Source of the DNA: Candidatus Pacearchaeota archaeon
Lineage (GTDB): Archaea; Nanobdellota; Nanobdellia; Pacearchaeales; GW2011-AR1
DNA: 64,000 nt
Reading direction: 5' to 3'
Assembly (NCBI GenBank): GCA_016866995.1
Contig: VGKQ01000001.1
Coordinates: 16,194-80,193 of the forward strand
A program made the position numbers and the translations under genes. Numbering within the stretch: the first letter of the stretch is position 1; every line of letters begins with the position of its first letter. A model generated the notes under the pieces. It was not told the origin of the DNA and made no database searches. It worked only from the letters and a program-made list of their open reading frames with translations. Shown here piece by piece: positions 1 to 64,000 of this stretch.

Positions 1-2
1 CA

Positions 3-194
3 GGAAAGAGAATAGTTGAGTTAAAGCAGGAAATTCTTGAGAAGCTAAATGGAAAAATTCAGGGCACAGAAGTTGCTCTTAGCATTGCAAGCGGAGAAGG
101 CAAGGAGCATATGGCTTTAATCTCTGCATTATTAAGCTTGCCTGTTGGTGTAAGATTTACTGCTCTGACTCAGGAAGGAATTATCTACTTGTAA
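3..194 (+). CDS. 3' end of a CDS that starts upstream of the window (C-terminal ~63 aa, ...SIASGEGKEHMALISALLSLPVGVRFTALTQEGIIYL*). Possibly a regulatory or ACT-like C-terminal domain
   Basis: An open frame runs in from the window edge to TAA at 192-194 and lies upstream of a SerB-like gene. The product assignment is only weak. Confidence 0.3.
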   Translation, partial: GKRIVELKQEILEKLNGKIQGTEVALSIASGEGKEHMALISALLSLPVGVRFTALTQEGIIYL

Positions 195-392
195 ATAAAT
201 AGGAGAAAAAACAAAATGACAGAATGTACTGACGGAGAATTTAATTCTGGAGAACCACAAAGATACACTACTTATTGTGTGATAAAAAATGGCAAGAGAG
301 AGTTAATAGAATTGGATACAGAATCAGGAATAGAAACAAAAATTAGTGTGCCTTTGGTATAATTTTATATATTTCTTAATCTTAACAAAAAC

Positions 393-1082
393 ATGAAAGC
401 ATTTATTATAAATGGCTCAGGAACTTTAATAGATTCAAGTTTATCTGGATTTGCCATGCTGGCAGATTCAATAGGAAAGAAGCAGGAAATGTTAGAACAC
501 CAAGCTCATTATTTTAAAGTCAGGCAGAAACACCCATGGGGCTCAGAAGAATTTGCAAAAATGTTTAAGGGAGCAAGCCAGGAATTATTAATGAAAAATG
601 CCCGCGAGATTGTAAGGAAAAATCTAAGAAACGGCTCAAGAGAATTAATAAATGAATTAAAAAATAAAAATTATCTGATTGCTTTTTATTCCACAGATCC
701 TTTGGAAATAGCTATTGCTATTCAGGAAGAACTTAATTTAGATAATGCATTTGGAACAGAATTTGAATATAAAAATGGAATTTGTACAGGAAATTTAAAA
801 ACAAAATTTGACAGATTTGACAGGGCAATAAAAATTAAAAAATTTATAGAAGAAAATAAGTTAAGGAAAGAGGATGTTTTTATTATTGGAGATTCCATTA
901 CAGTAGTTCCGTCAGCAGAACTTGGCAGAATTATAGCATTTAATCCAAAAAATCCAGAGCTTGAAAAAGTGGCAAAATTTAAAGTGAATAACCTCTCAGA
1001 AATTTTTAAAATTTTAGAGATAATGCTTATTTCAAATATCTTTTTTTTGTATCTTCATCTCCTTCCTGTCTTTCCCAAGTAA
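393..1082 (+). CDS. HAD-superfamily phosphoserine-phosphatase-like (SerB-like) protein with a degenerate motif I
   Basis: The C-terminal IIGDSITVVPSAELGRIIAFNPKNPE matches SerB motif IV (GDGANDxxMl..AGlGIAF). The N-terminal FIINGSGTLID aligns with the FDxDSTLI motif I but has N and S where the two Asp residues should be. Confidence 0.55.
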   Translation: MKAFIINGSGTLIDSSLSGFAMLADSIGKKQEMLEHQAHYFKVRQKHPWGSEEFAKMFKGASQELLMKNAREIVRKNLRNGSRELINELKNKNYLIAFYSTDPLEIAIAIQEELNLDNAFGTEFEYKNGICTGNLKTKFDRFDRAIKIKKFIEENKLRKEDVFIIGDSITVVPSAELGRIIAFNPKNPELEKVAKFKVNNLSEIFKILEIMLISNIFFLYLHLLPVFPK

Positions 1083-1982
1083 AACAACTCTTGATTCAAT
1101 TTTCTCGTCGAGAAAATTGTATTTTGGCAGAAATTTCAGCAGCTCAGATGCAAAATTTTTTATTTCTTCATGAGTTGGCATTCTGTCATATCCTAATCTC
1201 TTTCTTGCAAATCCAACAGAAACAAAACCTTTCATCTCCACGAATTGCGGAGAAGCTTTCTCAATCAACTTGGCATACTCTTCAATAAAATTATCAGACA
1301 TATTCAAATTTCTCACAAGATTAATTCTTATCACAGTTCTTGTTTTCAAATTTTTCATCAAGTTTAAAGTTTTCATCAGCTTTTTCCACGAGTTTTTTTC
1401 TTTATTTCTTGTAAATTCTCTAAATAATTTTTCTTGAGAGTAATTCAATGAAACATAAAGCTGAGTAGGCAAAGCATTTTTTTTCGCAAGTTCTTTAATT
1501 TTCTCAGGCAGCAGCCCATTAGTCACAAGAAAACTTGTAATTTTTCTTTTTCTCAATTCGAGAATTAATTCAGCAAGTTTTGGATAAATTGTAGGCTCTC
1601 CTGACAAAGAGATAGCAAACTGGCTCGGATTCTGAGCTTCTTTCCACTTTTTCAGATTTGTTTTTCTGCTTCCCTTGAAACCAGAAAGCATTTTTCTCTG
1701 CTGAAAAATGCTTTCATCAACTATTTTTTCTGGCTCATCAAATTTTTTTATCTTTCCATAATTCAATTCAATAGCTCTCCAGCAATGTACGCATTTGTTC
1801 TGGCACAAAAAACATAGAGACATCTGGCAGCATTTATGTGATTTTATTCCATAAAATTTTTCTTTGTAACAGCATCCTTCATCTCTCAATGATTTTTTTG
1901 TCCACCTGCATATCTGAATTCCAGAATGTCCAAATAAAGCATAATGCTGTTTCTTTAATATATTTTTGACTTTGGTATTCAT
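1032..1982 (-). CDS. taw1: Radical SAM tRNA 4-demethylwyosine synthase (Taw1/TYW1-like)
   Basis: CQNKCVHC is a CxxxCxxC radical-SAM cluster. There is an upstream Cys-rich KCCQMSLCFLC segment, and the length and N-terminus are typical of archaeal Taw1. Confidence 0.7.
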   Translation of the reverse strand: MNTKVKNILKKQHYALFGHSGIQICRWTKKSLRDEGCCYKEKFYGIKSHKCCQMSLCFLCQNKCVHCWRAIELNYGKIKKFDEPEKIVDESIFQQRKMLSGFKGSRKTNLKKWKEAQNPSQFAISLSGEPTIYPKLAELILELRKRKITSFLVTNGLLPEKIKELAKKNALPTQLYVSLNYSQEKLFREFTRNKEKNSWKKLMKTLNLMKNLKTRTVIRINLVRNLNMSDNFIEEYAKLIEKASPQFVEMKGFVSVGFARKRLGYDRMPTHEEIKNFASELLKFLPKYNFLDEKIESRVVLLGKDRKEMKIQKKDI

Positions 1983-2327
1983 CTTAAATTTTTTGTTTGT
2001 TTAGTTTAAAATTTAATGAGCCTGAAAATCTCTGATTTTCAGGATAAAAAAATTAGAAAAAGTTAAAATTTAAAACTATCGAATTTAAAAATAAAAAATT
2101 AATAAGAACTATCTTCTTTTTTTCTTTTTCTTTTTTGCCATTTTCCCCTCTTTTTATTGTTAATTTTGTTGCTAATTTAAATATTTTTTTATTTAAATAT
2201 CTTTCTATAATTTCAAGAAAAATTTTAATGCGAAGTTTTTTATCTGTATTTATACAGACATATTTTGGTTCTTTTCTAACTTTCTTTTTATTCTTTGGTC
2301 TTCTGCTTCTCTTCGAAAGAGAAGAAA

Positions 2328-2398
2328 TGGACCTGCTGAGAATTGAACTCAGGTTTATTCGTTGCGAACGAATTATTCTGCCGTTGAATTACAGGCCC
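2328..2398 (-). tRNA. tRNA-Ala (anticodon CGC)
   Basis: The minus-strand sequence GGGCCTG-TA-ATTC-AACGGCA-GAAT-A-ATTCG-TTCGCAA-CGAAT-AAAC-CTGAG-TTCAATT-CTCAG-CAGGTCC-A folds as a cloverleaf. It has the G3:U70 Ala identity pair and the A73 discriminator, and no CCA is encoded. Confidence 0.85.
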
Positions 2399-2442
2399 TT
2401 TCTCTGAAAGCCATCAGCTTTTCTTGCAAGTTTTTATTTTAA

Positions 2443-4023
2443 TTAAAAAATTGTATACACAAGCCACAATAATGTTAGAGCGAGAAATATTCCCACAATT
2501 ATATAAGTTAAAATCTTGTAGATTTTCTTGGCAGTTTCTTCCCTTTTTACAAAAAATAAAGCAGTCAAATAAAAAACTCTCCCCCCGTCAAATATTCCCA
2601 AAGGAAGCATGTTAAATATTGCAACACTTATGTTTATTATCATTATCCACCAGATAAGATTATAAATAAAAATTACGAGCTCCTCATTCCATCTTGCCTG
2701 ATAATATGTTTGTGAATCCTGGAAAAAAGAAAGCGCATCTCTTATTTTTCCCATTATGCCGCTGCTTGATGATGCAGATGTTGCTATCCCAAGATATGCT
2801 GCAGAACTGTTATCTGGCCTTTTTCCAAGAATTACATTATGCTCTTTTATTGAATTATTAAATAATGTTTTAATTTCAACACTGTCGCCCGGCTTCATTT
2901 TTAGAATCTGGCTTCTTAACTCTGCATTATTTTTTATTTTTATTCCATTAAATTCAGTTATTACTCCTGATAATCCCGCCCGTAATGCAGGAGAGTCTTC
3001 AAAAACAGCAATTAATGATGAATTCTGGGCAAGCATTCCAGATGTTGCAAAATAAGTTTTGTTTTCTGCTTCAATTTCAGTCAAATTTAATCCGCCATTA
3101 AACTTAACAAAAAAACCATCTTGAACTATTGTTATGTCTGAGACATTTATAGCAGCCATTGTATATGAACCAAAAATAACTCCCGATGGAACAAATGCAA
3201 ATGAAAAGAAAATCCAGAAAATAAAAAAGAAAATTATTGCAATAATCAGGTTGGAAAAAGTTCCGGCTATTAAAAATGGAAGCTGCTTTCTTATCTTCAT
3301 TTTCTTCACTTGGTTTTCATCTGGCTCGACAAAAGCCCCTATAAAAGGTAAAGTGATAAGAACTAAAATAATTCCAATTTCTTTCATATACGGAACCCCT
3401 AATAGAGATAAATACCATAAACTTCCAGTTATAATCCCCCCAAGTATTATAATTATTATTACTGAAAGAATCACTGCATAAACTGGTTTAACCCTTTTTT
3501 TAAATTTATTATAAAAAAATAGAAAAATTCCTCCTAAACCCCATAGAAACGCAAATCCGGTTGTTTTTATTTTCACACCTTCTTTTTTTGCAAATATGCC
3601 ATGGGAGAATTCATGAATAATAGCAGTTATTGCAATGGCAACAATCCAGTACGTAAAATAAAAAGGAGGAAGCCATGTTGCATTAAATATCTGCGGAAGA
3701 TACGGAATAAGAGGAGCAATAGGAGGAATTTTAATCATTCTTACAAAATCAGGCAGCTTTATAAAAATATAAAGAAGCTGGATAAACATCCAAACCCCTA
3801 TAGCCATCATTAAATATCCTGCAATAATAACAACATAATCCATAAATCCAAGAAATTTGTTGTATTTTTTTCCGATATAATTTATTAATTTTATTCCTAC
3901 TTGTGTCCTATAAAGATACATCAACCCCTCTCTCTTCAAATTTTTTCTTCTCCTGTACAGAAATATAAAAACAATTAGAGAAAAAATTACAAGAAAGGTT
4001 AAATCATATATCACAAAGCTCAT
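2443..4023 (-). CDS. Site-2 protease family (M50) membrane zinc metalloprotease with a PDZ domain
   Basis: HEFSHGIFAKKEG is an HExxH motif within a TM segment. The C-terminal LPLGIFDGGRV is the M50 LDG motif. The protein has multiple TM helices and a central PDZ-like soluble segment. Confidence 0.75.
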   Translation of the reverse strand: MSFVIYDLTFLVIFSLIVFIFLYRRRKNLKREGLMYLYRTQVGIKLINYIGKKYNKFLGFMDYVVIIAGYLMMAIGVWMFIQLLYIFIKLPDFVRMIKIPPIAPLIPYLPQIFNATWLPPFYFTYWIVAIAITAIIHEFSHGIFAKKEGVKIKTTGFAFLWGLGGIFLFFYNKFKKRVKPVYAVILSVIIIIILGGIITGSLWYLSLLGVPYMKEIGIILVLITLPFIGAFVEPDENQVKKMKIRKQLPFLIAGTFSNLIIAIIFFFIFWIFFSFAFVPSGVIFGSYTMAAINVSDITIVQDGFFVKFNGGLNLTEIEAENKTYFATSGMLAQNSSLIAVFEDSPALRAGLSGVITEFNGIKIKNNAELRSQILKMKPGDSVEIKTLFNNSIKEHNVILGKRPDNSSAAYLGIATSASSSSGIMGKIRDALSFFQDSQTYYQARWNEELVIFIYNLIWWIMIINISVAIFNMLPLGIFDGGRVFYLTALFFVKREETAKKIYKILTYIIVGIFLALTLLWLVYTIF

Positions 4024-4125
4024 TTTTTTCTCCTTATCTTATTTAGTTAAAATGATTTTTTAAAGCTATGTTTCAGTAACAAAAAACCAAAAAATATTTA
4101 ATTAGTTTAAAATCTATAATAAATA

Positions 4126-4392
4126 ATGAGCAATGATTATATTCTTCCAAACGGAAAAGGAACCCGCAGTTTCAGAAAATATGTTAATGCATGGAGGGCT
4201 AATGGTGCAAGATTAGCAGAACTTTTTGGAGGAGGGCATACTTCTGCTTTTGACCCAGGATATGCAATTGATATTTCAACAGGAGGCAGAATTGAAATAA
4301 CAAGAGAAATTGGCAATAAACTACTTGGTTTGCTTGATGAAATTGAGAAACTTAGGCGAGAAAACTCAAGATTAAAAAGAAGATTGAAATAA
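4126..4392 (+). CDS. Hypothetical small protein (88 aa)
   Basis: An ORF with a basic, coiled-coil C-terminus and no recognised motif. Confidence 0.3.
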   Translation: MSNDYILPNGKGTRSFRKYVNAWRANGARLAELFGGGHTSAFDPGYAIDISTGGRIEITREIGNKLLGLLDEIEKLRRENSRLKRRLK

Positions 4393-4396
4393 TAAT

Positions 4397-4561
4397 TTAC
4401 TTCTTGCTAATCGGCCTGAATTTTTTCCCGCCGCACTTTCTGCATTTAGCAGTTCCTTCTGCTATCTTTCTTGCGTCTGCCCTCATCTTGCTTGAGCAGT
4501 TTTTGCATACAAAAACATTTTTATACAATCTTGCCATCGCCGCGGGAATTTTTGTTGCCAT
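4397..4561 (-). CDS. rpl40e: Ribosomal protein L40e
   Basis: Hand translation gives MATKIPAAMARLYKNVFVCKNCSSKMRADARKIAEGTAKCRKCGGKKFRPISKK. The C-x2-C...C-x2-C zinc ribbon and basic tail are typical of L40e. It is missing from the ORF track because it is under 60 aa. Confidence 0.8.
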   Translation of the reverse strand: MATKIPAAMARLYKNVFVCKNCSSKMRADARKIAEGTAKCRKCGGKKFRPISKK

Positions 4562-4696
4562 CTTAAAAATTTTTAAGATTTTTTGTTATTTTAATTTTAT
4601 TATTTTTTAATTTTGTTAATTAGCTGTAACTTATTTTTTACTTGTTTTGATTATTAATTTTTTATCTTTACTGTTTTTTGATTAATCTTTTTATTT

Positions 4697-5095
4697 TCAC
4701 CCGGAAACTCTCTTCAAAACTTTTACACTATCAATTATCCAGTATTCAGCCCGCTTTCCTTCTTGAACTTGAGATTTTGCTTCCTCATCTATTGTTATAT
4801 CAAATGTTTCAAAGCTTTCAGAGTCCATTACGCTTGCCTTCTCTCCAGAAACAGACAAAATTTGGCATCTTTTTTTCTCGATTAACGGAACTTCAAATCT
4901 CTCTCCTCCAGGAACAGCCACAATTCTCTTTTTTCCGTCAAGAATTCCAATGCACTCTATTCTGCACTTGCTTGCTCCGTGCTTTCCTGTCTTGCTTATG
5001 TCATTGCTCCTTACAGTGCAAGGCGCCCCGTCTACAATAATAGTTGTGCCCTCTTTTGCATCATGAGCATTTATTAATTTGTATGACATAATCAT
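4697..5095 (-). CDS. eif5a: Translation initiation factor 5A (aIF5A)
   Basis: The hypusination loop SKTGKHGASK is present, and the OB-fold length matches. Confidence 0.9.
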   Translation of the reverse strand: MIMSYKLINAHDAKEGTTIIVDGAPCTVRSNDISKTGKHGASKCRIECIGILDGKKRIVAVPGGERFEVPLIEKKRCQILSVSGEKASVMDSESFETFDITIDEEAKSQVQEGKRAEYWIIDSVKVLKRVSG

Positions 5096-5216
5096 TAAAT
5101 CAAAATTGCCTTTATAAACCTTTTTTATTCTTTAATAATCCCATTAATAATATTTATTAATAATAATTGTTTTATATTTTAGAAGAGTTTTTAAACCATA
5201 TTTATCTCGCTAATTA

Positions 5217-5867
5217 ATGTTGCAAAAAAACGATTTTATTGAGCTGGAATTTACAGGCAAAGTAAAGAATGGCGAGATTTTTGACACAAACATAAAAGAA
5301 GAAGCAAAGAAAATTAATCTTGAAATTGATACAAGACCATTAATAATTTGCCTCGGACAAAACATGATTCTTCCTGCAATTGACGAGTTTCTAATTGGAA
5401 AAGAAGTAGGAAAATACACTCTTGAACTTGAGCCAGAAAAAGCATTCGGCTCAAGAAACAGGGAAATGATAAAGACAATGCCTCTTAAGATTTTTCTTGA
5501 AAAAGAAACCTATCCTCATCCCGGAATGGTATTCAATTTTGACAATATTATGGGGAGAATTTCAGCAGTTTCAGGAGGCAGAGTTATTGTAGATTTTAAT
5601 CATCCTCTTGCTAATAAAACAGTTGTCTACGAGTTGAATGTAAAAAGAAAATCTGAAGATAACAAGGAAAAAGTAGAATGCCTGCAAATTTTCTTCTTCA
5701 GAAGAAAATTTGATTTCGAGATTAAAGAAAACAAGCTGATAATAAAGGCAGAAGAAAAAATCAAGCCCTTATTTGAAATATTCAAATCCAAGTTCAAAGA
5801 AATTTTAAATTTAGAGCTTGAAGTTGAAATTCTGCCTGAGAAAGCTGAAGAAAATCCTGAAAAATAA
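5217..5867 (+). CDS. FKBP-type peptidyl-prolyl cis-trans isomerase (archaeal long FKBP with IF insert and C-terminal domain)
   Basis: IVDFNHPLANKTVVYELNV is the archaeal FKBP signature. Confidence 0.75.
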   Translation: MLQKNDFIELEFTGKVKNGEIFDTNIKEEAKKINLEIDTRPLIICLGQNMILPAIDEFLIGKEVGKYTLELEPEKAFGSRNREMIKTMPLKIFLEKETYPHPGMVFNFDNIMGRISAVSGGRVIVDFNHPLANKTVVYELNVKRKSEDNKEKVECLQIFFFRRKFDFEIKENKLIIKAEEKIKPLFEIFKSKFKEILNLELEVEILPEKAEENPEK

Positions 5868-5998
5868 CATATATACGTTTTTATATAAAAACTTAAAAAC
5901 CTTCATTCTTTTAGTAAAACCATAAAGAGCACGCTCTTTAGGGCCCCGAAAATCTTATGATTTTCGTGGGAAACAAAACTCGCCTATAAGGATGAAAC

Positions 5999-7087
5999 AT
6001 GGCTGACATAATAAAAGTGGGTGAAAAAAGCCAGGAAATTATTGAAATTGACAGGGAGCTGGAAGAATTCTTGAAGAAACAAACAGCAAAGATAAAAGTA
6101 GTTGGAATAGGCGGAGGCGGAGGAAACACTCTTTCTAGAATGAGAGAAGTTGGAATTAAAGGAGGAGAAATGATTGCATTAAATACAGATGCACAGGACT
6201 TGCTTTATACAAATGCTGACCAGAAAATTCTCATTGGAAGAGAGCTTGCGCAGGGATTAGGAGCAGGAAGCAACCCAAAAGTCGGAGAGGAAAGCGCGCG
6301 AGAGGCAGAACACGAGATAAAGCAAAAGCTTTCAGGAGCAGACATGATTTTTATAACATGTGGATTAGGCGGAGGCACAGGAACAGGAGCTGCCCCTATT
6401 GTCGCAGAAATTGGCAAGAAGCTTGGAGCATTAATTATTGGAGTTGTTACCCTGCCGTTTACAATCGAAGGAAAAAAGAGAATTGAAAATGCAATGTACG
6501 GCTTGGAAAGGCTTGAGAGCATTGTTGATACATTAATCGTAATTCCAAATGACAAGCTTCTTGAGCTTGCTCCCGAGTTGCCTTTGCATACAGCTTTCAA
6601 AATAGCAGATGAAATTCTTACAAACGCAGTCAAGGGAATTACAGAACTTGTAACAAAAGTTGGCTTGGTTAACAGAGATTTTGCAGATGTAAAAGCAATC
6701 ATGAAAGACGGCGGAGTCTCGTTAATAGGAATGGGCGAGTCTGATTCACAGCAGAGAGCAATAGAAGCAGTCGAGAAAGCACTTGAAAATCCTCTTCTTG
6801 ACGTTGATGTCAGCAATGCAACAGGCGCACTAGTTAATATTATAGGCGGCCCTGATTTAAGTCTAGATGAGTCAAGAGTAATAATTGATTATGTTGGCAA
6901 GAAACTGAATGAAGATGCAAAACTCATCTGGGGGGCGCAGATTTCAGAGGATATGGAAAAATCAATTAGAGTTATGCTTATTATCACAGGAGTTCAGTCA
7001 GGGCAGATTCTCGGGCACGAGCATACAACAGTTGAAAAAGCCAAGAAAGATATGTCAGATGAGCTTGGTATTGAGTTCTTAGATTAA
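5999..7087 (+). CDS. ftsZ: Cell division GTPase FtsZ
   Basis: GIGGGGGN and the tubulin signature GLGGGTGTGAAP are present, with a full-length FtsZ fold. Confidence 0.95.
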   Translation: MADIIKVGEKSQEIIEIDRELEEFLKKQTAKIKVVGIGGGGGNTLSRMREVGIKGGEMIALNTDAQDLLYTNADQKILIGRELAQGLGAGSNPKVGEESAREAEHEIKQKLSGADMIFITCGLGGGTGTGAAPIVAEIGKKLGALIIGVVTLPFTIEGKKRIENAMYGLERLESIVDTLIVIPNDKLLELAPELPLHTAFKIADEILTNAVKGITELVTKVGLVNRDFADVKAIMKDGGVSLIGMGESDSQQRAIEAVEKALENPLLDVDVSNATGALVNIIGGPDLSLDESRVIIDYVGKKLNEDAKLIWGAQISEDMEKSIRVMLIITGVQSGQILGHEHTTVEKAKKDMSDELGIEFLD

Positions 7088-7209
7088 TGCTAAATAAGAC
7101 ACAAATTAATTAAAGCAATAAATTTGCAAATTAATTCTATAATTAGAGCTGCTAATAAAAGATTTAATCAGATAAATAACTTTAAAAATAACATTTAATT
7201 TAGTATTTT

Positions 7210-7377
7210 ATGAAGGAAAAATTAAAATCATTTTTTGAAAAATGTGTGAGAGTCTGGCTCTTGCTGAGAAAACCAAGCATGACAGAATACAAGACAATCG
7301 CAAAAGTTTCAGCTGTCGGAATACTTATAATAGGCTTGATAGGATTTATAATTTCAGTAATTATACACTTATTCTAA
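7210..7377 (+). CDS. secE: Preprotein translocase subunit SecE (Sec61 gamma)
   Basis: Hand translation gives MKEKLKSFFEKCVRVWLLLRKPSMTEYKTIAKVSAVGILIIGLIGFIISVIIHLF. It has the single C-terminal TM helix and lies in the conserved position upstream of Spt5/NusG and L11. Confidence 0.75.
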   Translation: MKEKLKSFFEKCVRVWLLLRKPSMTEYKTIAKVSAVGILIIGLIGFIISVIIHLF

Positions 7378-7645
7378 AAATTAATTATTATGTTTAGGTG
7401 TTCAAAATAGGACAATTAATTAAAACAATAAATTTTGGATTAATAAGCTAATAATAGAATAATTAAATCCAAAATCGACAGATTTATAAATGCCACATTT
7501 TAAATAATATAAACTTGTTCTTAAGAGATTAAGAGCTAGTGAGAACTTGCACGAGGCAAAATAAATAAGATAATAAAAAAATGAAATCAGCCATGAGCAG
7601 TAAATCAGCGGGAAAACTCGCCAAGAAAACCGGAGGTTGTCTGGC

Positions 7646-8146
7646 ATGATATTTGTAATAAAAGTAACAACAAACAAAGAAGATAAGGCAATGGATATGA
7701 TTATTGAGAAGATTGAGAAAAAAAATCTTCCTGTCCTAAGCATCTTCCGCCCGCATGGTTTGCGGGGATATATTTTTCTCGAAGCCAGTGAAAGAGATTT
7801 AGCAGAAGAAGCAGTATTTAATCTTCGATATATCAAAGGTATAATAGGAAAGACAATCGGCTACGAAGACGTGAAAAACATGCTCGAGCCAAGTGTTGCA
7901 GAAATGAAAATAGAGAAAAATGATATTGTGGAAATGATATCAGAGCCGTTCAAGAAAGAAAAAGCAAAAGTTATAAGAGTTGACAAGCAGAAGGGAGAGG
8001 CAGTAGTTACATTACTTGAGGCAGCAATCCCAATCCCAGTTACTGTAAAGCTTGATAATATAAAAGTTATAAGAAGAGAATCTGAAGAAGAAAAACAAGA
8101 GAAAGAGGAGGCAGAAGACACAGAGGAGGATTTCTTTAACCAATAA
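7646..8146 (+). CDS. spt5: Transcription elongation factor Spt5 (NusG)
   Basis: It has an NGN domain and a KOW motif (KAKVIRVDKQKGEAVVTLLE). The track ORF begins at a TTG (7637); ATG 7646 sits 10 nt after a GGAGG. There is an acidic C-terminal tail and the conserved secE-spt5-rpl11 order. Confidence 0.8.
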   Translation: MIFVIKVTTNKEDKAMDMIIEKIEKKNLPVLSIFRPHGLRGYIFLEASERDLAEEAVFNLRYIKGIIGKTIGYEDVKNMLEPSVAEMKIEKNDIVEMISEPFKKEKAKVIRVDKQKGEAVVTLLEAAIPIPVTVKLDNIKVIRRESEEEKQEKEEAEDTEEDFFNQ

Positions 8147-8176
8147 ATTTAAATATTAAACTTCAAGGAAATTAAA

Positions 8177-8887
8177 ATGATAATAAAATTATTAATTGAT
8201 GGTGGAGACATGAAGCCGAATGCGGCAATAAGCCAGAAGCTCGGCCCTCTTGGAATCAATATTGGAAAAGTTATTTCTGATGTAAATAAAGCAACTTCTG
8301 GATTTAAAGGAATGAAAGTTCCTGTCGAGCTTGATGTTAATCCAAAGACAAAAAGTTTTTCTGTCTCTGTTTTTTCACCTCCCACTGCTGAATTATTAAA
8401 AAAAGAATTGGGAATAGAACTTGCTTCTGGAATGGCAAAAAAACTGAAAGTTGGAAATTTATCAATTGAGCAGATAATAAAAATTGCAAAAATCAAGCAG
8501 GAAAACATGACATCATCAAGTTTAAAGGCAGCAGTAAGAAGTGTTGTTGGAAGCTGTGTTTCTCTTGGAATATTAATTGAGAATAAGGAAGCAAAAGAAA
8601 TTGAAAAAGAAATTCTGCAAGGAGTTTATGATTCTGAAATCAATTCTGAAAAATCAGAGGCAAGCGAGGATAAAAAGAAAAATCTTTCCGAGTTCTTTTC
8701 AAAACTGAAATCAAAACAGGATGAAATGCTCAAGAAAGAGGAAGAGGCAAAGAAGGCAGAGGAAGAGGCAAAAGCCGCGAAAACAGCAGCTCCAGGAGCT
8801 CTGGCAGCTGCAGCACCAGCAGCAGGAGCCAAGCCAGACGCAGGAAAGCCAGCAGAAGCAAAGAAGGAAGAAGTCAAGAAAAAATAA
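8177..8887 (+). CDS. rpl11: Ribosomal protein L11 with an unusual ~75-aa Lys/Glu/Ala-rich C-terminal extension
   Basis: The N-terminal 160 aa are canonical L11 (GPLGINIGKV..., KVGNLSIEQIIKIAK). The extension ends ...EEAKKAEEEAKAAKTAAPGALAAAAPAAGAKPDAGKPAEAKKEEVKKK. Confidence 0.85.
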   Translation: MIIKLLIDGGDMKPNAAISQKLGPLGINIGKVISDVNKATSGFKGMKVPVELDVNPKTKSFSVSVFSPPTAELLKKELGIELASGMAKKLKVGNLSIEQIIKIAKIKQENMTSSSLKAAVRSVVGSCVSLGILIENKEAKEIEKEILQGVYDSEINSEKSEASEDKKKNLSEFFSKLKSKQDEMLKKEEEAKKAEEEAKAAKTAAPGALAAAAPAAGAKPDAGKPAEAKKEEVKKK

Positions 8888-9184
8888 TTATCTCATTTTT
8901 GGTAATTCTAAGAAGATTATTGGATATTCTATGTCTAAACTAGAAAAACATCCATAAGGCTTGAAACCTCCTTCTTTACCCTTTCCAAGCAAATAAGCAT
9001 CTGCTCCCTTAGGAGCAATCTCTATTATCTTTTGTTCAAGTTCTTGTTTATGTCTCTCATGCAATCCTTTCACATCATTTGCACTATCTGTCATTATCTC
9101 CTTTGCACTTACATTTGTTCTTGCTAATTCTCTTACTCCATCTATCATTGCTAATTGTTCTTCTGTTATTCTTACAAGTGTCAT
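8888..9184 (-). CDS. Hypothetical protein (98 aa)
   Basis: ORF only. Confidence 0.3.
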   Translation of the reverse strand: MTLVRITEEQLAMIDGVRELARTNVSAKEIMTDSANDVKGLHERHKQELEQKIIEIAPKGADAYLLGKGKEGGFKPYGCFSSLDIEYPIIFLELPKMR

Positions 9185-9195
9185 TTTATTCTCTC

Positions 9196-9741
9196 CTATT
9201 TTTTAGTTTTCCAGCAGTTAAGCCATTCTATAAACCTGTCAAAGTTCCTTTTATCAAAAGATGCCTCCTCTTTATCCTTTAAAATTTCACATAACTCATC
9301 TGGACTACAGTTAACTCCTGAGAGAGAATAAGCTATACCCAAATTAAGATATCTAAAACAACAGTAGATAGATAATATATCTATTCCAGAACGTTCAATT
9401 TCTGCTTCCATAGAACCTAGAGGAAAAAAAGCAGATCTCCCGCTAGTTTCAGCTAGTATTCTTAGTACTTTGACAATTCTCGTATGACTTTTAGGTTTAA
9501 TTCCTAGTGAAAAAGGATCTGTTACAACTACAATCTCGTGCTTAAGAGGAGGAGCATGGAGGGTGGCATAAAAAATTTCACCTCTCTTGCACTCTCTAGG
9601 CAGATTTCTTAGCCCATTTTCCTCGCATTTTTCTGCATCTTCTCTTCTTGTATAAGTTTGCTTGCAAATCTTACAAGCATACTCATAAATTGTGTCTACC
9701 ATCTTATTTTTTCTTAATTTGTTGTTATTTATTATAACCAA
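9196..9741 (-). CDS. Hypothetical protein with an N-terminal zinc-ribbon-like CxxC...C motif
   Basis: The N-terminus YACKICKQTYTRREDAEKCEENG is zinc-ribbon-like; no other motif was recognised. Confidence 0.35.
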   Translation of the reverse strand: MVIINNNKLRKNKMVDTIYEYACKICKQTYTRREDAEKCEENGLRNLPRECKRGEIFYATLHAPPLKHEIVVVTDPFSLGIKPKSHTRIVKVLRILAETSGRSAFFPLGSMEAEIERSGIDILSIYCCFRYLNLGIAYSLSGVNCSPDELCEILKDKEEASFDKRNFDRFIEWLNCWKTKK

Positions 9742-9829
9742 GTAGCAACACCCGCCTATTTAGATATTTATCCTCCCAAATGATACTATAAAAAGAAAGA
9801 ATTAAAAAGCTCAATTTCCTTGGTTTTTT

Positions 9830-10561
9830 ATGGACACGGCAATACTTGAAGATTTAGGATTAACACAAGCAGAAATAAAAGTTTATCTTGCCTTATTGCA
9901 GTTAGGAAGTTCCTCTGCTGGAAAAATTCTGGAAAAATCTAGTCTCCAGAATTCGGTTGTTCATAGGGCTTTAAACAGCTTGATTGAAAAAGGATTAATA
10001 AGCTTTATTCTGAAGGGAAAGAAAAAAATCTATCAGGCAACTAATCCAGAGCATTTTTATGAGTTTATTGAGGATAAAAAGATAAATTTTGAAAAAATCC
10101 TGCCTGAATTAAAGGAAAAGCAAAAACAAGCCAAAGAGAAAGAGCAGGCAGCAGTCTATAAGGGAAAAAAAGGAATAAATGAAATCTATAATCTTTTATT
10201 AAATTCTAGAGGAAAAGAGTATAACACTTTCGGAGGTGGCAAGAGAGTAACTTATGATGTTATGGGGGAAGATTGGTGGTATTCTCTGCACACCAAAAGA
10301 ATTGCCAAAAAAATTAAATCCAGACAGGTATTTGATGAGACAATTAGAAAGTTTGGAAAGCAGCTAAACAAGCGCCCTTTGTCAAAAGTAAAATTCTTGT
10401 CTCAGGAATTTGAGCAATTAACAGAAACAATAATCTGCGGAAATTTTGTTGCAATTGTTATGTTTACAGAAAATCCCTATGGTTTATTAATCGAAGATAA
10501 AACTGTCGCAGAAAGTTACAGAAAATATTTTGAGCAGTTATGGAAAATAGCAAAGAGATAG
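9830..10561 (+). CDS. TrmB-family HTH transcriptional regulator
   Basis: The N-terminal LGLTQAEIKVYLALLQLGSSSAGKILEKSSL...VHRALNSLIEKGLI is a TrmB-type wHTH, with a C-terminal sensor-like domain. It is a paralog of 46501..47244. Confidence 0.6.
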   Translation: MDTAILEDLGLTQAEIKVYLALLQLGSSSAGKILEKSSLQNSVVHRALNSLIEKGLISFILKGKKKIYQATNPEHFYEFIEDKKINFEKILPELKEKQKQAKEKEQAAVYKGKKGINEIYNLLLNSRGKEYNTFGGGKRVTYDVMGEDWWYSLHTKRIAKKIKSRQVFDETIRKFGKQLNKRPLSKVKFLSQEFEQLTETIICGNFVAIVMFTENPYGLLIEDKTVAESYRKYFEQLWKIAKR

Positions 10562-10616
10562 AAAAGCAGAAGTAGCAAAATTTATTAAGGATGTTAAGCC
10601 ATTTAAAACTATCAAA

Positions 10617-10702
10617 GGGGCCGTGGGGTAGTCTGGTAGCCTTCCAGCCTTGGGAAAATCTCAAGAGAGTTGGCGACCCCGGTTCAAATCTGGGCGGCCC
10701 CA
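10617..10702 (+). tRNA. tRNA-Pro (anticodon UGG) with a 13-nt intron in the canonical position 37/38
   Basis: The acceptor stem is GGGGCCG/CGGCCCC with A73. The D-arm is GGGT-AGTCTGGTA-GCCT. The anticodon stem CCAGC/GTTGG encloses CTTGGG + aaaatctcaagag + A. The T-arm is CCCGG-TTCAAAT-CTGGG. Confidence 0.75.
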
Positions 10703-10744
10703 TATAAAACAAAGATTTAAAAGCCAAATTCAGCAGATATAAAC

Positions 10745-10957
10745 ATGAGAACAAAAAAAGTAAAAGCAGCAGGAAGATTAAGAGCAGGATATGGAAAATA
10801 TGTCCGGGGAAGAATAACAGAAATAGAAGGCAAGCAGAGAAAAAAACAAGCATGCCCTTACTGCAAAAAAACAGCAAGAAGAATATCAAAAGGAATATGG
10901 AAATGCAACAAATGCGGAAAAAAATTTGCATCTCATGCTTACTATATCAATAAATAA
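10745..10957 (+). CDS. rpl37ae: Ribosomal protein L37Ae (L43e)
   Basis: MRTKKVKAAGRLRAGYG... is followed by the zinc ribbon CPYCKK...CNKCGKKF. Confidence 0.9.
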   Translation: MRTKKVKAAGRLRAGYGKYVRGRITEIEGKQRKKQACPYCKKTARRISKGIWKCNKCGKKFASHAYYINK

Positions 10958-11112
10958 TCCTGAATTAATATTACAAAAACAAATTAAGAGTTAAAATATT
11001 ATAATATTAAAAAACCAATAAAAAATTCCTTAAATTAAAACAATTGATAAATTTAAGTTACAGCTAATTAAGGAAAGTTTAAAAATAAACAAAACTAACA
11101 AAATAATATAAG

Positions 11113-11250
11113 ATGGCGCAATACAAATGTTTCAAGTGCGGAAAGCAGATTTCTCACAAAGCTCTCGAGAAAAGATTTTCCTGCCCAGGCTGCGGCAGCA
11201 AAATATTTTTTAAGCCAAGAAAAGATACATTTAGGATAAAAGCCGAATAA
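11113..11250 (+). CDS. rpoP: DNA-directed RNA polymerase subunit P (Rpo12/RpoP)
   Basis: Hand translation gives MAQYKCFKCGKQISHKALEKRFSCPGCGSKIFFKPRKDTFRIKAE. It has the C-x2-C...C-x2-C ribbon and the conserved position after rpl37ae. Confidence 0.8.
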   Translation: MAQYKCFKCGKQISHKALEKRFSCPGCGSKIFFKPRKDTFRIKAE

Positions 11251-11254
11251 AATA

Positions 11255-11539
11255 ATGTCATTAGATAAAAATTTAAGTGAAGAAGACAAAAAACGAATTA
11301 AGGACGCAGTTAAAGAATTGTCAAGAAGATATCAGCAACGAGATTATAAATTTGACACCCCCTTTCCAGAACATCATCTTGGAGATGTATATTATATAAT
11401 AATTTGTTCTGATGGGCATGCCATTTGGGGCAAAGATATAAAAAGCATGATAAATAGGTTGAAAAGTAAAGGGTATGAAGAATACCAAATGTTAATAACC
11501 ACAAGGGGAGATGAACACCATATTTTATTAGTGGCATAA
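11255..11539 (+). CDS. Hypothetical protein (94 aa) in the rpoP-pfdB neighbourhood
   Basis: ORF only; it is tightly packed between rpoP and prefoldin beta. Confidence 0.35.
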   Translation: MSLDKNLSEEDKKRIKDAVKELSRRYQQRDYKFDTPFPEHHLGDVYYIIICSDGHAIWGKDIKSMINRLKSKGYEEYQMLITTRGDEHHILLVA

Positions 11540-11546
11540 AAATAAA

Positions 11547-11882
11547 ATGAACATTAAAAAAGAAATCCAGGAAAAAATTCAGGTTTTGCAGTCTCTTGAG
11601 CAGAATCTTCAAGCCTTGATGCTCCAAAAACAGGCATTTCAAGTCGAGCTTAATGAGGCAGAATCCGCTCTTTCTGAAATAGGAAAAACAAAAGATGATA
11701 TTTACAGAATAACCGGGCAGATAATGCTAAAAACAGATAAAAATCAAGTTGAGAAAGAATTGACAGAAAGAAAAGATATTATTTCTCTGAGATTAAAGTC
11801 AATTGACAAGCAGGAAAAATTATTGAAAGAAAAGCTTGAAAAATTGAAGGAAGAAGTCACTAACGAGATAAAAAAAGAGTGA
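11547..11882 (+). CDS. pfdB: Prefoldin beta subunit
   Basis: It is a 111-aa coiled-coil protein with central beta-hairpin spacing, in the conserved context after rpl37ae-rpoP. Confidence 0.7.
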   Translation: MNIKKEIQEKIQVLQSLEQNLQALMLQKQAFQVELNEAESALSEIGKTKDDIYRITGQIMLKTDKNQVEKELTERKDIISLRLKSIDKQEKLLKEKLEKLKEEVTNEIKKE

Positions 11883-12127
11883 TATTGTCTTTTGTTGATT
11901 GTCAAATAAAAATTCTATAACAAATATTAACAAAAATAATTAAACATAACACCTTAATTTAATTTCTAATAACTTAATCTCAGAATTAGTTTATATTAAC
12001 TTATATTTTTTAGTATAATTTGCTTTAGTTTATAGTTAAAAACAAATTTTTCAATTTTTTTTAACTACTCTATTGCAATTAATGGATTATAGAAATATTT
12101 ATAAACTATCTAGATATACTTTTGACT

Positions 12128-12523
12128 ATGGTGCTTAAAAAATTAAAAGAGATGTTTACAGGAGTTTCAACAGAGGCAGATTATGTTGAAATTGACTTGG
12201 GGCAGGAAGCAAGAAAAAGCAAGGTTCTTGTCCGCCCATTCATTCTAAGACAGTTTGATGACATAAACGAAATCTTAAATACATTAAGAGAAGGATACAC
12301 AATTGCTGTTATAGACATCCGCCCGCTGAAAACCAAAGATGTCATTGAGTTAAAAAGAGCGATAAGCAAAGTCAAAAAGACTGCAGAAGCTCTTGAAGGA
12401 AGCATTGCCGGATTTGGAGAGAATATAATAATAGTAACTCCAAGCTTTGCAGAAATCCACAAAGCAGTGCCAAAACCAGTAGCAAAAGGAATTGAGCTTT
12501 TTGATGAAGGCAAGTTTGAATAA
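12128..12523 (+). CDS. sepF: Cell division protein SepF (FtsZ membrane anchor)
   Basis: KVLVRPFILRQFDDINEILNTLREGYTIAVIDIRPL...ELKRAISKVKKTAEALEGSIAGFGENIIIVTP matches the SepF/DUF552 core. The track ORF starts at TTG 12122; ATG 12128 is the likelier start. Confidence 0.7.
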   Translation: MVLKKLKEMFTGVSTEADYVEIDLGQEARKSKVLVRPFILRQFDDINEILNTLREGYTIAVIDIRPLKTKDVIELKRAISKVKKTAEALEGSIAGFGENIIIVTPSFAEIHKAVPKPVAKGIELFDEGKFE

Positions 12524-12696
12524 TTCTTTGATTAGAATCACAGATGATTAAACTATTAATATAATACATAATTAACTTTCAATAGATTCCCAATTTTAAT
12601 AATATTTATTAATTTTAATTAAATTATTAATTTTAAGTTATGTCCAAACTAATTATATTCAGTTAATTTAATATACTTCTATTTTCTTGCAAATTT

Positions 12697-13296
12697 ATGA
12701 AAATCATGCACATAGAAGCAGTAAAAAAAGAAAAAATAAATTTTCAGGCTCTGGAAGAGCTTGAAAAAATTCTTCCTCCTATAATATATATAGCATACAG
12801 CATACAATACAAAAATCTGGCTCTTGAGTTAAAAAGCAAAATAAAGAAAAAAATAGCGGGCTTTTCACAAGTTCTTGGCTGTTCAAAACTCAAAACAAAT
12901 TTTCCTATACTATTACTGAGCTCAGGAAGATTTCACGCATTAAATCTCGCGCTTCAGGGAAACAAGGTTTATATTTTTGACAATTTCTCGCTAAAAGAAA
13001 TTGACAACAAGGAAATTGAATCAATAAAAAAGAGAGAAAAAGCAAAATATCTCAGGCTTCTTTCTTCAGACAATATAGGTATTATAGTATCAGCAAAATA
13101 CGGGCAGGAAAATCTCAGTAAAGCAGAAAAAATAAAAAAACAGCTCGAGAAAAAAAACAAAAAAGTTTTTTTATTTCTTTCAGATAATATAAATCCAAGC
13201 GAACTTGAAAATTTTTCATGTGATATTTTTGTCAATACTGCCTGCCCCGGATTAATGCTGGATTCTAACAAAATTATAAATCAAAATATTTTCTGA
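12697..13296 (+). CDS. Dph2-like diphthamide synthesis radical SAM family protein, short form (199 aa)
   Basis: QVLGCSKLKT...LLSSGRFHALNL and the C-terminal IGIIVSAKYGQ...DIFVNTACPG resemble Dph2 domains 2 and 3 (vLGaCd...GdGrFH; TACPR). The first domain is absent. Confidence 0.45.
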   Translation: MKIMHIEAVKKEKINFQALEELEKILPPIIYIAYSIQYKNLALELKSKIKKKIAGFSQVLGCSKLKTNFPILLLSSGRFHALNLALQGNKVYIFDNFSLKEIDNKEIESIKKREKAKYLRLLSSDNIGIIVSAKYGQENLSKAEKIKKQLEKKNKKVFLFLSDNINPSELENFSCDIFVNTACPGLMLDSNKIINQNIF

Positions 13297-13358
13297 GTTA
13301 TATATTTTACAACACAATAAAGTTTAAATACCTTTACAACTGCACAATTACAACAAAG

Positions 13359-14957
13359 ATGAAAAAAGAATTACTCACGCTGGTTTTAATGACGGTAATG
13401 CTTACAAGTTTGGCAAGCGCACTGAATTTTAATCCTCAGGTAAATACCCTTACAAAATCAGCAAATGTTTCAGCATTTACACTAACTAATAATGAACCCG
13501 GCCCATTTAATTTCAGTGTAACAATTCCTCAGAAAATTGCAGATTCAAATAATCATTTTGTCACAATAGCTTCTCCATATACATATAATTTTTATAATTT
13601 AAATACAAGCAACTCTAGCTCTGTAAATATCTCAATCTCAAAAATTGATGATAATTTTGATATTGGGACATTCAATGCTCCTATTAGTATATTAGCATAC
13701 AATGAAACAACTTTAGAGCAGAGAAACGTTTCTCTTCAATTTACTTATGATTTCTGCGACATGGGGCAGGTTGGAAAAATAAAAGTTCTTGATATTGATG
13801 ATGTTTCTTCAGAGACTAATTTCAAATGGAAGCCACTTGACAAAGTTGAGATTGATATTGATGTCCAAAATAACAGGATAGGAAGAGATATTGATGCAGT
13901 AGTTGAAATTGACTTGTATGACACTGTTGACAAGCAGTTTATAGGAGTAGATGGGGATGGAGGAGACTTGACAGAAGATGTCAGCATTGATGACGGCAAA
14001 AAAGAGCAGGTTACATTTACAATAAGTGTGCCTGCAGAAGTTGCAGAAGGCTCTGGAAGATATGTTCTTTATGTAAAAGCTTATGAAGATGGGGAAGAAG
14101 AAACAGAGTGCAATGAAAAGCTCCAGAATATACAGATTGAAAGAGATTCAAGAGAAGTTAAGGTTATGGAAATTATTGCTCCCAACTCTTCAATTTGCGG
14201 AGCTGATGAAGATATTAAGTTTAAAGTGGCAAATATAGGCAGAAATTCTGAGAAGAAAATCCTTGTTGAAATGGTTAACAAAGAGCTTGGGATACAAGAA
14301 TCAAGGGAAATATCTGATCTAGGGCAGGATGACAATCCAAAAGAAATAACATTTGCAATACATATTCCAGAAAATGCAACACAAAAAACATACACATTGT
14401 CATTTAATCTTCGCTATAAATATGACACCAACGACAAGACATATGATATAAGCGAAGACGGGGTTGCAAGCCATACAATAAAATTAGAAGGAAACTGCAT
14501 CCAGGTTTCCAATACAGATGCTCTAATCACAGCAACTCTTGAGTCTGGAGCAAACGCAGGGCAGGAAATGACTGTAAATGCAAACATAAAAAATACAGGC
14601 TCTCAGACAACTTCTTATACACTATTAGTAACAGGAATTGACAGCTTTGCAACACTTGAAAGCATTAATCCGCAGACATTTACACTAAATCCAAACCAAG
14701 CCAAAGATGTTACAATAAAACTTTTAGCCAAGCCAGACGCAGGCGGGGATTATACATTCACAATAACTGCTTTATTTGACGGAAAAACAAAGCAGCAGTC
14801 TGCAACACTTACAATAACAGGCAAGCAGTCAGTTTCAGGCTCAGCAATAATTGACAGCCTCAAATCAAACTGGCTAATCTGGCTTATAGTTGTAATTAAT
14901 ATTGTTCTGATAATACTAATAATTGCCGTTGCAGTTAGAATATCAAAAAGAGAGTAA
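13359..14957 (+). CDS. Secreted/cell-surface protein with an N-terminal signal peptide, repeated beta-rich domains and a C-terminal TM anchor plus basic tail
   Basis: The N-terminal signal is MKKELLTLVLMTVMLTSLASA. The C-terminus is ...NWLIWLIVVINIVLIILIIAVAVRISKRE. This is a tripartite C-terminal sorting-signal-like architecture. Confidence 0.6.
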   Translation: MKKELLTLVLMTVMLTSLASALNFNPQVNTLTKSANVSAFTLTNNEPGPFNFSVTIPQKIADSNNHFVTIASPYTYNFYNLNTSNSSSVNISISKIDDNFDIGTFNAPISILAYNETTLEQRNVSLQFTYDFCDMGQVGKIKVLDIDDVSSETNFKWKPLDKVEIDIDVQNNRIGRDIDAVVEIDLYDTVDKQFIGVDGDGGDLTEDVSIDDGKKEQVTFTISVPAEVAEGSGRYVLYVKAYEDGEEETECNEKLQNIQIERDSREVKVMEIIAPNSSICGADEDIKFKVANIGRNSEKKILVEMVNKELGIQESREISDLGQDDNPKEITFAIHIPENATQKTYTLSFNLRYKYDTNDKTYDISEDGVASHTIKLEGNCIQVSNTDALITATLESGANAGQEMTVNANIKNTGSQTTSYTLLVTGIDSFATLESINPQTFTLNPNQAKDVTIKLLAKPDAGGDYTFTITALFDGKTKQQSATLTITGKQSVSGSAIIDSLKSNWLIWLIVVINIVLIILIIAVAVRISKRE

Positions 14958-14959
14958 AT

Positions 14960-14978
14960 TTTCTCTTTCTAAGAGAAG
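14960..14978 (+). terminator. Stem-loop (TTCTCT-ttcta-AGAGAA) followed by a T-rich tract, 3 nt after the stop of 13359..14957
   Basis: A 6-7-bp stem sits directly after the TAA at 14955-14957 and is followed by ttttctttatttttt. The same hairpin motif recurs at 41080 and 43293. Confidence 0.45.
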
Positions 14979-15011
14979 AAGATATTTAAATAGCTTTTCT
15001 TTATTTTTTCT

Positions 15012-15533
15012 ATGAAAAAAGAAAACAAGAAACTGCTGCTTATTTTCTCAAGATACATATTTCTTGTATTAATTGCGCTGCCAAATCTTTTCTTGTTTTA
15101 TCTTGTCTTCACTCCGCTGACAGTCAATTCTGTGAATTTTTTTCTCAACTTTTTCTATTCTTCCATTATTTATGGCAGCAAGATACTTGTAAATAATACT
15201 TCAATAGAAATCATACAGGCATGCGTTGCGGGCTCTGCTTACTATCTTCTTTTGCTTCTTAATCTTTCCACTCCAATGAAAGCAAGAACAAGAATTTATT
15301 CAATTATTTTCTCACTTCTAGTTTTTCTCCTTATTAATATAGCAAGAATTTTTATTTTCTCAATGCTCTACTTGAATTCTTTCGCCTATTTTGATATAAC
15401 TCACAAGATTTTTTGGTATGTTGTTTCTGGAGTTATTGTTTTCTTTGTCTGGTTTGCTACAATTAAAATTTATAAGATAAAAAATATTCCTTTTTATACA
15501 GATATCAAATATATCTACAAACTGACAAAATAA
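15012..15533 (+). CDS. Small polytopic membrane protein, exosortase/archaeosortase-family-like
   Basis: It has about 5-6 TM helices and a Cys in ...IIQACVAGSAYY.... An Asn/Arg pair sits in ...LINIARIFIFS... It lies immediately downstream of a surface protein with a C-terminal TM+basic signal. Confidence 0.4.
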   Translation: MKKENKKLLLIFSRYIFLVLIALPNLFLFYLVFTPLTVNSVNFFLNFFYSSIIYGSKILVNNTSIEIIQACVAGSAYYLLLLLNLSTPMKARTRIYSIIFSLLVFLLINIARIFIFSMLYLNSFAYFDITHKIFWYVVSGVIVFFVWFATIKIYKIKNIPFYTDIKYIYKLTK

Positions 15534-15534
15534 A

Positions 15535-16158
15535 TTATTTTTTCTTTTTTTTAACACAGACATAGATAACTACTGCAATTATTGAAAAAATTACTGCAAA
15601 TACTGTTATCTTGTCAAGATTCTGTTTTATTAGCTCCTGATTCTGCCCGAAAGCATATCCAAGATAAATCAAAATTGCGCTCCAAATCCCAGCACCAAGC
15701 GCCGTGTAAAAAATGAATTTTCCAATATTCATTTTTGCAAATCCTGCCGGAAGCGAGATAAGCTGGCGTATTACAGGAATCAGTCTTCCTATAAAAGTTG
15801 TGATTTCCCCGTGATTTTCAAAAAATTTCTCTGATTTTTTTATGCTGTTTTTGTCAATAAAAAATATCTTCCCGTATTTTTTAGCAAGGGAATTCACGGC
15901 TCTTCTTCCTAGAAAATTCGCAAGATAATAATTTACAAAAGCTCCAAGCAGGCTTCCAAGAATGCTGGCTGTAAATATAAGAAATACTGACATTTTTCCC
16001 TGATACACAAGATATCCTGCAGGAATTAGTACAATCTCGCTTGGAAACGGGATAAAAGAGCTTTCTATTGCCATTAGAATGAATATCCCAAGATACCCAA
16101 GAGAGCCTATAGAAATTACAAGAAAATTCGCAAAATCCGACAATATCTCTGAAATCAT
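15535..16158 (-). CDS. DedA/SNARE-associated (TVP38) family membrane protein
   Basis: The DedA signature region is ...GRLIPVIRQLISLPAGFAKMN...; it is a multi-TM protein. Confidence 0.8.
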   Translation of the reverse strand: MISEILSDFANFLVISIGSLGYLGIFILMAIESSFIPFPSEIVLIPAGYLVYQGKMSVFLIFTASILGSLLGAFVNYYLANFLGRRAVNSLAKKYGKIFFIDKNSIKKSEKFFENHGEITTFIGRLIPVIRQLISLPAGFAKMNIGKFIFYTALGAGIWSAILIYLGYAFGQNQELIKQNLDKITVFAVIFSIIAVVIYVCVKKKKK

Positions 16159-16180
16159 AAATTATTTAGAATCCCTGCCT

Positions 16181-16840
16181 TTAAATGTCTATTCCTCTGT
16201 TGGATGCATAAACCCCCATCATAAATCTTTCTGTAACATTCATAAAATTGCAGTTGGCTATCTGCAGTCTGTAGCAATTTTCGTCTTTTATTATTTTATC
16301 ATTGCTTCCTTTTTCAAATAAAATCACAGAATATTTTTCATCTAAATTTCCACAATCTGAATATGTAAGATTTCTTTCAACTGCTTCTGTTTCATTTACC
16401 ACAACAGTATACTCCTTCAGGTTTAATCCTGCGCTTACAAGAAACGAATTAAGGCGGGAAGGGGCAAGAATGCTGTCATCGCATTTCTCCATAATAACTT
16501 CTTTAGTGGCTGAAAATGCAACATTTTTCTTTAGTTTTATTGTTCCATTAATTTTAATGTTTCTTAATTTTCTCGGATCTTCTGAAAATGTAAATGGCAT
16601 GTAAGCTGTAACTTTTCCAGAAGCATCAGCAAGAGGAAACAAAGCATTATATTCTATTCTGCTTCCTTGTTGTATTTTCTCAAACTTTACTCCAAGATAT
16701 TCAAACTTGCTGCTTCCCATTTCAACAAGAAAAATAGCCGCCATAATTGCTATAATTATTCCTAATATTGCCAAAACCCATTTTAACTGGCTTTCATGCT
16801 TGTCTTCTTTTATTTTTCTCTTTTTCATGTTATCTTTCAA
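16181..16840 (-). CDS. N-terminally membrane-anchored hypothetical protein
   Basis: A single N-terminal TM helix is followed by a soluble domain. Confidence 0.4.
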   Translation of the reverse strand: MKDNMKKRKIKEDKHESQLKWVLAILGIIIAIMAAIFLVEMGSSKFEYLGVKFEKIQQGSRIEYNALFPLADASGKVTAYMPFTFSEDPRKLRNIKINGTIKLKKNVAFSATKEVIMEKCDDSILAPSRLNSFLVSAGLNLKEYTVVVNETEAVERNLTYSDCGNLDEKYSVILFEKGSNDKIIKDENCYRLQIANCNFMNVTERFMMGVYASNRGIDI

Positions 16841-17040
16841 TTGAAACCCGCACTTATAAATCTTATGGAATTAAATTATTATTATCTTTAATTATTGTTC
16901 TGTTAATTTTATTGTGCATTCTTAATCTAAATTTATTAATCTATAACTCATTATTATTTATCTAGAGTTAATTTTAACATTTAATAATATTATTTATCAT
17001 TAACTTTTTTATTGTAAGTATATTTCTTCTTGCATTATTG

Positions 17041-17604
17041 TTAGCTTTGTAAAATCCTGTAAATAAAAGAATCAGCCGCCTTTATTGTGTTATTGGAGAA
17101 AATAAAAACACAATTATCTTCTTCAGTATACACTGATTTCTTAAAATCTGGCTTTTCTTTTATTATTATCATGTTGCTTGAGCAATTTTTTTCAGGCAGG
17201 TTTTCAGTGCAGTTTTCCATATAGCACGCAAGATTAATTCTCTCTGCAAACTGGGCAAGATTTCTCGCAATTTCTTCATCCGCAGCACTGCTTCCTGTAA
17301 GATACAGCGGATTTTTTATATAATCCTGCAATCTCTTGTTAATTTTCACTTCTTCTGTCTCATTTGGAAGATAGCGAAAATAAAATTTATAGCTGGAAAT
17401 TTCAGTTGTCCAGACATCTCCCTGCCTCGTAAAAGTCAAGCCATTCATGCTTACTTTCCCTTCTGCTGTTGTTTTCTCCCACCCAAAAAAAGCATATCCT
17501 GCTGAACTTAAAAGAAGAATAATTCCAAAAATAATCACAATTATCTTGTTTCTTCTTTCTCTCTTTTTTTCTGTTTCTTCTTTATTCTCAATTTTTCTTA
17601 TCAT
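17041..17604 (-). CDS. N-terminally membrane-anchored hypothetical protein
   Basis: It has a basic N-terminus, a TM helix and a soluble domain. Confidence 0.4.
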   Translation of the reverse strand: MIRKIENKEETEKKRERRNKIIVIIFGIILLLSSAGYAFFGWEKTTAEGKVSMNGLTFTRQGDVWTTEISSYKFYFRYLPNETEEVKINKRLQDYIKNPLYLTGSSAADEEIARNLAQFAERINLACYMENCTENLPEKNCSSNMIIIKEKPDFKKSVYTEEDNCVFIFSNNTIKAADSFIYRILQS

Positions 17605-17804
17605 AATCTAATTAGTTAATATTGATTTAAAAATATATTTATTATGTTTGAAATAAAAACCATTATTAATTGTTTTATCTAATTTATCAAAGATATTTAA
17701 TCTTTTTATAATCATTAATTTTATAATTTATTATAATTGAATTAACCCTTATGAATTTTTCTGATTTTTGTAAAGTGCAGATAATTCAGAGAGCTCTAGC
17801 TTGA

Positions 17805-17845
17805 AATTAAAAAAAAGAAAAAGAAAAGAAAAAAAATAAAGCCTA
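17805..17845 (-). terminator. Oligo-T terminator downstream of the S-layer gene
   Basis: The plus strand reads aaaaaaaagaaaaagaaaagaaaaaaaataaag. That gives a long T-rich run on the minus-strand transcript immediately after the stop at 17849. Confidence 0.5.
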
Positions 17846-17848
17846 TTT

Positions 17849-20449
17849 TTAAGCAGTTACTACTGGATACACATTGCTTGTACCTAATGTAGTTGCGTGG
17901 TTCTCTTTCAACTTTGCTACAGCGTTCTTTGTATCAGCTGCCTCATATCCAGCAACTAACACAGCCACTTTGGCAGAATTGTAAGGAGATGCCACTGCCT
18001 TGATTAAGTACTGTCCTACTCCAACATTTGTTTTTGCTGTCCAAGCAGCGCCACAAACCGGAGCAGTTGCATTTGCATCCACTATCTTCCTTGCAACAGT
18101 ATTTACACAGCTTCCACCAACAACAAGAAGGTTCTTGTCTTTGACAGAGTCAACATCTGCGTCTTTGACAACTTTTATAGTGCCTCCGCCAGCAGATGCG
18201 CTTCCAGCAACAGTTACTGCGCTTGGTGACTTGAAAAGCACATCTACATACATCTGCTCATCCGGATAACTTACACTTACAGCATAGTTTGTTCCTGTTG
18301 AAACATCTCTTTCAACAAGAGTTCCGTAAGTTGTAACTCCCTTGCTTTTGTAGGTATTAGTCTGCATTGTCTGCAAGCTTAATACTGTATCAGCTGAAAC
18401 AGGAGTTCCTACTCCCGGCATGTTTGTTGAGCCACTTGTGTAAATTGTCAATGGAATGCATACATAGTTTCCATTTGTGTCTGAAAGAGTTTTTTCCTCT
18501 TGTATTAACACAGCAGGCCCATATGTTGCATTAACAATACACTCTGCCCACAAAGCATTGTCTGTATTAATTCCTTCTATAGTTGCAGTGCTGTTTGTGC
18601 TTAGCACATTAAGTGTGTAATTTACATTTCCAAACTTTGTGCTGCTTTCTCCAATCGCCTCTGTATCATTTCTTATTAACACAGTCTGTCCTGCCTTGTA
18701 TGTAGTTAAGTCATACAATCCAGGCAGCGAGTAAACAGTCCCGTTTGTAAGAGTGACTGGTGAGATAAACGAGAGCCACTCTCCATTTTTCAGCTTTATT
18801 CTTGGGAATACAGTAATCTGTGTTCCTGTAACAGCTGTAGAAGAGACTGCGCCCCAAGTCAAATTAACAACCCATTTTGATGAGTCTGTATTGCTTGGAT
18901 CAGTTGCAGCATTGTATTCAGCTCCACCGATTGTTCGTGCGCTTAAAGTTGCATTTCTTGTTCCTGTTGCAAAGTCATAATCTGTTCCAGTTATGACATC
19001 TCTCAATCTTGTATAGTCATTGGTGCTTGTGCCTGCTCCTATGCTAATGACTTGGAATATTCTTCCTTCATCATTGTCATTTGCAATTATCCAATCTCCA
19101 ACTTTGGCATTTGCTCCTTCAATGTTCCAGATTGTATAATTTGCATCTGTTGCGAGCTGTGCAAGCAAAGCCCCGTTTGCTATCAAGTCCCTGTCTCTTG
19201 CAAAAGCAAGCTGTTTTTCACCAGCAGTTCCAGCCAAGTATGATGTAAACTTGACTCTTGCTGCGACTGAATTATCAGTGTCAACAAGGATAGTGTCTCT
19301 GGCTGTTGAATTCATGTCAGGTGTTGCTGCTGCAAACTCTACTTGCACTCCACCAAGCACTCTATCTGTAAAGCTTTGTCCAACTGTAAGATAGTCGCCT
19401 GTTGCTGACTCTGCAGCCTGTGCAATTGTAACAGAGTTTATTCCAGAGCCGCTTGTTCCGCTAACTAATGCAGCTGTTCCAAGGATTGTTGTGTCATCTG
19501 CTCCATACTTAACAGCCTGATTATTCTCTAAATGCAGTGTCTTTGCTCCTAAAAGCAAATCAGCACTTGATAATGTTCCTGTTTTTGTTGCATGGAACAA
19601 ATCTTTCACATAAACCTGGAAATCTCCTGCAAATTTGTAGCTTGAACCTTTTGAAACAGTTTTTCTTACTCCATCAACTTCAATTGTTGCTGAAGTTGTT
19701 GAAGAAGTTCCAACAAGCAAGACAGTATGGTCTTTATCAGCCACTTTGACTGTCTTTGTCTCGCCTTCATTCACTGATGCTCCGGCTCCAGACCCATATA
19801 GATATAATGTGTCTGCGTCAGAATTTGCTCCAATTGTAAACTCTGAGCCAAGCATCTTTATTGTTGCAGTTCCAACTACACTTGAATCAGAGACATTTAA
19901 TGTCTTTGAAAATGTCAAGGTGTAATTGTACAAAGGTGTTGTTCCCTGGTAGCCTGTATCAACCAACAATCCAGGATCCATGCTCTCCCCGCTCTTTGAA
20001 AAGGTAACTTTTCTGTTGCCTCCAATCACAGTGATAGTCTGAGTATATTTATACTCTGTTCCTGAATTATCATATGCAGAACCATCTGCAAGGATGTTTG
20101 GCATATGATCTTTTGTAAGAATAGTTCTTGCTGCATTCAAAGCGCTGTTCATATACAGCTTTTGACTTGATGTAGCAAGATTTACACTATCTCCGCCAGT
20201 TGTAGTTGTTGTTGTAGTTGATGTTCCTACACTAACAAGAGCTTGCAGGGCTGTTTGAGTTGAAACAGCTGCATCCCAGTCACTTACAGCGCCAACCTGG
20301 CTTCCAGAAGTCACAACAACTGCGCCATCAGCAGCTCCTCCAACAACGAATGGTGCCGGATAGTTTGCTGCAGCTGCAATTCCTAAGGTGCTTCCTAGCA
20401 TTACAACACTAGCTAACACTGATGCAATTTTTCTGAAATTAAATTTCAT
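17849..20449 (-). CDS. S-layer / major cell-surface glycoprotein-like protein (866 aa)
   Basis: The N-terminal signal peptide is MKFNFRKIASVLASVVMLGSTLGIAAAA. The composition is extremely Thr/Ser/Gly/Ala/Val-rich with many N-x-S/T sequons. A long AT-rich leader lies upstream. Confidence 0.6.
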   Translation of the reverse strand: MKFNFRKIASVLASVVMLGSTLGIAAAANYPAPFVVGGAADGAVVVTSGSQVGAVSDWDAAVSTQTALQALVSVGTSTTTTTTTGGDSVNLATSSQKLYMNSALNAARTILTKDHMPNILADGSAYDNSGTEYKYTQTITVIGGNRKVTFSKSGESMDPGLLVDTGYQGTTPLYNYTLTFSKTLNVSDSSVVGTATIKMLGSEFTIGANSDADTLYLYGSGAGASVNEGETKTVKVADKDHTVLLVGTSSTTSATIEVDGVRKTVSKGSSYKFAGDFQVYVKDLFHATKTGTLSSADLLLGAKTLHLENNQAVKYGADDTTILGTAALVSGTSGSGINSVTIAQAAESATGDYLTVGQSFTDRVLGGVQVEFAAATPDMNSTARDTILVDTDNSVAARVKFTSYLAGTAGEKQLAFARDRDLIANGALLAQLATDANYTIWNIEGANAKVGDWIIANDNDEGRIFQVISIGAGTSTNDYTRLRDVITGTDYDFATGTRNATLSARTIGGAEYNAATDPSNTDSSKWVVNLTWGAVSSTAVTGTQITVFPRIKLKNGEWLSFISPVTLTNGTVYSLPGLYDLTTYKAGQTVLIRNDTEAIGESSTKFGNVNYTLNVLSTNSTATIEGINTDNALWAECIVNATYGPAVLIQEEKTLSDTNGNYVCIPLTIYTSGSTNMPGVGTPVSADTVLSLQTMQTNTYKSKGVTTYGTLVERDVSTGTNYAVSVSYPDEQMYVDVLFKSPSAVTVAGSASAGGGTIKVVKDADVDSVKDKNLLVVGGSCVNTVARKIVDANATAPVCGAAWTAKTNVGVGQYLIKAVASPYNSAKVAVLVAGYEAADTKNAVAKLKENHATTLGTSNVYPVVTA

Positions 20450-20748
20450 TTTTTTAACCTCCTTTCACTTGTTAAAATTTTTGGCTTTGTCTCGCATGAT
20501 GGCTTAATAGGGAATTGCCACCTGTTAGACAGTTCTCTCTGTAGTCCCTATTAGAATCTCTGTCATCGGCCGGCTTAAGCATAGCTTAAGCAAATACCTT
20601 AATTCTTTAGTATTTAAAAAGCTTTCTGTCACAACTTCGCTTTAAATATATATTATCGAGGGGAAGTTGGTTATTCCTTTATAAAGCTTTCGGTGTTACT
20701 AATATGTTAATACACTCTTATTTTAATTAAAATAGAAAGTTTTTTAAA

Positions 20749-20794
20749 CATATATGGTATAATATATCATATATGTATTATTTAGCCATATATG
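20749..20794 (+). promoter_or_regulatory. Three copies of the palindrome CATATATG at exact 19-bp spacing in the promoter of the wHTH gene 20821..21177
   Basis: The copies are at 20749-20756, 20768-20775 and 20787-20794. They overlap TATA-like sequence 27-72 nt upstream of the ATG. Confidence 0.5.
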
Positions 20795-20820
20795 CTAAAA
20801 AACATTAAAAATCAGATAAA

Positions 20821-21177
20821 ATGGCAAAAACCAAAAGAAAAAAGACTATAAAAGTTGGGATAACTCCAAATACTTTTTCATATTTATTTAAAAGATTAAG
20901 GAGGCAGGAGGAAGAGTATGAATTTTCAGAGCTTTCTGAATTAAGGCGGGTTTTAAGCAATGAAAAAGCAAAAATTCTTTACACAATAAAATATGAAAAG
21001 CCAGAATCAATCTATAAGCTTGCAAAACTGCTTAATCGAGACTTTAAATCAGTAAGCCAGGATTTAAAAATACTTGAAAAATTCGGATTTATTGAGTTCA
21101 GAAAAATTCAGAAAGGCAGGCATAAATTAAAGCCTGTTTTGCTTATTGATTCTTTAAACATAATATTTGAAGTTTGA
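20821..21177 (+). CDS. Winged-helix DNA-binding regulator (118 aa)
   Basis: The basic N-terminus and ...LSNEKAKILYTIKYEKPESIYKLAKLLNRDFKSVSQDLKILEKFGFIE... are wHTH-like. Confidence 0.5.
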   Translation: MAKTKRKKTIKVGITPNTFSYLFKRLRRQEEEYEFSELSELRRVLSNEKAKILYTIKYEKPESIYKLAKLLNRDFKSVSQDLKILEKFGFIEFRKIQKGRHKLKPVLLIDSLNIIFEV

Positions 21178-21363
21178 ATTAGCCTGATATTAGTTTAATT
21201 AATAGCTATATTTAATATTAATTTATAGTTATTTCTACACCAAATAAAACCAATTAAACACATTTTACAATTAACCTTATATATCAGCTAGTAATTGAAA
21301 GTCAGTAAAGCAGGGTATTTGCCAGTTTCAGTATGATTTTAGTTTAAATTGAGAAGTGTTATT

Positions 21364-21855
21364 TCACTTGCATACTTCAATCTCTTCCCTTATTCCTCCA
21401 AGAATCATTACACTTGCTCCTGTTTTTGTGCCAGAGCAATTTCCATATCTTGCCTGAACAAGCGTCCTGTTCGACTCAGAATAAATCTTCAAGTTATATG
21501 AATTAATGCTTCCAATACTCCAGCTTTTTTTCATCATATCTGAGATTGTCTCATTCAAAATAGAACAAGCTGTCTTATTGTTCAGGCATTTTCTTCCTGA
21601 ATTGCAAGAAACAATCAAATCTTTCAAATTGTTTCTTTTTTCAGGGCTTTCATAGCAGTTTGTTGTATATTTCAGGCTTGATTGTATAAAAGTTTCAAGT
21701 TCTGTATTTATGAGCTTTTTCTGCGGCTGTTTCAGGCTTATTGCAAGGAAAATAAGAGATATAACTACAACAAGGACTATGATAAGCACAAATCCCACAA
21801 TTTCCTCCTGCCCTTTATTTTTTATTTTCATCTTATTTTTTATTTTATCTTGCAA
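21364..21855 (-). CDS. Type IV pilin-like protein (archaeal class III signal peptide)
   Basis: The N-terminus is ...KNKGQEEIVGFVLIIVLVVVISLIF. A basic stretch, a G/A at -1, Q at +1 and then a hydrophobic helix match the EppA-type motif. Confidence 0.45.
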   Translation of the reverse strand: MQDKIKNKMKIKNKGQEEIVGFVLIIVLVVVISLIFLAISLKQPQKKLINTELETFIQSSLKYTTNCYESPEKRNNLKDLIVSCNSGRKCLNNKTACSILNETISDMMKKSWSIGSINSYNLKIYSESNRTLVQARYGNCSGTKTGASVMILGGIREEIEVCK

Positions 21856-21884
21856 ACTTATTTGCCAATATATTTATTTTCATC

Positions 21885-22445
21885 TTATGCTTGTGTCTTA
21901 TATCCTATTATTAATTTAGCTACTTCACACTGGAAATAAATATAATCATTCTCATTCACCCTGTGACAAAGAGAAACAAAGCTTGAAGCAGTGCTCTCCC
22001 CGCCTTTTTTATTGCTGTAAATCTTTATTAAATTGCAGTACGGATAATTTGATATAGTGCATAAAATTTCTGTATTATTGCTGGGATAAACTGTTCTTAT
22101 TTCTATGCTTGAGACTTGCCATAATTTCTGAAATACTGTTCTGTTTCCAAGTATCATTGCCCTGTCCCCATCAATGCAATAATCTCCGCACGAGAATTCA
22201 GCGCTTGAAGCAAGAAAACCAGCCATTTCAGTAGCCCTGTTCTTTTCTTCAATATTAACTTCCTTTTTCAAGTCCTGCATATAAATTACAAGATAAAACA
22301 ATCCAGCCAATATAAAAAATATGAAAACAGCCATTATCATAAATGCCATCTGATGAATTTTCAACTGGGCTTTCATTTTAAAACACCAAATCTCCCTGCA
22401 AAAATATAATTTACCATATTTTGCACCCCTCTTTTGCAGCATCAT
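21885..22445 (-). CDS. Type IV pilin-like protein (probable true start near 22376, MKAQ...)
   Basis: The internal MKAQLKIHQMAFMIMAVFIFFILAG fits the K-A|Q class III motif. The longer track ORF overlaps the upstream gene by 35 nt. Confidence 0.4.
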   Translation of the reverse strand: MMLQKRGAKYGKLYFCREIWCFKMKAQLKIHQMAFMIMAVFIFFILAGLFYLVIYMQDLKKEVNIEEKNRATEMAGFLASSAEFSCGDYCIDGDRAMILGNRTVFQKLWQVSSIEIRTVYPSNNTEILCTISNYPYCNLIKIYSNKKGGESTASSFVSLCHRVNENDYIYFQCEVAKLIIGYKTQA

Positions 22446-23391
22446 TTGCTTGTTTAACAGTTTTTGCAGCTTGTCTCAAATTTTCAAAGCCAACAGAATT
22501 TGTTGTGCTTCCAGCAGCATTAGCAAGATTTATCAGGCTTGTTGACATGACATTCCCGCATCCCCTTGTTGACATAAATCTTAATTCATCAGAATAAACA
22601 TAGCATATCTGCTGTATTCTTAGCATCAGTCTTTTCAAGTTGCACTCATATATTTCCGCATCTGAAAATATTGCTCCATATATCAAGCTCCCTGTAAATT
22701 TTAGTGTCTTGCTGTTTTTTGTCACATATCCTGTTTCATACTCATTCCCGCATCCAAAACCAGTGCAGGAAGGATGAACATTTATCTCACAATTTCCAGA
22801 ATTAAAGCAGACTTTTGTGTCAGGTGTTGAGCAGTTTTCAAGCTTTATGTCAAGATTCAAGGCTCTTATTTCTTCTTTTATAAAATCAGGAGAATTAACA
22901 AAGCAATATTTTTTTGTTGTCAGGAAAATTATTTCTGAAACTTTAAACGGCATCTCAAACGGCTTTGAGAAAAAGCTTATTCTCTTTCCTTGCTCTATTT
23001 CTCCTGAAAAAACATACTTATTGCTTAGAGTAATATCAAACCCGGGCTTTGGCCATTCTTTCATAAATCCTGATTTCTGAGAAATTGAAAAGTCCTGGCT
23101 TCCAAATGCTCCTGAACTCGAGCACTTGTTATAAATTCTTGTTTCAGTGTTCAAGTCAACATGAGTTGATTTTCCAGATGCCAAGCCAGTCTCAAGCGGA
23201 TTGAACAAAATTGTAAGCTGCTTGGCTATCTGAGTATTTGACTTGTATTCTCCCTGATTAATAAGTTGTGTTGCTCCATATATTGCAAGAAACAAGACGC
23301 ATGCCCCAACTAAAATTGCAAACAGCCATGTAAAACTGAATTCAAATCCTCTTTTATTTTGCAAGATAATTTTTTGAATTTTTCTTGCCAT
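22411..23391 (-). CDS. Pilin-like/surface protein with a class III-like signal (326 aa)
   Basis: The N-terminus is MARKIQKIILQNKRGFEFSFTWLFAILVGACVLFLAIYG. Confidence 0.4.
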   Translation of the reverse strand: MARKIQKIILQNKRGFEFSFTWLFAILVGACVLFLAIYGATQLINQGEYKSNTQIAKQLTILFNPLETGLASGKSTHVDLNTETRIYNKCSSSGAFGSQDFSISQKSGFMKEWPKPGFDITLSNKYVFSGEIEQGKRISFFSKPFEMPFKVSEIIFLTTKKYCFVNSPDFIKEEIRALNLDIKLENCSTPDTKVCFNSGNCEINVHPSCTGFGCGNEYETGYVTKNSKTLKFTGSLIYGAIFSDAEIYECNLKRLMLRIQQICYVYSDELRFMSTRGCGNVMSTSLINLANAAGSTTNSVGFENLRQAAKTVKQANDAAKEGCKIW

Positions 23392-23575
23392 TATTTTACC
23401 TCTTTTTTGTTAGTATATATTCTAAAGTATATTATGTTATTTAAATATAATCTTGTTTTAAATTAAGCGCATTTATGGAAATTAGCTGTTAAATTAATTA
23501 TTTATTGGCTGTTAGAATAATTAAACCATAAGCCCTCCATAATAAATATAAATATCCTAATAAAATAATTTTAAA

Positions 23576-24100
23576 TTATTTTATCCTGACAAGCCCCTCA
23601 TAAAATCCTTTTTCTATTGTCAAGCTTGCTTTCTTGTTTGGAATGCAGTATGGGTTGTCTCGAGATGTAATTGCAGTTATATTTATATGCTGTATCTCAA
23701 TTCCCCGAAAATCCTCGCACGCGCTTTTTACAGGATAAAAGAAAAGATTTCCATTTTCATCTCTCTTGTATACTGTCAAGTTTTCATAGAAATTCCTGTA
23801 TTTCCCTGATTCTCTTCTTGATGTGTCAAGAAAGCAGACATAATCAATTTTTCCAGGAAGGCTTATTGAAAAATTTCTCTCGCTCCTGTCCGAGTCCCAA
23901 GCATCATTTACAGCATCCTGTAAATCTTGTTTAAATATTCCTTCCTGTATCTCATCAGAAATTGTGCATTTATCCTTGCTAGGATTCCAAAATATAAAAA
24001 TTGCAACTATCGCTATAATTATGAAAAATACAATAAGAATTATAGAAAATATCATTGAAAATGGCAATCCTAAAATCTGCGCTTTCTTCTCTTTTTTCAT
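23576..24100 (-). CDS. Type IV pilin-like protein (class III signal peptide)
   Basis: The N-terminus is MKKEKKAQILGLPFSMIFSIILIVFFIIIAIVAI (KA|Q). Confidence 0.45.
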   Translation of the reverse strand: MKKEKKAQILGLPFSMIFSIILIVFFIIIAIVAIFIFWNPSKDKCTISDEIQEGIFKQDLQDAVNDAWDSDRSERNFSISLPGKIDYVCFLDTSRRESGKYRNFYENLTVYKRDENGNLFFYPVKSACEDFRGIEIQHINITAITSRDNPYCIPNKKASLTIEKGFYEGLVRIK

Positions 24101-24236
24101 TTTTTATTCCTTGGAAATATTACAAATATTTTTTTATTCTTTAGTTCTTATTAACATATAAACTTTTACTTTAACATGTTTTCAAGTTAATATAAATATC
24201 ATAATTAATATAACAATTAGAGTTATTTAAATATTA

Positions 24237-24569
24237 TTAGGCAATCCTCAAACCATTCTCAATTTTTCTTTCTGGCTGCAATAAGACAACATCATTATCT
24301 TTGACAACTCCTAAAATCAAGCACTCAGAAATAAAATTAGCAATCTGCTTTGGAGAAAAATTTACAACAGCTATAATCTGTTTTCCAACAAGCTCTTCTT
24401 TTTTGTAAAGTTTTGTGATTTGCGCAGATGATTTTTTTATTCCCAACTCCCCAAAATCAATCTTAAGCTTGTAAGAAGAGTTCTTGGCTTCAGGAAAATC
24501 AAGAACTTCAAGGATAGTTCCAACTCTAATATCAATTTTCTCAAAATCTTTCCATGATATTTGTTCCAT
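24237..24569 (-). CDS. tRNA-binding protein (Trbp111/CsaA, EMAP-like OB fold)
   Basis: FEKIDIRVGTILEV...YKLKIDFGE...QIIAVVNF matches the tRNA-binding domain signature. Confidence 0.75.
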   Translation of the reverse strand: MEQISWKDFEKIDIRVGTILEVLDFPEAKNSSYKLKIDFGELGIKKSSAQITKLYKKEELVGKQIIAVVNFSPKQIANFISECLILGVVKDNDVVLLQPERKIENGLRIA

Positions 24570-24600
24570 AATTTCTTACATTTTTCAGATATTTAATTTT

Positions 24601-25221
24601 TTACATCCCATTTATTTCTTGTTCAATCATTGAAACATATTCTTTGTTGTCTTCCTTGTTTGTGCTGAGATATCCGATATTTTCATCTGAGTTAAACATG
24701 CTTACAAACTCAAATGCAAGCTTCCTGTCAATAATTCCAATTTTTCTCCTGTCTTTTCTCCTCATTATCTTAATTTTCTCTTTTTTCTTTCCAAGAAAAT
24801 CCAGCCTGAGTTCATCTATTGCAATCTCTGCCTTTTCTTCCATAAAATATTTTAACAAAAAAATAAGAAGTATTTTCTCATCTTTTAAAATAATCTGGGA
24901 AAATCTCTTGTTTAATATTCCAAAATGATTTTCAAGATATAATTTTTCAAGAAATGAGATAATTTCCAGGTCTGTGCTTGAATATAAAAATGATGGAGGC
25001 AGGAGAATATACGAAAAAAAATCCTGCTCCTCTGGCTTTGCTTTTCCTACTGCTCCCAATTCAAACAAGCTTTTCAAGAGCCTGTATCTCTTGCTGTAAC
25101 TAAATTCTTTCTCAAGTTCATTCTCTTTTTTCTTCAGAATTAAATAGTAAACCCTAGCCTCATCAAATCCGAGCACCTCTGAAAGCGCCTGTTGTGCAGC
25201 CCTATCCAGGAGATTGTTCAT
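24601..25221 (-). CDS. Hypothetical protein (206 aa)
   Basis: ORF only. Confidence 0.3.
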   Translation of the reverse strand: MNNLLDRAAQQALSEVLGFDEARVYYLILKKKENELEKEFSYSKRYRLLKSLFELGAVGKAKPEEQDFFSYILLPPSFLYSSTDLEIISFLEKLYLENHFGILNKRFSQIILKDEKILLIFLLKYFMEEKAEIAIDELRLDFLGKKKEKIKIMRRKDRRKIGIIDRKLAFEFVSMFNSDENIGYLSTNKEDNKEYVSMIEQEINGM

Positions 25222-25685
25222 GTTTATCTATCAGCATTTCTTTCATTTTTTCAACTCTTTCTCTGATTTCAGAAGCAAGATTTGCAGTTTCAGCATCTTC
25301 TATTTTTATTTTATCAATTGCTTCTAAGTCAGAGCTGATAAAATATAATCTTGATAATACTCTCTTTATTTTTGTTTTTTCAATTTCATTCATTCTCTTT
25401 ATTGCTCCATTCTATTCTATTTTCACATTCAGGGCATACATAAGCTTGTTCTTCAACCAGCACACTCATATTCACCCTTTTCCCGTTTTTTATACACTCT
25501 CTACAATACATAATATACTTAATTAAATTAAGTATATATGCTCTTTTTTTCATGGCTTTATGAATGTTTCAGCATTTTACTGAAGCTAACCCCATTCTTT
25601 CTTATAGAATACCTGCTGAAACTGCTGAACCAAAAGTTTAAATATCTGAACGTATTTAATAAATCAGGCAAAAAGAATAAAAAAT

Positions 25686-27260
25686 ATGCACCAAACAGAA
25701 CAAAAGATAATTGCCTTATTCAGAAAAGAGAATAATGAGTTGTCTACTTCTAATATTCTTGAACAGATTGATGAAAATTATTCTAAATTAAAAAATCAGC
25801 TTGGCTCATGCTCTCCTGATTATTTAAAAAAATTAAAATACGAACTTGCTCAATCGCACAGGAGAACCCTTCATCATATAAACAAGCTTGTCGAGCTTGG
25901 AGTTTTAAGATTAACAAGGCACGGAGAAAGAGGGGAAAAATTTTTCTCATTAAATCTCTCTGACAATGAAGAAATTATTGTTTCTGGCTTGAAAAAAAGA
26001 GTTCTTGTCTCCAAGCCAATTATTCCAACAATGCCTATTGAAGGCTATGAGCAAAAAGCAATCCTGTCAAAATATGAAACAGCAACCTGGATTGACAGGC
26101 TTAATTCAGTTATAATTAGATGTGAACTTGTAAATTCTGCAGGCGATTTATATAATATCTTAAGTGAGGATATTTTTCCTTTAATTAATGATTCTATCTG
26201 CTTAGATTGTTTTGAAAATATTATAAACAAGGAAAATGTCTCAAATTTTATTGAAAAAATAAATTCAGAATCAGAAGAATACGGCAAAAAAATAAGTTTT
26301 ATAATCAATCTTTCAAATATAAAGCACAAGGAAAATTTCTCAAGCTTTCTGAGTTTAATAGACAAAAAGCCGAAAAATATTGTTTTTATCTTCAATTTAA
26401 ATTCAAATGAACTGCAGGAATTTTTTGAATTGTTCAAAAAAATAGTTGAGATTTATTCCAAGAATAAAATGCCTCTTTTTATAAAAAACAAGAATATTTT
26501 TCCAGCGCCATATTTTCTTGGAAGAGCAGGGCCTTACTGCATAGATATTAAAGAATGGCTTTCAGATGATATCAAGAATAAAATTTGCATTGCCTGCTCC
26601 CAGTCATCAATAATAATTGATGTAAATAAATTTTATCTCGAATACGGCTTGGATGTAAGAAAATTTTCAGAAATGCTGCTTAATATTTCAAAGTCTATTT
26701 TGTCTGCAAATTCTCTTCAAAGGAGAAAATCAGAAGAATATTTCAAGAATATAATACTGTTAAATTCAAAAAGAGATTTTCTTGAAATATCAAGAAATTA
26801 CATACGTTTTTGGAATTTTGGGCTGAGCCAGCCGGATATAGAACAGGATTTTGTTTTGAATATGATAAGCGAGGCAAAAAAGAAAATTGACAATTTTTCT
26901 ATAGCAGAAGAAATTATTTACAACAGCTGCGGAATGCCTACAAGATTTCGTCTTGCATTTTCCTGCGCATTCAGGCAGGCAGATGAAAAATTATCCCCTG
27001 CAAAATTTGAAAAGCTTGAAATCAAGAATCTTGAGGAATTATACAAATCAAAGCTGAAAAAAGAGATGATAGCAAGGGAGATTGTCTCGAGCATTTTTGA
27101 CGGGGGAAATGATGTAAATTTTTTCAGAACAGGCACTTTTAATGCAGATGATGTGATAAGGGAGATAAACGTAATTCTCAACACATACAAAATTCCATTA
27201 TTCAGCTATGATTTTGAAAAAATTAAAACTGACTTGAAATTGTCAGATTTTTTAAAATAA
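25686..27260 (+). CDS. Hypothetical protein (524 aa) with a possible N-terminal wHTH
   Basis: A long ORF with AT-rich codon usage typical of the genome; there are no catalytic motifs. Confidence 0.4.
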   Translation: MHQTEQKIIALFRKENNELSTSNILEQIDENYSKLKNQLGSCSPDYLKKLKYELAQSHRRTLHHINKLVELGVLRLTRHGERGEKFFSLNLSDNEEIIVSGLKKRVLVSKPIIPTMPIEGYEQKAILSKYETATWIDRLNSVIIRCELVNSAGDLYNILSEDIFPLINDSICLDCFENIINKENVSNFIEKINSESEEYGKKISFIINLSNIKHKENFSSFLSLIDKKPKNIVFIFNLNSNELQEFFELFKKIVEIYSKNKMPLFIKNKNIFPAPYFLGRAGPYCIDIKEWLSDDIKNKICIACSQSSIIIDVNKFYLEYGLDVRKFSEMLLNISKSILSANSLQRRKSEEYFKNIILLNSKRDFLEISRNYIRFWNFGLSQPDIEQDFVLNMISEAKKKIDNFSIAEEIIYNSCGMPTRFRLAFSCAFRQADEKLSPAKFEKLEIKNLEELYKSKLKKEMIAREIVSSIFDGGNDVNFFRTGTFNADDVIREINVILNTYKIPLFSYDFEKIKTDLKLSDFLK

Positions 27261-27414
27261 TATTTTAAAAAATAATAATAGAAAATATTAAGATGACTGA
27301 AATAAAACTGCAAGAATATAAAATAGCTAAAGATAATAAAACTGATAATAGCATAAATATAAAATATAATAACTTCTTGTTTTATTTAATTAAATTCTCT
27401 TTGCCAATATTAAG

Positions 27415-28071
27415 ATGACAGAAATAAATGGCGAGACAGCCCTTGAAGTCTGGAAAAAAGCTCTTAAACTTTTAATAGAGCAGGGAACAGATTATGAAGA
27501 CAGAAGAAACAGGATATGCCGCGAGTATCTTAACTTGATTCTTACAATTGAAGACACAAAAAATGTTGACAAGCCAGTAGAAGTTTTAAACAGCTTTGGA
27601 AAATGGGTTTATCCTCCAATTGAAGAGCTTAAAGCATTTTTCCTAGGAAAAAAAGAAGCGCCTGGATATTATTATCATTACGGAGACAGAGCATTCAATC
27701 CCGCATGGAGAAACCAGGTTGATGATTATATTATTCCTCTTCTCAAGTCAAATCCCACAACAAAAAGGGCAATAATTATATTTTACAATCCAAAAATTGA
27801 TTCATATGTCAACAGAAAAGAAATTCCTGGCCTGATTATGGTTAATTTTAATCTGAGAAAAAATAAGCTTCATGTTACATCAATAATAAGGAGCAATGAC
27901 ATGTTTCACGGCTGGCCCGGAAATGTCTGCCAGATAAACATGCTGCAGGAATACATTGCAAAACAAGTCGGATGCCAGGCTGGGAAGATAGTCACAATTT
28001 CCGTCGCTGCCCACATATTTGACGACCAGTTTGAAGACATAGAAAAAGTTATAGCAATGAAAGAAAAATAA
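27415..28071 (+). CDS. Thymidylate synthase (ThyA)-family protein, short archaeal form; the catalytic Cys is not evident
   Basis: AIIIFYNP aligns with (iivsaWNP), and IRSNDMFHGWPGNV aligns with (qRSCDvfLGlPFNI). The segment aligning with the PCH motif reads PGLIMVNF. Confidence 0.5.
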   Translation: MTEINGETALEVWKKALKLLIEQGTDYEDRRNRICREYLNLILTIEDTKNVDKPVEVLNSFGKWVYPPIEELKAFFLGKKEAPGYYYHYGDRAFNPAWRNQVDDYIIPLLKSNPTTKRAIIIFYNPKIDSYVNRKEIPGLIMVNFNLRKNKLHVTSIIRSNDMFHGWPGNVCQINMLQEYIAKQVGCQAGKIVTISVAAHIFDDQFEDIEKVIAMKEK

Positions 28072-28099
28072 TTTTTATAAATGAAACTCTTTTAATACT
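28072..28099 (+). repeat. Left copy of a 27-bp perfect direct repeat, ttttataaatgaaactcttttaatact
   Basis: It is identical to 30582-30608 and overlaps the stop of the nucleotidyltransferase gene. Confidence 0.8.
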
Positions 28100-29132
28100 T
28101 TCTACATATATCAAGCAAAATATCTCTTGGCTCTCTTTTATTTGTATATTTTATAAAATCCATAAGTGAAAAAACATCATCTATGCTGAATGCCTCATCT
28201 TCTTCAACAAAAAATACCTTAACTCTATTTTGTGAATAAAAATAATCTGAATTATTATTGCCTCTAATAAATCTTCTTGCAAATTCCATACCCCATATAC
28301 TACCACACTTTATTCCAAAATATCCTGCCCTTCCAAAATTAGGGTTTCCAAATTTATATATTTCCGCGACTCTGTCATCATCTATATTAAAATTTTGAAT
28401 ACTTAATCCAAGATTTTCTATACTTCCTGGTTTTACTATTATTGTAGCACTATTTTCAGGTTCATCTTGATAATGAAAATTTATTGCTCTTTCTAATATT
28501 CCTGGCTTTCTATAAACATCTGCAGTTAATCTTAATATTATATCAACTTCTCTTTTTTCTAAAGCCTCACTCATTCTTAGAAAAGCTTCTTGCTTGGGCG
28601 TCTGTCTTCCTCGCAAATAAACTATTTCTGGCATATTCCAAAATCTGCTAATTCTATTAACATTTTTCCCTGCAGAAACAAAATTTATATCACATTCCTG
28701 ATAAATTTCTTTTAAAACCAATCCTATAATATGTTCTAATTTTCCAAATACAGGAACTTCAATCAAAGGTTTACACTGATCTGCTCCAATTAATGACAAT
28801 CTTGTTCCATCTCCTCCTGCGAGAATAAAAGAAGCAATTCCTCGATTTTTTGAATTTCTACTAAAACTAAAATCATGACTTAAACCCGGCATAATATTAT
28901 TATAATGCAAAAAATTATACAAAACAATTACTTCAATAGCTTGGCTGATTTTTCTTTCTTGTCCTCTTACACTTGCAGTATATTGGAATTTTTTAATTCT
29001 TTCTAAATTACTGGAAATTAATTTATGAGCATAATCAATAAATAAAGCAGTAGCAATCCCATCATTTCTAAGTTGATTAACATAAGATAAATAAATTTCT
29101 TTAAAGACTTCTTCAAATTTCATTTTAGACAT
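28092..29132 (-). CDS. Nucleotidyltransferase-family protein (sugar-nucleotide pyrophosphorylase-like fold) with an extra N-terminal domain
   Basis: ILAGGDGTRLSLIGADQCKPLIEV matches the LAGGxGTRL...KPL NTP-transferase signature. Confidence 0.55.
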   Translation of the reverse strand: MSKMKFEEVFKEIYLSYVNQLRNDGIATALFIDYAHKLISSNLERIKKFQYTASVRGQERKISQAIEVIVLYNFLHYNNIMPGLSHDFSFSRNSKNRGIASFILAGGDGTRLSLIGADQCKPLIEVPVFGKLEHIIGLVLKEIYQECDINFVSAGKNVNRISRFWNMPEIVYLRGRQTPKQEAFLRMSEALEKREVDIILRLTADVYRKPGILERAINFHYQDEPENSATIIVKPGSIENLGLSIQNFNIDDDRVAEIYKFGNPNFGRAGYFGIKCGSIWGMEFARRFIRGNNNSDYFYSQNRVKVFFVEEDEAFSIDDVFSLMDFIKYTNKREPRDILLDICRKY

Positions 29133-29607
29133 CTATTTTTGAAACTGTTCCATCTTTTGTATCATAAATTATATAGCATGCGGGAATTTTTCTTCCCATA
29201 ATCTCCCCACAACACACCAACAAAGTGCCATCACTATCTCTTTCTATTTTAAAATCATGCAGATGTCCATAAAAAACAGCATCAAAACCTTTCAATCTTT
29301 TGGCTACTCTTTCTTCATGCGTGAATCCAATCTTTTTTTTATCAACTTTAAGTTCTCCAAAATCTTTGAAAAATTCTATATTAGCTTCTCTACACCCATC
29401 TACTAATCTATAATTTTTTATGTCAGAATCGCTGAAAACCAGATACTGCTTTTTTACAAGATTTTTTAATTCATTAATTATAAACGGAGAACATATATCC
29501 CCACAATTTATTACTGCTATTATTTCTGTATTAGAATTAATACTTTCTATAGCTTTTTTAAGATTCCATATATTGTCATGAATATCTGAGATAATTGCTA
29601 TTTTCAT
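29125..29607 (-). CDS. Metallophosphoesterase (calcineurin-like, YfcE/MJ0936 family)
   Basis: It carries IISDIHDN, GDICSP and GHLHD, the canonical phosphoesterase motifs. Confidence 0.8.
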   Translation of the reverse strand: MKIAIISDIHDNIWNLKKAIESINSNTEIIAVINCGDICSPFIINELKNLVKKQYLVFSDSDIKNYRLVDGCREANIEFFKDFGELKVDKKKIGFTHEERVAKRLKGFDAVFYGHLHDFKIERDSDGTLLVCCGEIMGRKIPACYIIYDTKDGTVSKIDV

Positions 29608-30545
29608 ATTATTTTGTCAATTATTTTTTGAGCGTCTCCTCTTACATAAATTATTGTTTCAGCAGAGTCTATTAAATTTTTTACGAATTCAGCCCTTTTA
29701 TTCATTTGCTCTTCATTATCCAAAGAAGGAATGGGGAGGCTATAATAAAGCAATGAAGTATTTCTTATCCTATTTGTTATTTGTTCATATATTTCTGAAG
29801 CCGCTTTTCTTTTATTTTTACAAGGAAGTATAGTAACTTTAGAATCTTCTATAATATGAGGGAATATTATAGTCAATTTTGGATTTAATATTTTGCTTCT
29901 GTATTTAAAAATATTTAGATTTATAGGGGTTTTTTCATAAAATTTGTTCACATTTTCAGTAATATTTTTTATTTTTTTAAATTTAGATAAAGTTTTATTA
30001 TTTATTGGAGAAAAAGCACTTGTTGGAAATATAATATATTTTTTATTTTCTTCCTTAATTGATGAAAGATCATTTCCTAATATCATTAGTCCTTTTTCTA
30101 CTGCTGCCAACAAACATGTTGTTTTACCACTCCCAGCATGCCCAACAAACATAAAAACTTTGTTTGTTTTTTTATCAATTACGCTACTTGCATGAATATT
30201 ATATATTTTTAATTTTTTTTCCAAACACAGAAGAACATAATTATATATAAAATATCTTAAAATACTATGTACTTCCCCAAACTTTTTTTCTAATTCTGAA
30301 AAAGGTCCTCTTAAAAAAAGAGTATTGTCTTTAATCATAAATTTAAGAGGATTATTATCATCTATAATATAACAATAAAAATCAATATTTTGCTGTTTGT
30401 CTTTTAAAACAATAAAATTTTCTTCAAATTTCTCTTTTAGTTTTATTTCTAACTTTCCATTTACAAAATCAAGGATATTTGAAACTAATTCAAAATTTAT
30501 ACCAAATACAGAAATTTTCTTACGATACATATTTAATTCTTTCAT
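29604..30545 (-). CDS. HPr-kinase-related P-loop kinase-like protein
   Basis: MFVGHAGSGKTTCLLAAVEKGLMILGNDL resembles the HprK C-terminal domain (GxSGxGKS...GhrLvaDD). Its stop overlaps the start of the phosphoesterase gene. Confidence 0.5.
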   Translation of the reverse strand: MKELNMYRKKISVFGINFELVSNILDFVNGKLEIKLKEKFEENFIVLKDKQQNIDFYCYIIDDNNPLKFMIKDNTLFLRGPFSELEKKFGEVHSILRYFIYNYVLLCLEKKLKIYNIHASSVIDKKTNKVFMFVGHAGSGKTTCLLAAVEKGLMILGNDLSSIKEENKKYIIFPTSAFSPINNKTLSKFKKIKNITENVNKFYEKTPINLNIFKYRSKILNPKLTIIFPHIIEDSKVTILPCKNKRKAASEIYEQITNRIRNTSLLYYSLPIPSLDNEEQMNKRAEFVKNLIDSAETIIYVRGDAQKIIDKII

Positions 30546-30581
30546 TAAAAATAATCACTAAAAAGCATACTTTAATCAGCC

Positions 30582-30608
30582 TTTTATAAATGAAACTCTT
30601 TTAATACT
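30582..30608 (+). repeat. Right copy of the 27-bp perfect direct repeat, ttttataaatgaaactcttttaatact
   Basis: It is identical to the left copy and lies 37 nt upstream of the kinase start on the minus strand. Confidence 0.8.
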
Positions 30609-30646
30609 GAAAGTCTTATTAAAATTCCTTGTTTTCCTGATATTTT

Positions 30647-30982
30647 ATGCCAAATATTATTGAATTATATTTTTTTCAGAACAAGTATAATCAATCTGAA
30701 TCAAAAGAAGCGAAATTTATTTCAAGGATTAAAGAAATTTTTCCAGAAATTCAAGTAAAAGAGATTGATATTGTAAAGGCAGCAACGCCTGAATTTTCAG
30801 AAATTGCTCTTGACTTGATAAAAAATCAAGGAATTATTTCTCTGCCAATTGTAATAATAAATGACAAATTAATAAGCAAGGGGAAATTGCCAGATATTCA
30901 AGAAATAATTGAGGAATTAAGGAGCAAGCAGGATATCAGCGAGAAAATAAGAGACATGTTTAACAAATTTCAGGATTTTTAA
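30647..30982 (+). CDS. Hypothetical small protein (111 aa)
   Basis: ORF only; it may have a thioredoxin-like fold but there is no CxxC. Confidence 0.3.
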   Translation: MPNIIELYFFQNKYNQSESKEAKFISRIKEIFPEIQVKEIDIVKAATPEFSEIALDLIKNQGIISLPIVIINDKLISKGKLPDIQEIIEELRSKQDISEKIRDMFNKFQDF

Positions 30983-31197
30983 TAAAAAACCAAAATATTA
31001 GCTTCTGTTATTAATGTTGATTAAATGTAATCCAATTTACTAAACTTTAACAAATCAATATTAATATCTTTAATAATTACAATAAATTAGCTTACAAGTT
31101 AATTATAGTTCAAAGATTTTTTATTTGGAAAATATACTAATAACAGAAAATTAATTTTCCCCACCCAGCAATATTAACTTAATTCAATAATGTATAA

Positions 31198-33573
31198 TTA
31201 TGAAGCAGAGTTGTACATTCTTGCTATAATTGTGCAGTCAGCAGGATTTGGCTGATTTCCACTTGAGTCTACGCATTTGATATAATAGTTTGTGCTTGTC
31301 TTCCAGTCAGTATAATGATATGTTGTGTTTGCATATAATAATTGTGTTCCGGTGTTTAATGCAAAATTGCACTTCTGATTTACAGCTTCTGAATAATAGC
31401 AAGTTGATTTCTCATTTGTCTCAATTCTTAATTTTCCTCCTTCATTATACAGCCTTGTAACAAACGGAGCCTGCCTGTCTACTTGCACTGTAAATTTTGT
31501 GGAATTGTAGTCTGCATTATTTCCCAAATCAACGCACTTGAAATAATATGTGTATGTTCCAGGAGGCAGCTGCTGATTTTGCTTGTGTTTGCTTGAACCA
31601 GTTTCAAACATTTTTATGTAGCTTGAATCAGTATTTTGCTGGGAATAATAGCACATTGCATCTCCATTATTAAAACCGTTTCCTGTTTCAACTTCCAAAT
31701 CAACAGAAACAACATTTGCATATCCCTGAACTGTTCCGTTCGGTCCTGTTTTCAAAATATTCACAGGCTGTGTTCCTTTCAATATAAATGGATAGCTTTC
31801 TGCATTTGTATTTCTGTCATTTTGATTTTCCAGTGTTGGCTGGTCTCTGCATCTGAAGAAAAACTGATTGTCTTTTCTGTTTTCCAAGCCATTTAAAGTT
31901 GTATAGCACTTGTAAAGCATATTATTATTTATATTCCAGACATTCTGCGCACAAGTCATTGTATTTTCCATCAAATCATAATCTTTATCCTGCTTGCTCC
32001 ATCTGCAGTCAGCAGGCTCGTTTGTATAAACTTCTATATCTGTCTCATTCAAGCCAAACTGGAAAGGCATTCCAGACGGAATGCTTGTCCCAACAATTTC
32101 AGGAGGAGTTGTGTCAGGCCCTTTTTCAACGCAGAATCTTATTGCAAATTCATCCTCATTTATATTTCCATTCCCGTCCTGGCATCTTACATATAAAGTG
32201 TATATTCCGTCATGCTTGAGTTCAGGAGATGCATTCTGCATTGCACTTGGGCTTGGAAGTCTTAATGTCTGGCTGTGATTGTAGTCATACAAATTACTCT
32301 CTCCAAAATAAAACTGCATGTTTGAGTATGCGTTCTTGACATCTCTTACGTTTACAGTGTGATTATAATCTATTTTGCATTGTGTAGGCTCATTAGTTGA
32401 AATTCCAAATGTTATTGGAGTAAAAGCTTTAATACAGCCATCTGAAGCAGCATCTCTTGTAACTCTCATTCCTGTTCTAGGCGGACGTATGTTTACATCT
32501 TTATACGAGTGTCCTTTGCTTAAAACTTCCAGCCACGGAGCTATTGTCGGAGATGTTACATCATGAGGATTTTTCCAGTAGCACAACAATCCTTCTTTGC
32601 TTGGAACAACATCACATCCCTGCCCGAGTGATTTGCATCTGTATTCAGAACACGGACGCATTAAATCTTTATTGCATAACTCACAATATTTTCCTCCTGT
32701 TGGAGCTTCATATGGCTTGCATTCAAATACAACTTGTTTCTTGCTTTCTTTTTTCCATAACATATTCAAGACAAGCAATCCAACTCCAACTGCAATTCCC
32801 AAGCTTAAAAGCTGAGCCTGTCCTGCATTTGCCAAGCCAAGAGGCAATCCTTCAGTAGCTTTCGCACCCCAGACAGCTTTTCCTCCTCCCCACATCTCAA
32901 GATTTAATCCTTTTCCTGTTAAAATAGGTGATAATATCTGATATGTCATTGCTCCTGCAAATGCAGCCACTCCAAGAGCTTTCTGATTATTCTTGCTCAA
33001 TCCAAACATTCCTCCTCCAAGATATCCCACAAGCCCTATAACTCCTGCATAAAATAATGAACTGATAATAGAATCAGCTGCCAATGCTCCGAGAATATTC
33101 GAGCTTGCAGCAGCTCCTCCTGTCCCAGATGTTCCTACTTCTACAAGTTTGTTGCCTGCTCCCATTTCATATATTTTGTTTTTATACATAAGCTGACTTA
33201 AATCAGCATTAAATCTTACTTCTGACAGAGGAACTGCTCCTATGCCAGGTATATTAACACTATTTCCAAGAAGAAATCCTGAAAAAGGGTCTCCGGGCTT
33301 CATAATTCTTGTAAAAGCTTCTGCAACCTTCACAGGAGGGGCAACAGGGGGCGCAGGCGGAGGATTTGTAGCAGTAAGAATAATATTTGTTGTTGGTGTA
33401 GAATGATAGCTTAATCTTAAATCCATTGGTTTCAAAGATTCTTCTATGCTCGGCAAGCCAGGTACTTGAGCATCAGCAAGAGAAATCAAAAATGAAAAAG
33501 CAGCAACAGCTATAATTAAATCTGCAATTATAAAAATTGCTTTACCCCTTTTTCCCTCTTTTTTATTTCTCAT
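31198..33573 (-). CDS. Cysteine-rich membrane/surface protein, 'C-module' (791 aa), paralogous to the C-terminal half of 36989..41053
   Basis: It has an N-terminal TM, a Gly/Ala-rich multi-helix region and a Cys-rich ectodomain. Shared blocks with the giant protein include CKPYEAPTGGKYCELC... vs CKPWQPPVGGSDCDKC..., ADCRWSKQDK and PFVTRLYNEGG vs PYVTRVYNSQG. Confidence 0.6.
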   Translation of the reverse strand: MRNKKEGKRGKAIFIIADLIIAVAAFSFLISLADAQVPGLPSIEESLKPMDLRLSYHSTPTTNIILTATNPPPAPPVAPPVKVAEAFTRIMKPGDPFSGFLLGNSVNIPGIGAVPLSEVRFNADLSQLMYKNKIYEMGAGNKLVEVGTSGTGGAAASSNILGALAADSIISSLFYAGVIGLVGYLGGGMFGLSKNNQKALGVAAFAGAMTYQILSPILTGKGLNLEMWGGGKAVWGAKATEGLPLGLANAGQAQLLSLGIAVGVGLLVLNMLWKKESKKQVVFECKPYEAPTGGKYCELCNKDLMRPCSEYRCKSLGQGCDVVPSKEGLLCYWKNPHDVTSPTIAPWLEVLSKGHSYKDVNIRPPRTGMRVTRDAASDGCIKAFTPITFGISTNEPTQCKIDYNHTVNVRDVKNAYSNMQFYFGESNLYDYNHSQTLRLPSPSAMQNASPELKHDGIYTLYVRCQDGNGNINEDEFAIRFCVEKGPDTTPPEIVGTSIPSGMPFQFGLNETDIEVYTNEPADCRWSKQDKDYDLMENTMTCAQNVWNINNNMLYKCYTTLNGLENRKDNQFFFRCRDQPTLENQNDRNTNAESYPFILKGTQPVNILKTGPNGTVQGYANVVSVDLEVETGNGFNNGDAMCYYSQQNTDSSYIKMFETGSSKHKQNQQLPPGTYTYYFKCVDLGNNADYNSTKFTVQVDRQAPFVTRLYNEGGKLRIETNEKSTCYYSEAVNQKCNFALNTGTQLLYANTTYHYTDWKTSTNYYIKCVDSSGNQPNPADCTIIARMYNSAS

Positions 33574-33578
33574 CTTTT

Positions 33579-34268
33579 TTATTTTGTAACTAACATAAAT
33601 TCCTGCCTTCCGGCAGTGACACCATCAATTTCCAATTCAACAGCGCATGAAAGTCTTAATCCTCTTGCACCGCTTTTATTGTCAAAAAATTGCCTTGAAT
33701 AAATCATTCCTCCCGGGCTTACTTCATTTTCTGGCTCTCTTTCTATATCCTTTCCGTCGTCATACCAGACAAGCCTCATTTTTGCGGTTCTGCCTGTCTG
33801 ATTTAATCCTATTACAGTAATATTCTCTCCTTGGTTATATTGCCTTTTTTCAAAGCCAGACAACTCGCTTTTTCTGAGAAATTTATCTCCATTGTCAATC
33901 CAGTCATTGCACAAAATTAAAACAGGCAATCCATTTTCAAAATGAGTTTGCTGTACTTGCATAAATCTTCCAACATAAATATCCATTTTATTTGTCCATG
34001 AATTATACCTGTAAACATTATCTCCTAATCTTGCAAACTTCCAGTCAGGACTTACTAAGCAATTTGCAGTTCTTACATTCCCAACATATATTTCTCTTCC
34101 AGCAGGCACCCAGTTAATAGAATTAATATCAACAGCTACTGGCTGGCATTCCTCTCTTGGTGGCATATACGAGCCAAAATATCCCCCACCCCAGCATCCT
34201 GCAATACTTGCAGCTGCAGCACTTGCAAGTGCTGCCAATCCTCCCTTCATAAAATTTCTTCTGTCCAT
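33579..34268 (-). CDS. Putative Tat-signal lipoprotein (229 aa)
   Basis: The N-terminus MDRRNFMKGGLAALASAAAASIAGC has a twin-arginine motif (RRNFMK) and a lipobox-like AGC. Confidence 0.45.
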   Translation of the reverse strand: MDRRNFMKGGLAALASAAAASIAGCWGGGYFGSYMPPREECQPVAVDINSINWVPAGREIYVGNVRTANCLVSPDWKFARLGDNVYRYNSWTNKMDIYVGRFMQVQQTHFENGLPVLILCNDWIDNGDKFLRKSELSGFEKRQYNQGENITVIGLNQTGRTAKMRLVWYDDGKDIEREPENEVSPGGMIYSRQFFDNKSGARGLRLSCAVELEIDGVTAGRQEFMLVTK

Positions 34269-34330
34269 TTTCCTTGTTTTTCCTTATATAAACTTATATT
34301 TAAATCTTTTGTTTTGTTATTATTTAAAAG

Positions 34331-36157
34331 TTACATCACTTTTAAGCTTTCTAATAATCCCTGATTTATTGATTTATTTTGAATTTCAGCACTGGCTGTA
34401 GACAATCCTAAAAGCCAGTCTCCCCCCTTAAGCAAAGGCAAAAATAATTTTGTTCCAGAAACTCCAAAGCCACTTGAAAGATATTTGTAAACTCCTTCTG
34501 AGCCAGTGCAGTCTCCCAAAGCCCTGCAGATTTCTTCATTTTTCTTCTGCCAAGTATCACCCCCGCACTCGCAATTCTCAACACAATCCTCACTCCCTCC
34601 AAACAATCCTTTTTTCTCATACTCAATTGTGCACGCAGCATTTCCAAGGCTGCATTGTGATTGCGCCTCTCCTGCCTGCCAGAATTTCAAGCCAGGAGGA
34701 TAATTAGGCACACAAACCGCTCCTTTCAAAGTTTTTGGTTCATTTTCATCTTCTTCATCTCCTCCAAGAATTCCTGAAGAAGTTGTTTTCTCGGGCTCTG
34801 GAAAGCTTCCTGAACTTGAGCTTGTGCTTGCCTGAACTCCTGCAAGAATGCTTGTTCCAATTGCCCCTTCAATCCACTGGCAGTCTCCTTTGTCAACATT
34901 CTCACAGTCTTCTTTTGTCTTGAATGTCACGCAATTCTGCCACCTGTTTGCAATACACCCTGCCTGCTGAAAATCTCCTTTATCAGTTGTAATTTTATCT
35001 TGTAAACAAATCTCTGCTCTTAAATCAGCGCACGGCTCTACAAGCTCCTCGCCAGCAACGCAAATATGCTTCCAGTATCTTGAGCCAGCAGGATCTTTTC
35101 CTTTCCCTGTTCCATCATCATATATGCACCAGCTTTCACCATGTCGATAATCTTTTCCATCTTTTGTGTTCTTGCAGTTCAAATCCCTGCATATAAAATC
35201 TCCATATGTCGGCCTTCTTGCATCCTTGCTTGCATCATACTTCCTGCAAAAACTTCCGCCAAAATAATCACAATTTCCACAAGATACAGAATTTGCATTC
35301 GAGTTTGTATTTCCAGCCCCGCACGAATCTTTCTTTTCAATAATTTTTCTCCAGTATGCAGGCTCATCAATTTTTGCAGCATCATAAATATTCGCAGGAT
35401 TCCCGCACGTGTCCTTGAAATAAACTTCATCTCTTCCATCCACACATCCTGTTTTAACTTCTCCTTTGCTGTTTCTTCTTGCGCAGTTTGTTCCAAGCTC
35501 TTCAGCAGTGCACAAATAATCTTTGTGAAAGCTCGAGTTGCCTGTATAATTTCCTGTTTTCTTTTTCATTGCCTCGCACTCTCCTTTTGTTGTGAACTTG
35601 CATGTTTTTGTAAAATCCTGCTCATACACGCACGCTCCTTTGTCCTGGGCATGCGCAAGTGCAATGCATGCTGTTTCTGACTGAACATCTGTTCTGAAAT
35701 TAATCTGAACTCCAAAAAATGAAGAAAGCTTTTTGCATCTTACAAGAGTTACAAATGCTGCCTGGTCGCTGAATACACAGCATCCTAAATTGCATTGCGG
35801 AATTTCACATTTTGCAGAATCTGCCCATGTCCCATTGCTCGCCTGGCACACTAATTGCGGAGTGTTTTCCATGCATATTCCTTCCTTGCTGTCATAACAG
35901 CATCCCTGCCTGCAGTAAGATGTTGCATCGCATGATGTTGGAGTTATTCTAAAGCCAGAATCACAAGATTGTGTCAATGCATTCTGGCACCAAGCTCCAT
36001 AAATTGTTTTTTCACAGCAGACATTTGTCTGCTGTGCTGATGTTTGTGTTAATACAATAATAGACAATAAAAAAGCCATTCCAATAATTACAAAAGAAAA
36101 TATCATTCTCTTGATTAATTCTCTTTTTCTTTTTTCTTTAATCTTTTTTTGTTTCAT
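34331..36157 (-). CDS. Cysteine-rich membrane/surface protein, 'N-module' (608 aa), paralogous to the N-terminal half of 36989..41053
   Basis: An N-terminal TM is followed by a Cys-dense ectodomain (CC pairs). The 20-aa block CVDGRDEVYFKDTCGNPANIY is identical to one in the giant protein, and the two share a 60-nt identical DNA tract. Confidence 0.6.
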   Translation of the reverse strand: MKQKKIKEKRKRELIKRMIFSFVIIGMAFLLSIIVLTQTSAQQTNVCCEKTIYGAWCQNALTQSCDSGFRITPTSCDATSYCRQGCCYDSKEGICMENTPQLVCQASNGTWADSAKCEIPQCNLGCCVFSDQAAFVTLVRCKKLSSFFGVQINFRTDVQSETACIALAHAQDKGACVYEQDFTKTCKFTTKGECEAMKKKTGNYTGNSSFHKDYLCTAEELGTNCARRNSKGEVKTGCVDGRDEVYFKDTCGNPANIYDAAKIDEPAYWRKIIEKKDSCGAGNTNSNANSVSCGNCDYFGGSFCRKYDASKDARRPTYGDFICRDLNCKNTKDGKDYRHGESWCIYDDGTGKGKDPAGSRYWKHICVAGEELVEPCADLRAEICLQDKITTDKGDFQQAGCIANRWQNCVTFKTKEDCENVDKGDCQWIEGAIGTSILAGVQASTSSSSGSFPEPEKTTSSGILGGDEEDENEPKTLKGAVCVPNYPPGLKFWQAGEAQSQCSLGNAACTIEYEKKGLFGGSEDCVENCECGGDTWQKKNEEICRALGDCTGSEGVYKYLSSGFGVSGTKLFLPLLKGGDWLLGLSTASAEIQNKSINQGLLESLKVM

Positions 36158-36172
36158 TTTTTATAGATTATT

Positions 36173-36940
36173 TTATTTATTCACATATTTGTCAACACCA
36201 TAACCAGGAGGCCAGCTCAAGCTTCTTGTGGCAAACACAAGTTTTTCTCCTGTAATTCTGTGAGTTAAAGTATAAATCTTGCTTCCATCCTCAAGCTTCA
36301 TTTTCTCAATTTTAATATCAGGATAATACATCATAAATGTTTCTGGAGCAGAATCTCCTTCCCTTGCCTCCCAGTTTAAGATACTTGAGGCAATCATAAT
36401 CAAATCATACATCTCACTGTTCCTGGCAATGCTAAATTTTTCATAATTCTCGCTTGCTCCTTTTGTCAGAGTTACTTTCGAGTTAATTGTTATTTTTATG
36501 CTTCCAGATTCAATTTCTGTTGAAACTTCGGGCTTGCTTGAACTTGTTTGATATCCTTTGCTCTTGTAATCATTTATAAGCTCATTTAAACAAGTTTCTG
36601 CCTTATCTTTCATATAACTTGAGATTTCTTTTTCAACATGCTCCAATAATAATGGCTGCTGCATTGTGCATGTTTTATAATACTCATTTGTATAGCACAA
36701 ATATTCAATTTTATTTTCTTTATACATAATAGAATGCTCTGGCTCAAGGCTTCCCCCCCTTTCTGTAATATTTTCTATTATTCCCATATGCTGATTCATG
36801 CACTCTTCAATATAGCCAGAAGGAGTTTTTGGAGCTGCCCCTAAACTTGATAATCTTGGATAAAAAATAATTATTAACAAGCCGATAAGAACAATTGCTA
36901 TAATTATAAATATTGTCACCTGCGATTTTTTATTTATCAT
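36173..36940 (-). CDS. Pilin-like small membrane-anchored protein (255 aa), paralog of 41202..41981
   Basis: The N-terminus MINKKSQVTIFIIIAIVLIGLLIII is a class III-like signal (KS|Q). It shares YLCY...C.MQ.PL..EH.E.EI..Y with its paralog. Confidence 0.5.
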   Translation of the reverse strand: MINKKSQVTIFIIIAIVLIGLLIIIFYPRLSSLGAAPKTPSGYIEECMNQHMGIIENITERGGSLEPEHSIMYKENKIEYLCYTNEYYKTCTMQQPLLLEHVEKEISSYMKDKAETCLNELINDYKSKGYQTSSSKPEVSTEIESGSIKITINSKVTLTKGASENYEKFSIARNSEMYDLIMIASSILNWEAREGDSAPETFMMYYPDIKIEKMKLEDGSKIYTLTHRITGEKLVFATRSLSWPPGYGVDKYVNK

Positions 36941-36988
36941 TTTCCCTCTTTTTTCATAATCATTTTAATATTCTGCCTATTATAAATA

Positions 36989-39900
36989 TTATGCTGCTCT
37001 ATTATATGTCCTCACTTTAATTGAACATCCATAAGGCTCATTTCTCCACGCATCTCTGCACTTGATATAATAATTCTGCTGGCTATTCCATTCAGCAAAA
37101 TGCTCCTGAGTAAATCCTCCCTGCATTAATGTTCCATTTTCAAATATAAACCCGCAGTTCTTGTCTGTTCTCGAGTAGGCACATTCTGAATTTTCATTTG
37201 TGAAAATATACAGGTCTCCTTGTGAATTGTAAACTCGGGTTACATATGGCGCAGAAGTGTCAACACTCAATTTGAAATTTGAGCTTGCAGTTGCATAATT
37301 AAATCCAGCATCAACACATATAACATCAAGATTATATTCGCCTGCCGGCATTGATGTCAGTGTTGCTCTATGCACATTTGAGCCAGTGTTTCTAAATATA
37401 TCATACCAGTTTCCAATTACCCACGAGCATATTGCCTTTCCATTTTCTGCTCCTCCTGAAGTTTCTGCTCTCAAGTTAATAGAAATTGGCTCAGAGCCAA
37501 AAGAAAATGTCCCATTTGGCTCAATTTTAGTTATAGTCAGCTGGGTTTGTGGCACTTTTAATTTATAGACATAACTTTCTACATTTACATTCCTGTTTGA
37601 TTGATTTGCAGTTCCTTCCCATTCTGGATGATCCTTGCATTTAAAATAAAATGTATTCTCGCCTTTTGCCAAATTTGTTAAAGTTGTATTGCACTGCCAT
37701 AATAAACTATTTGAGTTGCATACAAATGAATTTTCCATTGCTGTATAATTCTTATCCTGTTTGCTCCATCTGCAGTCAGCTTTTTCATTTACAAAAATAT
37801 TTATTTCCTTGTCAGTTTGATTGAAAGCAACAAAAGCATTATTTAATGGATTGGTTGATACTATCATCGGCGCTGTTTTGTCAGGCCCCTCTCTTGTGCA
37901 TATATCAATTACATATTCCTGGCTGGATTTTCCAAAAGCATCCTGGCATCTTGTATAAAGCCTCATACTTCCAAGTTTATCAAGTACAAATTGTATTTCT
38001 GCATCTGACTGGTTTAAACCAAGCAGTTCTGCAGCAGCTTCTCTGCTTGGCATTGAAAACCCCATGGAATGATTTTCAAGATATAAATTTGAGTCTCCAA
38101 AATATTCAGCCATGTCTTCGTATTTTGCCTTGCTTGCAACATCAATCTTGCACTGGGAAATTTTATCTGTTTTTATTCCAAACAAGAAAGGAGTAAATAC
38201 AGGAATGCAGCTTCCATCTTTCTCTCTGATTTTAAATCCAGTATTGCTCACATTCATATATGAAAAATTTCCATTTAAAATTTCATACCATGGAGAAATT
38301 ACAGGAGCCTGCCCATTATCTGCAACAGCTGAGCATTTTTCCTGAGATGTTCCCTCGTTAAAAAACCGGCACGCTGTTCCAAGTGACTGGCATCTATATT
38401 TTGAGCACGGCTTTAATGCATCTTGTGAACATTTGTCACAATCACTTCCGCCAACAGGAGGCTGCCACGGCTTGCATGTATATGTTACTTTAACTGTCTT
38501 GCATACTTTTCCAACCCCCATGATTTCGAAAAATGACATGATAATAATTGCCACAATTACTCCAAAAACTATATTGCCTATACTTAATCCTCCAATTCCA
38601 ATTCCTGAAGCAGAAATACCTCCTTCGAGAGCTCCAGTTAAAGCATAAGTTAAGGCTTGGCCAAAACTCCAGCCATATACATTCATTCCATAAATAGTAG
38701 CAGCAGTATATGCTGCAGTCACTCCTGCAGCAGTTCCTGCAAACATTCCTGTTTGGCTTGTCTGAATTCCAAGCATTCTTAAAATAAGAGGAGCAATTGT
38801 CATGATTATTGCTGTAACCACTAATAAATTTGAAAACGCTGTTATAACTGCGCCAGGAGTTACTCCTGAAGTTATCGGCGCTGGAGGAGTTGTTATTCCT
38901 TCTGCAGCTGCAATTTCTCCAACACTTCCAACACTATTGCCAGCACTATCTAACAAAATTGTATCTGCAGCCAAATTTATTGACTCTCCCCCCATTGCCG
39001 TAGGAGCAACACTTATTTCAGGGCTATATGGAACATAAAATAAACTAGGCCCACTTTGTCCAGTAAGTTCAATAATAGCCATTTTTGTTCCTCCTTCACT
39101 AAGATAAGCAAATCCTTGAAATGTTGCAGGCACGCTTGTAGCACCAGATGCAGCCCCTCCTGCCCCTCCACCCCCACTAAAAATTCCTGCAAACATAGAA
39201 CTTTCTCTTGCTCCAACCACCCCCTTAGTCAGGCTGGAAAGAGCAGTTCCTCCATTCATATAATCAATAATCAACCCAGCTCCTGCAATTCCCAACCCAT
39301 ACATTAAATTTGCTTCTTTCTCTTTTTCTCCTCCAGGCATTCCAAGCTCCTGCAATGAAGTTAAGTTTCCTACAAGTTGTTGAATTGTTCCTGATTCTAC
39401 TTTCTGTCCAGCAACAGGAGTTGCATATTTTTTATACTGCTCTAATAAAATTTTGGGAGCTCCAGAAACAGTGTATCCTGCATCTGTAACTTTTCCAAGA
39501 ATATTTACATAAGCACCGCAATCTCCAAGTGAAATGCACAAGTCATTCATCTGCTGTGTGAATCCAATTTTCTCGCAGTTGCAGTTCTGCTCGCACTTGC
39601 ATTTCCCCTTCATATCTTTAATATAAATGACAGTGCATGTCTGAGTAGCCATTCCGCAAATCTGCTCAGCAGCTTTTCCTCCTGCTTCTGTTGACAAGTC
39701 AAATCCTTCTGGATATTTTGGAGCGCAAATGTCAAACTTAAATCCCTTGTCAACATTTACATTTTTTACAAAACAATCAAATCCAGTGCATCCATCTTTA
39801 TTTGCATTTGAGTTTATGCACTTCTGCCACTGATTCACTCGGCAAGAAGCACTTGAAAATTCCCCTAATGCAGTAGAAGTATCACTCTGAACACAAATTT

Positions 39901-41053
39901 CATTCCTGAAATCAGCGCACGGCTCTGATTTCACCTCGCCTTCAATGCAGGAATATTTAAAATGCCGAGAGCCAACAACATCACTTGAAAATTTATTACC
40001 TTCAACAACACCAATGCTTCCGTCATAAACACACCAAGATTCCCCGTTTCTTCTATCCTGCTTTCCGACATTGGCAGGAGCATTTTTACAAGATAAATCA
40101 GAGCAGATATAATTTCCTTTGTCTGGCTTTATTCCTGTCTCTTTATAATCCTTGCACTTGCTACCAAGATAATAATTGCAGTTTCCGCAAGTCTTGCTTC
40201 CTGCGTTTCCGTTTGCAGATTCAAGAAAACACGAATTTTCTTTTGGAATTATTCTCTCCCAGTAGCTCTGGTTGTTTATTTGGGAGACATAATAAATATT
40301 CGCAGGATTCCCGCACGTGTCCTTGAAATAAACTTCATCTCTTCCATCCACGCATGTTGTTTCTTCTGTTTTAGTGCACGAAGAATTCAGCAAACTTGAT
40401 GTGCATAAAATATCCTGGTAGAAATTATTATTTCTTCCTGTTAGTGATGAACACTCCTGTCCTGTCAGAATTTTGCATCCGCCATTATTAAGCATACAAG
40501 CTCCCTTTTTCTGCGCCATGCCAAGTGCCAGGCAGCTGAATTCTGTATTTACTGCTGCCCTGAAATCTGTTCTTAATCCTGATTCTGCAGACAATTTCTC
40601 GCACCTTCTGCTCGTAACAAACATTGTGTTTCCTCCAAGAATACAGCATCCAAGCCTGCATTCAGGAACAGAATTTATATTGCAGTTTTCGCTTTCATCC
40701 CAGCTCCCATGCTGTCTTATACAGGTTGCTTTTGGAGAATTTACAGAACAGGTTCCTTCTTCAGCATCATAACAGCACCCTGTCTGATAGTCAGAAAGTT
40801 CAGAGCATTTTGTAGGCAGGCATGTTTTTGTGCATTCTTGTGCGCAAGTGCTTGAAGGATAATCTTGTCCAAGTCTTCCATATTTGTCTTCAGGACAGCA
40901 TTGTTCATTTTCAGCGCTTGCTTCATCAATGCTTGCAATCATCCATGCAAAAGCAAAAGTTGAAAGAACAAGAATAAATATCTGCAGATAGCTTACTCCT
41001 GCTTTTCCTTTTATCAATTTATTTCTGTTTATTTTTACAATTTCCTTTTTCAT
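36989..41053 (-). CDS. Giant cysteine-rich membrane/surface protein (1354 aa) = N-module + Gly-rich TM region + C-module
   Basis: The N-terminal half is homologous to 34331..36157. The C-terminal half is homologous to 31198..33573. The central Gly/Ala-rich hydrophobic segment is like the N-terminus of the 791-aa protein. Confidence 0.65.
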   Translation of the reverse strand: MKKEIVKINRNKLIKGKAGVSYLQIFILVLSTFAFAWMIASIDEASAENEQCCPEDKYGRLGQDYPSSTCAQECTKTCLPTKCSELSDYQTGCCYDAEEGTCSVNSPKATCIRQHGSWDESENCNINSVPECRLGCCILGGNTMFVTSRRCEKLSAESGLRTDFRAAVNTEFSCLALGMAQKKGACMLNNGGCKILTGQECSSLTGRNNNFYQDILCTSSLLNSSCTKTEETTCVDGRDEVYFKDTCGNPANIYYVSQINNQSYWERIIPKENSCFLESANGNAGSKTCGNCNYYLGSKCKDYKETGIKPDKGNYICSDLSCKNAPANVGKQDRRNGESWCVYDGSIGVVEGNKFSSDVVGSRHFKYSCIEGEVKSEPCADFRNEICVQSDTSTALGEFSSASCRVNQWQKCINSNANKDGCTGFDCFVKNVNVDKGFKFDICAPKYPEGFDLSTEAGGKAAEQICGMATQTCTVIYIKDMKGKCKCEQNCNCEKIGFTQQMNDLCISLGDCGAYVNILGKVTDAGYTVSGAPKILLEQYKKYATPVAGQKVESGTIQQLVGNLTSLQELGMPGGEKEKEANLMYGLGIAGAGLIIDYMNGGTALSSLTKGVVGARESSMFAGIFSGGGGAGGAASGATSVPATFQGFAYLSEGGTKMAIIELTGQSGPSLFYVPYSPEISVAPTAMGGESINLAADTILLDSAGNSVGSVGEIAAAEGITTPPAPITSGVTPGAVITAFSNLLVVTAIIMTIAPLILRMLGIQTSQTGMFAGTAAGVTAAYTAATIYGMNVYGWSFGQALTYALTGALEGGISASGIGIGGLSIGNIVFGVIVAIIIMSFFEIMGVGKVCKTVKVTYTCKPWQPPVGGSDCDKCSQDALKPCSKYRCQSLGTACRFFNEGTSQEKCSAVADNGQAPVISPWYEILNGNFSYMNVSNTGFKIREKDGSCIPVFTPFLFGIKTDKISQCKIDVASKAKYEDMAEYFGDSNLYLENHSMGFSMPSREAAAELLGLNQSDAEIQFVLDKLGSMRLYTRCQDAFGKSSQEYVIDICTREGPDKTAPMIVSTNPLNNAFVAFNQTDKEINIFVNEKADCRWSKQDKNYTAMENSFVCNSNSLLWQCNTTLTNLAKGENTFYFKCKDHPEWEGTANQSNRNVNVESYVYKLKVPQTQLTITKIEPNGTFSFGSEPISINLRAETSGGAENGKAICSWVIGNWYDIFRNTGSNVHRATLTSMPAGEYNLDVICVDAGFNYATASSNFKLSVDTSAPYVTRVYNSQGDLYIFTNENSECAYSRTDKNCGFIFENGTLMQGGFTQEHFAEWNSQQNYYIKCRDAWRNEPYGCSIKVRTYNRAA

Positions 41054-41201
41054 TTTTTATATTTATATAACCTATTCTGCTTCTCTTCTAAAGAGAAGAT
41101 TTATACAAGATAAATCGCGCCTTTCTTCTTTACGAAAAGCACCCTGTTCTTTTCATTTTTTCTCTTTTTTTTCATTGTTCCTTTTTACAAATTTATATTT
41201 A

Positions 41202-41981
41202 TTAAAATCCTGCAGGAATTGCGCAGCTTCTTATTGCAATATTTAGTTTTTTGTTTGTGTATCTGTCATTAATAATATAAATTTTTGATGAATTTTCTCC
41301 AGAGCCGACTGGTTTTTTATCTATGCTGAAGTCTTTATGCATAATCATATAACCAAGATATTCAAAGTTGCAGTATTTTGCCTCTTCATTTGCAATATCC
41401 ATAGCAACAATTCCAAGATTATAAAGAGGAGAGTTGAATGCTGTTTTAAATGAATCAAATCTTCTTGTTTCCTGGTTTTTTTCAGTATTAAAAATCCTGT
41501 TTATTTTTATCTGAACATTGCCTGTTCCAAGAATTGTGCTTACATTCATTCCTTCCATTTTTACATTATGACTTTTGGCTTCTAATTCTGTTTTTAGTTG
41601 ATTAAAGCACAAATCAATTTTTCCTGTAATATAATTTGTAATCTCGTTTTCAAAATGCTCTATAAAAAGAGGAGTCTGCATAATGCACGGTTGATAATTT
41701 GCTTTAATATAGCAGAGATATGCAACTTTTGTATCATTATATAGCTTATAGTTTACAGGATTCAAGTAGCCCCCCTGAGGAAGCATTATATCTATTGCTT
41801 CAGATGCAGCATCTCGCGCGCATTTTTCAATATATGCCTGCGGATTGTCCATGCTCGGCCTCTGCATTTCTGGTTTTGTCTTTGATATTATAATAAAAAA
41901 TATTGCAATTCCCGCCACAATTATTACTGCAATAATTATGAATATTGTGATTTGCGCTTTATTTTTCATTTTGCCAGCCAC
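41202..41981 (-). CDS. Pilin-like small membrane-anchored protein (259 aa), paralog of 36173..36940
   Basis: The N-terminus MAGKMKNKAQITIFIIIAVIIVAGIAIFF has the KA|Q class III motif. Confidence 0.5.
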   Translation of the reverse strand: MAGKMKNKAQITIFIIIAVIIVAGIAIFFIIISKTKPEMQRPSMDNPQAYIEKCARDAASEAIDIMLPQGGYLNPVNYKLYNDTKVAYLCYIKANYQPCIMQTPLFIEHFENEITNYITGKIDLCFNQLKTELEAKSHNVKMEGMNVSTILGTGNVQIKINRIFNTEKNQETRRFDSFKTAFNSPLYNLGIVAMDIANEEAKYCNFEYLGYMIMHKDFSIDKKPVGSGENSSKIYIINDRYTNKKLNIAIRSCAIPAGF

Positions 41982-42151
41982 AAGTTCACCCCCTCTTTTT
42001 TTATTCTCTCAACCTTTCCTTCAATAACAAGCTCGAGAAATATTTTCTCAGCAGTATTCCAAGAAATTCCAAGCTCTTTTGCAAGCTCAGAAGTAGTCAT
42101 CACCTTTTCTTCCTTTAACAGTTTAATCACCTTTTCTTTATGAATATTCAT
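41966..42151 (-). CDS. Small winged-helix DNA-binding protein (61 aa) at the head of the surface-module operon
   Basis: ...MTTSELAKELGISWNTAEKIFLELVIEGKVERIKK... is wHTH-like. It overlaps the start of 41202..41981 by 16 nt. Confidence 0.5.
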   Translation of the reverse strand: MNIHKEKVIKLLKEEKVMTTSELAKELGISWNTAEKIFLELVIEGKVERIKKEGVNLWLAK

Positions 42152-42228
42152 AATAATATTAATAATATTAAACCTCTTTTTATTATTATGTTAAATATGT
42201 TGTATATAGTTATGAATATACATATTTA

Positions 42229-42396
42229 AATCTTCCGAAATAGGAAGATTTACGTCTGGAAATCTTAAACTTGTAAAAGTTTAATGAGTTAGAAAATCAA
42301 TTTCTAAACCTCTTCTAGAGGTTTATTTACATCAACTGTTTTGGTTGATGTGTTGTGCTGATAAGCACGACATTTGGAAACCTTTTTTAAAGGTTT
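42229..42396 (+). other. Highly structured intergenic region between PCNA and the wHTH gene, with four perfect hairpins
   Basis: Hairpin 1 is aatcttcc-gaaata-ggaagatt (42229-42250). Hairpin 2 is aaacctct-tct-agaggttt (42305-42323). Hairpin 3 is catcaac-tgttttg-gttgatg (42329-42349). Hairpin 4 is aaacct-tttttaa-aggttt (42378-42396). Confidence 0.4.
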
Positions 42397-42498
42397 ATTT
42401 TAAACCTTTCTCATCGAAGAAATCAGAAATAGATTATTAATCTTCTATGAAACCTGGCATTTATTATACTATTAATATACTATTAATTTTGCCTCATG

Positions 42499-43224
42499 TC
42501 AGTCTTCGTTCTCAACTCTAGGAGCGAGAACAAAAACAAGCTCGGCTTTCTCAGCCTTAAATTCAATTTTTAAAGGATAATCATCAGAAAAATTTATCTT
42601 TATCTTGTCAGTAAGCTTTCCTGCCTTTGAGAATTTCTGCAGGTATTCAAGCGAGTATTTTGATTTTGCATTTATCCCATCTATCTTCACCTCATCGCCT
42701 GAAAACTCATTTCTCGCAGAATTTAATCCTTTTGCTTCAATTATAAACTTGCTGTCCTTGACTGCAAAAGAGCACGAATCAGCGACAATAGAACAGTCTT
42801 CAATTGAATCTGAAAAATCCTGAGAAGACATTTCAATCTTGCTTGAAAAATCCAGATTTGGCACTTGCTTGTCCTCTGCTTCTATATCTATTAACGCAAG
42901 AGTAAAAACTCTTTTTATCTTGTCTTGTATTTCTATTTTCAGAGTATTATCTTCTGTCTGCATTATCAAGCTCGAGCCAGCCCCCGCTCTTCTTAATATT
43001 GATTTCAAACTGTCCAAGCCCACCCCCAGTGTCTCATCTGTAACTTCAAAACTTGAGAATGCGTGGTTTGGAAGAATAAATGATACAAGAGCAACATTTG
43101 CGGGGTCTATTGCAACAATCCTCAATCCATCCCTGTCCACTTTTATCTTCACCTCTGTTACAAGTTCAGATATTATTCCAATAACATCTGACAGTATTTT
43201 TGGGCTGTCTAATTTTACTAGCAT
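42499..43224 (-). CDS. pcn: DNA polymerase sliding clamp PCNA
   Basis: It is a 241-aa two-domain PCNA fold sequence (...VKIKVDRDGLRIVAIDPANVALVSF..., ...LAPRVE). Confidence 0.9.
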   Translation of the reverse strand: MLVKLDSPKILSDVIGIISELVTEVKIKVDRDGLRIVAIDPANVALVSFILPNHAFSSFEVTDETLGVGLDSLKSILRRAGAGSSLIMQTEDNTLKIEIQDKIKRVFTLALIDIEAEDKQVPNLDFSSKIEMSSQDFSDSIEDCSIVADSCSFAVKDSKFIIEAKGLNSARNEFSGDEVKIDGINAKSKYSLEYLQKFSKAGKLTDKIKINFSDDYPLKIEFKAEKAELVFVLAPRVENED

Positions 43225-43363
43225 GCTTATTAAAATCTAGAACCATATTTAAAGATTATTATAATGAATTAACATATAATTATATAAATCTTCTTCTCTT
43301 ATAGAGAAGCAGAAGACATTTATAAAAAATACAAAAAGAGGAAAATTATATTTGGAGGCTAAT

Positions 43364-44842
43364 TTGGAAAAGAAAAAAATTCAGCAACTGGCAGTATTTT
43401 ATTATTCAAGAAAAGATGTTCAACAAGCAATTTTTAAATTCTGCCATAATAGAGAGGCAATTCCAAGATATTATGAAGGATTTGGAAAGCGCCCGGATTC
43501 TTTTGAGTATCCAGGAGATATTATTTCTCAAGTTCAGAAAGGAGCAACAAGCTTTCATTGTTCAGAGGAATTATGGAATAATCCCATGGAAATATCAACA
43601 GAATTAAGCAAAGAACAGTTAAATCAGCTTAGAAAAGGCTGGGATTTGCTTATAGATATAGACTGCAAGTGGTTTGATTACAGCAAAAAAGCAGCCCTTG
43701 CTGTAATTCATGCTTTAAAAAGGCATGGAATTAAAAATATCTCAGTTAAATTTTCAGGAAGCAAGGGTTTTCATATTATTATTCCATGGAAAGCGTTTCC
43801 AGAAGAGATTAATGGAATAAAAACCAGCGAGATGTTCCCAGAATGGGCAAGAATAATCTGCGAGTATCTTAAATTTTCATCCCGCGATTTTCTGGAGAAA
43901 GAAATTCTCGAGTCTGGAGAAGAATACAAAAAGCTAGGAAATGCAGGAATTAAGTGCAACAATTGCGGCAATCTGGCTGAAAAATTCAAGGAAATAAGCT
44001 ATTTCTGCGATAGCTGCAAAATTCAGGAAACTTCAAAAGTCAAAGAAGAAAAGCCAAGAAAATGCTCTCACTGCAGAAAAGAGATGATAAAAAAAGCCGA
44101 GCGCGAGTTTTTTTTCTGCCAGAAATGCAAAATCAACTCGAATGATGACGAGAAAAATTTTTCTCCATCAATAGATATTTTTGGAATTTTGGGACTTGAT
44201 CTTGTTCTGGTATCTCCCCGCCATCTTTTCCGATGCCCATATTCTCTTCATGAAAAAACAGGATTTTCTTCTGTAGTTTTAGATGAGGCAGAAATAAAAA
44301 ATTTCCAGCCAAGCGACGCAGATGTTATGAAAATAAAAATCCGCGAGTTTTATCCAAGAGCAGAAAAGGAAGAGGCAAAAACTCTTTTTTCAAATGCTCT
44401 TGAGTGGCACGGAGAGAATATTAGAAGAAAAGAAAGCACAGAAAAAAAAGAAATTAAAACAACAGGAAAGAAGTTAGAGGAAATTAATGTTGACAAATCA
44501 AATATTGTTTATCCTCCATCAATCAAAAAGATTTTAGAAGGCATGGAAGACGGAAAAAAGAGAGCCTTATTTATCTTGCTGAATTTTTTCAGAAGCTTGA
44601 ATTTCTCCAGAGAAGAAACAGAAAAGAAAATTGAGGAATGGAACAAGAATAACAAGAAACAATTAAAAGAAGGATATATAATCTCTCAGTTAGATTGGAC
44701 ATTCAGGCAGAAAAAAATGCTTCCTCCAAACTATGACAAGCCTTTTTACAAGGATATAGGAATTTTTCCAGATGATGAAGAAATTAGGCTGAAAAATCCT
44801 GTCTCATATGTTGTAAGAAAGTCGAGATGGGTGAAAAAATAA
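43364..44842 (+). CDS. priS: DNA primase small subunit PriS (archaeo-eukaryotic primase) with Zn-ribbon inserts and a C-terminal helical extension
   Basis: LLIDIDCKW is the DxD motif and FSGSKGFHIIIP is the SGxxGxH motif. The Cys pairs are CNNCGN...CDSCK and CSHC...CQKC. The likely start is TTG 43364, which sits 5 nt after GGAGG. The track start 43352 is also a TTG and is in frame. Confidence 0.8.
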   Translation: MEKKKIQQLAVFYYSRKDVQQAIFKFCHNREAIPRYYEGFGKRPDSFEYPGDIISQVQKGATSFHCSEELWNNPMEISTELSKEQLNQLRKGWDLLIDIDCKWFDYSKKAALAVIHALKRHGIKNISVKFSGSKGFHIIIPWKAFPEEINGIKTSEMFPEWARIICEYLKFSSRDFLEKEILESGEEYKKLGNAGIKCNNCGNLAEKFKEISYFCDSCKIQETSKVKEEKPRKCSHCRKEMIKKAEREFFFCQKCKINSNDDEKNFSPSIDIFGILGLDLVLVSPRHLFRCPYSLHEKTGFSSVVLDEAEIKNFQPSDADVMKIKIREFYPRAEKEEAKTLFSNALEWHGENIRRKESTEKKEIKTTGKKLEEINVDKSNIVYPPSIKKILEGMEDGKKRALFILLNFFRSLNFSREETEKKIEEWNKNNKKQLKEGYIISQLDWTFRQKKMLPPNYDKPFYKDIGIFPDDEEIRLKNPVSYVVRKSRWVKK

Positions 44843-45754
44843 TTAATCATCTCTATAAGGAGTTGCTCCAATATTTGTTAAGATGTCTTTTTTGTGCTGA
44901 GAATAATCTCTCTCTACAACTTTTTTTTGTCTTTTAATTTTTGCCAAATCAACATAATGGGCTGCTTCTAAAATAAGGGCTTGTTCAGCTGCTTCAATCA
45001 ATGTTCTATCTTTAACACCATATCTCTCTATTGCTATTAAAGCCCTCGTTGCAGGAAGTTGTTCTTCTTTAACTTCAAAACCAAATCTTCTCATTAATCC
45101 ATTTAATCCATATTTCCAAAAATCAGTTTTCCTGCTTAATAATTCTCTTGCTAGGGCTTCTCCAAATTCAACCCTTCTTCCAAGTTCATCAAGAAAGCTG
45201 ACATGCATATTATTAAGAATTTTTTCAAGATTTCTGCATGTCCAATGAGCACAACCTTCACATGCATGCCCGATTTCATCAATCCTATTTTGATGAAAAA
45301 GCATTTCTCCAATTCCATGTTGATATTCAAATGGAATCTCATCACTAATCTTGCTAATTTCAGCAATCTTGCTATAAATTTCTCTAAAATCATAAGTCTC
45401 ACATGAATCCTTTTGTGTCATTCTTTCAATCTTCGCTTCCACACTGCCAGCTTTATTCTGCATATCCTCCATGCACCCTTTGACTAAAGGGCTACCCCCT
45501 TCTTGAGCCTTGGATAATCCTTTCCATATTTCTCTAAATTTTGGGGCATGCAAAACAAAAGCTTTGAGAATAATTTTCTTTCCTTTTTCTCTTAACTCTG
45601 CCCCGCCATTTTCATAACATATCCCGTCTTTCTTATTAGGTTCCCAATCCCAATGAAAGTATCTTCCTTTATTTCTTGAATCATAAGTTCCAACTACTTG
45701 TTTTCTAAATCTTTCCATCAAATCTTTAAATTGTCTTAATTGATTATCTTCCAT
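44843..45754 (-). CDS. Hypothetical protein (303 aa), compositionally distinct (GC-elevated)
   Basis: It has a CxxC-containing segment HACEGCAHWTC and no assignable family. Its start is 1 nt from the stop of the upstream gene. Confidence 0.4.
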   Translation of the reverse strand: MEDNQLRQFKDLMERFRKQVVGTYDSRNKGRYFHWDWEPNKKDGICYENGGAELREKGKKIILKAFVLHAPKFREIWKGLSKAQEGGSPLVKGCMEDMQNKAGSVEAKIERMTQKDSCETYDFREIYSKIAEISKISDEIPFEYQHGIGEMLFHQNRIDEIGHACEGCAHWTCRNLEKILNNMHVSFLDELGRRVEFGEALARELLSRKTDFWKYGLNGLMRRFGFEVKEEQLPATRALIAIERYGVKDRTLIEAAEQALILEAAHYVDLAKIKRQKKVVERDYSQHKKDILTNIGATPYRDD

Positions 45755-45755
45755 T

Positions 45756-46406
45756 TTACCTTTTGCCTCCTTCCACTTCTTCTATTAATTCTGATATAGC
45801 TTTTTCAAGCCCCATCAGAATATCTTGTTTTATTATTCTTTGAAATAATGGTGCCTGGCTTACTGAAAATCTTTTTCCGTCAAATTTTGTATTATCTCCA
45901 CATCCACCAAAATAAGTGTAGCATTCTATTTTCCAAGTCTTATCTTTAATAATTTCTCCTGCAACTATTCCAGTAGTTTGATATGGAATTATCTCCCCTA
46001 AATGAGTGTAAGTCATCAAAGCTGCATCTCCATCTTGTCTCGGCCCAATATAAATCCCGGCTTTTCTTGCCCCAAAACACTTATCAAAATCAGTAGCATG
46101 CATTTTGTCATCAATTAAAAGAATATGCCTGTCTTCTCCTGCTTGTGAAAATCTAGGGATTGGAGGATATCTATAACCCTTTTCTTTAGATTCAACAATG
46201 TCTTCTTTTTTAGCATAAGCTCTAAGAAAATCCTGTAACTGCCTGTCAGCATAAAACATTTCAAATGCTTCTTCTGCTCCCCTATATCTTGAAGAACCTT
46301 GCAATCTTTCTTGCATTGCTAAATATACTTCTGGCTTAAACAATCCGGTGCTTCTATTTTGATTCTTTGTTTCCATTTTCTTATTCTCCGTCGTGCTTTT
46401 TAGCAC
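45756..46406 (-). CDS. Hypothetical protein (216 aa), compositionally distinct (GC-elevated)
   Basis: ORF only, with Gly-rich loops (GGCGDNTKFDGKRF); it is translationally coupled to 44843..45754. Confidence 0.4.
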   Translation of the reverse strand: MLKSTTENKKMETKNQNRSTGLFKPEVYLAMQERLQGSSRYRGAEEAFEMFYADRQLQDFLRAYAKKEDIVESKEKGYRYPPIPRFSQAGEDRHILLIDDKMHATDFDKCFGARKAGIYIGPRQDGDAALMTYTHLGEIIPYQTTGIVAGEIIKDKTWKIECYTYFGGCGDNTKFDGKRFSVSQAPLFQRIIKQDILMGLEKAISELIEEVEGGKR

Positions 46407-46500
46407 GATAGAGTAACAACTACCCCTATTTTATAATTTATCTCCCACCCAGTGAGGTGTAAATAGCAAGATTTTTATAGCCAAAAATCTTGAAGATAAT

Positions 46501-47244
46501 ATGAACGAAAAACTGCTTGAAGAAATCGGGCTGACAAAAGGAGAAATTAGGGTTTATCTTACTCTGCTTAAGACAGGAGAAACAACTACCGGAAAGATAA
46601 TTGAAAATTCCGGATTGTCATCAGGAAAAATATATGAGATACTTGAAAAGCTGATTAAAAAAGGGCTTGTAAGTTTTATGATAAAAGAAAAAACAAAATA
46701 TTTTTCAGCAGCAAACCCCATAAGAATTCTTGACTATATGAATGAAAAAGAAAAAACAATAGAGCAGAAAAAAAGAGAGCTTAAAAAAGAACTTCCTTCT
46801 TTAATTGAACTGCAAAAAGCAGGAAAAGAAAAGCATGAAACAACTTTATTTAAGGGATTTAAAGGAATTCAAACAGCAATTTTTGAAGCACTTTCATATT
46901 TAAATAAAAATAATGAAATTTTGGCAATGGGAATAAGAAGCAGAAAAGAAGAGCAGTATAATCTATTGTGGCAAAGATGGCATAAAGAAAGAATAAGAAA
47001 AAAAATAATATGCAAAATGATGTTCTCAGAAAAAGGAGAGTATTATTCTTACTTCAGAAAAATGAAACTCACACAAATAAAAATAATTCAGGGATTAACT
47101 CCTTCTGCAATTGATATCATGGGAAACAGAATTTTGATTTTCACTTACGGAAAAGAGCCTTCCTGCCTTTTGATTTCAAACCCAGAAATAGCAGAATCTT
47201 TTAAAACTCTGTTCTATAGCTTATGGAAGATAGGAAAAAAATAA
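46501..47244 (+). CDS. TrmB-family HTH transcriptional regulator (paralog of 9830..10561)
   Basis: IGLTKGEIRVYLTLLKTGETTTGKIIENSGLSSGKIYEILEKLIKKGLV is a TrmB-type wHTH. Confidence 0.6.
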   Translation: MNEKLLEEIGLTKGEIRVYLTLLKTGETTTGKIIENSGLSSGKIYEILEKLIKKGLVSFMIKEKTKYFSAANPIRILDYMNEKEKTIEQKKRELKKELPSLIELQKAGKEKHETTLFKGFKGIQTAIFEALSYLNKNNEILAMGIRSRKEEQYNLLWQRWHKERIRKKIICKMMFSEKGEYYSYFRKMKLTQIKIIQGLTPSAIDIMGNRILIFTYGKEPSCLLISNPEIAESFKTLFYSLWKIGKK

Positions 47245-47287
47245 AAAATAAACCTCAAAACTAAAATAAAAATAAAATTATAGCAAA

Positions 47288-48070
47288 ATGAAAATCATAA
47301 ATATAACAGACATAACTGAATATTTATATTGTCCGAGAAAAGTTTATCTCAAGCTTGTCAAGGGAATAAAAGCCCCCCCAAGCCAGAGAATGATTAATGG
47401 CATGCTCAGGCATAAAGTTTTTGACATTTTCAATAAAAATGAAAAAGCTCTTGTTTCTTCAATTAAAGAAAAAATGTCAAGTTCAGAAATAAAAAAATTA
47501 TATGACAATCTAATCAGCAATATAACTCAGGAAACAATCTTGTTAAATAAAAATCTTATTACCAAGTTTAATATAGACAATAAGGAATTTTCAATCTCAA
47601 TAAAGAAAACAACAGAGCCGGAAATTAATCTCAGAATTTCTGCAATAACAAATACAATTAATTCAGGATTTTTCGGGGCAGAATTATGGAGAAATCTGAA
47701 GCCAAAATATCTTACAGAATACAAAATTGAATCTTTTGAGCTTGGATTAAGGGGAAGAATAGACAGAATCAAATTTGAAGATGGAATTTTGCCAATAGAA
47801 CGAAAATCAAGAGAAAAAATTTTTGAATCAGACAAGATACAATTGGCAGGATATGCGTTATTGCTTGAAAAAGAGTTTTCAAGAAAAGTTGAGAAGGGAA
47901 TAATAGAAATTATGGGAAAAGAAGAGCAAGTTGAAATTACAGAAGAGCTGAAATCTCGAGTTTTAGAAATAGCAGAAAAAATAAGAAACTTAGTTGAACA
48001 AAATGCCTTTACTCCTTCAAGTTTTCAAAAATGCGAGAATTGCGAGTTTAAGCAAGATTGTGATGAATAA
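47288..48070 (+). CDS. Cas4-like / RecB-family PD-(D/E)xK nuclease with a C-terminal 4-Cys cluster (standalone)
   Basis: YLYCPRKVYL is the N-terminal Cys motif. GRIDRI...PIERKS is the D...ExK motif, QLAGYALLLE is QxxxY, and CENCEFKQDC is the C-terminal cysteine cluster. Confidence 0.65.
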   Translation: MKIINITDITEYLYCPRKVYLKLVKGIKAPPSQRMINGMLRHKVFDIFNKNEKALVSSIKEKMSSSEIKKLYDNLISNITQETILLNKNLITKFNIDNKEFSISIKKTTEPEINLRISAITNTINSGFFGAELWRNLKPKYLTEYKIESFELGLRGRIDRIKFEDGILPIERKSREKIFESDKIQLAGYALLLEKEFSRKVEKGIIEIMGKEEQVEITEELKSRVLEIAEKIRNLVEQNAFTPSSFQKCENCEFKQDCDE

Positions 48071-48163
48071 TCATAATATAATTCAGCGATTTAATATAAT
48101 TTATAACAGAAACCTTAATAAATACATCTTCTTTTAATAAAGAAGCAAAACAAGTAAATTAAA

Positions 48164-49930
48164 ATGAAAAAAATAGGTGTAATTTTATTTTTAATCTTGC
48201 TAGTTCTAATTCCGGTTGTTCTGGCAGACGAAAAAGTTGACAAGGCTTATTCATGCTTGGAAGGAAAAGTAAAAACAAAATGCTCATCTCTGAGTTCAGA
48301 AGAACAGGCATTCTCTCTTCTTGCTCTTTCTTATAATTCAGATATACAAAAAGAATGCAAGTCAGCCTTATTATCTTCAAGCAAGGACAATGTCTGCTGG
48401 CCTAAGTCAGGATGCAAATTGCGAGAAACATCTCTTGCCTTTCTTGCCCTTGAAAATATAAAAGCAGACACTTCTAAAATACAGGACTGGCTTCTAAACC
48501 AAACACAGGTTGCTTCTGATTTGCAATGGTTTTTGGAAATAGACAGCAAAGAAGCTTCAACATGCAAAATCAGCTATGATGACAGGAATTATACAGTCAC
48601 AATTCAGTCAGACAAAAAACTCTCATCAGGCGCAGGCTCATGCTTGACTCTAGCTTACAGTAATTACTGGCTTCAAATCAACCCAAGCTGTGTGAATAAA
48701 AAATTTTCAGTAACATGCGACAAGGATTTTGCAACAGCACTATTATACAAGAAAACAAATTCAGATGTCTGGTTTGTCTCATCCCAGACAGAATCAGAAT
48801 CAGCAGGAGGAATGGCAGAAGCAAAAGTTGAATCTTTATGCTTCAAGCAAAATAATGTCTGCGATTATGAAGGTAGTTTGTGGGCTACTCTTGCCATTTC
48901 AAAAAAACAGGACATAAATAAATTCCTTCCTTATATAATAGCTCTTGCTCCTGATAATGCAAAATACAACCCTTCTGCATTTTTCTATCTTCTCACTTCA
49001 AATGACGAATATCTTTCAAATGTTCGGGACTTGCAGACTCAAACAGGCTTCTGGGATTTAGGAGGTTATAATAAATTTTATGATACAGCCCTCTCTCTTC
49101 TTGCCCTTCAGCAGCTAAATGATGAACAGGCAGGCAAGGCAAAAGACTGGCTTCTTAATTCTCAGGATTCAGCAGGATGCTGGAGCAGTTTAAGAGATAC
49201 TGCTTTCTTGCTTTATGCAGCCTGGCCAAAAACACCCGCTTCTGTAACAACAACAGAAACAAACTGCGAGGATTTTGGAAAATTTTGCTGCTCAAATGAA
49301 GACTGCTCAGATGCAGGAGGAGAAATACTAAGCCAGTATTTTTGTGCAGGAATGAAAGTCTGTTGTTCAAAACAGCCTGTGCAAAAAACATGTGCACAGA
49401 AGCTTGGAATAATATGCAAAAGTGATGAGACATGCACAGGAAGTCTTGGCTCGTCTTCAGATTCCTCAAAATGTTGCATAAATGGGGATTGCGAGAAAAT
49501 AGCAGAAGAGCCCGAATGCGAGAAGCAGGGAAATAACTGCAGAAACAAGTGCCTTGATACAGAAGAAATAGATAATAGTCTGGATTGCAATTCAGGATTT
49601 TGCTGCAAGGTAAAACAAGAACAATCAAGTTCAGCATGGATATGGATTCTTATCATATTTATAATTCTCATAATTCTTGTGGTTCTGGCAATAATATTCA
49701 GAGACAAGCTAAGATTATGGCTTTTCAAGATGAAAAACAGAACTCAAAAAGGTTCTCAAGTAACTCAGACTCGTCCGCCTTTCCCTCCCCAGCCTCCGAG
49801 AATGATGCCTCGCCCGATGATGAGGCCAATGCCACGCCCAATGCCAATGCAGAAGCCAATAGAAAAAAAATCAAGAACAGATTCTGAATTGGACGAAACT
49901 CTCAAGAAGCTGAGAGAAATGAGCAAGTAA
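48164..49930 (+). CDS. Secreted membrane-anchored protein with alpha/alpha-toroid (prenyltransferase/terpene-cyclase-like QW) repeats, a Cys-rich stalk and a Pro/Met/Arg-rich cytoplasmic tail
   Basis: There is an N-terminal signal peptide. The repeated motifs AFSLLALSY, TSLAFLALEN, SLWATLAI, TALSLLALQQ, QTQTGFWDLGGY and QDSAGCWSS are QxxxGxW-like. A CCS.../CC... stalk and a TM follow. The cytoplasmic tail is PPFPPQPPRMMPRPMMRPMPRPMP. Confidence 0.45.
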   Translation: MKKIGVILFLILLVLIPVVLADEKVDKAYSCLEGKVKTKCSSLSSEEQAFSLLALSYNSDIQKECKSALLSSSKDNVCWPKSGCKLRETSLAFLALENIKADTSKIQDWLLNQTQVASDLQWFLEIDSKEASTCKISYDDRNYTVTIQSDKKLSSGAGSCLTLAYSNYWLQINPSCVNKKFSVTCDKDFATALLYKKTNSDVWFVSSQTESESAGGMAEAKVESLCFKQNNVCDYEGSLWATLAISKKQDINKFLPYIIALAPDNAKYNPSAFFYLLTSNDEYLSNVRDLQTQTGFWDLGGYNKFYDTALSLLALQQLNDEQAGKAKDWLLNSQDSAGCWSSLRDTAFLLYAAWPKTPASVTTTETNCEDFGKFCCSNEDCSDAGGEILSQYFCAGMKVCCSKQPVQKTCAQKLGIICKSDETCTGSLGSSSDSSKCCINGDCEKIAEEPECEKQGNNCRNKCLDTEEIDNSLDCNSGFCCKVKQEQSSSAWIWILIIFIILIILVVLAIIFRDKLRLWLFKMKNRTQKGSQVTQTRPPFPPQPPRMMPRPMMRPMPRPMPMQKPIEKKSRTDSELDETLKKLREMSK

Positions 49931-50135
49931 ATATACAAGTGCATAACATACTCTATTAATGTTCTATAATCTCAATTTCTTTTGAACAGATAACCTTCTT
50001 TTAATCTGCTAATAATTTATTAATGTCAGAAAAATAAACTTAAGTTAATTTTGCGATAATTTAGAAAGTTTGTATGTTCACTAATTTATAAGAGTGTATA
50101 AAAAACTTTATTAATCTCCATTTTCTATAAATTTA

Positions 50136-51389
50136 ATGAAAAGAGTATTATTAATCTTCTTGTTGCTTCTTCCAATAGCATCTGCAGTAAATCTTGACAT
50201 CAAGGAAAATTACAAGCCAGGAGAAACAATGATTTTCAGCATGGAAGCAAACTTCTTATCTCCAGTAACTCAGGAAAATATTTATTTCTATTCGAATAAT
50301 GTTCAGATTCCGCTTGTTTCAGATATAACTCAGATTAATGATAAATATTATATCTATGCCCTTCTTCCTGCCCTCGAGAGAAACTACACATTTACAGCAA
50401 AAAACCTGCATTATTTCGAGAACGGGTTTGAGAAAACAGGGAGCATTGAGAAAAATTTTTCTGTATCAGGAAATATAACTGACTTCTCTGTCAAGCCGGG
50501 GTTTATAGTTGCAAAAAACAATTTTTCCATGTCAGTTGAATCAAAAAGCCAGTCTCTTGTTGTTGTTGCAAAATTTCTAAATTCCACGCAGAGCATAAAT
50601 GTTCCTGCAGGACAGGAGAGAACAATATATTTTACAAAAACAGCCAACAATTTAATGTTTACAGAAATCTCACTTTCTGCCCTTAATACACAATATAAAA
50701 TTCCTGCAGCAATTTTATCTTCTTTTAATGATTCAGCTCCAGTAAATATTTCTCTGCAAGAATCATTTGAATTTTCAAAATATGAGTATAATTTCTCAGT
50801 AAACAAGAACAAAGAAGACATTTTCTCAATATACCTGAAAAATACAGGAAAAAATACAAGCATTACTATAAACTTCTCAGATGAACTTGAGGATGTTATG
50901 AAAATTTCTCCTGTTGAATTTGATGTTAAATCAGGAGAAAGAAAAAGGATTGAAATCACAATAAAATCCAGTCAAGAAGGAAGATTAAGAGGGATAATAA
51001 ATGCTTATTCTGAAGATTACTCGGCTTTATCATATATAATAATAAATTCTCTTGAAGAAAATGCCGCTCTTCCTGCAAGAGAAAATGAAACTTTTGAAGA
51101 AACCTGTGCATTTAAGGGAGGGGAGAAATGCGGCTCTGGAGAAAAATGCAGCGAGAAAACAGTAAATGCAAGCGACGGAGATTGCTGTCTCGCAACTTGC
51201 AAAGAAAAACAAAATTATACAAGCATAATAATAGGAATTATTTTAATACTTGCAGTCGGGGCTGGAATTTTTTTCATGTATAAAAGAGCAAAGGCAAAAC
51301 AAAATCCTGCTGATATTTTAAAAAAACAAGAAGAAAAATTTGAGGAAAGAATGTCAGGAGAGGTTCGGGATAGTTTGTCTAAATCTTAA
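50136..51389 (+). CDS. Cell-surface protein with a signal peptide, Cys-rich membrane-proximal knob and C-terminal TM anchor
   Basis: The signal is MKRVLLIFLLLLPIASA. The knob is ...CAFKGGEKCGSGEKCSEK...DGDCCLATC, followed by a TM and a basic tail. Confidence 0.5.
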   Translation: MKRVLLIFLLLLPIASAVNLDIKENYKPGETMIFSMEANFLSPVTQENIYFYSNNVQIPLVSDITQINDKYYIYALLPALERNYTFTAKNLHYFENGFEKTGSIEKNFSVSGNITDFSVKPGFIVAKNNFSMSVESKSQSLVVVAKFLNSTQSINVPAGQERTIYFTKTANNLMFTEISLSALNTQYKIPAAILSSFNDSAPVNISLQESFEFSKYEYNFSVNKNKEDIFSIYLKNTGKNTSITINFSDELEDVMKISPVEFDVKSGERKRIEITIKSSQEGRLRGIINAYSEDYSALSYIIINSLEENAALPARENETFEETCAFKGGEKCGSGEKCSEKTVNASDGDCCLATCKEKQNYTSIIIGIILILAVGAGIFFMYKRAKAKQNPADILKKQEEKFEERMSGEVRDSLSKS

Positions 51390-51572
51390 TTTAATTTAGA
51401 TAATTTTAATTAATTATCAAAACTATAAATGATAAAAATAATAATTATCTTTAATATTGTTTATTGTTGCATTTTGTAAAATCTTGTCACATAGCTTTAA
51501 TTCATTTTTAATTAATTCTTAATTAAACAAATAATATTTTAATTGTCATTAGAAAACTAATAAGAGATAAAA

Positions 51573-52016
51573 TTATTTCTTTTCTTCTTTATTTTCAGGC
51601 AGATTAATCTTAATTCCTTTTTCTTCAAGCTGATTTAAAATAATATTTTTCTCAAATATCATTGCTTTTGCAACAGCATCATACTCATGAAGCTTTCTTA
51701 TTATCTCATTAAATACTGAATTCAAATCATAATTGCTTATTCCCAGTTCTTGCGGCTTTATTATATCTATATGCGAGGGCATATATAAGAAAATTATTCT
51801 TGCAAGACTTGCAATATTTTCCGCCTCAATTTCAATTTCTGCAAAGCTCAGAAATAACGAATTCTCAATTTTTCTCGGTGAATTTATTTTTTTCTTGGTT
51901 ATTTTTATTCCCTTTTCTTTCCCTATTTTTCCCACAATTTCAGAGAGAGATTTCTTTACATAATTTGCAGGCCTTCCCATAACTTCCAGCATTATTATTG
52001 CATTTATTTTTTCCAT
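51573..52016 (-). CDS. Hypothetical protein (147 aa)
   Basis: ORF only. Confidence 0.3.
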   Translation of the reverse strand: MEKINAIIMLEVMGRPANYVKKSLSEIVGKIGKEKGIKITKKKINSPRKIENSLFLSFAEIEIEAENIASLARIIFLYMPSHIDIIKPQELGISNYDLNSVFNEIIRKLHEYDAVAKAMIFEKNIILNQLEEKGIKINLPENKEEKK

Positions 52017-52069
52017 CTTATTCCGCAGACAGATTTATTCTTATTTTCTGCCAATTTATTTTTTCCATC

Positions 52070-52789
52070 TTATTTTTTTATTATTTTTATTATTAGCATT
52101 ATAAAGAGCATTATGCAAAAACAAACAAAACAGTAGATTGCATACTCTTTTATATATTGTGTTTTTGACTTATAGCTTTTTATATCTTTTGGAATAAGCT
52201 TTATTATGCTTGTTTCTGTTATTATTGGAGTTGTATTTATATTGCTCTTTATATTTTCAGCACTAGTTTTTTTGCTTCTTGTCTCAATTTTCTCTGTTTT
52301 TTTAGTTTCAGAATTATTCTCAATTATAACTTCATTGTTTTCTTCACTAGTTTTATTTTCTTCTTTTTCGCAATTATTATCTTTTTCCTTGCTTGATTCT
52401 GCAAATATCCATTCTTCACATAACTGCCAGCTCCTGTTGTCATCTGCCTTGTCAGTTATTTCTGGAGTTTCGTCAATTTTCTCATTATCATTAAATAAAA
52501 CTAATTTTTGCTTTTCATTGGCAAGAAAAGAATAAGGAGTATTAACAATAAAAAATCCAGAAAAACTCCCGTTCAGGCTGATATTTTTTCCTCTAACATT
52601 CATTATTATCAAATTATTTAAGTTAAAATGACTTTCTGAATATAATTCAAGCCACTCATTTCCAGAATCAGTTCCAGCAGGATTTAACTCAACTTCGTTT
52701 ATTCTTATTGCAGATATCAAAGTAATATTAATAATTATAAATAAAAACAATAAAACAATTAAGAACAATAATATATTTGCTCTTTTCAT
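52070..52789 (-). CDS. Membrane-anchored lamin-tail-domain (LTD) protein
   Basis: RINEVELNPAGTDSGNEWLELYSES matches the LTD signature. An N-terminal TM and an acidic linker are present. Confidence 0.5.
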   Translation of the reverse strand: MKRANILLFLIVLLFLFIIINITLISAIRINEVELNPAGTDSGNEWLELYSESHFNLNNLIIMNVRGKNISLNGSFSGFFIVNTPYSFLANEKQKLVLFNDNEKIDETPEITDKADDNRSWQLCEEWIFAESSKEKDNNCEKEENKTSEENNEVIIENNSETKKTEKIETRSKKTSAENIKSNINTTPIITETSIIKLIPKDIKSYKSKTQYIKEYAIYCFVCFCIMLFIMLIIKIIKK

Positions 52790-52833
52790 TAATTAACAAG
52801 TCTTGCAATAAATAAATAGTTTTTGTTTATGCT

Positions 52834-53691
52834 TCAAATATTGCCTGTATGCACGTTTTTCATTCCAAGCTTTCTTGCAACTTCAGCAGCATGAATTACT
52901 GTCTCTGCAGGTGTTTCTTTCACATTTACAAGCTTATAGTGAGGAAAGAATGCTGAAAAATGCAGAGGAACATCATCAGAAAGATTAACTTTAATCCAAA
53001 AAACAATTTTTTTGATTTCAGAATCAGAATCATTTAATCCGGGAATAAGCAGATTTGTAATTTCAAGATGCTTTCCTGCTTTATGTATTATTTTAATTGT
53101 TTTTAGAACAGGCTGAATTCTTCCGCCACAAATTTTCTCGTAAAACTTATCATTTCCCTTTAAGTCTATATTAAAAGCATCAATAAAAGGAAGAAGCTGT
53201 TTTAATGGCTCTGGATTTATGTATCCGTTGCTTACCATTGCTGTTTTCATTCCCTCTTTTTTCGCAAGTTTTGCAATATCAAGCATGTACTCGTAAAAAA
53301 TTGTAGGCTCTGTGTAGGTAAATGATATTATCTTGCTGTTCACATTTTTTGCCATTTCAATTATTTCTTGTGGAGAAGCTTCTCTTATTTTCTCAATAAA
53401 CTTCTGTGAAATCTGCCAGTTCTGGCAGTGCTGGCATGATAAATTGCAGCCAAAAGTTGCAAGAGACAATGTTTTTGAACCAGGATAAAAATGATATAAT
53501 GGCTTTTTTTCAATAGGGTCAAGGGCAATTGAACACGGCTTTTCATAAACAAGAGAAAACAATTTTCCTGTTCTATTCTCTCTCACCTTGCATTTTCCCT
53601 TTTCCCCGTTTTTCAGTGTGCAGAAATGCGGGCATAACTCGCATTGAACAATCCCACTTCCAAGCTTTTTGTAGAATAAAGCTTCTTTCAT
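52834..53691 (-). CDS. AmmeMemoRadiSam-system radical SAM enzyme (PFL-activase-like)
   Basis: The N-terminal CELCPHFC and the radical SAM cluster GCNLSCQHCQN are present, with a typical length of ~285 aa. Confidence 0.75.
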   Translation of the reverse strand: MKEALFYKKLGSGIVQCELCPHFCTLKNGEKGKCKVRENRTGKLFSLVYEKPCSIALDPIEKKPLYHFYPGSKTLSLATFGCNLSCQHCQNWQISQKFIEKIREASPQEIIEMAKNVNSKIISFTYTEPTIFYEYMLDIAKLAKKEGMKTAMVSNGYINPEPLKQLLPFIDAFNIDLKGNDKFYEKICGGRIQPVLKTIKIIHKAGKHLEITNLLIPGLNDSDSEIKKIVFWIKVNLSDDVPLHFSAFFPHYKLVNVKETPAETVIHAAEVARKLGMKNVHTGNI

Positions 53692-53740
53692 AAAAGAAGC
53701 AATTCAGCTTATCTTAAAAATTTAACTATAATACAGAATA

Positions 53741-54127
53741 CTATTCAAAAAACTGGGAAAATCTCTTTCCTTTTTCTTTCGCAAGCTCGAGAGAAACAAG
53801 AAAATTTTTCCCACTATTAATTAATTCAGAAGGAGAAAGAAAAAACCACCCTTCTCTGTTAAATCTCACAGCTATAACAGGCTCAAGCCCGAATATCTCA
53901 GAGAATATCATAAATTCTTCTATCTGTTTTTTTGTTATATACTTGCTTCTTTTCTTGCTTGCCTTGCACTCAACACAATATTTTTTCCCAATTTTCCCAG
54001 CAATCAAGTCGCATGATGTATTATCCATAACTCCAGAGCCAGCTACTCGAACAGCCCTGAAAGAGTTATCTATAAACATAGCATAAAGCTCGCGTTCAGC
54101 ATTCGCCCCTTTTTCCTTGTTACTCAT
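53741..54127 (-). CDS. hjc: Holliday junction resolvase Hjc
   Basis: GANAERELYAMFIDNSFRAVRVAGSG...CDLIAGKIGKKYCVECKASKK carries the archaeal Hjc nuclease motifs (E, D, E-x-K). Confidence 0.8.
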   Translation of the reverse strand: MSNKEKGANAERELYAMFIDNSFRAVRVAGSGVMDNTSCDLIAGKIGKKYCVECKASKKRSKYITKKQIEEFMIFSEIFGLEPVIAVRFNREGWFFLSPSELINSGKNFLVSLELAKEKGKRFSQFFE

Positions 54128-54180
54128 AAATAAGTTTAGAATTAATAGTTTTTAATACTTTTTAATAAAGAAAAGTTAAA

Positions 54181-54558
54181 TTAGCCTCTTGTATCGGTTG
54201 TTTCTTCTTTTCTTCCTATTTGGCTGCAAGAATTCTCCAGAAAAAATATTACCTTCCTTTTTTTATCGTGTATTCTAAGACATGTATAATAACCTGTATA
54301 AAAATTTAACTCATACTTATCCGGAGATAAATTCTCCAATCCAAGATATTCGGCGCTTTGTACGGGCCTTAATCTAACTGCTACTGGCGGGTCTTTTCTC
54401 GTGAGAGAAATTGTAACATCCATTAAGAAGGGGTCTTCAACACTCCCACCACCCCTCAATCTAATCGGTAGTTCATCCAGAGCCTCCCTAGCAATTTTTT
54501 CCAAATTTTCATCAAAGACTCTTATATCTTCACGTAATTTTAAACTTTCAATTTGCAT
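54181..54558 (-). CDS. Hypothetical protein (125 aa), GC-elevated
   Basis: ORF only. Its promoter region shares the 26-nt repeat that flanks the adjacent TA pair. Confidence 0.3.
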   Translation of the reverse strand: MQIESLKLREDIRVFDENLEKIAREALDELPIRLRGGGSVEDPFLMDVTISLTRKDPPVAVRLRPVQSAEYLGLENLSPDKYELNFYTGYYTCLRIHDKKRKVIFFLENSCSQIGRKEETTDTRG

Positions 54559-54622
54559 TTCATTCCTATCAGAACTCTCTTTGCCTATCCCCCCTCAGTA
54601 TTTTCACTTTTATAAACCTTTC

Positions 54623-54648
54623 TTTTACCCCTCATAAAAAGTAGCTTA
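54623..54648 (+). repeat. Left copy of an imperfect 26-nt direct repeat (ttttacccctcataaaaagtagctta)
   Basis: It matches 55369-55394 at 23 of 26 positions; the two copies bracket the toxin-antitoxin pair. Confidence 0.7.
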
Positions 54649-54674
54649 ATCTCCTTTCTCTTTATTTCCCATTT

Positions 54675-55073
54675 TCAGCTTTTATATCCAAAAACTTTAT
54701 CATAATCTTTATGACTAAAGATATCCATAATAAATGTAATTATTTCTACTTGATTTCCATTTATTGTATAAACTAATCTCCATCTATCAGCAAGTTCAAT
54801 TCTCCAGACATTTTCAGCTTCATATTTTTTATCATATTTTTGTGGAATTCTAAATTTTGAAACTTGGTCTCCTGCAAAAGGATTTATTTTCAATAATTCT
54901 TTGATTCTGTTTATGCTCCTTAACAATGTTTGGTGAAAAGAGCTTTCAACTCCTTTTGATTTTTCCTCTCCAACAATTTTATTCAGTTCATCATAAACCT
55001 TTTCAGCTTCTTCTGATAATTTTACAACTACCTCTTTTCCATGATACATATTATATCTCTCTTGCCTTTTCAA
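54675..55073 (-). CDS. RelE/ParE-superfamily toxin-like protein
   Basis: The C-terminal ...NVWRIELADRWRLVYTINGNQVEIITFIMDIFSHKDY resembles the RelE/ParE core (RIIY...V.il.ighRKdvY). It overlaps the upstream small gene by 23 nt. Confidence 0.45.
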   Translation of the reverse strand: MKRQERYNMYHGKEVVVKLSEEAEKVYDELNKIVGEEKSKGVESSFHQTLLRSINRIKELLKINPFAGDQVSKFRIPQKYDKKYEAENVWRIELADRWRLVYTINGNQVEIITFIMDIFSHKDYDKVFGYKS

Positions 55074-55323
55074 TAGCCCTTTTTAATTTTTTTGAGGGAT
55101 TGTAAATCCATAATACGCCCTTATGCCCATCTATAATCATGCCTTTTTCTTCCAAATAAACGAGAACTAAATTAAGAGTTTGGTGCATAATTTTTACAGG
55201 TAATCTTCTCTTAATCTCTTCTCTATCAATAGCCAAGTCTGCTTCTTTCAAAACTTTTTCAATCATCAACACAGTCTTCAAACTTGGATAGTGAATTATC
55301 TTCATATGTTTATATATTTCCAT
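55051..55323 (-). CDS. Putative antitoxin / small wHTH protein (90 aa)
   Basis: It lies upstream of, and overlaps, the RelE-like ORF. ...LNLVLVYLEEKGMIIDGHKGVLWIY is wHTH-like. Confidence 0.35.
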   Translation of the reverse strand: MEIYKHMKIIHYPSLKTVLMIEKVLKEADLAIDREEIKRRLPVKIMHQTLNLVLVYLEEKGMIIDGHKGVLWIYNPSKKLKRAIEKAREI

Positions 55324-55368
55324 ATTAATCTATATATAAACTTATATATAAATCTTTCTATTTTCATA

Positions 55369-55420
55369 TTTTACTCCTGACAAAAAGTAGCTTAGTTTTT
55401 TATATTCAAGCTACTTTTTG
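55369..55420 (+). repeat. Right copy of the 26-nt direct repeat (55369-55394), overlapping a 13-bp-stem inverted repeat (caaaaagtagctt ... aagctactttttg)
   Basis: The palindrome arms are at 55381-55393 and 55408-55420 with a 14-nt loop. The element sits 46-97 nt upstream of the antitoxin start. Confidence 0.7.
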
Positions 55421-55494
55421 TTATTATAAATAAAGAAAACCCCAATTAACCCCAATAAATTATTTATTTAATATAATCATAAAATTTTTGAAAA

Positions 55495-56247
55495 ATGACA
55501 GAAGAAATCAAAAAAGGAATGAAAGTTGAAATTTTAACAAGAGAAAAGAAAAATATTACAGGAATAGTTGAAGAAATAGGAACAAAAGAAAGCGAGAAGG
55601 GAAAAATGGTTCTTCTAAAAACAGGAGAAGTTGGAAGAGTCCAGAAAATTATAGATGATAAAAAGAAAGCAGAAAGCGAGGCAGAAAAACTGATAAAAAA
55701 AGGTGAAAATTATCAGAGAGAATTCAAATCAGAAGCATTATGGAGCTTAAATTATACAAACCAGCAGATTGCAGAAAGCAAGTCAAATGACTTGCACACA
55801 CACAAGCACAAGGCATCTAAGGTTATAATTGCTCGTTCAATTGTAGCTTTATTAAACTCACAGGGAGGAAATCTAATAATCGGAGTTAAGGAAAAAAAGA
55901 ACGAGAAAGGAGAGTTTGAGATAGTTGGAATAGAAAAAGATTTGGAGAAATTAAAAGCACAAGGCAAGGACAACTCGCAGGATGGATACAAGAGAATGAT
56001 TATAGATGACATTATCAGGGCATATTTCCCGTTTAAAATTTACAATAATCTTAATGATTATATTAAGTTCACCTTCGAGGAAATCAATAACAAACTTGTC
56101 TGCAACATAAAAGTCCAGCCAAGCAGAAGCAGGATTTTTCTGAACTTAGAGGGCAGAAAAATCTTCATGATTAGGACAGAAACAGAAACCCGCCAGATAC
56201 AAGATGAAGAGCTTGTAGATTACTGCATGAGAAGATTTTTGAGCTAG
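55495..56247 (+). CDS. AlbA_2 / Schlafen-like divergent-AAA DNA-binding domain protein
   Basis: ...EFKSEALWSLNY...KVIIARSIVALLNSQGGNLIIGVKE... matches the AlbA_2 (putative DNA-binding) core. Confidence 0.5.
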   Translation: MTEEIKKGMKVEILTREKKNITGIVEEIGTKESEKGKMVLLKTGEVGRVQKIIDDKKKAESEAEKLIKKGENYQREFKSEALWSLNYTNQQIAESKSNDLHTHKHKASKVIIARSIVALLNSQGGNLIIGVKEKKNEKGEFEIVGIEKDLEKLKAQGKDNSQDGYKRMIIDDIIRAYFPFKIYNNLNDYIKFTFEEINNKLVCNIKVQPSRSRIFLNLEGRKIFMIRTETETRQIQDEELVDYCMRRFLS

Positions 56248-56368
56248 TTCAAAAATCTTAATTATTTCCCATAACCCAAATATAAAATTAAAATAACTAA
56301 AACTAAATTTTGCAAAATAATTCCCTTAATGTTATATGACATTAATTACAGATAAGAACTAATACAAT

Positions 56369-56536
56369 TTACAAGTCTCTTGCCTGCAGTGTTCTTCTTC
56401 CATTTGCCTTTGCCCTCTCGCTCGCCTCTTTAAGCAAGTTTTCAACTTTCTTATTCAGAGCATCCACAACTTCAGCAGCTACATTCAACTCAGGAACAGC
56501 CTCTTTTATCTTGCTTTTTATGATTAAATCTGTCAT
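56369..56536 (-). CDS. Archaeal histone (HMf-family histone fold, 55 aa)
   Basis: Hand translation gives MTDLIIKSKIKEAVPELNVAAEVVDALNKKVENLLKEASERAKANGRRTLQARDL. This aligns to HMfB ...[53 protein letters not shown]. Confidence 0.55.
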   Translation of the reverse strand: MTDLIIKSKIKEAVPELNVAAEVVDALNKKVENLLKEASERAKANGRRTLQARDL

Positions 56537-56537
56537 T

Positions 56538-57113
56538 TTATTCTAAGCCAATCTCGCTTTTTATATCTTTCATAGCCTCAATGGACAGCAAGAAAAACTC
56601 ATCCAAGCTTATTCCCACAAGTTCTATCTCTTTCACAATATTTCTGTCGCAATTAGCAGCAAACCTCTTATCTTTAAATTTCTTTCCAAGTCCCTTGGCT
56701 TCCATATCAGAAATATTTTTTCCTCTCATCAAAGCATATGCATAAATTATTCCTGTAAGTGTTTCAGCAGCAGCAAGGCAGTGTTCTATCCTGCTTGTTC
56801 TTTTTTTATCTTTAAAACAAGGAATAGCATCATACCCGTACCCATGAGATTGGATAATTTCAATAAAATTGTCATCAAAACCTTCTTTCTCAAGTATCTC
56901 GCGAGCTTTTGTGCAATGCTCCTGCCAATTATCTCGGGTTAAAGCCCAGTCAACATCATGCAGCAAGCCAAGCATGCCCCAATATTCAACATCTTCATTC
57001 AACTTGGAAGCTAATTTTCTCATAATTGCCTCTGATTCAAGATAATGATTCATGTCAGCTTCTGTCTGCGGCATTGACTTAAGAAGCTCAAGAGCTTTTT
57101 CACGTGAAATCAT
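56538..57113 (-). CDS. HD-domain phosphohydrolase (YqeK-like)
   Basis: An N-terminal His (MNHYLESEAI) and LGLLHDVDW are spaced as in HD hydrolases. Confidence 0.45.
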   Translation of the reverse strand: MISREKALELLKSMPQTEADMNHYLESEAIMRKLASKLNEDVEYWGMLGLLHDVDWALTRDNWQEHCTKAREILEKEGFDDNFIEIIQSHGYGYDAIPCFKDKKRTSRIEHCLAAAETLTGIIYAYALMRGKNISDMEAKGLGKKFKDKRFAANCDRNIVKEIELVGISLDEFFLLSIEAMKDIKSEIGLE

Positions 57114-57246
57114 TTTTTTGCTAATTTTTAGTAGTTTATAAATCTGTCTTTCAAAAATAAATATATAATTTCAAATTAATTATAGATAAATATTTCTTTA
57201 ATTATTAATTAACATAATCAATTCATAAACATTAATAAAATAATAT

Positions 57247-58719
57247 TTATTTTCCCTCAGGCTTCATCAAGGGAAAAATAACACATTCTCTTATTGGCTT
57301 GTCAACAAGATACGAGAACAATCTTTCTGAAACTCCAAACCCGCAGGTTGGAGGCATCCCATATTTCAAAGCTTCTACAAATTCCTTGTCATGTTCCATA
57401 GCATCTTTATCTCCTTTTGCCTTCTCTTTAGCCTGTTCAATAAATCTCTTTTCCTGCTCAAGAGCATCATTTAGTTCAGAATACCCATTTCCAAGCTCTG
57501 TTCCCGCAATTATAACCTGAAACTGTTCTACTGCTTTCTCATCATCTCGGCTTGTTTTTGCCAGAGGAGCAAGTTCAACAGGCTGGTTCACAAGAAATCC
57601 AGGACCTAAAAGTTTTTTTCTGCAGAATTTCCATAAATTATCAACTAATCTCCATTTTCCAAGATTTTTATCACACTCTATTCCAAGCTCTTCAATTTTT
57701 TTTATTATTTTTTTCTCATCATCCTTGTAAATATCAATTCCAGTATATTTTTTTATCACGCTCTTGTAATCATATAATTCCCATTTTTTCCCCAAGTCAA
57801 CTTTATAGCCATGAGTTTCAAACTTCAAAGTGCCAAGAACTTCTTTTGCAGCTTTTTTGTACATCTCTTCAACAAGCTTCATCCCATCTTTAAAATCAGC
57901 ATATGCCCAATAAAATTCCATCTGAGTATAATCCTGTAAATGCTCCATATCCATGCCCTCATTCCTGAACTGCCTTCCAATCTCAAATGTCTTCTCATAT
58001 CCCGCTATCATTAATTTCTTCTGCCATAATTCTCCCATAGAAATTCTCAGAAAAACATCAACATCAAGAGAATTATGATGTGTCTTGAATGGATTAGCAG
58101 CCGCTCCTCCTGCTGATGTTTCGAGCACAGGAGTTTCAACTTCTAAAAATCCTCTTTCAAGCAGAAAATTTCTTATTGTCTGCCAAAATTTCTGCTTCTT
58201 GATAAAAAGTTCTTTTGTTTCAGGATTTGAGATAATATCAAGATATCTTTTTCTTAATCTTTCTTCATCATCCTGCAACCCGTGCCACTTTTCAGGAAGA
58301 GGCAGAATTGCCTTAGTTAAAACTTCAATTTTCTTAGCAAGAACTGTCAACTCTCCTCTCTTTGTTCTCAGAATTGTTCCTTCTATTCCAATAATATCTC
58401 CTGAATCAACATATTTTTTGAATAATTCCAAATCTTTTTTAGGAGTTTCTCCTTCCTGAAGCTGAATTTGTATTTTTCCGCTTCCATCCTGAATACTGGA
58501 AAAAATTAATTTTCCAATATCTCGTATAATCATAACTCTCCCTGCAACTCTCGCTTTATTCTTAGTTCTTGAGCCGGATTTTAACTTCTTGTACTTCTCC
58601 TGCAAATCTGAACTTGCTTGTTTATTTTCAAACTTGTAAGTATATGGATTAATTCCAAGCTTTCTCAGCTCTTCAATTTTTTTCAATCTCTCTTTTACAA
58701 TTAACTCTTCTCTTCCCAT
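57247..58719 (-). CDS. lysS: Lysyl-tRNA synthetase, class II
   Basis: An N-terminal OB anticodon-binding domain is present. Motif 2 is FRNEGMDMEHLQDYTQMEFY and motif 3 is GTELGNGYSELND. Confidence 0.9.
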   Translation of the reverse strand: MGREELIVKERLKKIEELRKLGINPYTYKFENKQASSDLQEKYKKLKSGSRTKNKARVAGRVMIIRDIGKLIFSSIQDGSGKIQIQLQEGETPKKDLELFKKYVDSGDIIGIEGTILRTKRGELTVLAKKIEVLTKAILPLPEKWHGLQDDEERLRKRYLDIISNPETKELFIKKQKFWQTIRNFLLERGFLEVETPVLETSAGGAAANPFKTHHNSLDVDVFLRISMGELWQKKLMIAGYEKTFEIGRQFRNEGMDMEHLQDYTQMEFYWAYADFKDGMKLVEEMYKKAAKEVLGTLKFETHGYKVDLGKKWELYDYKSVIKKYTGIDIYKDDEKKIIKKIEELGIECDKNLGKWRLVDNLWKFCRKKLLGPGFLVNQPVELAPLAKTSRDDEKAVEQFQVIIAGTELGNGYSELNDALEQEKRFIEQAKEKAKGDKDAMEHDKEFVEALKYGMPPTCGFGVSERLFSYLVDKPIRECVIFPLMKPEGK

Positions 58720-58762
58720 AATATAAACAGAAAAAGATAATATAAAAATCTATCTTAAAATA

Positions 58763-59041
58763 TCAAAAACTCAAAACCTTAAATTCAGTGAAATCATCCT
58801 GCCACTTTTCTTCCTTGACATCAACGCTTTTTGTCTGGCTGTGTCTCGGTCCTATTCTGCAAACTTCAATCATCTCATCAACCATTTCTTTCTCACCCTG
58901 CAAAAAAGCTTCAACTCTTCCATCCTCGAGATTTCTTACAAAACCCTTTAAATTTCTTTTGTCAGCATTTTCCTTGAAAAACTGCCTCAAAAAAATCCCG
59001 TGCACAATTCCCTTATAATAAACTCGAACAGCTTTTTTCAT
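58763..59041 (-). CDS. acyP: Acylphosphatase
   Basis: VRVYYKGIVHGIFLRQF...GFVRNLEDGRVEAFLQG...IGPRHSQ matches the acylphosphatase fold signature. Confidence 0.8.
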   Translation of the reverse strand: MKKAVRVYYKGIVHGIFLRQFFKENADKRNLKGFVRNLEDGRVEAFLQGEKEMVDEMIEVCRIGPRHSQTKSVDVKEEKWQDDFTEFKVLSF

Positions 59042-59144
59042 TTTCTTATGAAAAAAGCAGTTAATTAGGATTTTTATAATTATCTATACTAAAAAATATA
59101 AATAAATTAATCTAACATTAATTAATAAAAATCAAGACTTTTGC

Positions 59145-59420
59145 CTATAATCCAAAAGTCTTCTCAAACTCTTTCATCTGGGCATACTTGTGGAAAAATT
59201 CTCTGCCTTTCTTTGTTATTGTAATTTTCTGCTTTCCATCAACTTCAATTTTCTCAATCAACTGATTTTTCTCAAGCTCAGCAAGATATAGTTTCATCTG
59301 GTTATGAGATAAGTTAGCTTTATACATTAAATGAGTAGGCTTAATTTTACCGCCCTTTTCTTGAATTATTGCCAGCATATCTGATATTATCTCTATTCTG
59401 CTTCTTTTTCTGTTTATCAT
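59145..59420 (-). CDS. Small winged-helix DNA-binding protein (91 aa)
   Basis: ...[54 protein letters not shown]... is wHTH-like. It overlaps the 3' end of 59347..60108 by 74 nt, so one of the two starts or ends is uncertain. Confidence 0.4.
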
Positions 59421-60108
59421 TTTTAGCCCCTATAATCCTTATCATAAGGAAAAGAAGGATTAAATAGCTTACTAATTGTATAACCTGTGCAATAACAGCA
59501 TAAAACTCAATCTTGGAGAAGAGGAATATTATCTGGCTCAATGCAAGCATTCCAAACAAAGCAATCAAGACAATAGTGTTCTTGGATTTATTTTTCTCAT
59601 AAATTGCAGTGTAATTCTGCATTATAAATATAAGCAGCAGGAGAAGTGTTAAATGAAATAAATAATAATGAAATATACAGCCGAATAATGCTATTATAAT
59701 AAGAAAATATGCAGCAAGAATAATATCTTTTTTTGCCTGTTTTTTCATATTAATTCTATAAATAATATAAAAACCCGCAAGTGTCAGAAGCTTATTGAAG
59801 AAAAACCCGGCATAATAAATAAAATCAACAGAACTTAGAACATTGCTGCTTACAATCATTTTTCCGACGTTCTGGGTGAAATCAGCAGCATAAAAATCAT
59901 AATACAATAGAAGTTTTGTAAACACTGTTGCAACCTCAGCAAGGGCAACAAGCAAAAACCCGCTTCCAAGATACAAAAAATTCTTGTTCCTGCTCAGTTT
60001 GTAATTTTTATAGGCAAAAATAAAAAACAAAGCCAGTATTGCAAAACTGAAAAATTCAATTAAAACATCGCCTTCAAGAAACCAGTCAGGAGTAAAAACG
60101 ATTTTCAT
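59347..60108 (-). CDS. Polytopic membrane protein (253 aa), function unknown
   Basis: It has about 7 hydrophobic helices. Confidence 0.4.
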
Positions 60109-60499
60109 ATTTTCCTTTCCTCTTCGATAAACTCTAATTTTATTTAAAAAGCTTATGAAACTTCATTTCATACTTTCTATTCAGAATAACTGTTCACAAT
60201 TGCTTTAAAAGGCATTTTCCTGTATATTTTAAGCTTAAAAGAAGTTAAATTTCATTTCCTCACCCGAGGAAATCATAATCAAACCATAGTCACCTCTTTT
60301 CGCCCAGGAGAAGCCCGACAATCTCTTTGAAAAGGGCTTCTCTCAGGGTTTATATCCGGCCTGGATGAAAAATGCAAAAAAACAAAGAGATAAGCCTGAA
60401 AAAGGAGATGAGAATTCTTAGAGAAATGGGATTAGATGATTCTGAATTAGATTATATTGCTCACTTGCATGAAAAAGATGAATTAAGCAGAAAATGGGA

Positions 60500-60775
60500 T
60501 TAATCTTGTTCTTGCTTTAATTCAGCATCAACAAGTTTTTCTATCTCAGCAAAATTTCTCTTAAATTCTTCATATGAAAATCTTCTGTCCCCTATTTCAA
60601 GCATTGTTCTTTCATCTTTTACAGGGCATAATTCAAATCTCACAAGCTTAGAAGCAAGATAGCAGACAATTTCTAGATAATCGCCTTTATTCTTTCTGCA
60701 GTCATAATCATATACAAGCTTAAAATGATTTTGGGACACTAATAATATGGAAACAAGATTTATAAAAATTATCAA
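60500..60775 (-). CDS. Hypothetical protein (91 aa)
   Basis: ORF only. Confidence 0.3.
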   Translation of the reverse strand: MIIFINLVSILLVSQNHFKLVYDYDCRKNKGDYLEIVCYLASKLVRFELCPVKDERTMLEIGDRRFSYEEFKRNFAEIEKLVDAELKQEQD

Positions 60776-61001
60776 TGCAGAAAATATATTATGATATATG
60801 CTATATTTTCTGCCAAAAAAACTTTATAATTTTTTTGATATTCTAAATAAATTTTCAATCTTGATATTCTAAATAAAAATTACAATTATCAAATTAATAA
60901 TTAAAATTAGTTTCTTTATTAACTATATAAATATCATAATTACATTAATTAATTTTACAATTATCATTGATGTTTTATTGTATTATTAAAGTTATATTTA
61001 T

Positions 61002-61613
61002 TCAGCTTTCTCTTTCATCTAATTCATGATTTACAATAGTTACTACCTGAGATGCAAAATAAATTTTCTTTCCAACAGAAACAGGAATGCAGATTTTTTT
61101 CAATCTCTTTAATTCCTTGTTTGGAAAACCCTCGTTGTCTCCAAGCACAAAAACAGGATTTTTCTCAATTTTCATATTTCTAATATTCTCGCCTTTCTCA
61201 TCAAGCAGATAAATATTTTTTCCTTCTTGCTTTAATTCTTCTATGAGCTTAAATAACGGCTTTTTTTCTATATAAAACCCATTCCAAACTCTTGTTTTCT
61301 GCCCATCTTTAAATTTGAACAACATTTTTTTTATCAAGCCAGCAACATCCTTCTTGCTTATATCTGGCTTGTCATCTTTAACTTGTGCTCCTGTCTCAGG
61401 GATACTTGAGCCGGGAAACATTTCAAGATGCATTGGAGGATTTGGAGGCCCATAAAATACAAGATGCAATTTAGTATCATCTCTTAATTTATGAGACAAG
61501 AAGAAAGCATTTATTACAACATGAAGCGCAATATCCATTCTTCCTGCTTTCATCAAATCATCAAAATTCCCACTAGTTCTTGCCTTGCTTGAAAAATAAA
61601 TAAATTCTCTCAT
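61002..61613 (-). CDS. trmY: tRNA (pseudouridine54-N1)-methyltransferase TrmY (SPOUT, DUF358)
   Basis: MREFIYFSSKARTSGNFDDLMKAGRMDIALHVVINAFFLSHKLR...LHLVFYG matches the TrmY family pattern. Confidence 0.7.
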   Translation of the reverse strand: MREFIYFSSKARTSGNFDDLMKAGRMDIALHVVINAFFLSHKLRDDTKLHLVFYGPPNPPMHLEMFPGSSIPETGAQVKDDKPDISKKDVAGLIKKMLFKFKDGQKTRVWNGFYIEKKPLFKLIEELKQEGKNIYLLDEKGENIRNMKIEKNPVFVLGDNEGFPNKELKRLKKICIPVSVGKKIYFASQVVTIVNHELDERES

Positions 61614-61654
61614 CTTTAGAATAAGTTAAGTTAGTTTTTAAGATTTTTGTTAAA

Positions 61655-62050
61655 TCATTGCTTTCGCATTCTAGCTTTTCTAGCGTCCTCTTCTCTAAGT
61701 TGTGTAGTTAAACGAGCCAAGCCATCACCTAAATCTTCTTCTTTTCTACACTGAACTCTATAAACCTTTGCATCTCCTGAAGGATTATAAGCGAGCGCAG
61801 CAAATATTGCAGTGTTTGGCGCTTTGCCTTTTTCATAAACTCTATACTCTCTTCCATTAACAGTTACAAATCTTAAGGTTCTTCCCAAATCTCTTCTTGC
61901 TTGCCTATTTAACTCTCTTGCGATAGGACTTTCAGAACTAACCTGAATTTCTGTAGGAGGATCTCTATAAACTCTACCATGGAATACTTCTGCTATACTT
62001 AATTGGCTTCCATAACTTACTATAGACACATCGGCTGGAACTTTACTCAT
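61655..62050 (-). CDS. Hypothetical protein (131 aa), GC-elevated, Arg-rich
   Basis: ORF only, with recurring (R/K)VYRV motifs. It sits between trmY and cbf5. Confidence 0.3.
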   Translation of the reverse strand: MSKVPADVSIVSYGSQLSIAEVFHGRVYRDPPTEIQVSSESPIARELNRQARRDLGRTLRFVTVNGREYRVYEKGKAPNTAIFAALAYNPSGDAKVYRVQCRKEEDLGDGLARLTTQLREEDARKARMRKQ

Positions 62051-62210
62051 AAAAAATTCACTTTTTCAAACTTTTTAAACCTTTTTCTCTGAAAAATCAA
62101 ATATATACTTTAATATTAATGTCACAAAATGCCCCTTTACTGTTTTATTAAATAAATTAATTTATAATATAATAAACATAAAAAATATAAGTTGTATTAA
62201 TAACAGAATA

Positions 62211-63035
62211 CTAATTAAAAACAAATTCAGCTCTTGCTATAATATCTTTCTCATTAACTTTCCTATAAATTCCTATAAATTTATCCTGGGAAAAAACAGC
62301 AAATTTTTCTTCTCCAAGTAGTTTTATTTCTCCCTTATGAATTGGTTTTCCGGTTAATAATTGTTTAATCATATTTTGTTTAATTTGAACACAAGTAAGA
62401 ACTTTTTCCAGTGCCTTTTCAGCCGGAATTAAAATTTTTCTTAACTTCTCATCATTCCCATTTTTCCAATCAGAAACAGCTTTTTCAAACTCATACATAT
62501 TTATAATTTTTTCTTCAGAAAAAATTCCAGCTTGAGTTCTTCTTAATTCAAGCATATGGGCTCCTCCAATATTATTGCCCAAATCTGAAATCAGCTTACG
62601 AATATAAGTTCCTGCCTGGACTTCTGTCTCAAAAAGAAAATCTTTTCCATCATTCTCAAGAATTTTAAATGAAAATATCTCTCTCTCGCGAATTTCTCTT
62701 TTAACTCTTGATTTTACAGGCGGAAGTTGCATTATTTTTCCTATAAACTTTGAAATTTCTTCCTCAAGTTTTTCCCTTGAAATTTCCTGATGAACTCGCA
62801 TAATTCCAACATACTTCTTGTTTTTATGCATAAAATAATCGCTTAATCTGCAGGCTCTTCCCAGAGCTATAGGCAGAACTCCTGTTACTTGCGGGTCAAG
62901 AGTGCCAAAATGCGATGTTTTGTTCAAGCCGAGCATTTTTTTCACAATAACATCAACTCCAAAACTAGTAGGCCCGCTCGGCTTGTCAATGTTAATTATG
63001 CTGAAATTCAATAATTCCTGGATTGTTTTCTCCAT
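62211..63035 (-). CDS. cbf5: H/ACA RNP pseudouridine synthase Cbf5 (TruB family) with PUA domain
   Basis: FGTLDPQVTGVLPIALGRA is the TruB catalytic motif. A C-terminal PUA-like segment is present. Confidence 0.9.
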   Translation of the reverse strand: MEKTIQELLNFSIINIDKPSGPTSFGVDVIVKKMLGLNKTSHFGTLDPQVTGVLPIALGRACRLSDYFMHKNKKYVGIMRVHQEISREKLEEEISKFIGKIMQLPPVKSRVKREIREREIFSFKILENDGKDFLFETEVQAGTYIRKLISDLGNNIGGAHMLELRRTQAGIFSEEKIINMYEFEKAVSDWKNGNDEKLRKILIPAEKALEKVLTCVQIKQNMIKQLLTGKPIHKGEIKLLGEEKFAVFSQDKFIGIYRKVNEKDIIARAEFVFN

Positions 63036-63095
63036 ATTTTTAATTATATTCCTGCTTATATAAAGATTTTTAAACCCAATTTTGTCAGTATTTTT

Positions 63096-63557
63096 ATGCC
63101 AAATACAGATACTAGAATAAGCAGAAGAAATCTCCTTCAGTATGGGGGAATGATACTGGCAGGTCTTGCAGTTATGGGAATTCCGATTGCTGGAGAATTA
63201 TACATAGATTCTCATACTCCTGAAAGAGAAAAGAAAATAACAAAAATTCAAGATGCTGTTGATAAATTAAACAGACATGGCAAGATTAATTATGTTCCTA
63301 ATTTTGGATATGGTTTTGATTTGTCTTTAGACGGAAGGCTTGTCAGAGCAAACATAAGCAGGCAGGAATTTAACAGAGGGCATAAATTAAGCTATCAGCC
63401 AGAAGGAACTGATTTTATTGTCAGAGTGTATGGAAAGCAAATAGAAGTATCAAAATTTGGAGAAAGAGTTTATGATTCCAAGATTGAGCAGGATATGCAG
63501 GCAATGACAGACAGGGTTCTTGATGCTCTTGTTGCTCAGACTTCTCCAGAGAGATAA
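63096..63557 (+). CDS. Secreted hypothetical protein with a twin-arginine (Tat) signal
   Basis: The N-terminus is ...ISRRNLLQYGGMILAGLAVMG, giving the SRRxLL motif followed by an h-region. Confidence 0.4.
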   Translation: MPNTDTRISRRNLLQYGGMILAGLAVMGIPIAGELYIDSHTPEREKKITKIQDAVDKLNRHGKINYVPNFGYGFDLSLDGRLVRANISRQEFNRGHKLSYQPEGTDFIVRVYGKQIEVSKFGERVYDSKIEQDMQAMTDRVLDALVAQTSPER

Positions 63558-63985
63558 GCTTTTCTCTCTTTATCAGAAAATTTTTCAATAGAGTATCTCA
63601 GCATTGTTCTTGGCATAATTTTATAATTTTTCTTTAAAAATTTTTCAAGTTCCTGCTTGTCTCTTTTTCCTATTTCTCTCAGCATCCAGCCAACAGCCTT
63701 ATGCATCAAATCGTGCTTATCTTTCAATAAAATTTCAGAGATTTTCAGGGCATCAGAAAAATCTTTTTCTTTAATAAATGCAAAACATGCAAGTGCAGAA
63801 ATTCTTCTTTCCCATAAATTTCCTTTGACAAGCCCATATAAAATTTTTCTGTCTTTATCAAGCAAAAACCCTCCTACAATTCTTGGCGCACTCAAGTCTA
63901 CCAAATCCCAGTTATTTATTCTGTTATTCTTGGCATTTTTCAAGTATAAATTAAATATTTTTTCTTTTTCATCTGACTTTTTCAT
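63536..63985 (-). CDS. DNA alkylation repair enzyme (AlkD/AlkC-like HEAT-repeat glycosylase), possibly truncated at the window edge
   Basis: NNWDLVDLSAPRIVG...HKAVGWMLREIGKRD is the AlkD family signature. The ORF starts 15 nt from the window end. Confidence 0.5.
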   Translation of the reverse strand: MKKSDEKEKIFNLYLKNAKNNRINNWDLVDLSAPRIVGGFLLDKDRKILYGLVKGNLWERRISALACFAFIKEKDFSDALKISEILLKDKHDLMHKAVGWMLREIGKRDKQELEKFLKKNYKIMPRTMLRYSIEKFSDKERKAYLSGEV

Positions 63986-64000
63986 CTTTTCAATTAAAAC

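Follow-up and report, generated by a model that had tools for sequence, protein, structure and literature searches.

Two adjacent genes in the window, the 64,000-nt (64-kb) stretch of Candidatus Pacearchaeota DNA that was analysed, most likely constitute a pacearchaeosortase/PACE-CTERM system of the Pacearchaeota (DPANN), in which a small archaeosortase-family enzyme is paired with a single dedicated target; we put the probability of this reading at about 80%. The adjoining 532-aa surface protein is probably the substrate of the 173-aa enzyme. The pair is already catalogued in NCBIfam and named accordingly in GenBank, and is not a new system. The features of the locus are as follows.

13323..13330, + strand: possible archaeal TATA box TTTAAATA, 29 nt 5' of the target ATG (sequence reading)
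13359..14957, + strand: PACE-CTERM protein ("putative S-layer protein", 532 aa), predicted sortase target (NF033506)
13359..13421, + strand: predicted Sec-type signal peptide, residues 1–21, MKKELLTLVLMTVMLTSLASA (sequence reading; predicted cleavage after ASA)
13446..14819, + strand: ectodomain with four domains, all-beta and Ig-like or macroglobulin-like (from the secondary structure in the AlphaFold model)
14868..14954, + strand: PACE-CTERM sorting signal, residues 504–532 (family position frequencies and tail HMM; codons checked)
14985..14992, + strand: possible TATA box TTTAAATA, 20 nt 5' of the sortase ATG, in the 54-nt spacer (sequence reading)
15012..15533, + strand: pacearchaeosortase, 173 aa, candidate intramembrane cysteine protease/transpeptidase (NF033505, TIGR04178)
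15222-15224, + strand: C71, in QACVAGS, putative triad residue (codon checked)
15336-15338, + strand: N109, in NIARI (codon checked)
15345-15347, + strand: R112, in NIARI, putative triad residue (codon checked)
15402-15404, + strand: H131, putative triad residue (codon checked)
15535..16158, − strand: DedA/UptA-like (VTT-domain) membrane protein (PF09335 VTT_dom, 86.9 bits)

Identity of the enzyme and its predicted target

Both open reading frames were confirmed in the window, with the coordinates and lengths that an initial sequence-only reading of this DNA had given them. The 173-aa protein matched the NCBIfam model NF033505 "pacearchaeosortase" with 198.4 bits (cutoff 80, E = 8.6e-59), its residues 11–171 aligning with positions 4–165 of the 167-position profile. 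It also matched the exosortase/archaeosortase signature TIGR04178 with 26.7 bits (cutoff 23), residues 65–148 aligning with profile positions 1–90 of 97, a span that covers C71 to H131. A search with exosortase-family models, which the sequence-only reading had proposed as a check, thus returned two matches above cutoff. The 532-aa protein matched NF033506 "PACE-CTERM-PROT, putative S-layer protein" with 359.3 bits (cutoff 110, E = 4.5e-107), and the alignment of its residues 25–531 with profile positions 114–627 of 627 reached the last position of the model. GenBank entries identical to the two proteins, both from Candidatus Pacearchaeota, are MBM3233498.1 (pacearchaeosortase) and MBM3233497.1 (putative S-layer protein).

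The residues C71, N109, R112 and H131 of the enzyme were invariant in 26 relatives with 49–63% identity. The polar residues R14, Y15, T37 and N84 of the sortase are invariant as well. Three of them are the Cys in QACVAGS and the two ends of the N-x-x-R in NIARI that had been singled out at the start as reminiscent of exosortase and archaeosortase catalytic residues; H131 was absent from that reading. A Cys, Arg and His triad is reported to be nearly perfectly conserved across exosortases and archaeosortases (bioRxiv 10.1101/2023.06.07.544157). Pfam PF09721 (Exosortase_EpsH) did not match the window sortase at E <= 1; eight of the 26 relatives matched this model, the best with an E value of 1.7e-05, and precomputed PF09721 matches are recorded for several sortase homologs. 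The AlphaFold model of the enzyme (pLDDT 87.7) contained five long hydrophobic helices, fewer than the approximately six transmembrane segments first estimated, together with a beta element of three strands and, at the C-terminus, an amphipathic helix. In the model, C71 stands at the start of helix 3, R112 inside helix 4 and H131 at the start of helix 5. From the charge distribution, the helix ends carrying C71, R112 and H131, which lie opposite Lys/Arg-rich loops, would be located in the outer leaflet; the positive-inside count was inconsistent for the first two helices. A PDB sequence search with the sortase profile found no match and Foldseek with the model found nothing in the PDB at E <= 0.001, so no structural homolog is available for guidance. 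A sortase-HMM search of the 64-kb window matched 15012..15533 alone and revealed no second sortase.

In the AlphaFold model of the target (pLDDT 83.3), a signal helix is followed by four beta-sandwich domains and, after a linker, by the C-terminal helix. The protein starts with a Sec-type signal and, as first described, ends in a hydrophobic helix followed by RISKRE. The signal peptide forms a helix at residues 3–17, cleavage is predicted from the sequence at MKKELLTLVLMTVMLTSLASA|L, and the family alignment shows a conserved end of the LVSA(A) type. The ectodomain domains extend roughly over residues 30–130, 141–260, 267–377 and 388–487; the family alignment places four invariant Cys residues in the ectodomain (133, 251, 280 and 380), and the Pfam FixG_C Ig-like fold was matched at residues 409–481 with 32.4 bits. 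Foldseek searches with the target model returned generic tandem beta-sandwich proteins only, with TM-scores <= 0.25, which speak neither for nor against an S-layer role. A PDB sequence search with the target profile found no match, and neither method brought up a solved S-layer relative. N-glycosylation sequons were not significantly enriched in the target (9 observed versus 6.9 +/- 2.3 expected). The S-layer role is a predicted one, given by the database label only.

A conserved C-terminal signal and a conserved neighborhood

The signal of the window protein consists of N504-W505-L-I-W508, a hydrophobic helix extending to V526 with an intramembrane N514, and R527-ISKRE-stop. The family tail follows the consensus N-W-x-[LI]-W ... 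N ... L ... II-x-VA-x-[RK]-x-x-[RK][RK]-end. Counted from the intramembrane Asn in 58 family members, the frequencies were 1.00 for W at −6, 0.98 for I at +7, 0.91 for A at +11 and 1.00 for R/K at +13, with the chain ending 17–18 residues past the Asn and a fixed spacing of 24–25 residues between the Trp and the C-terminus. Conservation within the target is highest in the tail, with a mean top-residue frequency of 0.58 versus 0.26–0.54 in the other segments. It occurs in different flavors, the window protein having 'NW[LFI]IW[VL]IV.[VI]N' and the majority 'NWYLWGIG.LN'. The initial description of a C-terminus without a known signature motif holds insofar as neither PGF nor PEP is present, but a strongly conserved motif specific to this family (N504-W505-x-x-W508...N514...R527) does exist and is covered by NF033506 to its last position. 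Neither of the two outcomes named beforehand as refuting the sequence-only reading, an absence of exosortase-family HMM matches and an absence of a conserved C-terminal motif, was thus obtained.

The search for the signal covered the 64-kb window in this genome and, in the others, flanks of up to 8 kb on each side. In the window, the tail HMM gave one match, to the target ORF (35.5 bits, E = 4.8e-11), and no other protein within the 64 kb carried the signal. All 69 tail-HMM matches in the 80 genome loci fell on the PACE-CTERM protein family. Metagenomes were searched using a hand-built degenerate DNA pattern of the tail, and all 120 matches lay at the C-terminus of proteins that the body HMM also recognized; an automatic metagenome scan derived from the tail alignment used a purely hydrophobic pattern, and zero matches were confirmed. 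Within the loci scanned, the sorting signal is dedicated to one protein family.

The target gene lay upstream of the sortase gene on the same strand in 73 of the 80 genome loci; no target was found in five loci, four of which were without upstream sequence. In metagenomes, a sortase was downstream of the target in 51 of the 57 loci where 2.2 kb or more of sequence was available for it. Overall, linkage of the two genes extends over hundreds of genomes. The two genes belong to a longer conserved block (L37ae > pfdB > SepF > (Dph2) > target > sortase > hyp219 < hyp187 < 866-aa protein), and since this whole neighborhood is syntenic, housekeeping genes such as L37ae, prefoldin beta and SepF included, adjacency by itself says little about functional coupling. 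The target–sortase pairing nevertheless persists where other genes have been inserted between the two. A PAP2 phosphatase gene occupies this position in 38 of the 80 relatives and is absent from the window; it is the approximately 205-aa gene found between target and sortase at many loci, for which an identity as a DedA-like gene was ruled out. Directly 3' of the sortase, a DedA/UptA-like homolog was present in 37 of the 80 loci, co-directional in 36 of these 37 and within 150 nt in 35 of the 36; the window copy is inverted relative to the sortase. The protein encoded at 15535..16158 scored 138 and 116 bits against the NCBIfam UptA models, in both cases below the equivalog cutoff. This neighbor is possibly linked to the sortase in function. 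Within the block, hyp219 and hyp187 were considered as paralogs of each other and rejected as such. The 866-aa protein (17849..20449), close to the target, is a large protein with a signal peptide and no anchor, and a PDB sequence search with it found no match. No PssA/PssD-like gene was seen among the labelled conserved neighbors.

In the window, target and sortase are separated by a T-rich spacer of 54 nt, and the sortase may have its own promoter, given the TATA-like octamer in that spacer. As the enrichment of TTTAAATA in the window is mild (28 matches versus 18.6 +/- 4.1 expected), both TATA-box assignments are tentative. A bacterial promoter and terminator scan, which is unsuited to archaea, gave counts in the window equal to those in shuffled sequences.

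Taken as a whole, the HMM scores, the invariant residues, the synteny and the target-specific conserved tail support the central proposal of the sequence-only reading, that of a sortase–substrate pair.

Proposed mechanism and alternative readings

In Haloferax, C-terminal cleavage and lipidation of targets are ArtA-dependent, with Cys-173 as the active site and a model in which a thioester is resolved with archaetidylethanolamine (PMC7157517; PMC6098224). By analogy with this ArtA/PGF-CTERM system, Sec would export the target, and the C-terminal helix of the target would retain it transiently, with the N-terminus outside and the basic tail inside. The sortase would then dock in the outer leaflet on the conserved helix face formed by N-W-x-[LI]-W...N...L, and C71, helped by R112 and H131, would attack a peptide bond located at the motif or close to it, giving a thioester intermediate and removing the helix and basic tail. 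The new C-terminus could be transferred to a membrane lipid amine, which would give a lipid anchor of the kind proposed for ArtA, or be freed by hydrolysis; the cell would thereby obtain its major envelope protein in mature form.

The last step could also be hydrolysis as a rule, the enzyme being a pure endopeptidase that sheds the ectodomain for release, secretion or hand-over to another anchoring partner, and not a lipid-anchoring transpeptidase. One-step transpeptidation is still open even for ArtA (bioRxiv 10.1101/2023.06.07.544157; PMC6098224), and Pacearchaeota are reported to be without lipid biosynthesis genes (PMC11537232), so that a dedicated lipid acceptor pathway (PssA/PssD) may be missing, in line with the conserved neighbors described above. 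We nonetheless consider this reading unlikely, because the Cys/Arg/His set is tied to transpeptidation in sortases, and proposed to be so for ArtA (PMC7157517; bioRxiv 10.1101/2023.06.07.544157), and because lipid-handling genes (PAP2 phosphatase and DedA/UptA-like) are frequent immediate neighbors.

The same neighbors lead to a broader and speculative picture, to which we would give a low probability: sortase and target may be the core of a module for envelope assembly, conserved in DPANN archaea, that links C-terminal processing with the handling of polyprenyl-phosphate lipids, and the PACE-CTERM protein would form the stalk of a two-component S-layer. With PAP2 and a homolog of the DedA/UptA-like polyprenyl-phosphate transporter flanking the sortase in 38 and 37 of the 80 loci, respectively, the anchor or acceptor lipid, or a glycosylation carrier, could be supplied locally, which would be notable for organisms reported to be without lipid synthesis. 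If this were true, the PACE-CTERM protein would be a sortase-matured membrane-proximal stalk beneath an outer canopy made of the 866-aa protein (SlaB/SlaA-like), and the intramembrane Asn with the invariant Trp would represent a new type of archaeosortase signal.

It is quite improbable that the C-terminal helix of the target is a permanent transmembrane anchor like that of Sulfolobus SlaB, next to the sortase through synteny only and with no enzyme–substrate relation. The conservation of the block from L37ae to the 866-aa protein as a whole does make adjacency unspecific, and S-layer subunits with a permanent C-terminal transmembrane anchor are known from archaea without archaeosortases (PMC6098224). 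A plain anchor, however, needs hydrophobicity only, whereas here the Trp is present in 100% of members, the intramembrane Asn, L, II, A and R/K are fixed, the distance to the C-terminus is constant and the tail is conserved beyond every other segment of the protein. Moreover, the neighbor is an archaeosortase-family member with intact Cys/Arg/His, and the pairing outlasts gene insertions.

Hardly any credence can be given to an undescribed minimal sortase–substrate system with a previously unrecognized C-terminal motif, as first suggested, because curated NCBIfam models for both partners are applied in GenBank to these very proteins, even though no paper in the literature searched mentions pacearchaeosortase or PACE-CTERM, a 2018 review has archaeosortases only in a subset of Euryarchaeota (PMC6098224), and archaeosortases go unmentioned in the DPANN genomics literature searched.

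With its partners already recognized by curated models and annotated, the pacearchaeosortase/PACE-CTERM pair carries little weight as a discovery. It provides a worked example of an archaeosortase system outside the Euryarchaeota, in DPANN archaea, that is undiscussed in the literature searched. Our additions are minor: an explicit sorting signal (invariant Trp, intramembrane Asn and fixed Trp-to-C-terminus distance), evidence that this signal is dedicated to one protein family, and the recurrent PAP2 and DedA/UptA-like neighbors. If Pacearchaeota have this target as their main envelope protein, the way it matures is relevant to surface construction and anchoring in these very small cells, which probably depend on a host.

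Comparison with known systems

Among the members of the NF033505/NF033506 system, the window pair is full-length and high-scoring, with gene order and tail as in 73 of the 80 genome loci. It differs from its relatives in nothing substantive, the DedA-like gene being inverted, the PAP2 gene absent and the tail of a minority flavor.

Sulfolobus SlaB likewise has a secreted beta-rich ectodomain on a single C-terminal transmembrane helix, and, reminiscent of SlaA/SlaB, another large protein with a signal peptide but no anchor, the 866-aa protein, is encoded close to the target. This likeness is an analogy only, with no sequence or fold similarity established, and the Sulfolobales are without archaeosortases (PMC6098224).

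With ArtA/PGF-CTERM of Haloferax volcanii and methanogens, the pair has in common the TIGR04178 signature and the conserved Cys/Arg/His, and targets in both systems carry a signal peptide as well as a tripartite signal at the C-terminus, with the motif directly next to the helix. The envelope (S-layer) glycoprotein is the principal target known for ArtA (PMC7157517; bioRxiv 10.1101/2023.06.07.544157; PMC6098224). The ArtA model was not among the NCBIfam matches of the window sortase up to E = 1, and the target tail has no PGF motif. Pacearchaeosortase is also smaller, with approximately 173 aa versus approximately 300 aa for ArtA (912-bp gene, PMC7157517); ArtA genomes encode 1 to 52 targets (PMC6098224), whereas the signal described here is found on one protein family, and the neighbors here are PAP2 and DedA-like genes, with PssA/PssD not seen.

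In size, the enzyme resembles the small archaeosortases and exosortases ArtE (TIGR04124), ArtD (TIGR04175), XrtX, XrtM, XrtH and heimdallarchaeosortase, the models of which have 150–199 positions. Compared with these curated models (ArtE 153, ArtD 150, XrtM 150, XrtH 158 and XrtX 168 positions), the "minimal" character noted in the sequence-only reading is not unusual. The same models showed weak full-length similarity to the window sortase: ArtE, aligned over sortase residues 3–155 and model positions 2–152 of 153, scored 29 bits, far below its cutoff of 95, and all the others were likewise far below their cutoffs (17 versus 125, 24 versus 170 and 22 versus 130). Pacearchaeosortase forms a subfamily apart from these enzymes and has a target signal of its own.

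Identity of the enzyme and its probable target

The two genes lie on the same strand with a spacing of 54 nt, exactly where the sequence-only reading had placed them.

13359..14957, +, target ORF, 532 aa (ORF call)
15012..15533, +, sortase ORF, 173 aa (ORF call)

The 173-aa protein matched the NCBIfam model NF033505 'pacearchaeosortase' over the full model length with 198.4 bits (E = 8.6e-59, curated cutoff 80), and passed TIGR04178 'exosortase/archaeosortase family protein' with 26.7 bits (cutoff 23), the latter match covering residues 65-148, C71 to H131 included. NCBIfam models for ArtE, ArtD, XrtX, XrtM, XrtH, and heimdallarchaeosortase gave weak matches far under their cutoffs. The 532-aa protein matched NF033506 'PACE-CTERM-PROT, putative S-layer protein' (359.3 bits, E = 4.5e-107, cutoff 110), and since the alignment reaches the last model position, the C-terminal sorting signal (the tail) is included. 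Pfam gave no match for the window sortase, and PF09721 Exosortase_EpsH was reached by just 8 of 26 close relatives; therefore, Pfam alone would miss the enzyme. The window has a GC content of ~31% and an archaeal gene content (ribosomal protein L37ae, prefoldin beta, SepF, FtsZ, and Dph2).

The kind of system that had been proposed from raw sequence, a sortase-substrate pair, was the right one. Its C-terminal motif had been taken as possibly undescribed; the pair is already known in databases, with curated models for both partners that annotate these exact proteins. Sequence-identical GenBank records from Candidatus Pacearchaeota archaeon, on an 88.8-kb contig, exist for the sortase ('pacearchaeosortase', MBM3233498.1) and the target ('putative S-layer protein', MBM3233497.1). 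We found no mention of 'pacearchaeosortase' or 'PACE-CTERM' in the literature searched, nor of archaeosortases in the DPANN genomics papers listed, and a 2018 review described archaeosortases as confined to a subset of Euryarchaeota (PMC6098224). What is left of value is the motif in explicit form, the specificity for a single target, and the association with PAP2 and DedA genes, each open to specialist follow-up.

Architecture of the two proteins and the sorting signal

Checking of codon positions placed C71 in the segment QACVAGS and N109 and R112 in NIARI, the residues to which the sequence-only reading had drawn attention. Together with H131, they are invariant in an alignment of 26 relatives (49-63% identity), as are R14, Y15, T37, G74, N84, R94, W135, W147, P160, and D164. 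A putative Cys, Arg, His triad is nearly perfectly conserved in exosortases and archaeosortases (Haft, bioRxiv 10.1101/2023.06.07.544157), and C173 is a reported active-site residue of Haloferax ArtA (PMC7157517, PMC6098224). The AlphaFold model of the sortase was confident (mean pLDDT 87.7, pTM 0.77), and that of the target had a pLDDT of 83.3.

Elements of the AlphaFold models (residues)
Sortase 3-22 and 26-45, helices
Sortase 51-66, three-strand beta element
Sortase 69-86, helix with C71 at its start
Sortase 91-121, helix with N109 and R112
Sortase 127-153, helix with H131 at its start
Sortase 160-172, amphipathic helix
Target N-terminus, signal helix
Target roughly 30-130, 141-260, 267-377, and 388-487, four all-beta domains
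Target 491-498, short, low-confidence linker
Target 496 to 531, C-terminal helix

The first two helices misfit a simple in/out count, leaving either 4 or 5 predicted membrane crossings for the sortase; an earlier count of ~6 was too high. Its small size, earlier singled out as 'minimal', is not unusual in the exosortase/archaeosortase superfamily (NCBIfam models). The Lys/Arg-rich segments (N-terminus, residues 87-93, and C-terminal tail) lie at helix ends opposite the Cys, Arg, His cluster. By the positive-inside rule, the modelled cluster would be located in the outer leaflet, as would the beginning of the C-terminal helix of the target. Neither sequence search nor fold search found a solved structure resembling the sortase.

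The target opens with a Sec-type signal (MKKELLTLVLMTVMLTSLASA, ending before an L) and its C-terminal end reads ...KSNWLIWLIVVINIVLIILIIAVAVRISKRE. The JGI gene call (P0121, 522 aa) starts at 13389, 10 codons downstream of the NCBI start at 13359; the 532-aa form, which supplies the signal-peptide n-region (MKK), is probably right. Cys 133, 251, 280, and 380 are invariant across the family alignment. 'S-layer' is to be read as a database label, since Foldseek returned generic tandem Ig-like or macroglobulin-like proteins alone, at low TM-score, and the family profile had no PDB sequence match. N-glycosylation sequons were not enriched in the target (9 observed vs 6.9 +/- 2.3 expected).

Mean top-residue frequency was 0.58 in the tail, the best-conserved target segment, vs 0.26-0.54 elsewhere. 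When 58 full-length members of the family were anchored at the intramembrane Asn, the consensus was N(0.76)-W(0.48)-[YFL]-[LI]-W(1.00)-G-I-G-x-[LI]-N-[VI]-I-L-[IV]-x-x-I(0.98)-I(0.91)-x-V-A(0.91)-x-[RK](1.00)-x-A-[RK]-[KR]-COOH, with 17-18 residues from this Asn to the chain end. The regular expression used for anchoring contained the Asn and next Leu, which makes the 100% frequency of these two partly circular; it did not contain the Trp, II, A, or R/K columns. In the window target, the motif positions are N504, W505, W508, N514, and R527, and its clade has WLIVVIN in place of the WGIGxLN of most relatives. The tail had been described as lacking a known signature: it is indeed neither PGF nor PEP, but the 58-member consensus is a specific conserved motif.

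Specificity of the signal and gene neighborhood

A scan of one genome per species gave sortase relatives in 321 genomes, 80 of which were fetched as loci, nearly all labelled Pacearchaeota, Woesearchaeota, or Nanoarchaeota. A pacearchaeosortase gene was seen at 282-818 of the 7-kb contig LCJG01000042.1 (locus L075), which is assigned to the CPR bacterium 'Candidatus Collierbacteria bacterium' but is most likely archaeal and mis-binned.

The target gene lies upstream of the sortase on the same strand in 73 of the 80 loci (directly adjacent in 25, 401-1500 nt apart in 42, farther in 6); in the remaining seven, it is on the other strand in two and was not found in five, four of which have <1.7 kb of upstream sequence. 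A tail-only HMM matched 69 ORFs in the 80 loci, all 69 being target family members, and its sole match in the 64-kb window was the 532-aa ORF. In a reciprocal test, metagenome contigs were searched with a degenerate DNA pattern encoding W-x-I-x-x-h-N-h-h-L-h-x-x-I-I-x-h-A, where h stands for a hydrophobic residue; it matched at least 120 loci. Among the matches listed, the motif was 24-32 residues before the stop codon and its protein matched the target body HMM in 120/120 loci, and the sortase followed downstream on the same strand in 51 of the 57 loci whose downstream sequence extended for 2.2 kb or more. Within the loci sampled (the 64-kb window, 80 genome loci, and metagenome contigs), this is a one-enzyme, one-target-family system.

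Neighboring genes
5999..7087, +, FtsZ, ~6 kb further upstream than SepF
12122..12523, +, SepF, two genes upstream of the target, in the conserved block (PF04472, 42 bits)
12697..13296, +, Dph2-like ORF, 199 aa (archaeal Dph2 model, 109.8 bits, cutoff 202.8)
15535..16158, -, DedA/VTT protein similar to the undecaprenyl-phosphate transporter UptA (138 bits, equivalog cutoff 250 not reached)
16181..16840, -, N-terminally anchored protein, no family matches (hyp219)
17041..17604, -, N-terminally anchored protein, no family matches (hyp187)
17849..20449, -, 866-aa signal-peptide protein, no C-terminal anchor (weak S_layer_C match, 15 bits)
L002 7370-7921 and L008 487-1104 (related genome loci), -, examples of the PAP2 gene (PF01569)

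The deeply conserved syntenic order is L37ae > prefoldin beta > SepF > (Dph2) > target > (PAP2 <) > sortase > (DedA >) > hyp219 < hyp187 < 866-aa protein <. Housekeeping genes are kept in the same block, which weakens adjacency alone as an argument; the case for an enzyme-target pair is carried instead by tail specificity and the enzyme family. In 38/80 loci, the target and sortase genes are separated by a PAP2-superfamily phosphatase gene on the opposite strand (~205 aa; PF01569 scores of 81.5 and 69.3 bits); no PAP2 homolog was found anywhere in the 64-kb window. Among six inspected copies, the canonical PSGH is kept only in L002, the other five having PSFQ (one of these PSAQ). The DedA/VTT gene comes straight after the sortase in 37/80 loci, co-directional in 36 of these; in the window it is present but inverted, its stop codon one base off the sortase stop.

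The hyp219, hyp187, and 866-aa protein genes are conserved beside the sortase in 58-69 of the 80 loci, with no paralogy between the first two products. The 866-aa protein, whose gene has a locally raised GC (0.415 vs ~0.31), may form a second subunit of the envelope or S-layer. Large same-strand ORFs also stand in a row at 31198..41053 (-; 791, 608, 255, and 1354 aa; GC up to 0.41); no Pfam match at E <= 1e-5 was found for the three largest, which were scanned, and these ORFs may encode further surface or giant proteins.

The octamer TTTAAATA precedes both genes (13323-13330 for the target, 14985-14992 for the sortase) and could be an archaeal TATA box, but its enrichment across the window is only mild (28 matches vs 18.6 expected). 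The Dph2-like ORF, found at this place in just 29/80 related loci, covers model positions 72-283 of 308 and may be a truncated or short form. At 10617..10702 (+), ARAGORN called a tRNA-like gene with the anticodon 'tc' not settled, which Rfam at gathering threshold did not report; the call may be a false positive, or the gene may be an archaeal tRNA with an intron.

Comparison with the ArtA/PGF-CTERM system

The present analysis shows family membership, the invariant residues, how the two proteins are built, and a signal that is exclusive to the target family and linked to the enzyme. By analogy with work on Haloferax ArtA and its PGF-CTERM targets (PMC7157517, PMC6098224, bioRxiv 10.1101/2023.06.07.544157), the target would be exported by Sec and transiently anchored by its C-terminal helix, whose motif face the sortase would recognize within the outer leaflet. 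C71 would then attack to form a thioester, the helix and basic tail would be removed, and resolution by a lipid amine would yield a lipid anchor, or by water, release. For ArtA itself, the cleavage site and the question of one-step transpeptidation are not settled (bioRxiv 10.1101/2023.06.07.544157, PMC6098224). In Haloferax, ArtA-dependent S-layer insertion takes place at midcell (PMC7157517); the proximity of SepF and FtsZ to the target may be plain synteny. The lipid-related partners of ArtA are PssA and PssD (PMC7157517), whereas no such genes are among the conserved neighbors at pacearchaeosortase loci, where the two lipid-handling neighbors are instead a PAP2 phosphatase and a DedA/UptA-like protein.

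Follow-up and report, generated by a model that had tools for sequence, protein, structure and literature searches.

How did a three-gene cassette bracketed by a perfect 27-bp direct repeat come to lie between thyA and a thioredoxin-like gene in a Candidatus Pacearchaeota archaeon, and what might its products do there? The window considered here is the whole 64,000-nucleotide stretch of DNA that was analysed, and the surroundings of the cassette are a housekeeping stretch of the chromosome.

Layout of the cassette and its direct repeat

The features on which the argument draws are as follows, in window coordinates.

27415..28071, + strand: thyA, the left flank, an archaeal-type thymidylate synthase gene
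28073..28099, + strand: repeat copy 1 (R1), starting 1 nt past the thyA stop codon
28092..29132, - strand: NTase-like gene, 346 aa (343 aa from the alternative start at 29123)
28100..30581, unstranded: putatively inserted segment, 2482 nt (2509 nt including one repeat copy), missing from sister-lineage contigs L031-L036
29125..29607, - strand: phosphodiesterase gene, a 160-aa YfcE/MJ0936-type metallophosphodiesterase
29604..30545, - strand: kinase gene, 313 aa, a P-loop kinase of mini-PEPCK/HprK fold in an unnamed family
30554..30558, - strand: GTGAT, probable Shine-Dalgarno-like motif, 9-13 nt before the kinase ATG
30582..30608, + strand: repeat copy 2 (R2), immediately 5' of the conserved trx promoter-like motif
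30609..30625, + strand: GAAAGTC+TTATTAAAA, putative BRE/TATA of a (near-)leaderless trx, kept in empty-site relatives and outside the repeat
30647..30982, + strand: trx, the right flank, a thioredoxin-like gene

The 27-mer TTTTATAAATGAAACTCTTTTAATACT (R) has exactly two occurrences in the 64-kb window, 28073-28099 and 30582-30608, both on the + strand and with no further copy at ≤3 mismatches. Sequence identity ends abruptly at both edges of R1 and of R2, and the perfect direct repeat that a sequence-only reading had placed around three minus-strand genes is correct. The 27-mer ranks second by length among the exact repeats of the window, the longest of which lies within paralogous coding genes, and it gave 0 occurrences in 100 shuffles; chance does not explain the pair. 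On the minus strand, the last 8 nt of R1 encode the end of the NTase-like gene (its final two codons and TAA), as had been read for one of the copies, and R2 is situated upstream of the kinase ATG at a distance of 37-63 nt. R is neither palindromic nor dif-like, and it was rejected as a dif/Xer site of an IMEX-type element on account of arms that are not inverted repeats and poor conservation in sister species. Exact scans with position 9 left free gave no match in JGI metagenome contigs, GTDB representative genomes or IMG/VR, and R was not found next to the kinase pair in contig L008. Lake contigs on which the 27-mer does occur are evidently missing from the JGI collection, so only the GTDB and viral scans inform on its spread. 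Within the window and these collections the 27-mer is not a dispersed element; occurrence at many unrelated intergenic sites was what the sequence-only reading had named as speaking against its interpretation.

Within R lie an archaeal TATA-like TTTATAAA and a T-run. R2 is placed where a promoter of the operon could plausibly lie, and R1 follows a stop codon. Together these features could suggest a regulatory role, in which the 27-mer would be a module used more than once (terminator, promoter or transcription-factor site) and would have no bearing on how the genes arrived. We regard this as highly unlikely, given that two copies only (≤3 mismatches) occur in 64 kb and none in the other collections, that the trx core promoter lies outside the 27-mer, that 27/27 identity with sharp edges is not expected from convergent evolution, and that relatives have a single orthologous copy at the same place. 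R was also considered as the trx core promoter itself and rejected, the conserved BRE/TATA lying just outside it.

The three genes are tightly packed under either start of the NTase-like gene. Kinase and phosphodiesterase genes share a true 4-nt ATGA overlap, which recurs in relatives, and this part of the earlier description stands. The 8-nt overlap that it gave for the phosphodiesterase and NTase-like genes hinges on the start codon, holding only with ATG 29132; ATG 29123, the start in public gene calls (343 aa), leaves a 1-nt gap. The minus-strand TTTATAAAA of R2, 37-45 nt upstream of the kinase ATG, is a putative promoter TATA. Starting at -45, it lies further upstream than the -28..-32 usual in this genome, of which trx has an example just outside R2, and we count this distance against our explanation.

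Empty sites and the probable insertion of the cassette

Two sister lineages have contigs that are collinear with the window but run from thyA directly into trx with no cassette; these are empty sites of the kind that the sequence-only reading proposed to look for. L031-L035 share 77-87% nucleotide identity with both flanks, and L031 has 18 nt in place of window 28070-30587. L036 also has no cassette, its homology to the window restarting precisely at repeat position 10 (30591), and its ~90-nt filler has no match among the sequences compared here. At the sister-lineage site stands a single diverged R-like sequence that matches R at 17/27 positions, compared with 27/27 between R1 and R2. Of the 28 bases of the native spacer, from the thyA stop to the trx promoter motif, 27 are present once on each side of the cassette. 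The GC3 of the cassette genes is the lowest of 65 ORFs (0.135-0.186 vs a mean of 0.28, sd 0.05). The lack of the cassette in the sister lineages, the one R-like copy and the low GC3 together argue that the cassette was inserted recently, with duplication of 27 of the 28 bases of the spacer. Contigs L025-L027 (a Woesearchaeota MAG, distant thyA relatives) proved unusable as an outgroup because thyA-trx adjacency is missing, and L008 and the empty-site relative L031 were rejected as belonging to one genome (GC 0.285 vs 0.356).

A branch in the SRR7008010 assembly graph, inside the repeat, points to an alternative allele within the species. Three SRR7008010 contigs overlap by exactly k-1 = 30 nt and break at repeat positions 8 and 10, as they would if an alternative arm of 61 nt spanned one repeat-like site. 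From these contig ends we infer an empty allele with the layout thyA-TAA-T-TTTTATAA[N]TGAAACTCTTTTAATACT-GAAAGTC, where N is repeat position 9. As the cause of the breaks, we judged one alternative arm, by reasoning, far more likely than two SNPs, since both breaks fall on the same repeat coordinate. The suggestion made from the sequence alone that the repeat marks an insertion is supported by this probable allele and by the empty sites in two sister lineages.

As in integrative elements, direct repeats border the cassette and relatives have an empty site. The marks of an IS element or transposon are missing, with no terminal inverted repeats at the cassette ends and no transposase, integrase or recombinase domain in the three cassette proteins. 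No recombinase was found elsewhere in the window either, among the 25 Pfam families listed (of 42 matched) for 56 window ORFs. We consider it probable that an operon from an AT-richer donor was newly inserted with duplication of its target, and that it serves successive kinase, NMP-transfer and diesterase steps. The operon would have arrived recently, and its target could have been duplicated when a staggered break was filled in, or through recombination by an enzyme encoded elsewhere acting on a 27-bp att-like site. Both neighbours would have been left intact by the duplication: R1 would keep the thyA stop and T-run while giving the third gene its final codons and stop, and R2 would hold the trx promoter in place. 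On the minus strand of R2, the TATA-like TTTATAAAA at -45 may drive the operon together with GTGAT at -13..-9.

Several observations weigh on the insertion reading. Target duplications in transposition are usually far shorter than 27 bp, and we count this length against it. The duplication also matches the whole spacer almost to the base, an outcome rarely expected of a random staggered cut. The polarity comes from two empty-site lineages, perhaps one clade; judged on parsimony alone, an ancestral cassette lost once would be an equally short history.

Were the cassette ancestral, the sister lineages would have deleted it by inter-repeat recombination, and the repeats would be old, their identity maintained by conversion or selection. 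The two empty-site lineages resemble each other (92% nucleotide identity; thyA sequences) more closely than they do the window, so that one loss is as parsimonious as one gain, and L031 has two degenerate tandem R-like units that can be read as a scar. An R-R scar should carry a TTTTAT prefix, however, and these units are without it. The repeat copies are 27/27 identical vs 17/27 for the orthologous spacer, the GC3 of all three genes is strongly deviant, and the NTase-like gene draws its stop codon from spacer sequence. With these points against it, we find an ancestral cassette distinctly unlikely.

We think it less likely that the cassette is instead a non-autonomous att-flanked mobile element, which undergoes repeated excision and integration at the 27-bp site via a recombinase encoded elsewhere. 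Such an element would fit the perfect 27-bp direct repeats, their sharp edges and the lack of a recombinase between them, and also the probable alternative allele in SRR7008010. Three independent structural differences (the SRR7008010 branch, the filler of L036 and the F allele) have repeat position 9/10 as a common boundary, and in L027, a distant relative, the gene immediately downstream of thyA is tyrosine-recombinase-like. However, the Pfam families listed for the window ORFs include no recombinase, R is neither palindromic nor dif-like and was not found beside the L008 kinase pair or in the sequence collections, and neither a circular form nor a second integration site was observed. Genomic islets and cis-mobilisable elements are alike in holding cargo between perfect target-derived direct repeats, with an empty site, deviant composition and no recombinase aboard. 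They differ in that the 27-bp repeat here is essentially the entire intergenic spacer, that there is no tRNA or dif target, and that the 64 kb gave no recombinase among the Pfam families listed and no sign of repeated mobility.

The three encoded proteins

The kinase carries the motifs IHASSV...GHAGSGKTT...GND, with E109, H118, G135, G140 and K141 invariant in its family, and has both the C-terminal P-loop kinase domain fold and the overall two-domain PEPCK fold. H118 and Asp159 are presumably Mn ligands, by motif comparison with PEPCK. The sequence-only reading had called this protein HprK-like and had allowed that the fold might be lacking; the PEPCK/HprK fold is there, but the protein does not belong to the HprK family or to the HprK-related kinase A/B families. 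It scores 12.5 and 12.7 bits against HprK_rel_A/B (TIGR04352, TIGR04355), for which the cutoff is 200 (E ~0.05), and 19.1 bits against PEPCK_ATP (PF01293), for which the gathering threshold is 26.5. With Hpr_kinase_C and TIGR00679 (hpr-ser) there is no match at E≤0.1. Among 42 relatives of the kinase, 2-3 match HprK profiles (E ~2e-3 to 4e-3) and nine match HprK_rel_A/B, down to 2e-5. The cassette kinase further departs from the PEPCK/HPr kinase superfamily in its length of only 313 aa (vs ~530 for PEPCK), its scores below Pfam and NCBIfam thresholds, and its gene context. Its family comprises 186 cluster representatives, for which all listed source names are 'hypothetical protein' and which have no Pfam domain. 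Viral scans for relatives of the kinase came back empty, and PADLOC and PHROGs gave no meaningful match for any of the three cassette proteins.

For the middle gene, the metallophosphoesterase assignment is upheld by profile and structure matches and narrowed to the YfcE/MJ0936 type. The protein scores 61.2 bits against TIGR00040 (cutoff 56.25) and 76.5 bits against Metallophos_2 (PF12850; cutoff 27, E 3e-21), and its closest solved structure is MJ0936 (E 6.5e-17). It resembles MJ0936 and YfcE in its full-length match above the family cutoff and in its Asp/His metal-ligand motifs; of the family set DxH, GD, GNxD, H and GHxH, the residues D8, H10, D37, H97, H115 and H117 are present. It differs in motif III, where the conserved Asn is Asp, the motif reading SDSD in the window protein, SNSD in L008 and GNxD in others; this substitution we count against the functional proposal. 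A second difference is that its gene is always in 4-nt overlap with that of a mini-PEPCK-like kinase, an operon association that, to our knowledge, has not been described for MJ0936 or YfcE.

The third protein has a ~95-aa helical N-terminus followed by a region resembling sugar-phosphate nucleotidyltransferases, with ILAGGDGTRL. Its earlier assignment as an NTase comes down to one borderline match to Pfam NTP_transferase (PF00483; 21.3 bits vs a cutoff of 21.2) that spans only profile positions 3-139 of 245, and no homologue was detected. The truncated protein scores 19.6 bits against PF00483, with the GGDGTRL motif present. Viral scans for NTase relatives were empty, phmmer against the PDB returned a spurious PurE match only, and a single-sequence AlphaFold (AF2) model was unusable (pLDDT 33). 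The idea that the gene has a resident paralogue was also rejected: tblastn found none, and a 16-mer in common with position 53690 is an intergenic chance match.

Conserved partners and a candidate pathway

A kinase gene joined to a metallophosphoesterase gene by a 4-nt overlap recurs in L008-10, L017/18, L022, L023/24, L037 and L038; translational coupling by this overlap was read in the window and in L008, L017, L024 and L037. An RtcA-like cyclase, its nucleophile His kept, usually precedes this pair in related DPANN contigs, lying upstream in L017, L022, L024, L037 and L038; there is none in the window or L008. The NTase-like gene appears in 0 of the 7 gene contexts of relatives examined. 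The recurring HprK and NTase cassette put forward by the sequence-only reading is not supported here; the NTase-like gene is unconserved, and the recurrent partners of the kinase are the phosphodiesterase and the RtcA-like cyclase. Members of the kinase family in bacteria are coupled to ComA and located between ComA and a ComC-type dehydrogenase, in a sulfolactate context.

What the earlier reading described is the tailoring pair of lasso peptides, an HPr-kinase homologue with a nucleotidyltransferase (PMC8498205), and the cassette here is not that. A peptide or small-molecule tailoring unit of an HprK-related kinase and a nucleotidyltransferase, as in phosphorylated or glycosylated lasso peptides, could be read from the existence of such pairs in lasso clusters and from the weak HprK_rel_A/B matches of the kinase (E ~0.05) and nine of its 42 relatives. 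In common with the pair in paeninodin and pseudomycoidin, a distant HprK-superfamily kinase stands beside a nucleotidyltransferase, and a hydroxyl would be phosphorylated and then elaborated. The differences make this reading scarcely credible: the scores are far under the cutoffs (12.5 vs 200), the kinase is of another family, its pairing with the NTase-like gene is unconserved in relatives, and the host is a DPANN archaeon. We also take the cassette NTase to be of a different family from that of the lasso pair. A precursor ORF, which the sequence-only reading had proposed to look for nearby, is absent, as are PqqD/B1, B2, C and transporter genes and with them the RiPP core, and the cassette fills the whole inter-repeat interval.

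Returning to the favoured reading of an inserted operon, an order of kinase, NMP-transfer and diesterase steps is one that we infer from the enzyme classes. The kinase would use ATP, bound at Walker A (K141/T142), to place a phosphate onto a substrate hydroxyl. An NMP-transferring enzyme, the NTP_transferase-like protein here and in relatives the RtcA-like cyclase that keeps the adenylylated His, might then turn the phosphomonoester into an NMP-phosphate adduct. The MJ0936-type phosphodiesterase would finally cleave a diester, pyrophosphate or cyclic phosphate product. The position of bacterial kinase members between ComA and the ComC-type dehydrogenase suggests that the ancestral substrate type was a small 2-hydroxy-acid, sulfolactate for example. 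An RNA end is the chief alternative in the DPANN branch.

Pnkp, an RNA repair enzyme, has the domain order kinase, binuclear metallophosphoesterase, adenylyltransferase. By analogy, the DPANN kinase/phosphodiesterase pair, with its RtcA-like or NTase-like companion, may form an RNA end-healing module acting on 5'-OH, 2',3'-cyclic or 3'-phosphate ends, a possibility to which we give modest credence. The same three enzyme classes follow in the same order, and at least five contigs have an RtcA-like gene, catalytic His included, in translational coupling upstream of the pair. Unlike known polynucleotide kinases, which have the NMP-kinase-type P-loop fold, the cassette kinase is PEPCK-like, and its bacterial relatives lie in small-molecule operons (ComA/ComC/exporter). 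The RtcA-like proteins score below equivalog cutoffs and are changed at the positions aligned to Arg43 of E. coli RtcA, which we take to be phosphate-binding, and to the following Gln. No ligase, Hen1 or RtcB adjoins the genes, and the window cassette has no RtcA; its NMP-transferase would be sugar-phosphate NTase-like with no detected homologue, not a lysine-adenylyltransferase.

Function and mobility might also be combined. A DPANN pathway, so far unrecognised, of kinase, phosphodiesterase and an interchangeable NMP-transferase (RtcA-like in most lineages, NTP_transferase-like without detected homologue here) would phosphorylate its substrate, nucleotidylate that phosphate and cleave what results. 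It would then be carried in this species by a recombinase-less cassette with a specific 27-bp integration site and a recombination hot spot at position 9/10. We think this unlikely.

The locus presents what is probably a clean, datable gene gain in a DPANN archaeon, for which the filled and the empty site can be aligned nucleotide by nucleotide. The gain would have taken place without mobile-element machinery and with an unusually long 27-bp target duplication, and it bears on gene acquisition in reduced DPANN genomes. The cassette also defines an uncharacterised family of small PEPCK/HprK-fold kinases with two sharply different conserved contexts, RtcA-like and MJ0936-like genes in DPANN archaea and ComA, ComC-type and exporter genes in bacteria, and it gives MJ0936-type phosphodiesterases their first genetic partner.

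The repeat-flanked operon and its empty sites

An operon foreign in composition fills a spacer found empty in sister lineages, and a copy of that spacer flanks the operon on each side. The locus comprises the following features.

27415..28071, plus strand: thyA, an archaeal-type thymidylate synthase gene, left neighbour
28073-28099, plus strand: copy 1 of the 27-mer R
28092..29132, minus strand: nucleotidyltransferase (NTase)-like third gene
29125..29607, minus strand: phosphodiesterase gene
29604..30545, minus strand: kinase-like gene
30582-30608, plus strand: copy 2 of R
30647..30982, plus strand: trx, a thioredoxin-like gene, right neighbour

R is TTTTATAAATGAAACTCTTTTAATACT, and re-checking its coordinates confirmed the sequence-only reading of a perfect direct repeat bracketing three minus-strand genes, whose positions were also given correctly. 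The identity of the two exact copies breaks off sharply at either edge. Copy 1 starts one base past the thyA stop codon and includes the stop and final two codons of the third gene, and copy 2 sits 37-63 nt before the kinase ATG. The window holds no third copy with up to three mismatches allowed, and 100 dinucleotide-preserving shuffles yielded no 27-mer duplicate. Searches did not find R in 185,579 representative genomes or in IMG/VR; nor did they find it in the JGI contig collection, which lacks the lake contigs carrying the locus, so this negative weighs little. Among exact repeats in the 64 kb, R is second in length to a 60-nt repeat (75 nt at 95%; 35384-35443 and 40292-40351), which lies within the paralogous genes 34331..36157 and 36989..41053 for large cysteine-rich secreted or surface proteins; 31198..33573 is also paralogous to the latter (35% at the amino-acid level).

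The kinase-like and phosphodiesterase genes share a true 4-nt ATGA overlap, as originally proposed. The 8-nt overlap proposed for the third gene holds only if it starts at ATG 29132, as the start in public gene calls, ATG 29123 (343 aa), leaves a 1-nt gap. NCBI lists identical proteins under locus tags FJZ19_00285 to 00300, on an 88.8-kb contig (Candidatus Pacearchaeota archaeon). Elsewhere the window carries housekeeping genes (aminoacyl-tRNA synthetase, FtsZ, ribosomal protein L11, Spt5/NusG, PCNA, Hjc, TruB and diphthamide synthesis), and it is chromosome, with no obvious plasmid or virus. A tRNA-like gene called by ARAGORN at 10617-10702 (no anticodon assigned), which falls below the threshold of the Rfam tRNA model, may be an intron-containing or aberrant tRNA.

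Exact-protein look-ups also located this locus in a number of lake metagenome assemblies, on contigs at least 99.85% identical to the window; wherever a lake contig spans the locus, the cassette is present with its two repeats. Three further sequences fall into the 90%-identity cluster of the thyA protein and lead to the sister-lineage contigs L031-L035 and L036. These are collinear with the window on both flanks at 77-88% nucleotide identity (524-aa gene, thyA, thioredoxin-like gene, about 800-aa gene, onward) and supply the empty site that the initially suggested comparison with related genomes was to look for: a thyA-trx spacer free of the cassette. L031 has 18 nt in place of window 28070-30587, and its spacer reads TAA-AAATGAAATCCTTTCAATCTTGAAATGAAACTCCCTCATTTTT-GAAAGTCTTATTAA. 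In L036 the spacer carries unrelated filler of about 90 nt, and homology to the window picks up again at precisely 30591 (repeat position 10). The native spacer aligns with R at 17 of 27 identical positions plus a 3-nt gap and the window copies match at 27 of 27, which indicates that R is target-derived and duplicated.

All three lineages keep the sequence GAAAGTC-TTATTAA, whose distance from the thyA stop is R plus one T and nothing else. Across 48 upstream regions in the window, a TATA-like element starts 28-32 nt before most start codons, usually after AAAG[GA]; by that measure, GAAAGTC-TTATTAA would be a near-leaderless trx promoter, outside R.

The thyA-trx spacer is a hot spot for indels (L031 2620-2665, L036 3527-3645), and that of L031 holds two degenerate tandem R-like units of 22 nt each. 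At the opposite end of thyA, the start region of the gene, ATATTAAGATGAC[T/A]GAAATAAA, is duplicated as an imperfect 46-nt direct repeat (76%; 27261-27306 and 27383-27428, 122 nt apart). Its upstream copy opens a 41-aa ORF (27293..27418) starting MTEIK, the thyA N-terminus of the sister lineages (MTEIKGE), and the window thyA begins MTEING; the L031 spacer at this site is just 54 nt. In a distant relative, the Woesearchaeota MAG CAYIVX01, a 385-aa tyrosine-recombinase-like ORF (...DFRHNACCYW...) lies directly downstream of thyA (L027 6792-7949), and the pair of an about 500-aa gene and thyA occurs in three copies with a different downstream neighbour each time.

Probable recent gain and candidate routes of insertion

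Composition, repeat identity and the assembly graph argue for recent gain over an ancient state. The GC3 values of the three cassette genes (0.135, 0.14 and 0.186) are the lowest of 65 window ORFs (mean 0.28, sd 0.05), and overall GC is lowest in the kinase gene. The window repeats are identical to each other, in contrast to about one-third divergence of the orthologous spacer. In addition, assembly SRR7008010 breaks the locus into three contigs: the first stops at 28080 (repeat position 8), the second covers 28051-30620 and the third begins at 30591 (position 10). Adjacent contigs share exactly 30 nt, from which we infer an assembly k of 31. Such breaks are expected when a second path branches off behind repeat position 8 and comes back in at position 10; in its simplest form this path would be a 61-nt arm across a single repeat-like site with a different base at position 9, which, judged from the contig ends, would be an empty-site allele within the same population. 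Identical breaks would also result from a pair of unrelated SNPs at 28050 and 30621, but these would have to land by chance on one repeat coordinate, and assemblers normally collapse simple SNP bubbles, making them a much less likely source than the empty-site allele. The boundary at repeat position 9/10, before TGAAAC, is common to the L036 filler, the window cassette and the SRR7008010 branch, which are three independent structural differences.

The original proposal that the repeat marks an insertion is thus well supported by the empty spacer in sister lineages, the duplication of target-derived R and the deviant GC3 of the cassette. A recent insertion would have produced the 27-nt duplication, either through a 27-nt staggered break followed by fill-in or through an enzyme, encoded outside the cassette, that recombines at a 27-bp att-like site. 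The cassette proteins include no transposase or integrase, and the cassette ends carry no terminal inverted repeats. In overall form the cassette resembles integrase-less att-flanked genomic islets, but we found no recombinase, tRNA or dif target, or second integration site. The duplication would keep the thyA stop, T-run and thioredoxin promoter and give the third gene a stop codon. On the minus strand, it would bring TTTATAAAA to 45 nt before the kinase ATG; together with a Shine-Dalgarno-like GTGAT at -13..-9, outside the repeat, this would form a plausible leadered promoter for the operon.

The three cassette proteins

The kinase is a two-domain "mini-PEPCK" of the PEPCK/HprK superfamily, outside every named family. 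A word-based search returned one relative (P0002, 58% identity), and an exhaustive profile search returned 186 cluster representatives (E<=1e-3), mostly about 300-350 aa. A second search listed 120 members, all of them "hypothetical protein" or unnamed and without a Pfam domain; the named members are mostly Chloroflexota/Anaerolineae, with one Methylomirabilota. The window kinase scores under every family threshold (PEPCK_ATP, 19.1 bits vs 26.5; HprK_rel_A/B, 12.5/12.7 vs 200), and 42 relatives gave weak matches to HprK_rel_A (9), PEPCK_ATP (6), FomB kinase (3), hpr-ser (3) and Hpr_kinase_C (2). An AlphaFold model based on the alignment of these 42 sequences has high confidence (pLDDT 93.3, pTM 0.90). 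E109, H118, G135, G140 and K141 are invariant across the family, and the protein carries IHASSV-x12-GHAGSGKTT-x15-GND, which we take to match the PEPCK and HprK active-site pattern; by this motif comparison, its catalytic apparatus appears intact.

The 160-aa protein is, by sequence comparison, a YfcE/MJ0936-type phosphodiesterase (Metallophos_2, E 3e-21; TIGR00040, above cutoff; MJ0936 structure, E 6.5e-17). The motif-III Asn of metallophosphoesterases is a conserved metal-binding residue; it is Asp in the window protein and Asn in 4/4 aligned relatives (residues 59-62 SDSD in the window, GNxD or SNSD in relatives). For the 346-aa third protein, a word-seeded search of 5.8 billion clustered proteins returned only itself, and no homologue occurs elsewhere in the window, in the other compared loci or in viral contigs. 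Its sole family signal is NTP_transferase at 21.3 bits (threshold 21.2), a match to the N-terminal half of that domain, or 19.6 bits for the truncated protein, and its ILAGGDGTRL region gives several weak matches to sugar-1-phosphate nucleotidyltransferases. The initial family labels were right at fold or superfamily level for the kinase and phosphoesterase and weak for the third protein. Because a 346-codon ORF would arise by chance at 28% GC with a probability of about 1e-13 (our own estimate), and this one has the same GC3 as the kinase gene, the ORF is probably a real gene that arrived with the other two.

Operon contexts and a candidate chemistry

In every DPANN-type relative examined (L008-L010, L017/L018, L022, L023/L024, L037, L038), an MJ0936-like gene lies downstream of the kinase, usually with a 4-nt overlap. 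The NTase-like gene occurs in none of these contexts, so the recurring three-gene cassette first envisaged is not such a unit; the similarity of the window to L008 (70% nucleotide) covers exactly 29123-30546, the kinase and phosphodiesterase genes only. The kinase pair of L008 is immediately preceded by two small genes (L008 1901-2190), one for a 61-63-aa protein and one a zinc-ribbon ORF; the window counterpart (25202-25553; the 61-63-aa protein is 40% identical between the loci) lies ~4 kb from the kinase pair, past the 524-aa gene and thyA.

The kinase and NTase pairing invoked at the outset is that of lasso-peptide tailoring enzymes (PMC8498205). We rejected that assignment here, as the defining RiPP genes are absent and the scores fall far below the family thresholds.

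Directly upstream of the kinase, five contigs (L017, L022, L024, L037, L038) encode an RtcA-like protein (Pfam RTC, 1e-34 to 1e-39; TIGR03399, 1e-35 to 1e-43, under the equivalog cutoff), and the genes of this RtcA-like, kinase and MJ0936-type operon mostly overlap. L023 holds a truncated RtcA-like remnant. The RtcA-like proteins retain the adenylylated histidine and the GxGQxxR motif and, by alignment, differ at Arg43 and the following Gln of E. coli RtcA, which bind the RNA 3′-phosphate. RtcA transfers NMP onto RNA 3′-phosphates and sugar-phosphate nucleotidyltransferases transfer it onto sugar phosphates; because both classes act on phosphates, the RtcA-like and NTase-like partners can be read as non-orthologous substitutes. 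In such a scheme, the kinase would make a phosphomonoester, the partner would move NMP onto that phosphate and the phosphodiesterase would cut the adduct. This triad parallels the kinase, metallophosphoesterase and adenylyltransferase of Pnkp, although the cassette has another kinase fold and another NMP-transferase.

Bacterial kinase members (L019/L020, L028/L029, L030, L039) are translationally coupled to ComA, of the phosphosulfolactate synthase family. The order in L039 is ComA, kinase, Ldh_2 (ComC-type dehydrogenase) and a PF03601 putative exporter, and neighbours in other bacterial contigs include LarA, 2-hydroxyacid dehydrogenase, PGK, GAPDH, ROK and GntR. This context suggests that the bacterial kinase phosphorylates a small 2-hydroxy-acid; for example, sulfolactate could be converted to phosphosulfolactate, and reverse ComA could then yield PEP and sulfite. 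The bacterial operon appears to be an undescribed kinase route from sulfolactate, or a similar 2-hydroxy-acid, to PEP plus sulfite. As the putative substrate of the family, the bacterial contexts favour a small hydroxy-acid or sugar, and the RtcA-like partner favours an RNA end.

Two modest but concrete additions follow. In a DPANN genome, the locus provides a clean pair of filled and empty sites in which 27 bp of target are duplicated, and it brings to light an unnamed family of mini-PEPCK-fold kinases with two conserved, testable operon contexts.

What the first reader, a model, noticed from the sequence alone, without database searches (positions are those of the whole stretch)
31198..42151. 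Tandem paralogous modules: pilin-like small protein + giant cysteine-rich membrane protein, with a fused versus split architecture
Module A is a wHTH gene (41966..42151), a 259-aa KA|Q pilin-like protein and a 1354-aa giant protein. Module B, directly downstream on the same strand, is a 255-aa KS|Q pilin-like protein, a 608-aa N-half, a 229-aa Tat-lipoprotein insert and a 791-aa C-half. The 1354-aa protein is colinear with the N-half, the Gly-rich TM region and the C-half of module B (identical CVDGRDEVYFKDTCGNPANIY block; ADCRWSKQDK; P(F/Y)VTR(L/V)YN). The ectodomains are extremely Cys-dense (CC doublets) and match no family I can name. The architecture suggests a surface complex (adhesin or host-contact apparatus) nucleated on a type-IV-pilin-like subunit.
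Basis: partly seen in the sequence, partly recalled or inferred. Interest (0 to 1): 0.85.

Follow-up and report, generated by a model that had tools for sequence, protein, structure and literature searches.

The report
Conserved two-module DPANN surface protein complex
This is a real gene cluster, conserved across Pacearchaeota/Woesearchaeota archaea, that encodes two anciently duplicated sets of disulfide-rich cell-surface proteins matching no known family; it is a good candidate for how these tiny, host-dependent archaea build or use their cell surface.

Summary
Seven co-directional genes (31198-42151, minus strand) form two paralogous modules, and the paralogy is colinear, not a Cys-repeat artefact (E 4e-99, 4e-103, 5e-39). 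The window is from a Candidatus Pacearchaeota genome. The arrangement primase | PCNA - wHTH - small - fused giant - small - N-half - C-half recurs in about 80 species-level Pacearchaeota/Woesearchaeota genomes. Modules A and B are separate orthologous groups, so the duplication and the split of B are ancient.

New points:
- The small proteins carry an invariant prepilin-type motif ([KR][GAS]-Q), but their fold is not pilin-like.
- The 500-aa Cys-rich ectodomain has no sequence or fold relative. The C-terminal part is four Ig-like domains.
- The split is not a simple fission, because the conserved N-terminal helix stays with the C-half.
- Cys-count parity covaries between the N and C parts (p = 1e-13), which implies a disulfide between them and places both outside the cell.
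- The "Tat-lipoprotein insert" belongs to a lipoprotein family that recurs at that position.
- The identical 21-aa block is a 68-nt gene-conversion tract.

The function is unproven. The best reading is a fixed, disulfide-stapled envelope or attachment complex, not a pilus.

The parts
41966..42151 (-). 61-aa winged-helix DNA-binding protein, the first gene of the cluster. Its TGA stop overlaps the ATG of small A.
   Evidence: HTH_24, DUF977 and GntR-type matches. The ATGA overlap was read directly. Homologs sit at the same position in about half of the related loci.
41202..41981 (-). Small protein A. It is 259 aa from GTG 41981, or more likely 255 aa from ATG 41969. It has a class III (prepilin-type) signal-like N-terminus (K-A-Q-I-T-I-F), a TM helix, a linker, and an alpha/beta ectodomain with 6 Cys.
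36989..41053 (-). Giant A, 1354 aa, the fused form.
   Evidence: ORF. It is identical to NCBI FJZ19_00330 of a Candidatus Pacearchaeota archaeon. Module A is fused in 64/64 related loci.
40913..41014 (-). Giant A aa 14-47: a conserved N-terminal membrane helix with the pattern KK[AG]-[IV]SY[LF][QE]I[FL]IL..S.FAFSY...VSA.
   Evidence: Column counts. A helix HMM matches 61/64 A giants, 31/32 split C-halves, 2/48 split N-halves and 0/118 small proteins.
39389..40912 (-). Giant A aa 48-555: the Cys-rich N-ectodomain, with 46 Cys, non-repetitive sequence and a beta-rich structure.
38507..39388 (-). Giant A aa 556-849: a Gly/Ser/Thr/Pro-rich linker plus hydrophobic helices (743-761, 770-792, 797-820?, 828-846). 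It contains no Cys.
   Evidence: Hydropathy. pLDDT is below 50. The length ranges from 124 to 508 aa across the family, and minimal members have just two TM helices. There are 0 Cys in this region in 60/79 members.
36992..38506 (-). Giant A aa 850-1354: a juxtamembrane 8-Cys module (850-915) followed by four tandem Ig-like beta-sandwich domains.
36173..36940 (-). Small protein B, 255 aa (K-S-Q-V-T-I-F), the paralog of small A.
   Evidence: 33% identity, E=5e-39. The B-type small proteins form their own orthologous group.
34331..36157 (-). N-half B, 608 aa: an ordinary Sec signal peptide followed by the Cys-rich ectodomain (45 Cys). There is no other TM segment, so it is a secreted chain.
   Evidence: BLASTP, hydropathy, and variable Sec-type N-termini in 48 orthologs. 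The giant-type helix HMM scores only 1.0 bit.
33579..34268 (-). 229-aa lipoprotein with a borderline Tat signal, an IAGC lipobox and an EF-hand-like D-x-N-x-D loop region. It is a member of a lipoprotein family that recurs between N-half B and C-half B.
   Evidence: Tat signal. Sixteen inserted ORFs from at least 14 loci form one lipobox family, and its HMM matches this protein over aa 103-153 (16.7 bits, E=2.8e-7).
31198..33573 (-). C-half B, 791 aa: a giant-type N-terminal helix, a Pro-rich linker, TM helices (158-190, 199-220, 253-274), the 8-Cys module and four Ig-like domains. It has 21 Cys.
   Evidence: BLASTP, hydropathy, helix HMM 18.9 bits with E=1.2e-7, and weak Big_13 and Y_Y_Y matches.
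40288..40355 (-). Gene-conversion tract in giant A. Its partner is at 35380-35447 in N-half B.
   Evidence: 68 nt with at most 2 mismatches, and 62/63 nt identical over the 21-aa block. The flanks are about 50% identical, and third-position identity elsewhere is 0.43. In this tract giant A carries B-type residues.
35380..35447 (-). Gene-conversion tract in N-half B, the probable donor.

Best explanation
The region is a chromosomal operon, specific to Pacearchaeota/Woesearchaeota, for a cell-surface membrane complex built from two anciently duplicated modules, A and B.

Each module pairs two proteins. The first is a small protein of about 255 aa whose N-terminus looks like a prepilin (class III) signal. 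It is probably cut before the invariant Gln and then stays anchored by its hydrophobic helix. The second is a large envelope protein. That protein consists of a conserved N-terminal membrane helix, a 500-residue disulfide-rich ectodomain of a previously unseen fold, a variable linker with a hairpin of two to four TM helices, a small 8-Cys module, and four Ig-like domains.

Both large ectodomains lie outside the cell and are tied together by a disulfide bond. In module B the Cys-rich ectodomain is made as a separate secreted chain and is re-attached to the membrane-anchored C-half by that disulfide. A lipoprotein is often added.

Steps that are shown: the gene content, the paralogy, the ancient origin and retention of both modules, tight gene coupling, the signal motifs, the Ig-like fold, the absence of any known family, and the Cys-parity covariation.

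Steps that are inferred: that the proteins assemble into one A/B hetero-complex, that the small protein is processed by a prepilin peptidase, and that the function is a fixed surface spike that holds the cell envelope to a partner surface (host attachment). I favour attachment over a purely structural role, but only modestly.
For: - Paralogy: E = 4e-99, 4e-103 and 5e-39.
- Distribution: the best hit is identical to a Pacearchaeota record, and 473 homologs are all unnamed DPANN proteins. At least 502 relatives occur in species-representative genomes, all Pacearchaeota, Woesearchaeota or Nanoarchaeota MAGs.
- Gene order: PCNA - wHTH - small - fused giant - small - N-half - C-half recurs across about 80 loci. 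Module B follows module A in 48/49 loci that have room for it.
- Orthology: A-type and B-type proteins are each nearest to their own type across genomes (62/64 and 53/53), and within-genome A-versus-B identity equals between-genome identity.
- Gene coupling: there is an ATGA overlap and gaps of 5-62 nt.
- Small family: Q is invariant after [KR][KR][GAS], and a FlaFind-type regex is met by 75/112 members strictly and by 101/112 if Ser is allowed at -1. The ectodomain has 6 Cys in 94/99 members.
- Giant: both ectodomains are modelled confidently, and the C part matches tandem Ig/FN3 adhesin-type domains.
- Cys counts: the total is even in 72/79 fused giants. N-part and C-part parity match in 75/79 (Fisher p = 1.2e-13). 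Both chains are odd in 17/19 split pairs, including the window's 45 and 21.
- Topology: minimal family members have exactly two TM helices between the ectodomains.
- Helix: the giant-type N-terminal helix accompanies the C-half in 31/32 split modules.
- Context: by size fractionation, Pacearchaeota were the DPANN lineage most strongly retained with larger cells, and DPANN genomes are reported to lack type IV pili systems (bioRxiv 10.1101/2020.05.14.094862).
Against: - There is no experimental or expression evidence.
- Assembly of A with B, and of the small protein with the giant, is inferred only from conserved adjacency. The wider 20-kb neighbourhood is also syntenic, so synteny alone is weak evidence.
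- Orthologs are 35-48% identical across these lineages, against 52-55% for PCNA and primase. That is more conserved than expected for a host-specific adhesin and fits a housekeeping envelope role at least as well.
- A Lys-rich stretch often follows the last TM helix. By the positive-inside rule this would put the C domain in the cytoplasm, and hydropathy counting of TM helices was ambiguous.
- The parity statistics ignore phylogenetic relatedness.
- The N-ectodomain was searched for fold relatives only as part of the whole 1200-residue model, so a sub-domain match could have been masked.
- No prepilin peptidase was found in the 64-kb window.
Confidence: 0.5

Rival explanations
1. It is a housekeeping envelope scaffold. 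The two modules would be structural parts of the cell envelope, for example membrane stalks that anchor or space the S-layer in the way SlaB holds SlaA, with no direct role in host contact.
For: The cluster is near-universal, single-locus and strongly syntenic in these orders. Conservation is fairly high for extracellular domains, with B-type orthologs about 48% identical. Arrays of Ig-like domains are typical of archaeal S-layer and envelope proteins (established knowledge; the fold is shown). The pairing of a small membrane-anchored protein with a large protein resembles two-component S-layers.
Against: The window already holds a better S-layer candidate: 17849-20449, 866 aa, Thr/Ala/Val/Gly/Ser-rich, with a Sec signal and locally raised GC. 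The giants have their own TM helices and are Cys-dense, unlike known S-layer proteins. There is no match to any S-layer family.
Confidence: 0.27
2. It is a type IV pilus-related apparatus. The small proteins would be minor pilins that polymerise or prime a filament, and the giants would be pilus-associated tip or base adhesins.
For: The class III signal-like motif has an invariant Gln at the predicted +1 position. Q at +1 is typical of EppA-type archaeal prepilins (my own knowledge of Szabo et al. 2007, which I could not read here). The giant's N-terminal helix carries a conserved Q/E five to six residues after KK[AG], reminiscent of Glu5 of type IV pilins. A separate cluster of four small proteins with class III-like signals lies at 21364-24100.
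Confidence: 0.1
3. It is a conduit or membrane-fusion machine. The complex would open a channel or cytoplasmic bridge to a host, or import lipids, DNA or metabolites.
For: Pacearchaeota have minimal metabolism and depend heavily on hosts. Large disulfide-rich ectodomains combined with an Ig-like domain and TM anchors are also a feature of HAP2/fusexin-type fusogens (my own knowledge). The N-ectodomain contains invariant polar motifs (NGESWC, GSRHW, EPCADxRNE).
Against: The TM region is the least conserved part. Its length varies from 124 to 508 aa, and some members have only two TM helices, which is poor material for a channel. The giants have no HAP2-GCS1 match, and no fusogen appears among the fold hits. 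No ATPase or other energy source is linked to the cluster.
Confidence: 0.1
4. These are envelope proteins of an integrated virus or mobile element, as suggested by the neighbouring PCNA, primase, Cas4-like nuclease and wHTH genes.
For: PCNA, primase-polymerase, Cas4 nucleases and small wHTH proteins are common in archaeal proviruses (my own knowledge). All of them flank the cluster.
Against: No relative was found in 2.9 million viral contigs, and there are no PHROG matches for the structural proteins. The cluster sits at the same chromosomal position in about 80 species, and orthologs track the genomes. The window is core chromosome, carrying FtsZ, an aaRS, TruB and ribosomal protein L11. There is no composition break apart from the locally higher GC of the Cys/Gly-rich genes.
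Confidence: 0.02

Closest known systems
Archaeal class III signal-peptide (prepilin-type) proteins: EppA/PibD substrates, including non-pilus cases such as the Sulfolobus bindosome sugar-binding proteins
   Same: The small proteins have a short basic N-terminus, then [KR][GAS], an invariant Gln and a roughly 20-residue hydrophobic stretch. This is the pattern cleaved by A24 prepilin peptidases, which leave the hydrophobic segment on the mature protein (PMC4858521).
   Different: There is no Pfam class III signal or pilin match. Ser occupies position -1 in about a quarter of members. There is no acidic residue at +5. The fold is not pilin-like. No pilus assembly genes are nearby.
Bacterial giant Ig-repeat adhesins (SiiE, Bap, intimin, GhpA) and other tandem Ig/FN3 surface proteins
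   Different: Sequence family thresholds are not reached (Big_13 22.8 < 27; Y_Y_Y 21.5 < 26.6). There are only four domains, each with conserved Cys. They are joined to a TM hairpin and to a 500-residue ectodomain with no relatives.
Two-component archaeal S-layers (SlaA plus the membrane-anchored SlaB)
   Same: A large extracellular protein is paired with a small membrane-anchored partner encoded next to it, and the arrangement is conserved across a lineage.
   Different: There is no sequence or fold relationship. Here the large protein is itself membrane-embedded, is Cys-dense, and exists as two retained paralogous modules. A separate S-layer-like protein is present in the window.
HAP2/GCS1-fusexin class II fusogens
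   Same: Both have a disulfide-rich, beta-rich ectodomain plus an Ig-like domain and TM anchors, and both occur in organisms that need cell-cell membrane contact.
   Different: There is no HAP2-GCS1 profile match for these proteins, and no fusogen appears among the structural hits. The domain order differs, because here the TM hairpin lies between the Cys-rich and Ig-like parts.
SPEARE and other very large surface proteins of DPANN/CPR symbionts
   Same: They are large, lineage-specific surface proteins of host-dependent ultra-small cells, proposed to mediate host interaction (my own knowledge).
   Different: Those proteins are built from recognisable domains (protease, adhesion, nuclease) and vary between lineages. 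This family has no recognisable catalytic domain and is conserved in sequence, architecture and position.

Membership tests
Type IV pilin / archaeal class III signal-peptide protein | An N-terminal [KR][GA] cleavage motif followed by small or hydrophobic residues and a roughly 20-residue hydrophobic stretch (FlaFind-type pattern) | tested here: met
   Small A has KAQITI. 75/112 family members meet the strict pattern and 101/112 meet it if Ser is allowed at -1. Q is invariant. Small B (KSQVTI) meets only the relaxed pattern. The giants fail in 121/122 members.
Type IV pilin / archaeal class III signal-peptide protein | A match to a curated pilin or class III signal profile | tested here: not met
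   Neither small protein has a pilin or class III signal family in Pfam or NCBIfam at E <= 1.
Type IV pilin / archaeal class III signal-peptide protein | The pilin fold: an N-terminal helix running into and packing against a beta-sheet head domain | tested here: not met
Type IV pilin / archaeal class III signal-peptide protein | Genomic linkage to a pilus assembly ATPase, a TadC/PilC platform protein or an A24 prepilin peptidase | tested here: not met
   None is present among the window ORFs scanned or in the conserved neighbourhood of about 80 loci. The rest of the genome was not searched.
Type IV pilin / archaeal class III signal-peptide protein | Cleavage by a prepilin peptidase and assembly into a filament | not testable with these tools
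   This needs N-terminal mass spectrometry and microscopy.
Tandem Ig-like/FN3 surface adhesins | Tandem beta-sandwich Ig-like domains in an extracellular protein | tested here: met
Tandem Ig-like/FN3 surface adhesins | Membership of a curated Big_x, FN3 or cadherin sequence family | tested here: not met
   Big_13 scores 22.8 bits (cutoff 27) and Y_Y_Y 21.5 bits (cutoff 26.6) in C-half B. Y_Y_Y scores 12.9 bits in giant A.
Tandem Ig-like/FN3 surface adhesins | Demonstrated binding to a partner surface | not testable with these tools
Archaeal S-layer proteins | A match to an S-layer family, or S-layer-like composition with few Cys | tested here: not met
   There is no S-layer family in Pfam or NCBIfam. 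The giants are 5% Cys. The 866-aa ORF at 17849-20449 fits the compositional picture better.
HAP2/fusexin class II fusogens | A HAP2-GCS1 profile match, or a class II fusogen fold | tested here: not met
Tat-exported lipoprotein (the 229-aa ORF) | A twin-arginine signal | tested here: inconclusive
   TIGR01409 scores 16.8 bits against a cutoff of 16.7. Pfam TAT_signal scores 19.3 bits against a cutoff of 22.7. The RRNFMKG motif is visible. Orthologous lipoproteins in other loci lack RR.
Tat-exported lipoprotein (the 229-aa ORF) | A lipobox with an invariant Cys at the end of the signal | tested here: met
   IAGC is at aa 22-25. Related inserted ORFs carry LSGC, LASC, MAGC, SGGC or GSGC. This was judged by inspection, because no lipoprotein predictor was available.

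The most novel reading that the evidence does not exclude
The A/B complex is the dedicated host-contact machine of Pacearchaeota/Woesearchaeota. In this reading it is a disulfide-stapled spike whose Cys-rich head, a fold seen nowhere else, engages the host envelope and starts the membrane contact or cytoplasmic bridge through which these metabolically minimal archaea obtain lipids and nucleotides. It would be an archaeal invention functionally parallel to viral and eukaryotic fusion or attachment glycoproteins, but unrelated to them.
Probability: 0.12. Interest if true: 0.9.

Novelty: categorically new. Interest (0 to 1): 0.7.

Why it matters
Pacearchaeota and Woesearchaeota are among the most abundant uncultured archaea in groundwater, lakes and sediments. 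They are thought to live attached to hosts, yet no surface or attachment machinery has been identified for them. This cluster is large (about 11 kb of a roughly 1-Mb genome) and present in hundreds of species at the same chromosomal place. It has been kept as two paralogous modules since before these lineages diverged, and it is built mostly from protein folds with no known relatives.

That makes it a concrete, testable candidate for their envelope or host-contact apparatus, and a source of at least two new protein folds. The split and fused forms also offer a natural experiment in how a multi-domain surface protein can be divided while remaining covalently assembled through a disulfide.

"Categorically new" here refers to the protein families and the architecture. 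The function is still unproven.

Tried and rejected
- Pfam, NCBIfam, PHROGs and PADLOC scans of all cluster proteins gave only HTH hits for the 61-aa ORF and sub-threshold Ig-like and Tat hits.
- PDB sequence searches found nothing. I used the single sequence and the profiles A1, A3 and A4, the last even at E <= 10.
- Fold searches gave no convincing match for the small protein and only Ig/FN3 matches for the giant.
- Counting TM helices by hydropathy across the family gave inconsistent numbers from 2 to 8. I abandoned it in favour of reading the minimal members directly.
- N-glycosylation sequon enrichment was inconclusive.
- My first Cys-parity test used HMM envelopes, which clipped edge cysteines and misled. 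I redid it with motif-anchored boundaries.
- The idea of palindromic operators in the PCNA-wHTH spacer is not significant. There are two AAACC-N9-GGTTT hairpins, and 15/100 shuffles do as well.
- The provirus idea is rejected.
- The low-complexity artefact idea is rejected.
- Four literature searches and four papers read found no description of this family. Szabo et al. 2007 was not available.

Full report
**Observation.** The seven ORFs are present as described, all on the minus strand. They are a wHTH gene (41966-42151), small A (41202-41981), giant A (36989-41053), small B (36173-36940), N-half B (34331-36157), a 229-aa ORF (33579-34268) and C-half B (31198-33573). Giant A aligns colinearly with N-half B (35% identity, E=4e-99) and with C-half B (37%, E=4e-103). 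The two small proteins are 33% identical (E=5e-39). Profile-profile comparison of sub-segments shows that the N-ectodomain is not internally repetitive. Only the Ig-like C-terminal domains repeat, with probability 97%. The paralogy is therefore true colinear homology. The genes are tightly packed. The wHTH stop overlaps an ATG of small A (ATGA), so small A is probably 255 aa, as in the NCBI record. The other gaps are 5-148 nt.

**Origin and distribution.** Giant A is identical to FJZ19_00330 of a Candidatus Pacearchaeota archaeon. All 473 detectable homologs are unnamed proteins from Pacearchaeota or 'Nanoarchaeota' metagenome bins. A scan of one genome per species found at least 502 relatives, and the best 80 loci are all Pacearchaeota, Woesearchaeota or Nanoarchaeota MAGs. 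An N-ectodomain profile searched against 1.84 billion representative proteins finds 1704 members. They fall into only two architectures, about 550 aa alone or about 1250 aa fused. No relative exists in 2.9 million viral contigs. The window itself is ordinary chromosome, with FtsZ, L11, an aaRS, TruB and thymidylate synthase.

**Synteny and age.** I searched six-frame ORFs of 83 loci with HMMs. The order is primase (opposite strand), PCNA, often a roughly 60-aa wHTH, small, fused giant, small, and then module B. Module A is fused in 64/64 loci. Module B is split in 32 complete cases, plus 16 cut by contig ends, and fused in 5. Module B follows A in 48/49 loci with room for it. A-type proteins are each other's nearest neighbours across genomes (62/64), as are B-type proteins (53/53). 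Within-genome A-versus-B identity (about 35%) equals between-genome A-versus-B identity. The duplication and the split of B therefore predate the divergence of these lineages, and both copies have been kept. For the same genome pairs, median identity is 55% for PCNA, 52% for primase, 40% for the N-ectodomain, 36% for the C-part and 35% for the small protein. Synteny also extends beyond primase to a 588-aa Cys-rich anchored protein and a 417-aa secreted protein. Adjacency to PCNA therefore need not be functional.

**Giants.** The model of giant A residues 1-1200 is confident for aa 48-555 and 850-1200, and poor for 565-827. The parts are as follows:
- A conserved N-terminal helix has the pattern KK[AG]-[IV]SY[LF][QE]I[FL]IL..S.FAFSY..VSA. 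This is far better conserved than a normal signal peptide.
- A beta-rich ectodomain with 46 Cys has no sequence relative in the PDB and no structural match above the roughly 100-residue Ig/FN3 hits.
- A Cys-free, Gly/Ser/Thr/Pro-rich linker with TM helices varies in length from 124 to 508 aa. In the shortest members it reduces to a hairpin of two TM helices.
- An 8-Cys juxtamembrane module is followed by four Ig-like domains.

**The split is not a simple fission.** Split N-halves carry ordinary, variable Sec signal peptides. Split C-halves carry the conserved giant-type N-terminal helix. An HMM of that helix matches 31/32 split C-halves, 2/48 split N-halves, 61/64 A giants and 0/118 small proteins. 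In the window, C-half B scores 18.9 bits and N-half B 1.0 bit. In effect, the Cys-rich ectodomain has been lifted out from between the helix and the TM region and is encoded as a separate secreted chain. This implies that the helix works together with the TM/C part.

**Lipoprotein.** In 24 loci something lies between N-half B and C-half B. Sixteen of these ORFs, from at least 14 loci, form one family with lipobox signals and an EF-hand-like D-x-N-x-D loop. An HMM of that family matches the window's 229-aa protein (E=2.8e-7). It is a recurrent, optional component and not a chance insert. Only the window's copy has a twin-arginine motif.

**Disulfides and topology.** In 79 fused giants the total Cys count is even in 72. 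The N-part and C-part parities agree in 75 cases, odd/odd in 57 and even/even in 18 (Fisher p=1.2e-13). In 19 split pairs both chains are odd in 17, typically 43-45 plus 21. The window's N-half B has 45 Cys and C-half B has 21, while giant A has 46 plus 22. The simplest reading is that nearly all Cys are paired and that one disulfide joins the two ectodomains. In the split form that bond would be inter-chain. This places both ectodomains on the same, oxidising side of the membrane, in agreement with the two-TM minimal members. There are three caveats. The sequences are related, so the p-value overstates independence. A Lys-rich stretch often follows the last TM helix. I could not inspect the model coordinates.

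**Gene conversion.** The tract is 68 nt with at most 2 mismatches (40288-40355 and 35380-35447). It is sharply bounded by flanks of about 50% identity, and third-position identity elsewhere is 0.43. In this tract giant A carries residues typical of B-type proteins, so the direction was B to A.

**Interpretation.** What is shown is a conserved operon for extracellular, membrane-anchored, disulfide-rich proteins in two retained paralogous modules, each with a prepilin-type small partner. What is inferred is that they assemble into one complex. I commit to a fixed surface spike that links the envelope to a partner surface (confidence 0.5 for the whole statement). The context fits this reading. 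Pacearchaeota were the DPANN lineage most strongly retained with larger cells, have minimal metabolism, and DPANN genomes reportedly lack type IV pili. The main rival is a housekeeping envelope scaffold (0.27). The degree of conservation favours it, but a better S-layer candidate in the window weakens it. A pilus-based apparatus (0.1), a channel or fusion machine (0.1) and a provirus (0.02) are less likely, for the reasons given under rival explanations.

**Novelty.** No paper found describes this family. Every membership test beyond the signal motif and the generic Ig fold failed. I therefore rate the families and the architecture as categorically new, and I stress that the function is unproven.

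Noticed in passing
window 17849-20449 (-): An 866-aa protein with a Sec signal. It is 13% Thr, 11% Ala, 10% Val and 9% Gly, has only 4 Cys, and sits in locally raised GC (0.415). Its C-terminus carries the motif NLLVVGGSCVN. There is no Pfam or PHROG match. It looks like the S-layer protein of this organism.
   Followed up: partly
window 21364-24100 (-): Four consecutive small Cys-containing proteins (163, 186, 326 and 174 aa) have class III signal-like N-termini (NKGQEEIVGF, MKAQLKI, KRGFEFSF, KKAQILGL). They may be a separate pilin-like gene set. Their similarity to the small A/B family is only at the hydrophobic-helix level.
   Followed up: partly
window 48164-49930 (+), 50136-51389 (+), 51573-52016 (-): The first is a 588-aa secreted protein with 31 Cys. 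It has repeated AFSLLALS-type motifs suggesting an alpha/alpha toroid, a Cys-rich stretch, a C-terminal TM helix and a Pro/Met/Arg-rich tail. It is conserved at the same relative position in 30 related loci (E as low as 1e-173). The 417-aa secreted protein is conserved in 24 loci and the 147-aa protein in 19. They may be further conserved surface components of the same chromosomal neighbourhood. The 588-aa and 417-aa proteins have no Pfam family above cutoff, and the 588-aa protein has no PDB relative.
   Followed up: partly
window 13359-14957 (+): A 532-aa secreted protein has sub-threshold Pfam hits over aa 400-480 to FixG_C, NPCBM_assoc and HAP2-GCS1 (24 bits against a cutoff of 27.4, in the Ig-like domain III region). 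It is probably a generic Ig-like surface protein.
   Followed up: no
window 42152-42498: The 347-nt PCNA-wHTH spacer contains two hairpins, AAACC-N9-GGTTT, at 42306-42324 and 42378-42396, plus AT-rich palindromes. They are not statistically unusual, since 15/100 shuffles reach two. They could be terminators of PCNA or operators for the wHTH protein.
   Followed up: partly
window 44843-46406 (-): Two ORFs (303 and 216 aa) lie between primase and the TrmB/Cas4 genes. They have no Pfam match and no ortholog in any of the 83 related loci, so they are a lineage-specific insertion in an otherwise syntenic block.
   Followed up: partly
window 30647-30982 (+): A 111-aa ORF with a weak Thioredoxin_3 match lies directly downstream of the Cys-rich cluster. 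It is not conserved at this position in other loci, and nothing downstream of C-half B is.
   Followed up: partly
L003 11853-12474: In one related genome a nucleotidyltransferase/HepT-like toxin-antitoxin pair is inserted between module A and module B. The two modules therefore tolerate being separated.
   Followed up: no
L078 (DAOTCN010000002.1): A 379-kb contig labelled 'Candidatus Paceibacterota bacterium' carries archaeal primase, PCNA and the full two-module cluster. The record is probably a mislabelled or mis-binned Pacearchaeota genome.
   Followed up: no
P0099, P0021 (homologs of giant A): Two family members are named 'GRP family sugar transporter' and 'cytochrome c oxidase subunit IV' by their sources. 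These annotations are almost certainly spurious and driven by the hydrophobic middle region.
   Followed up: no
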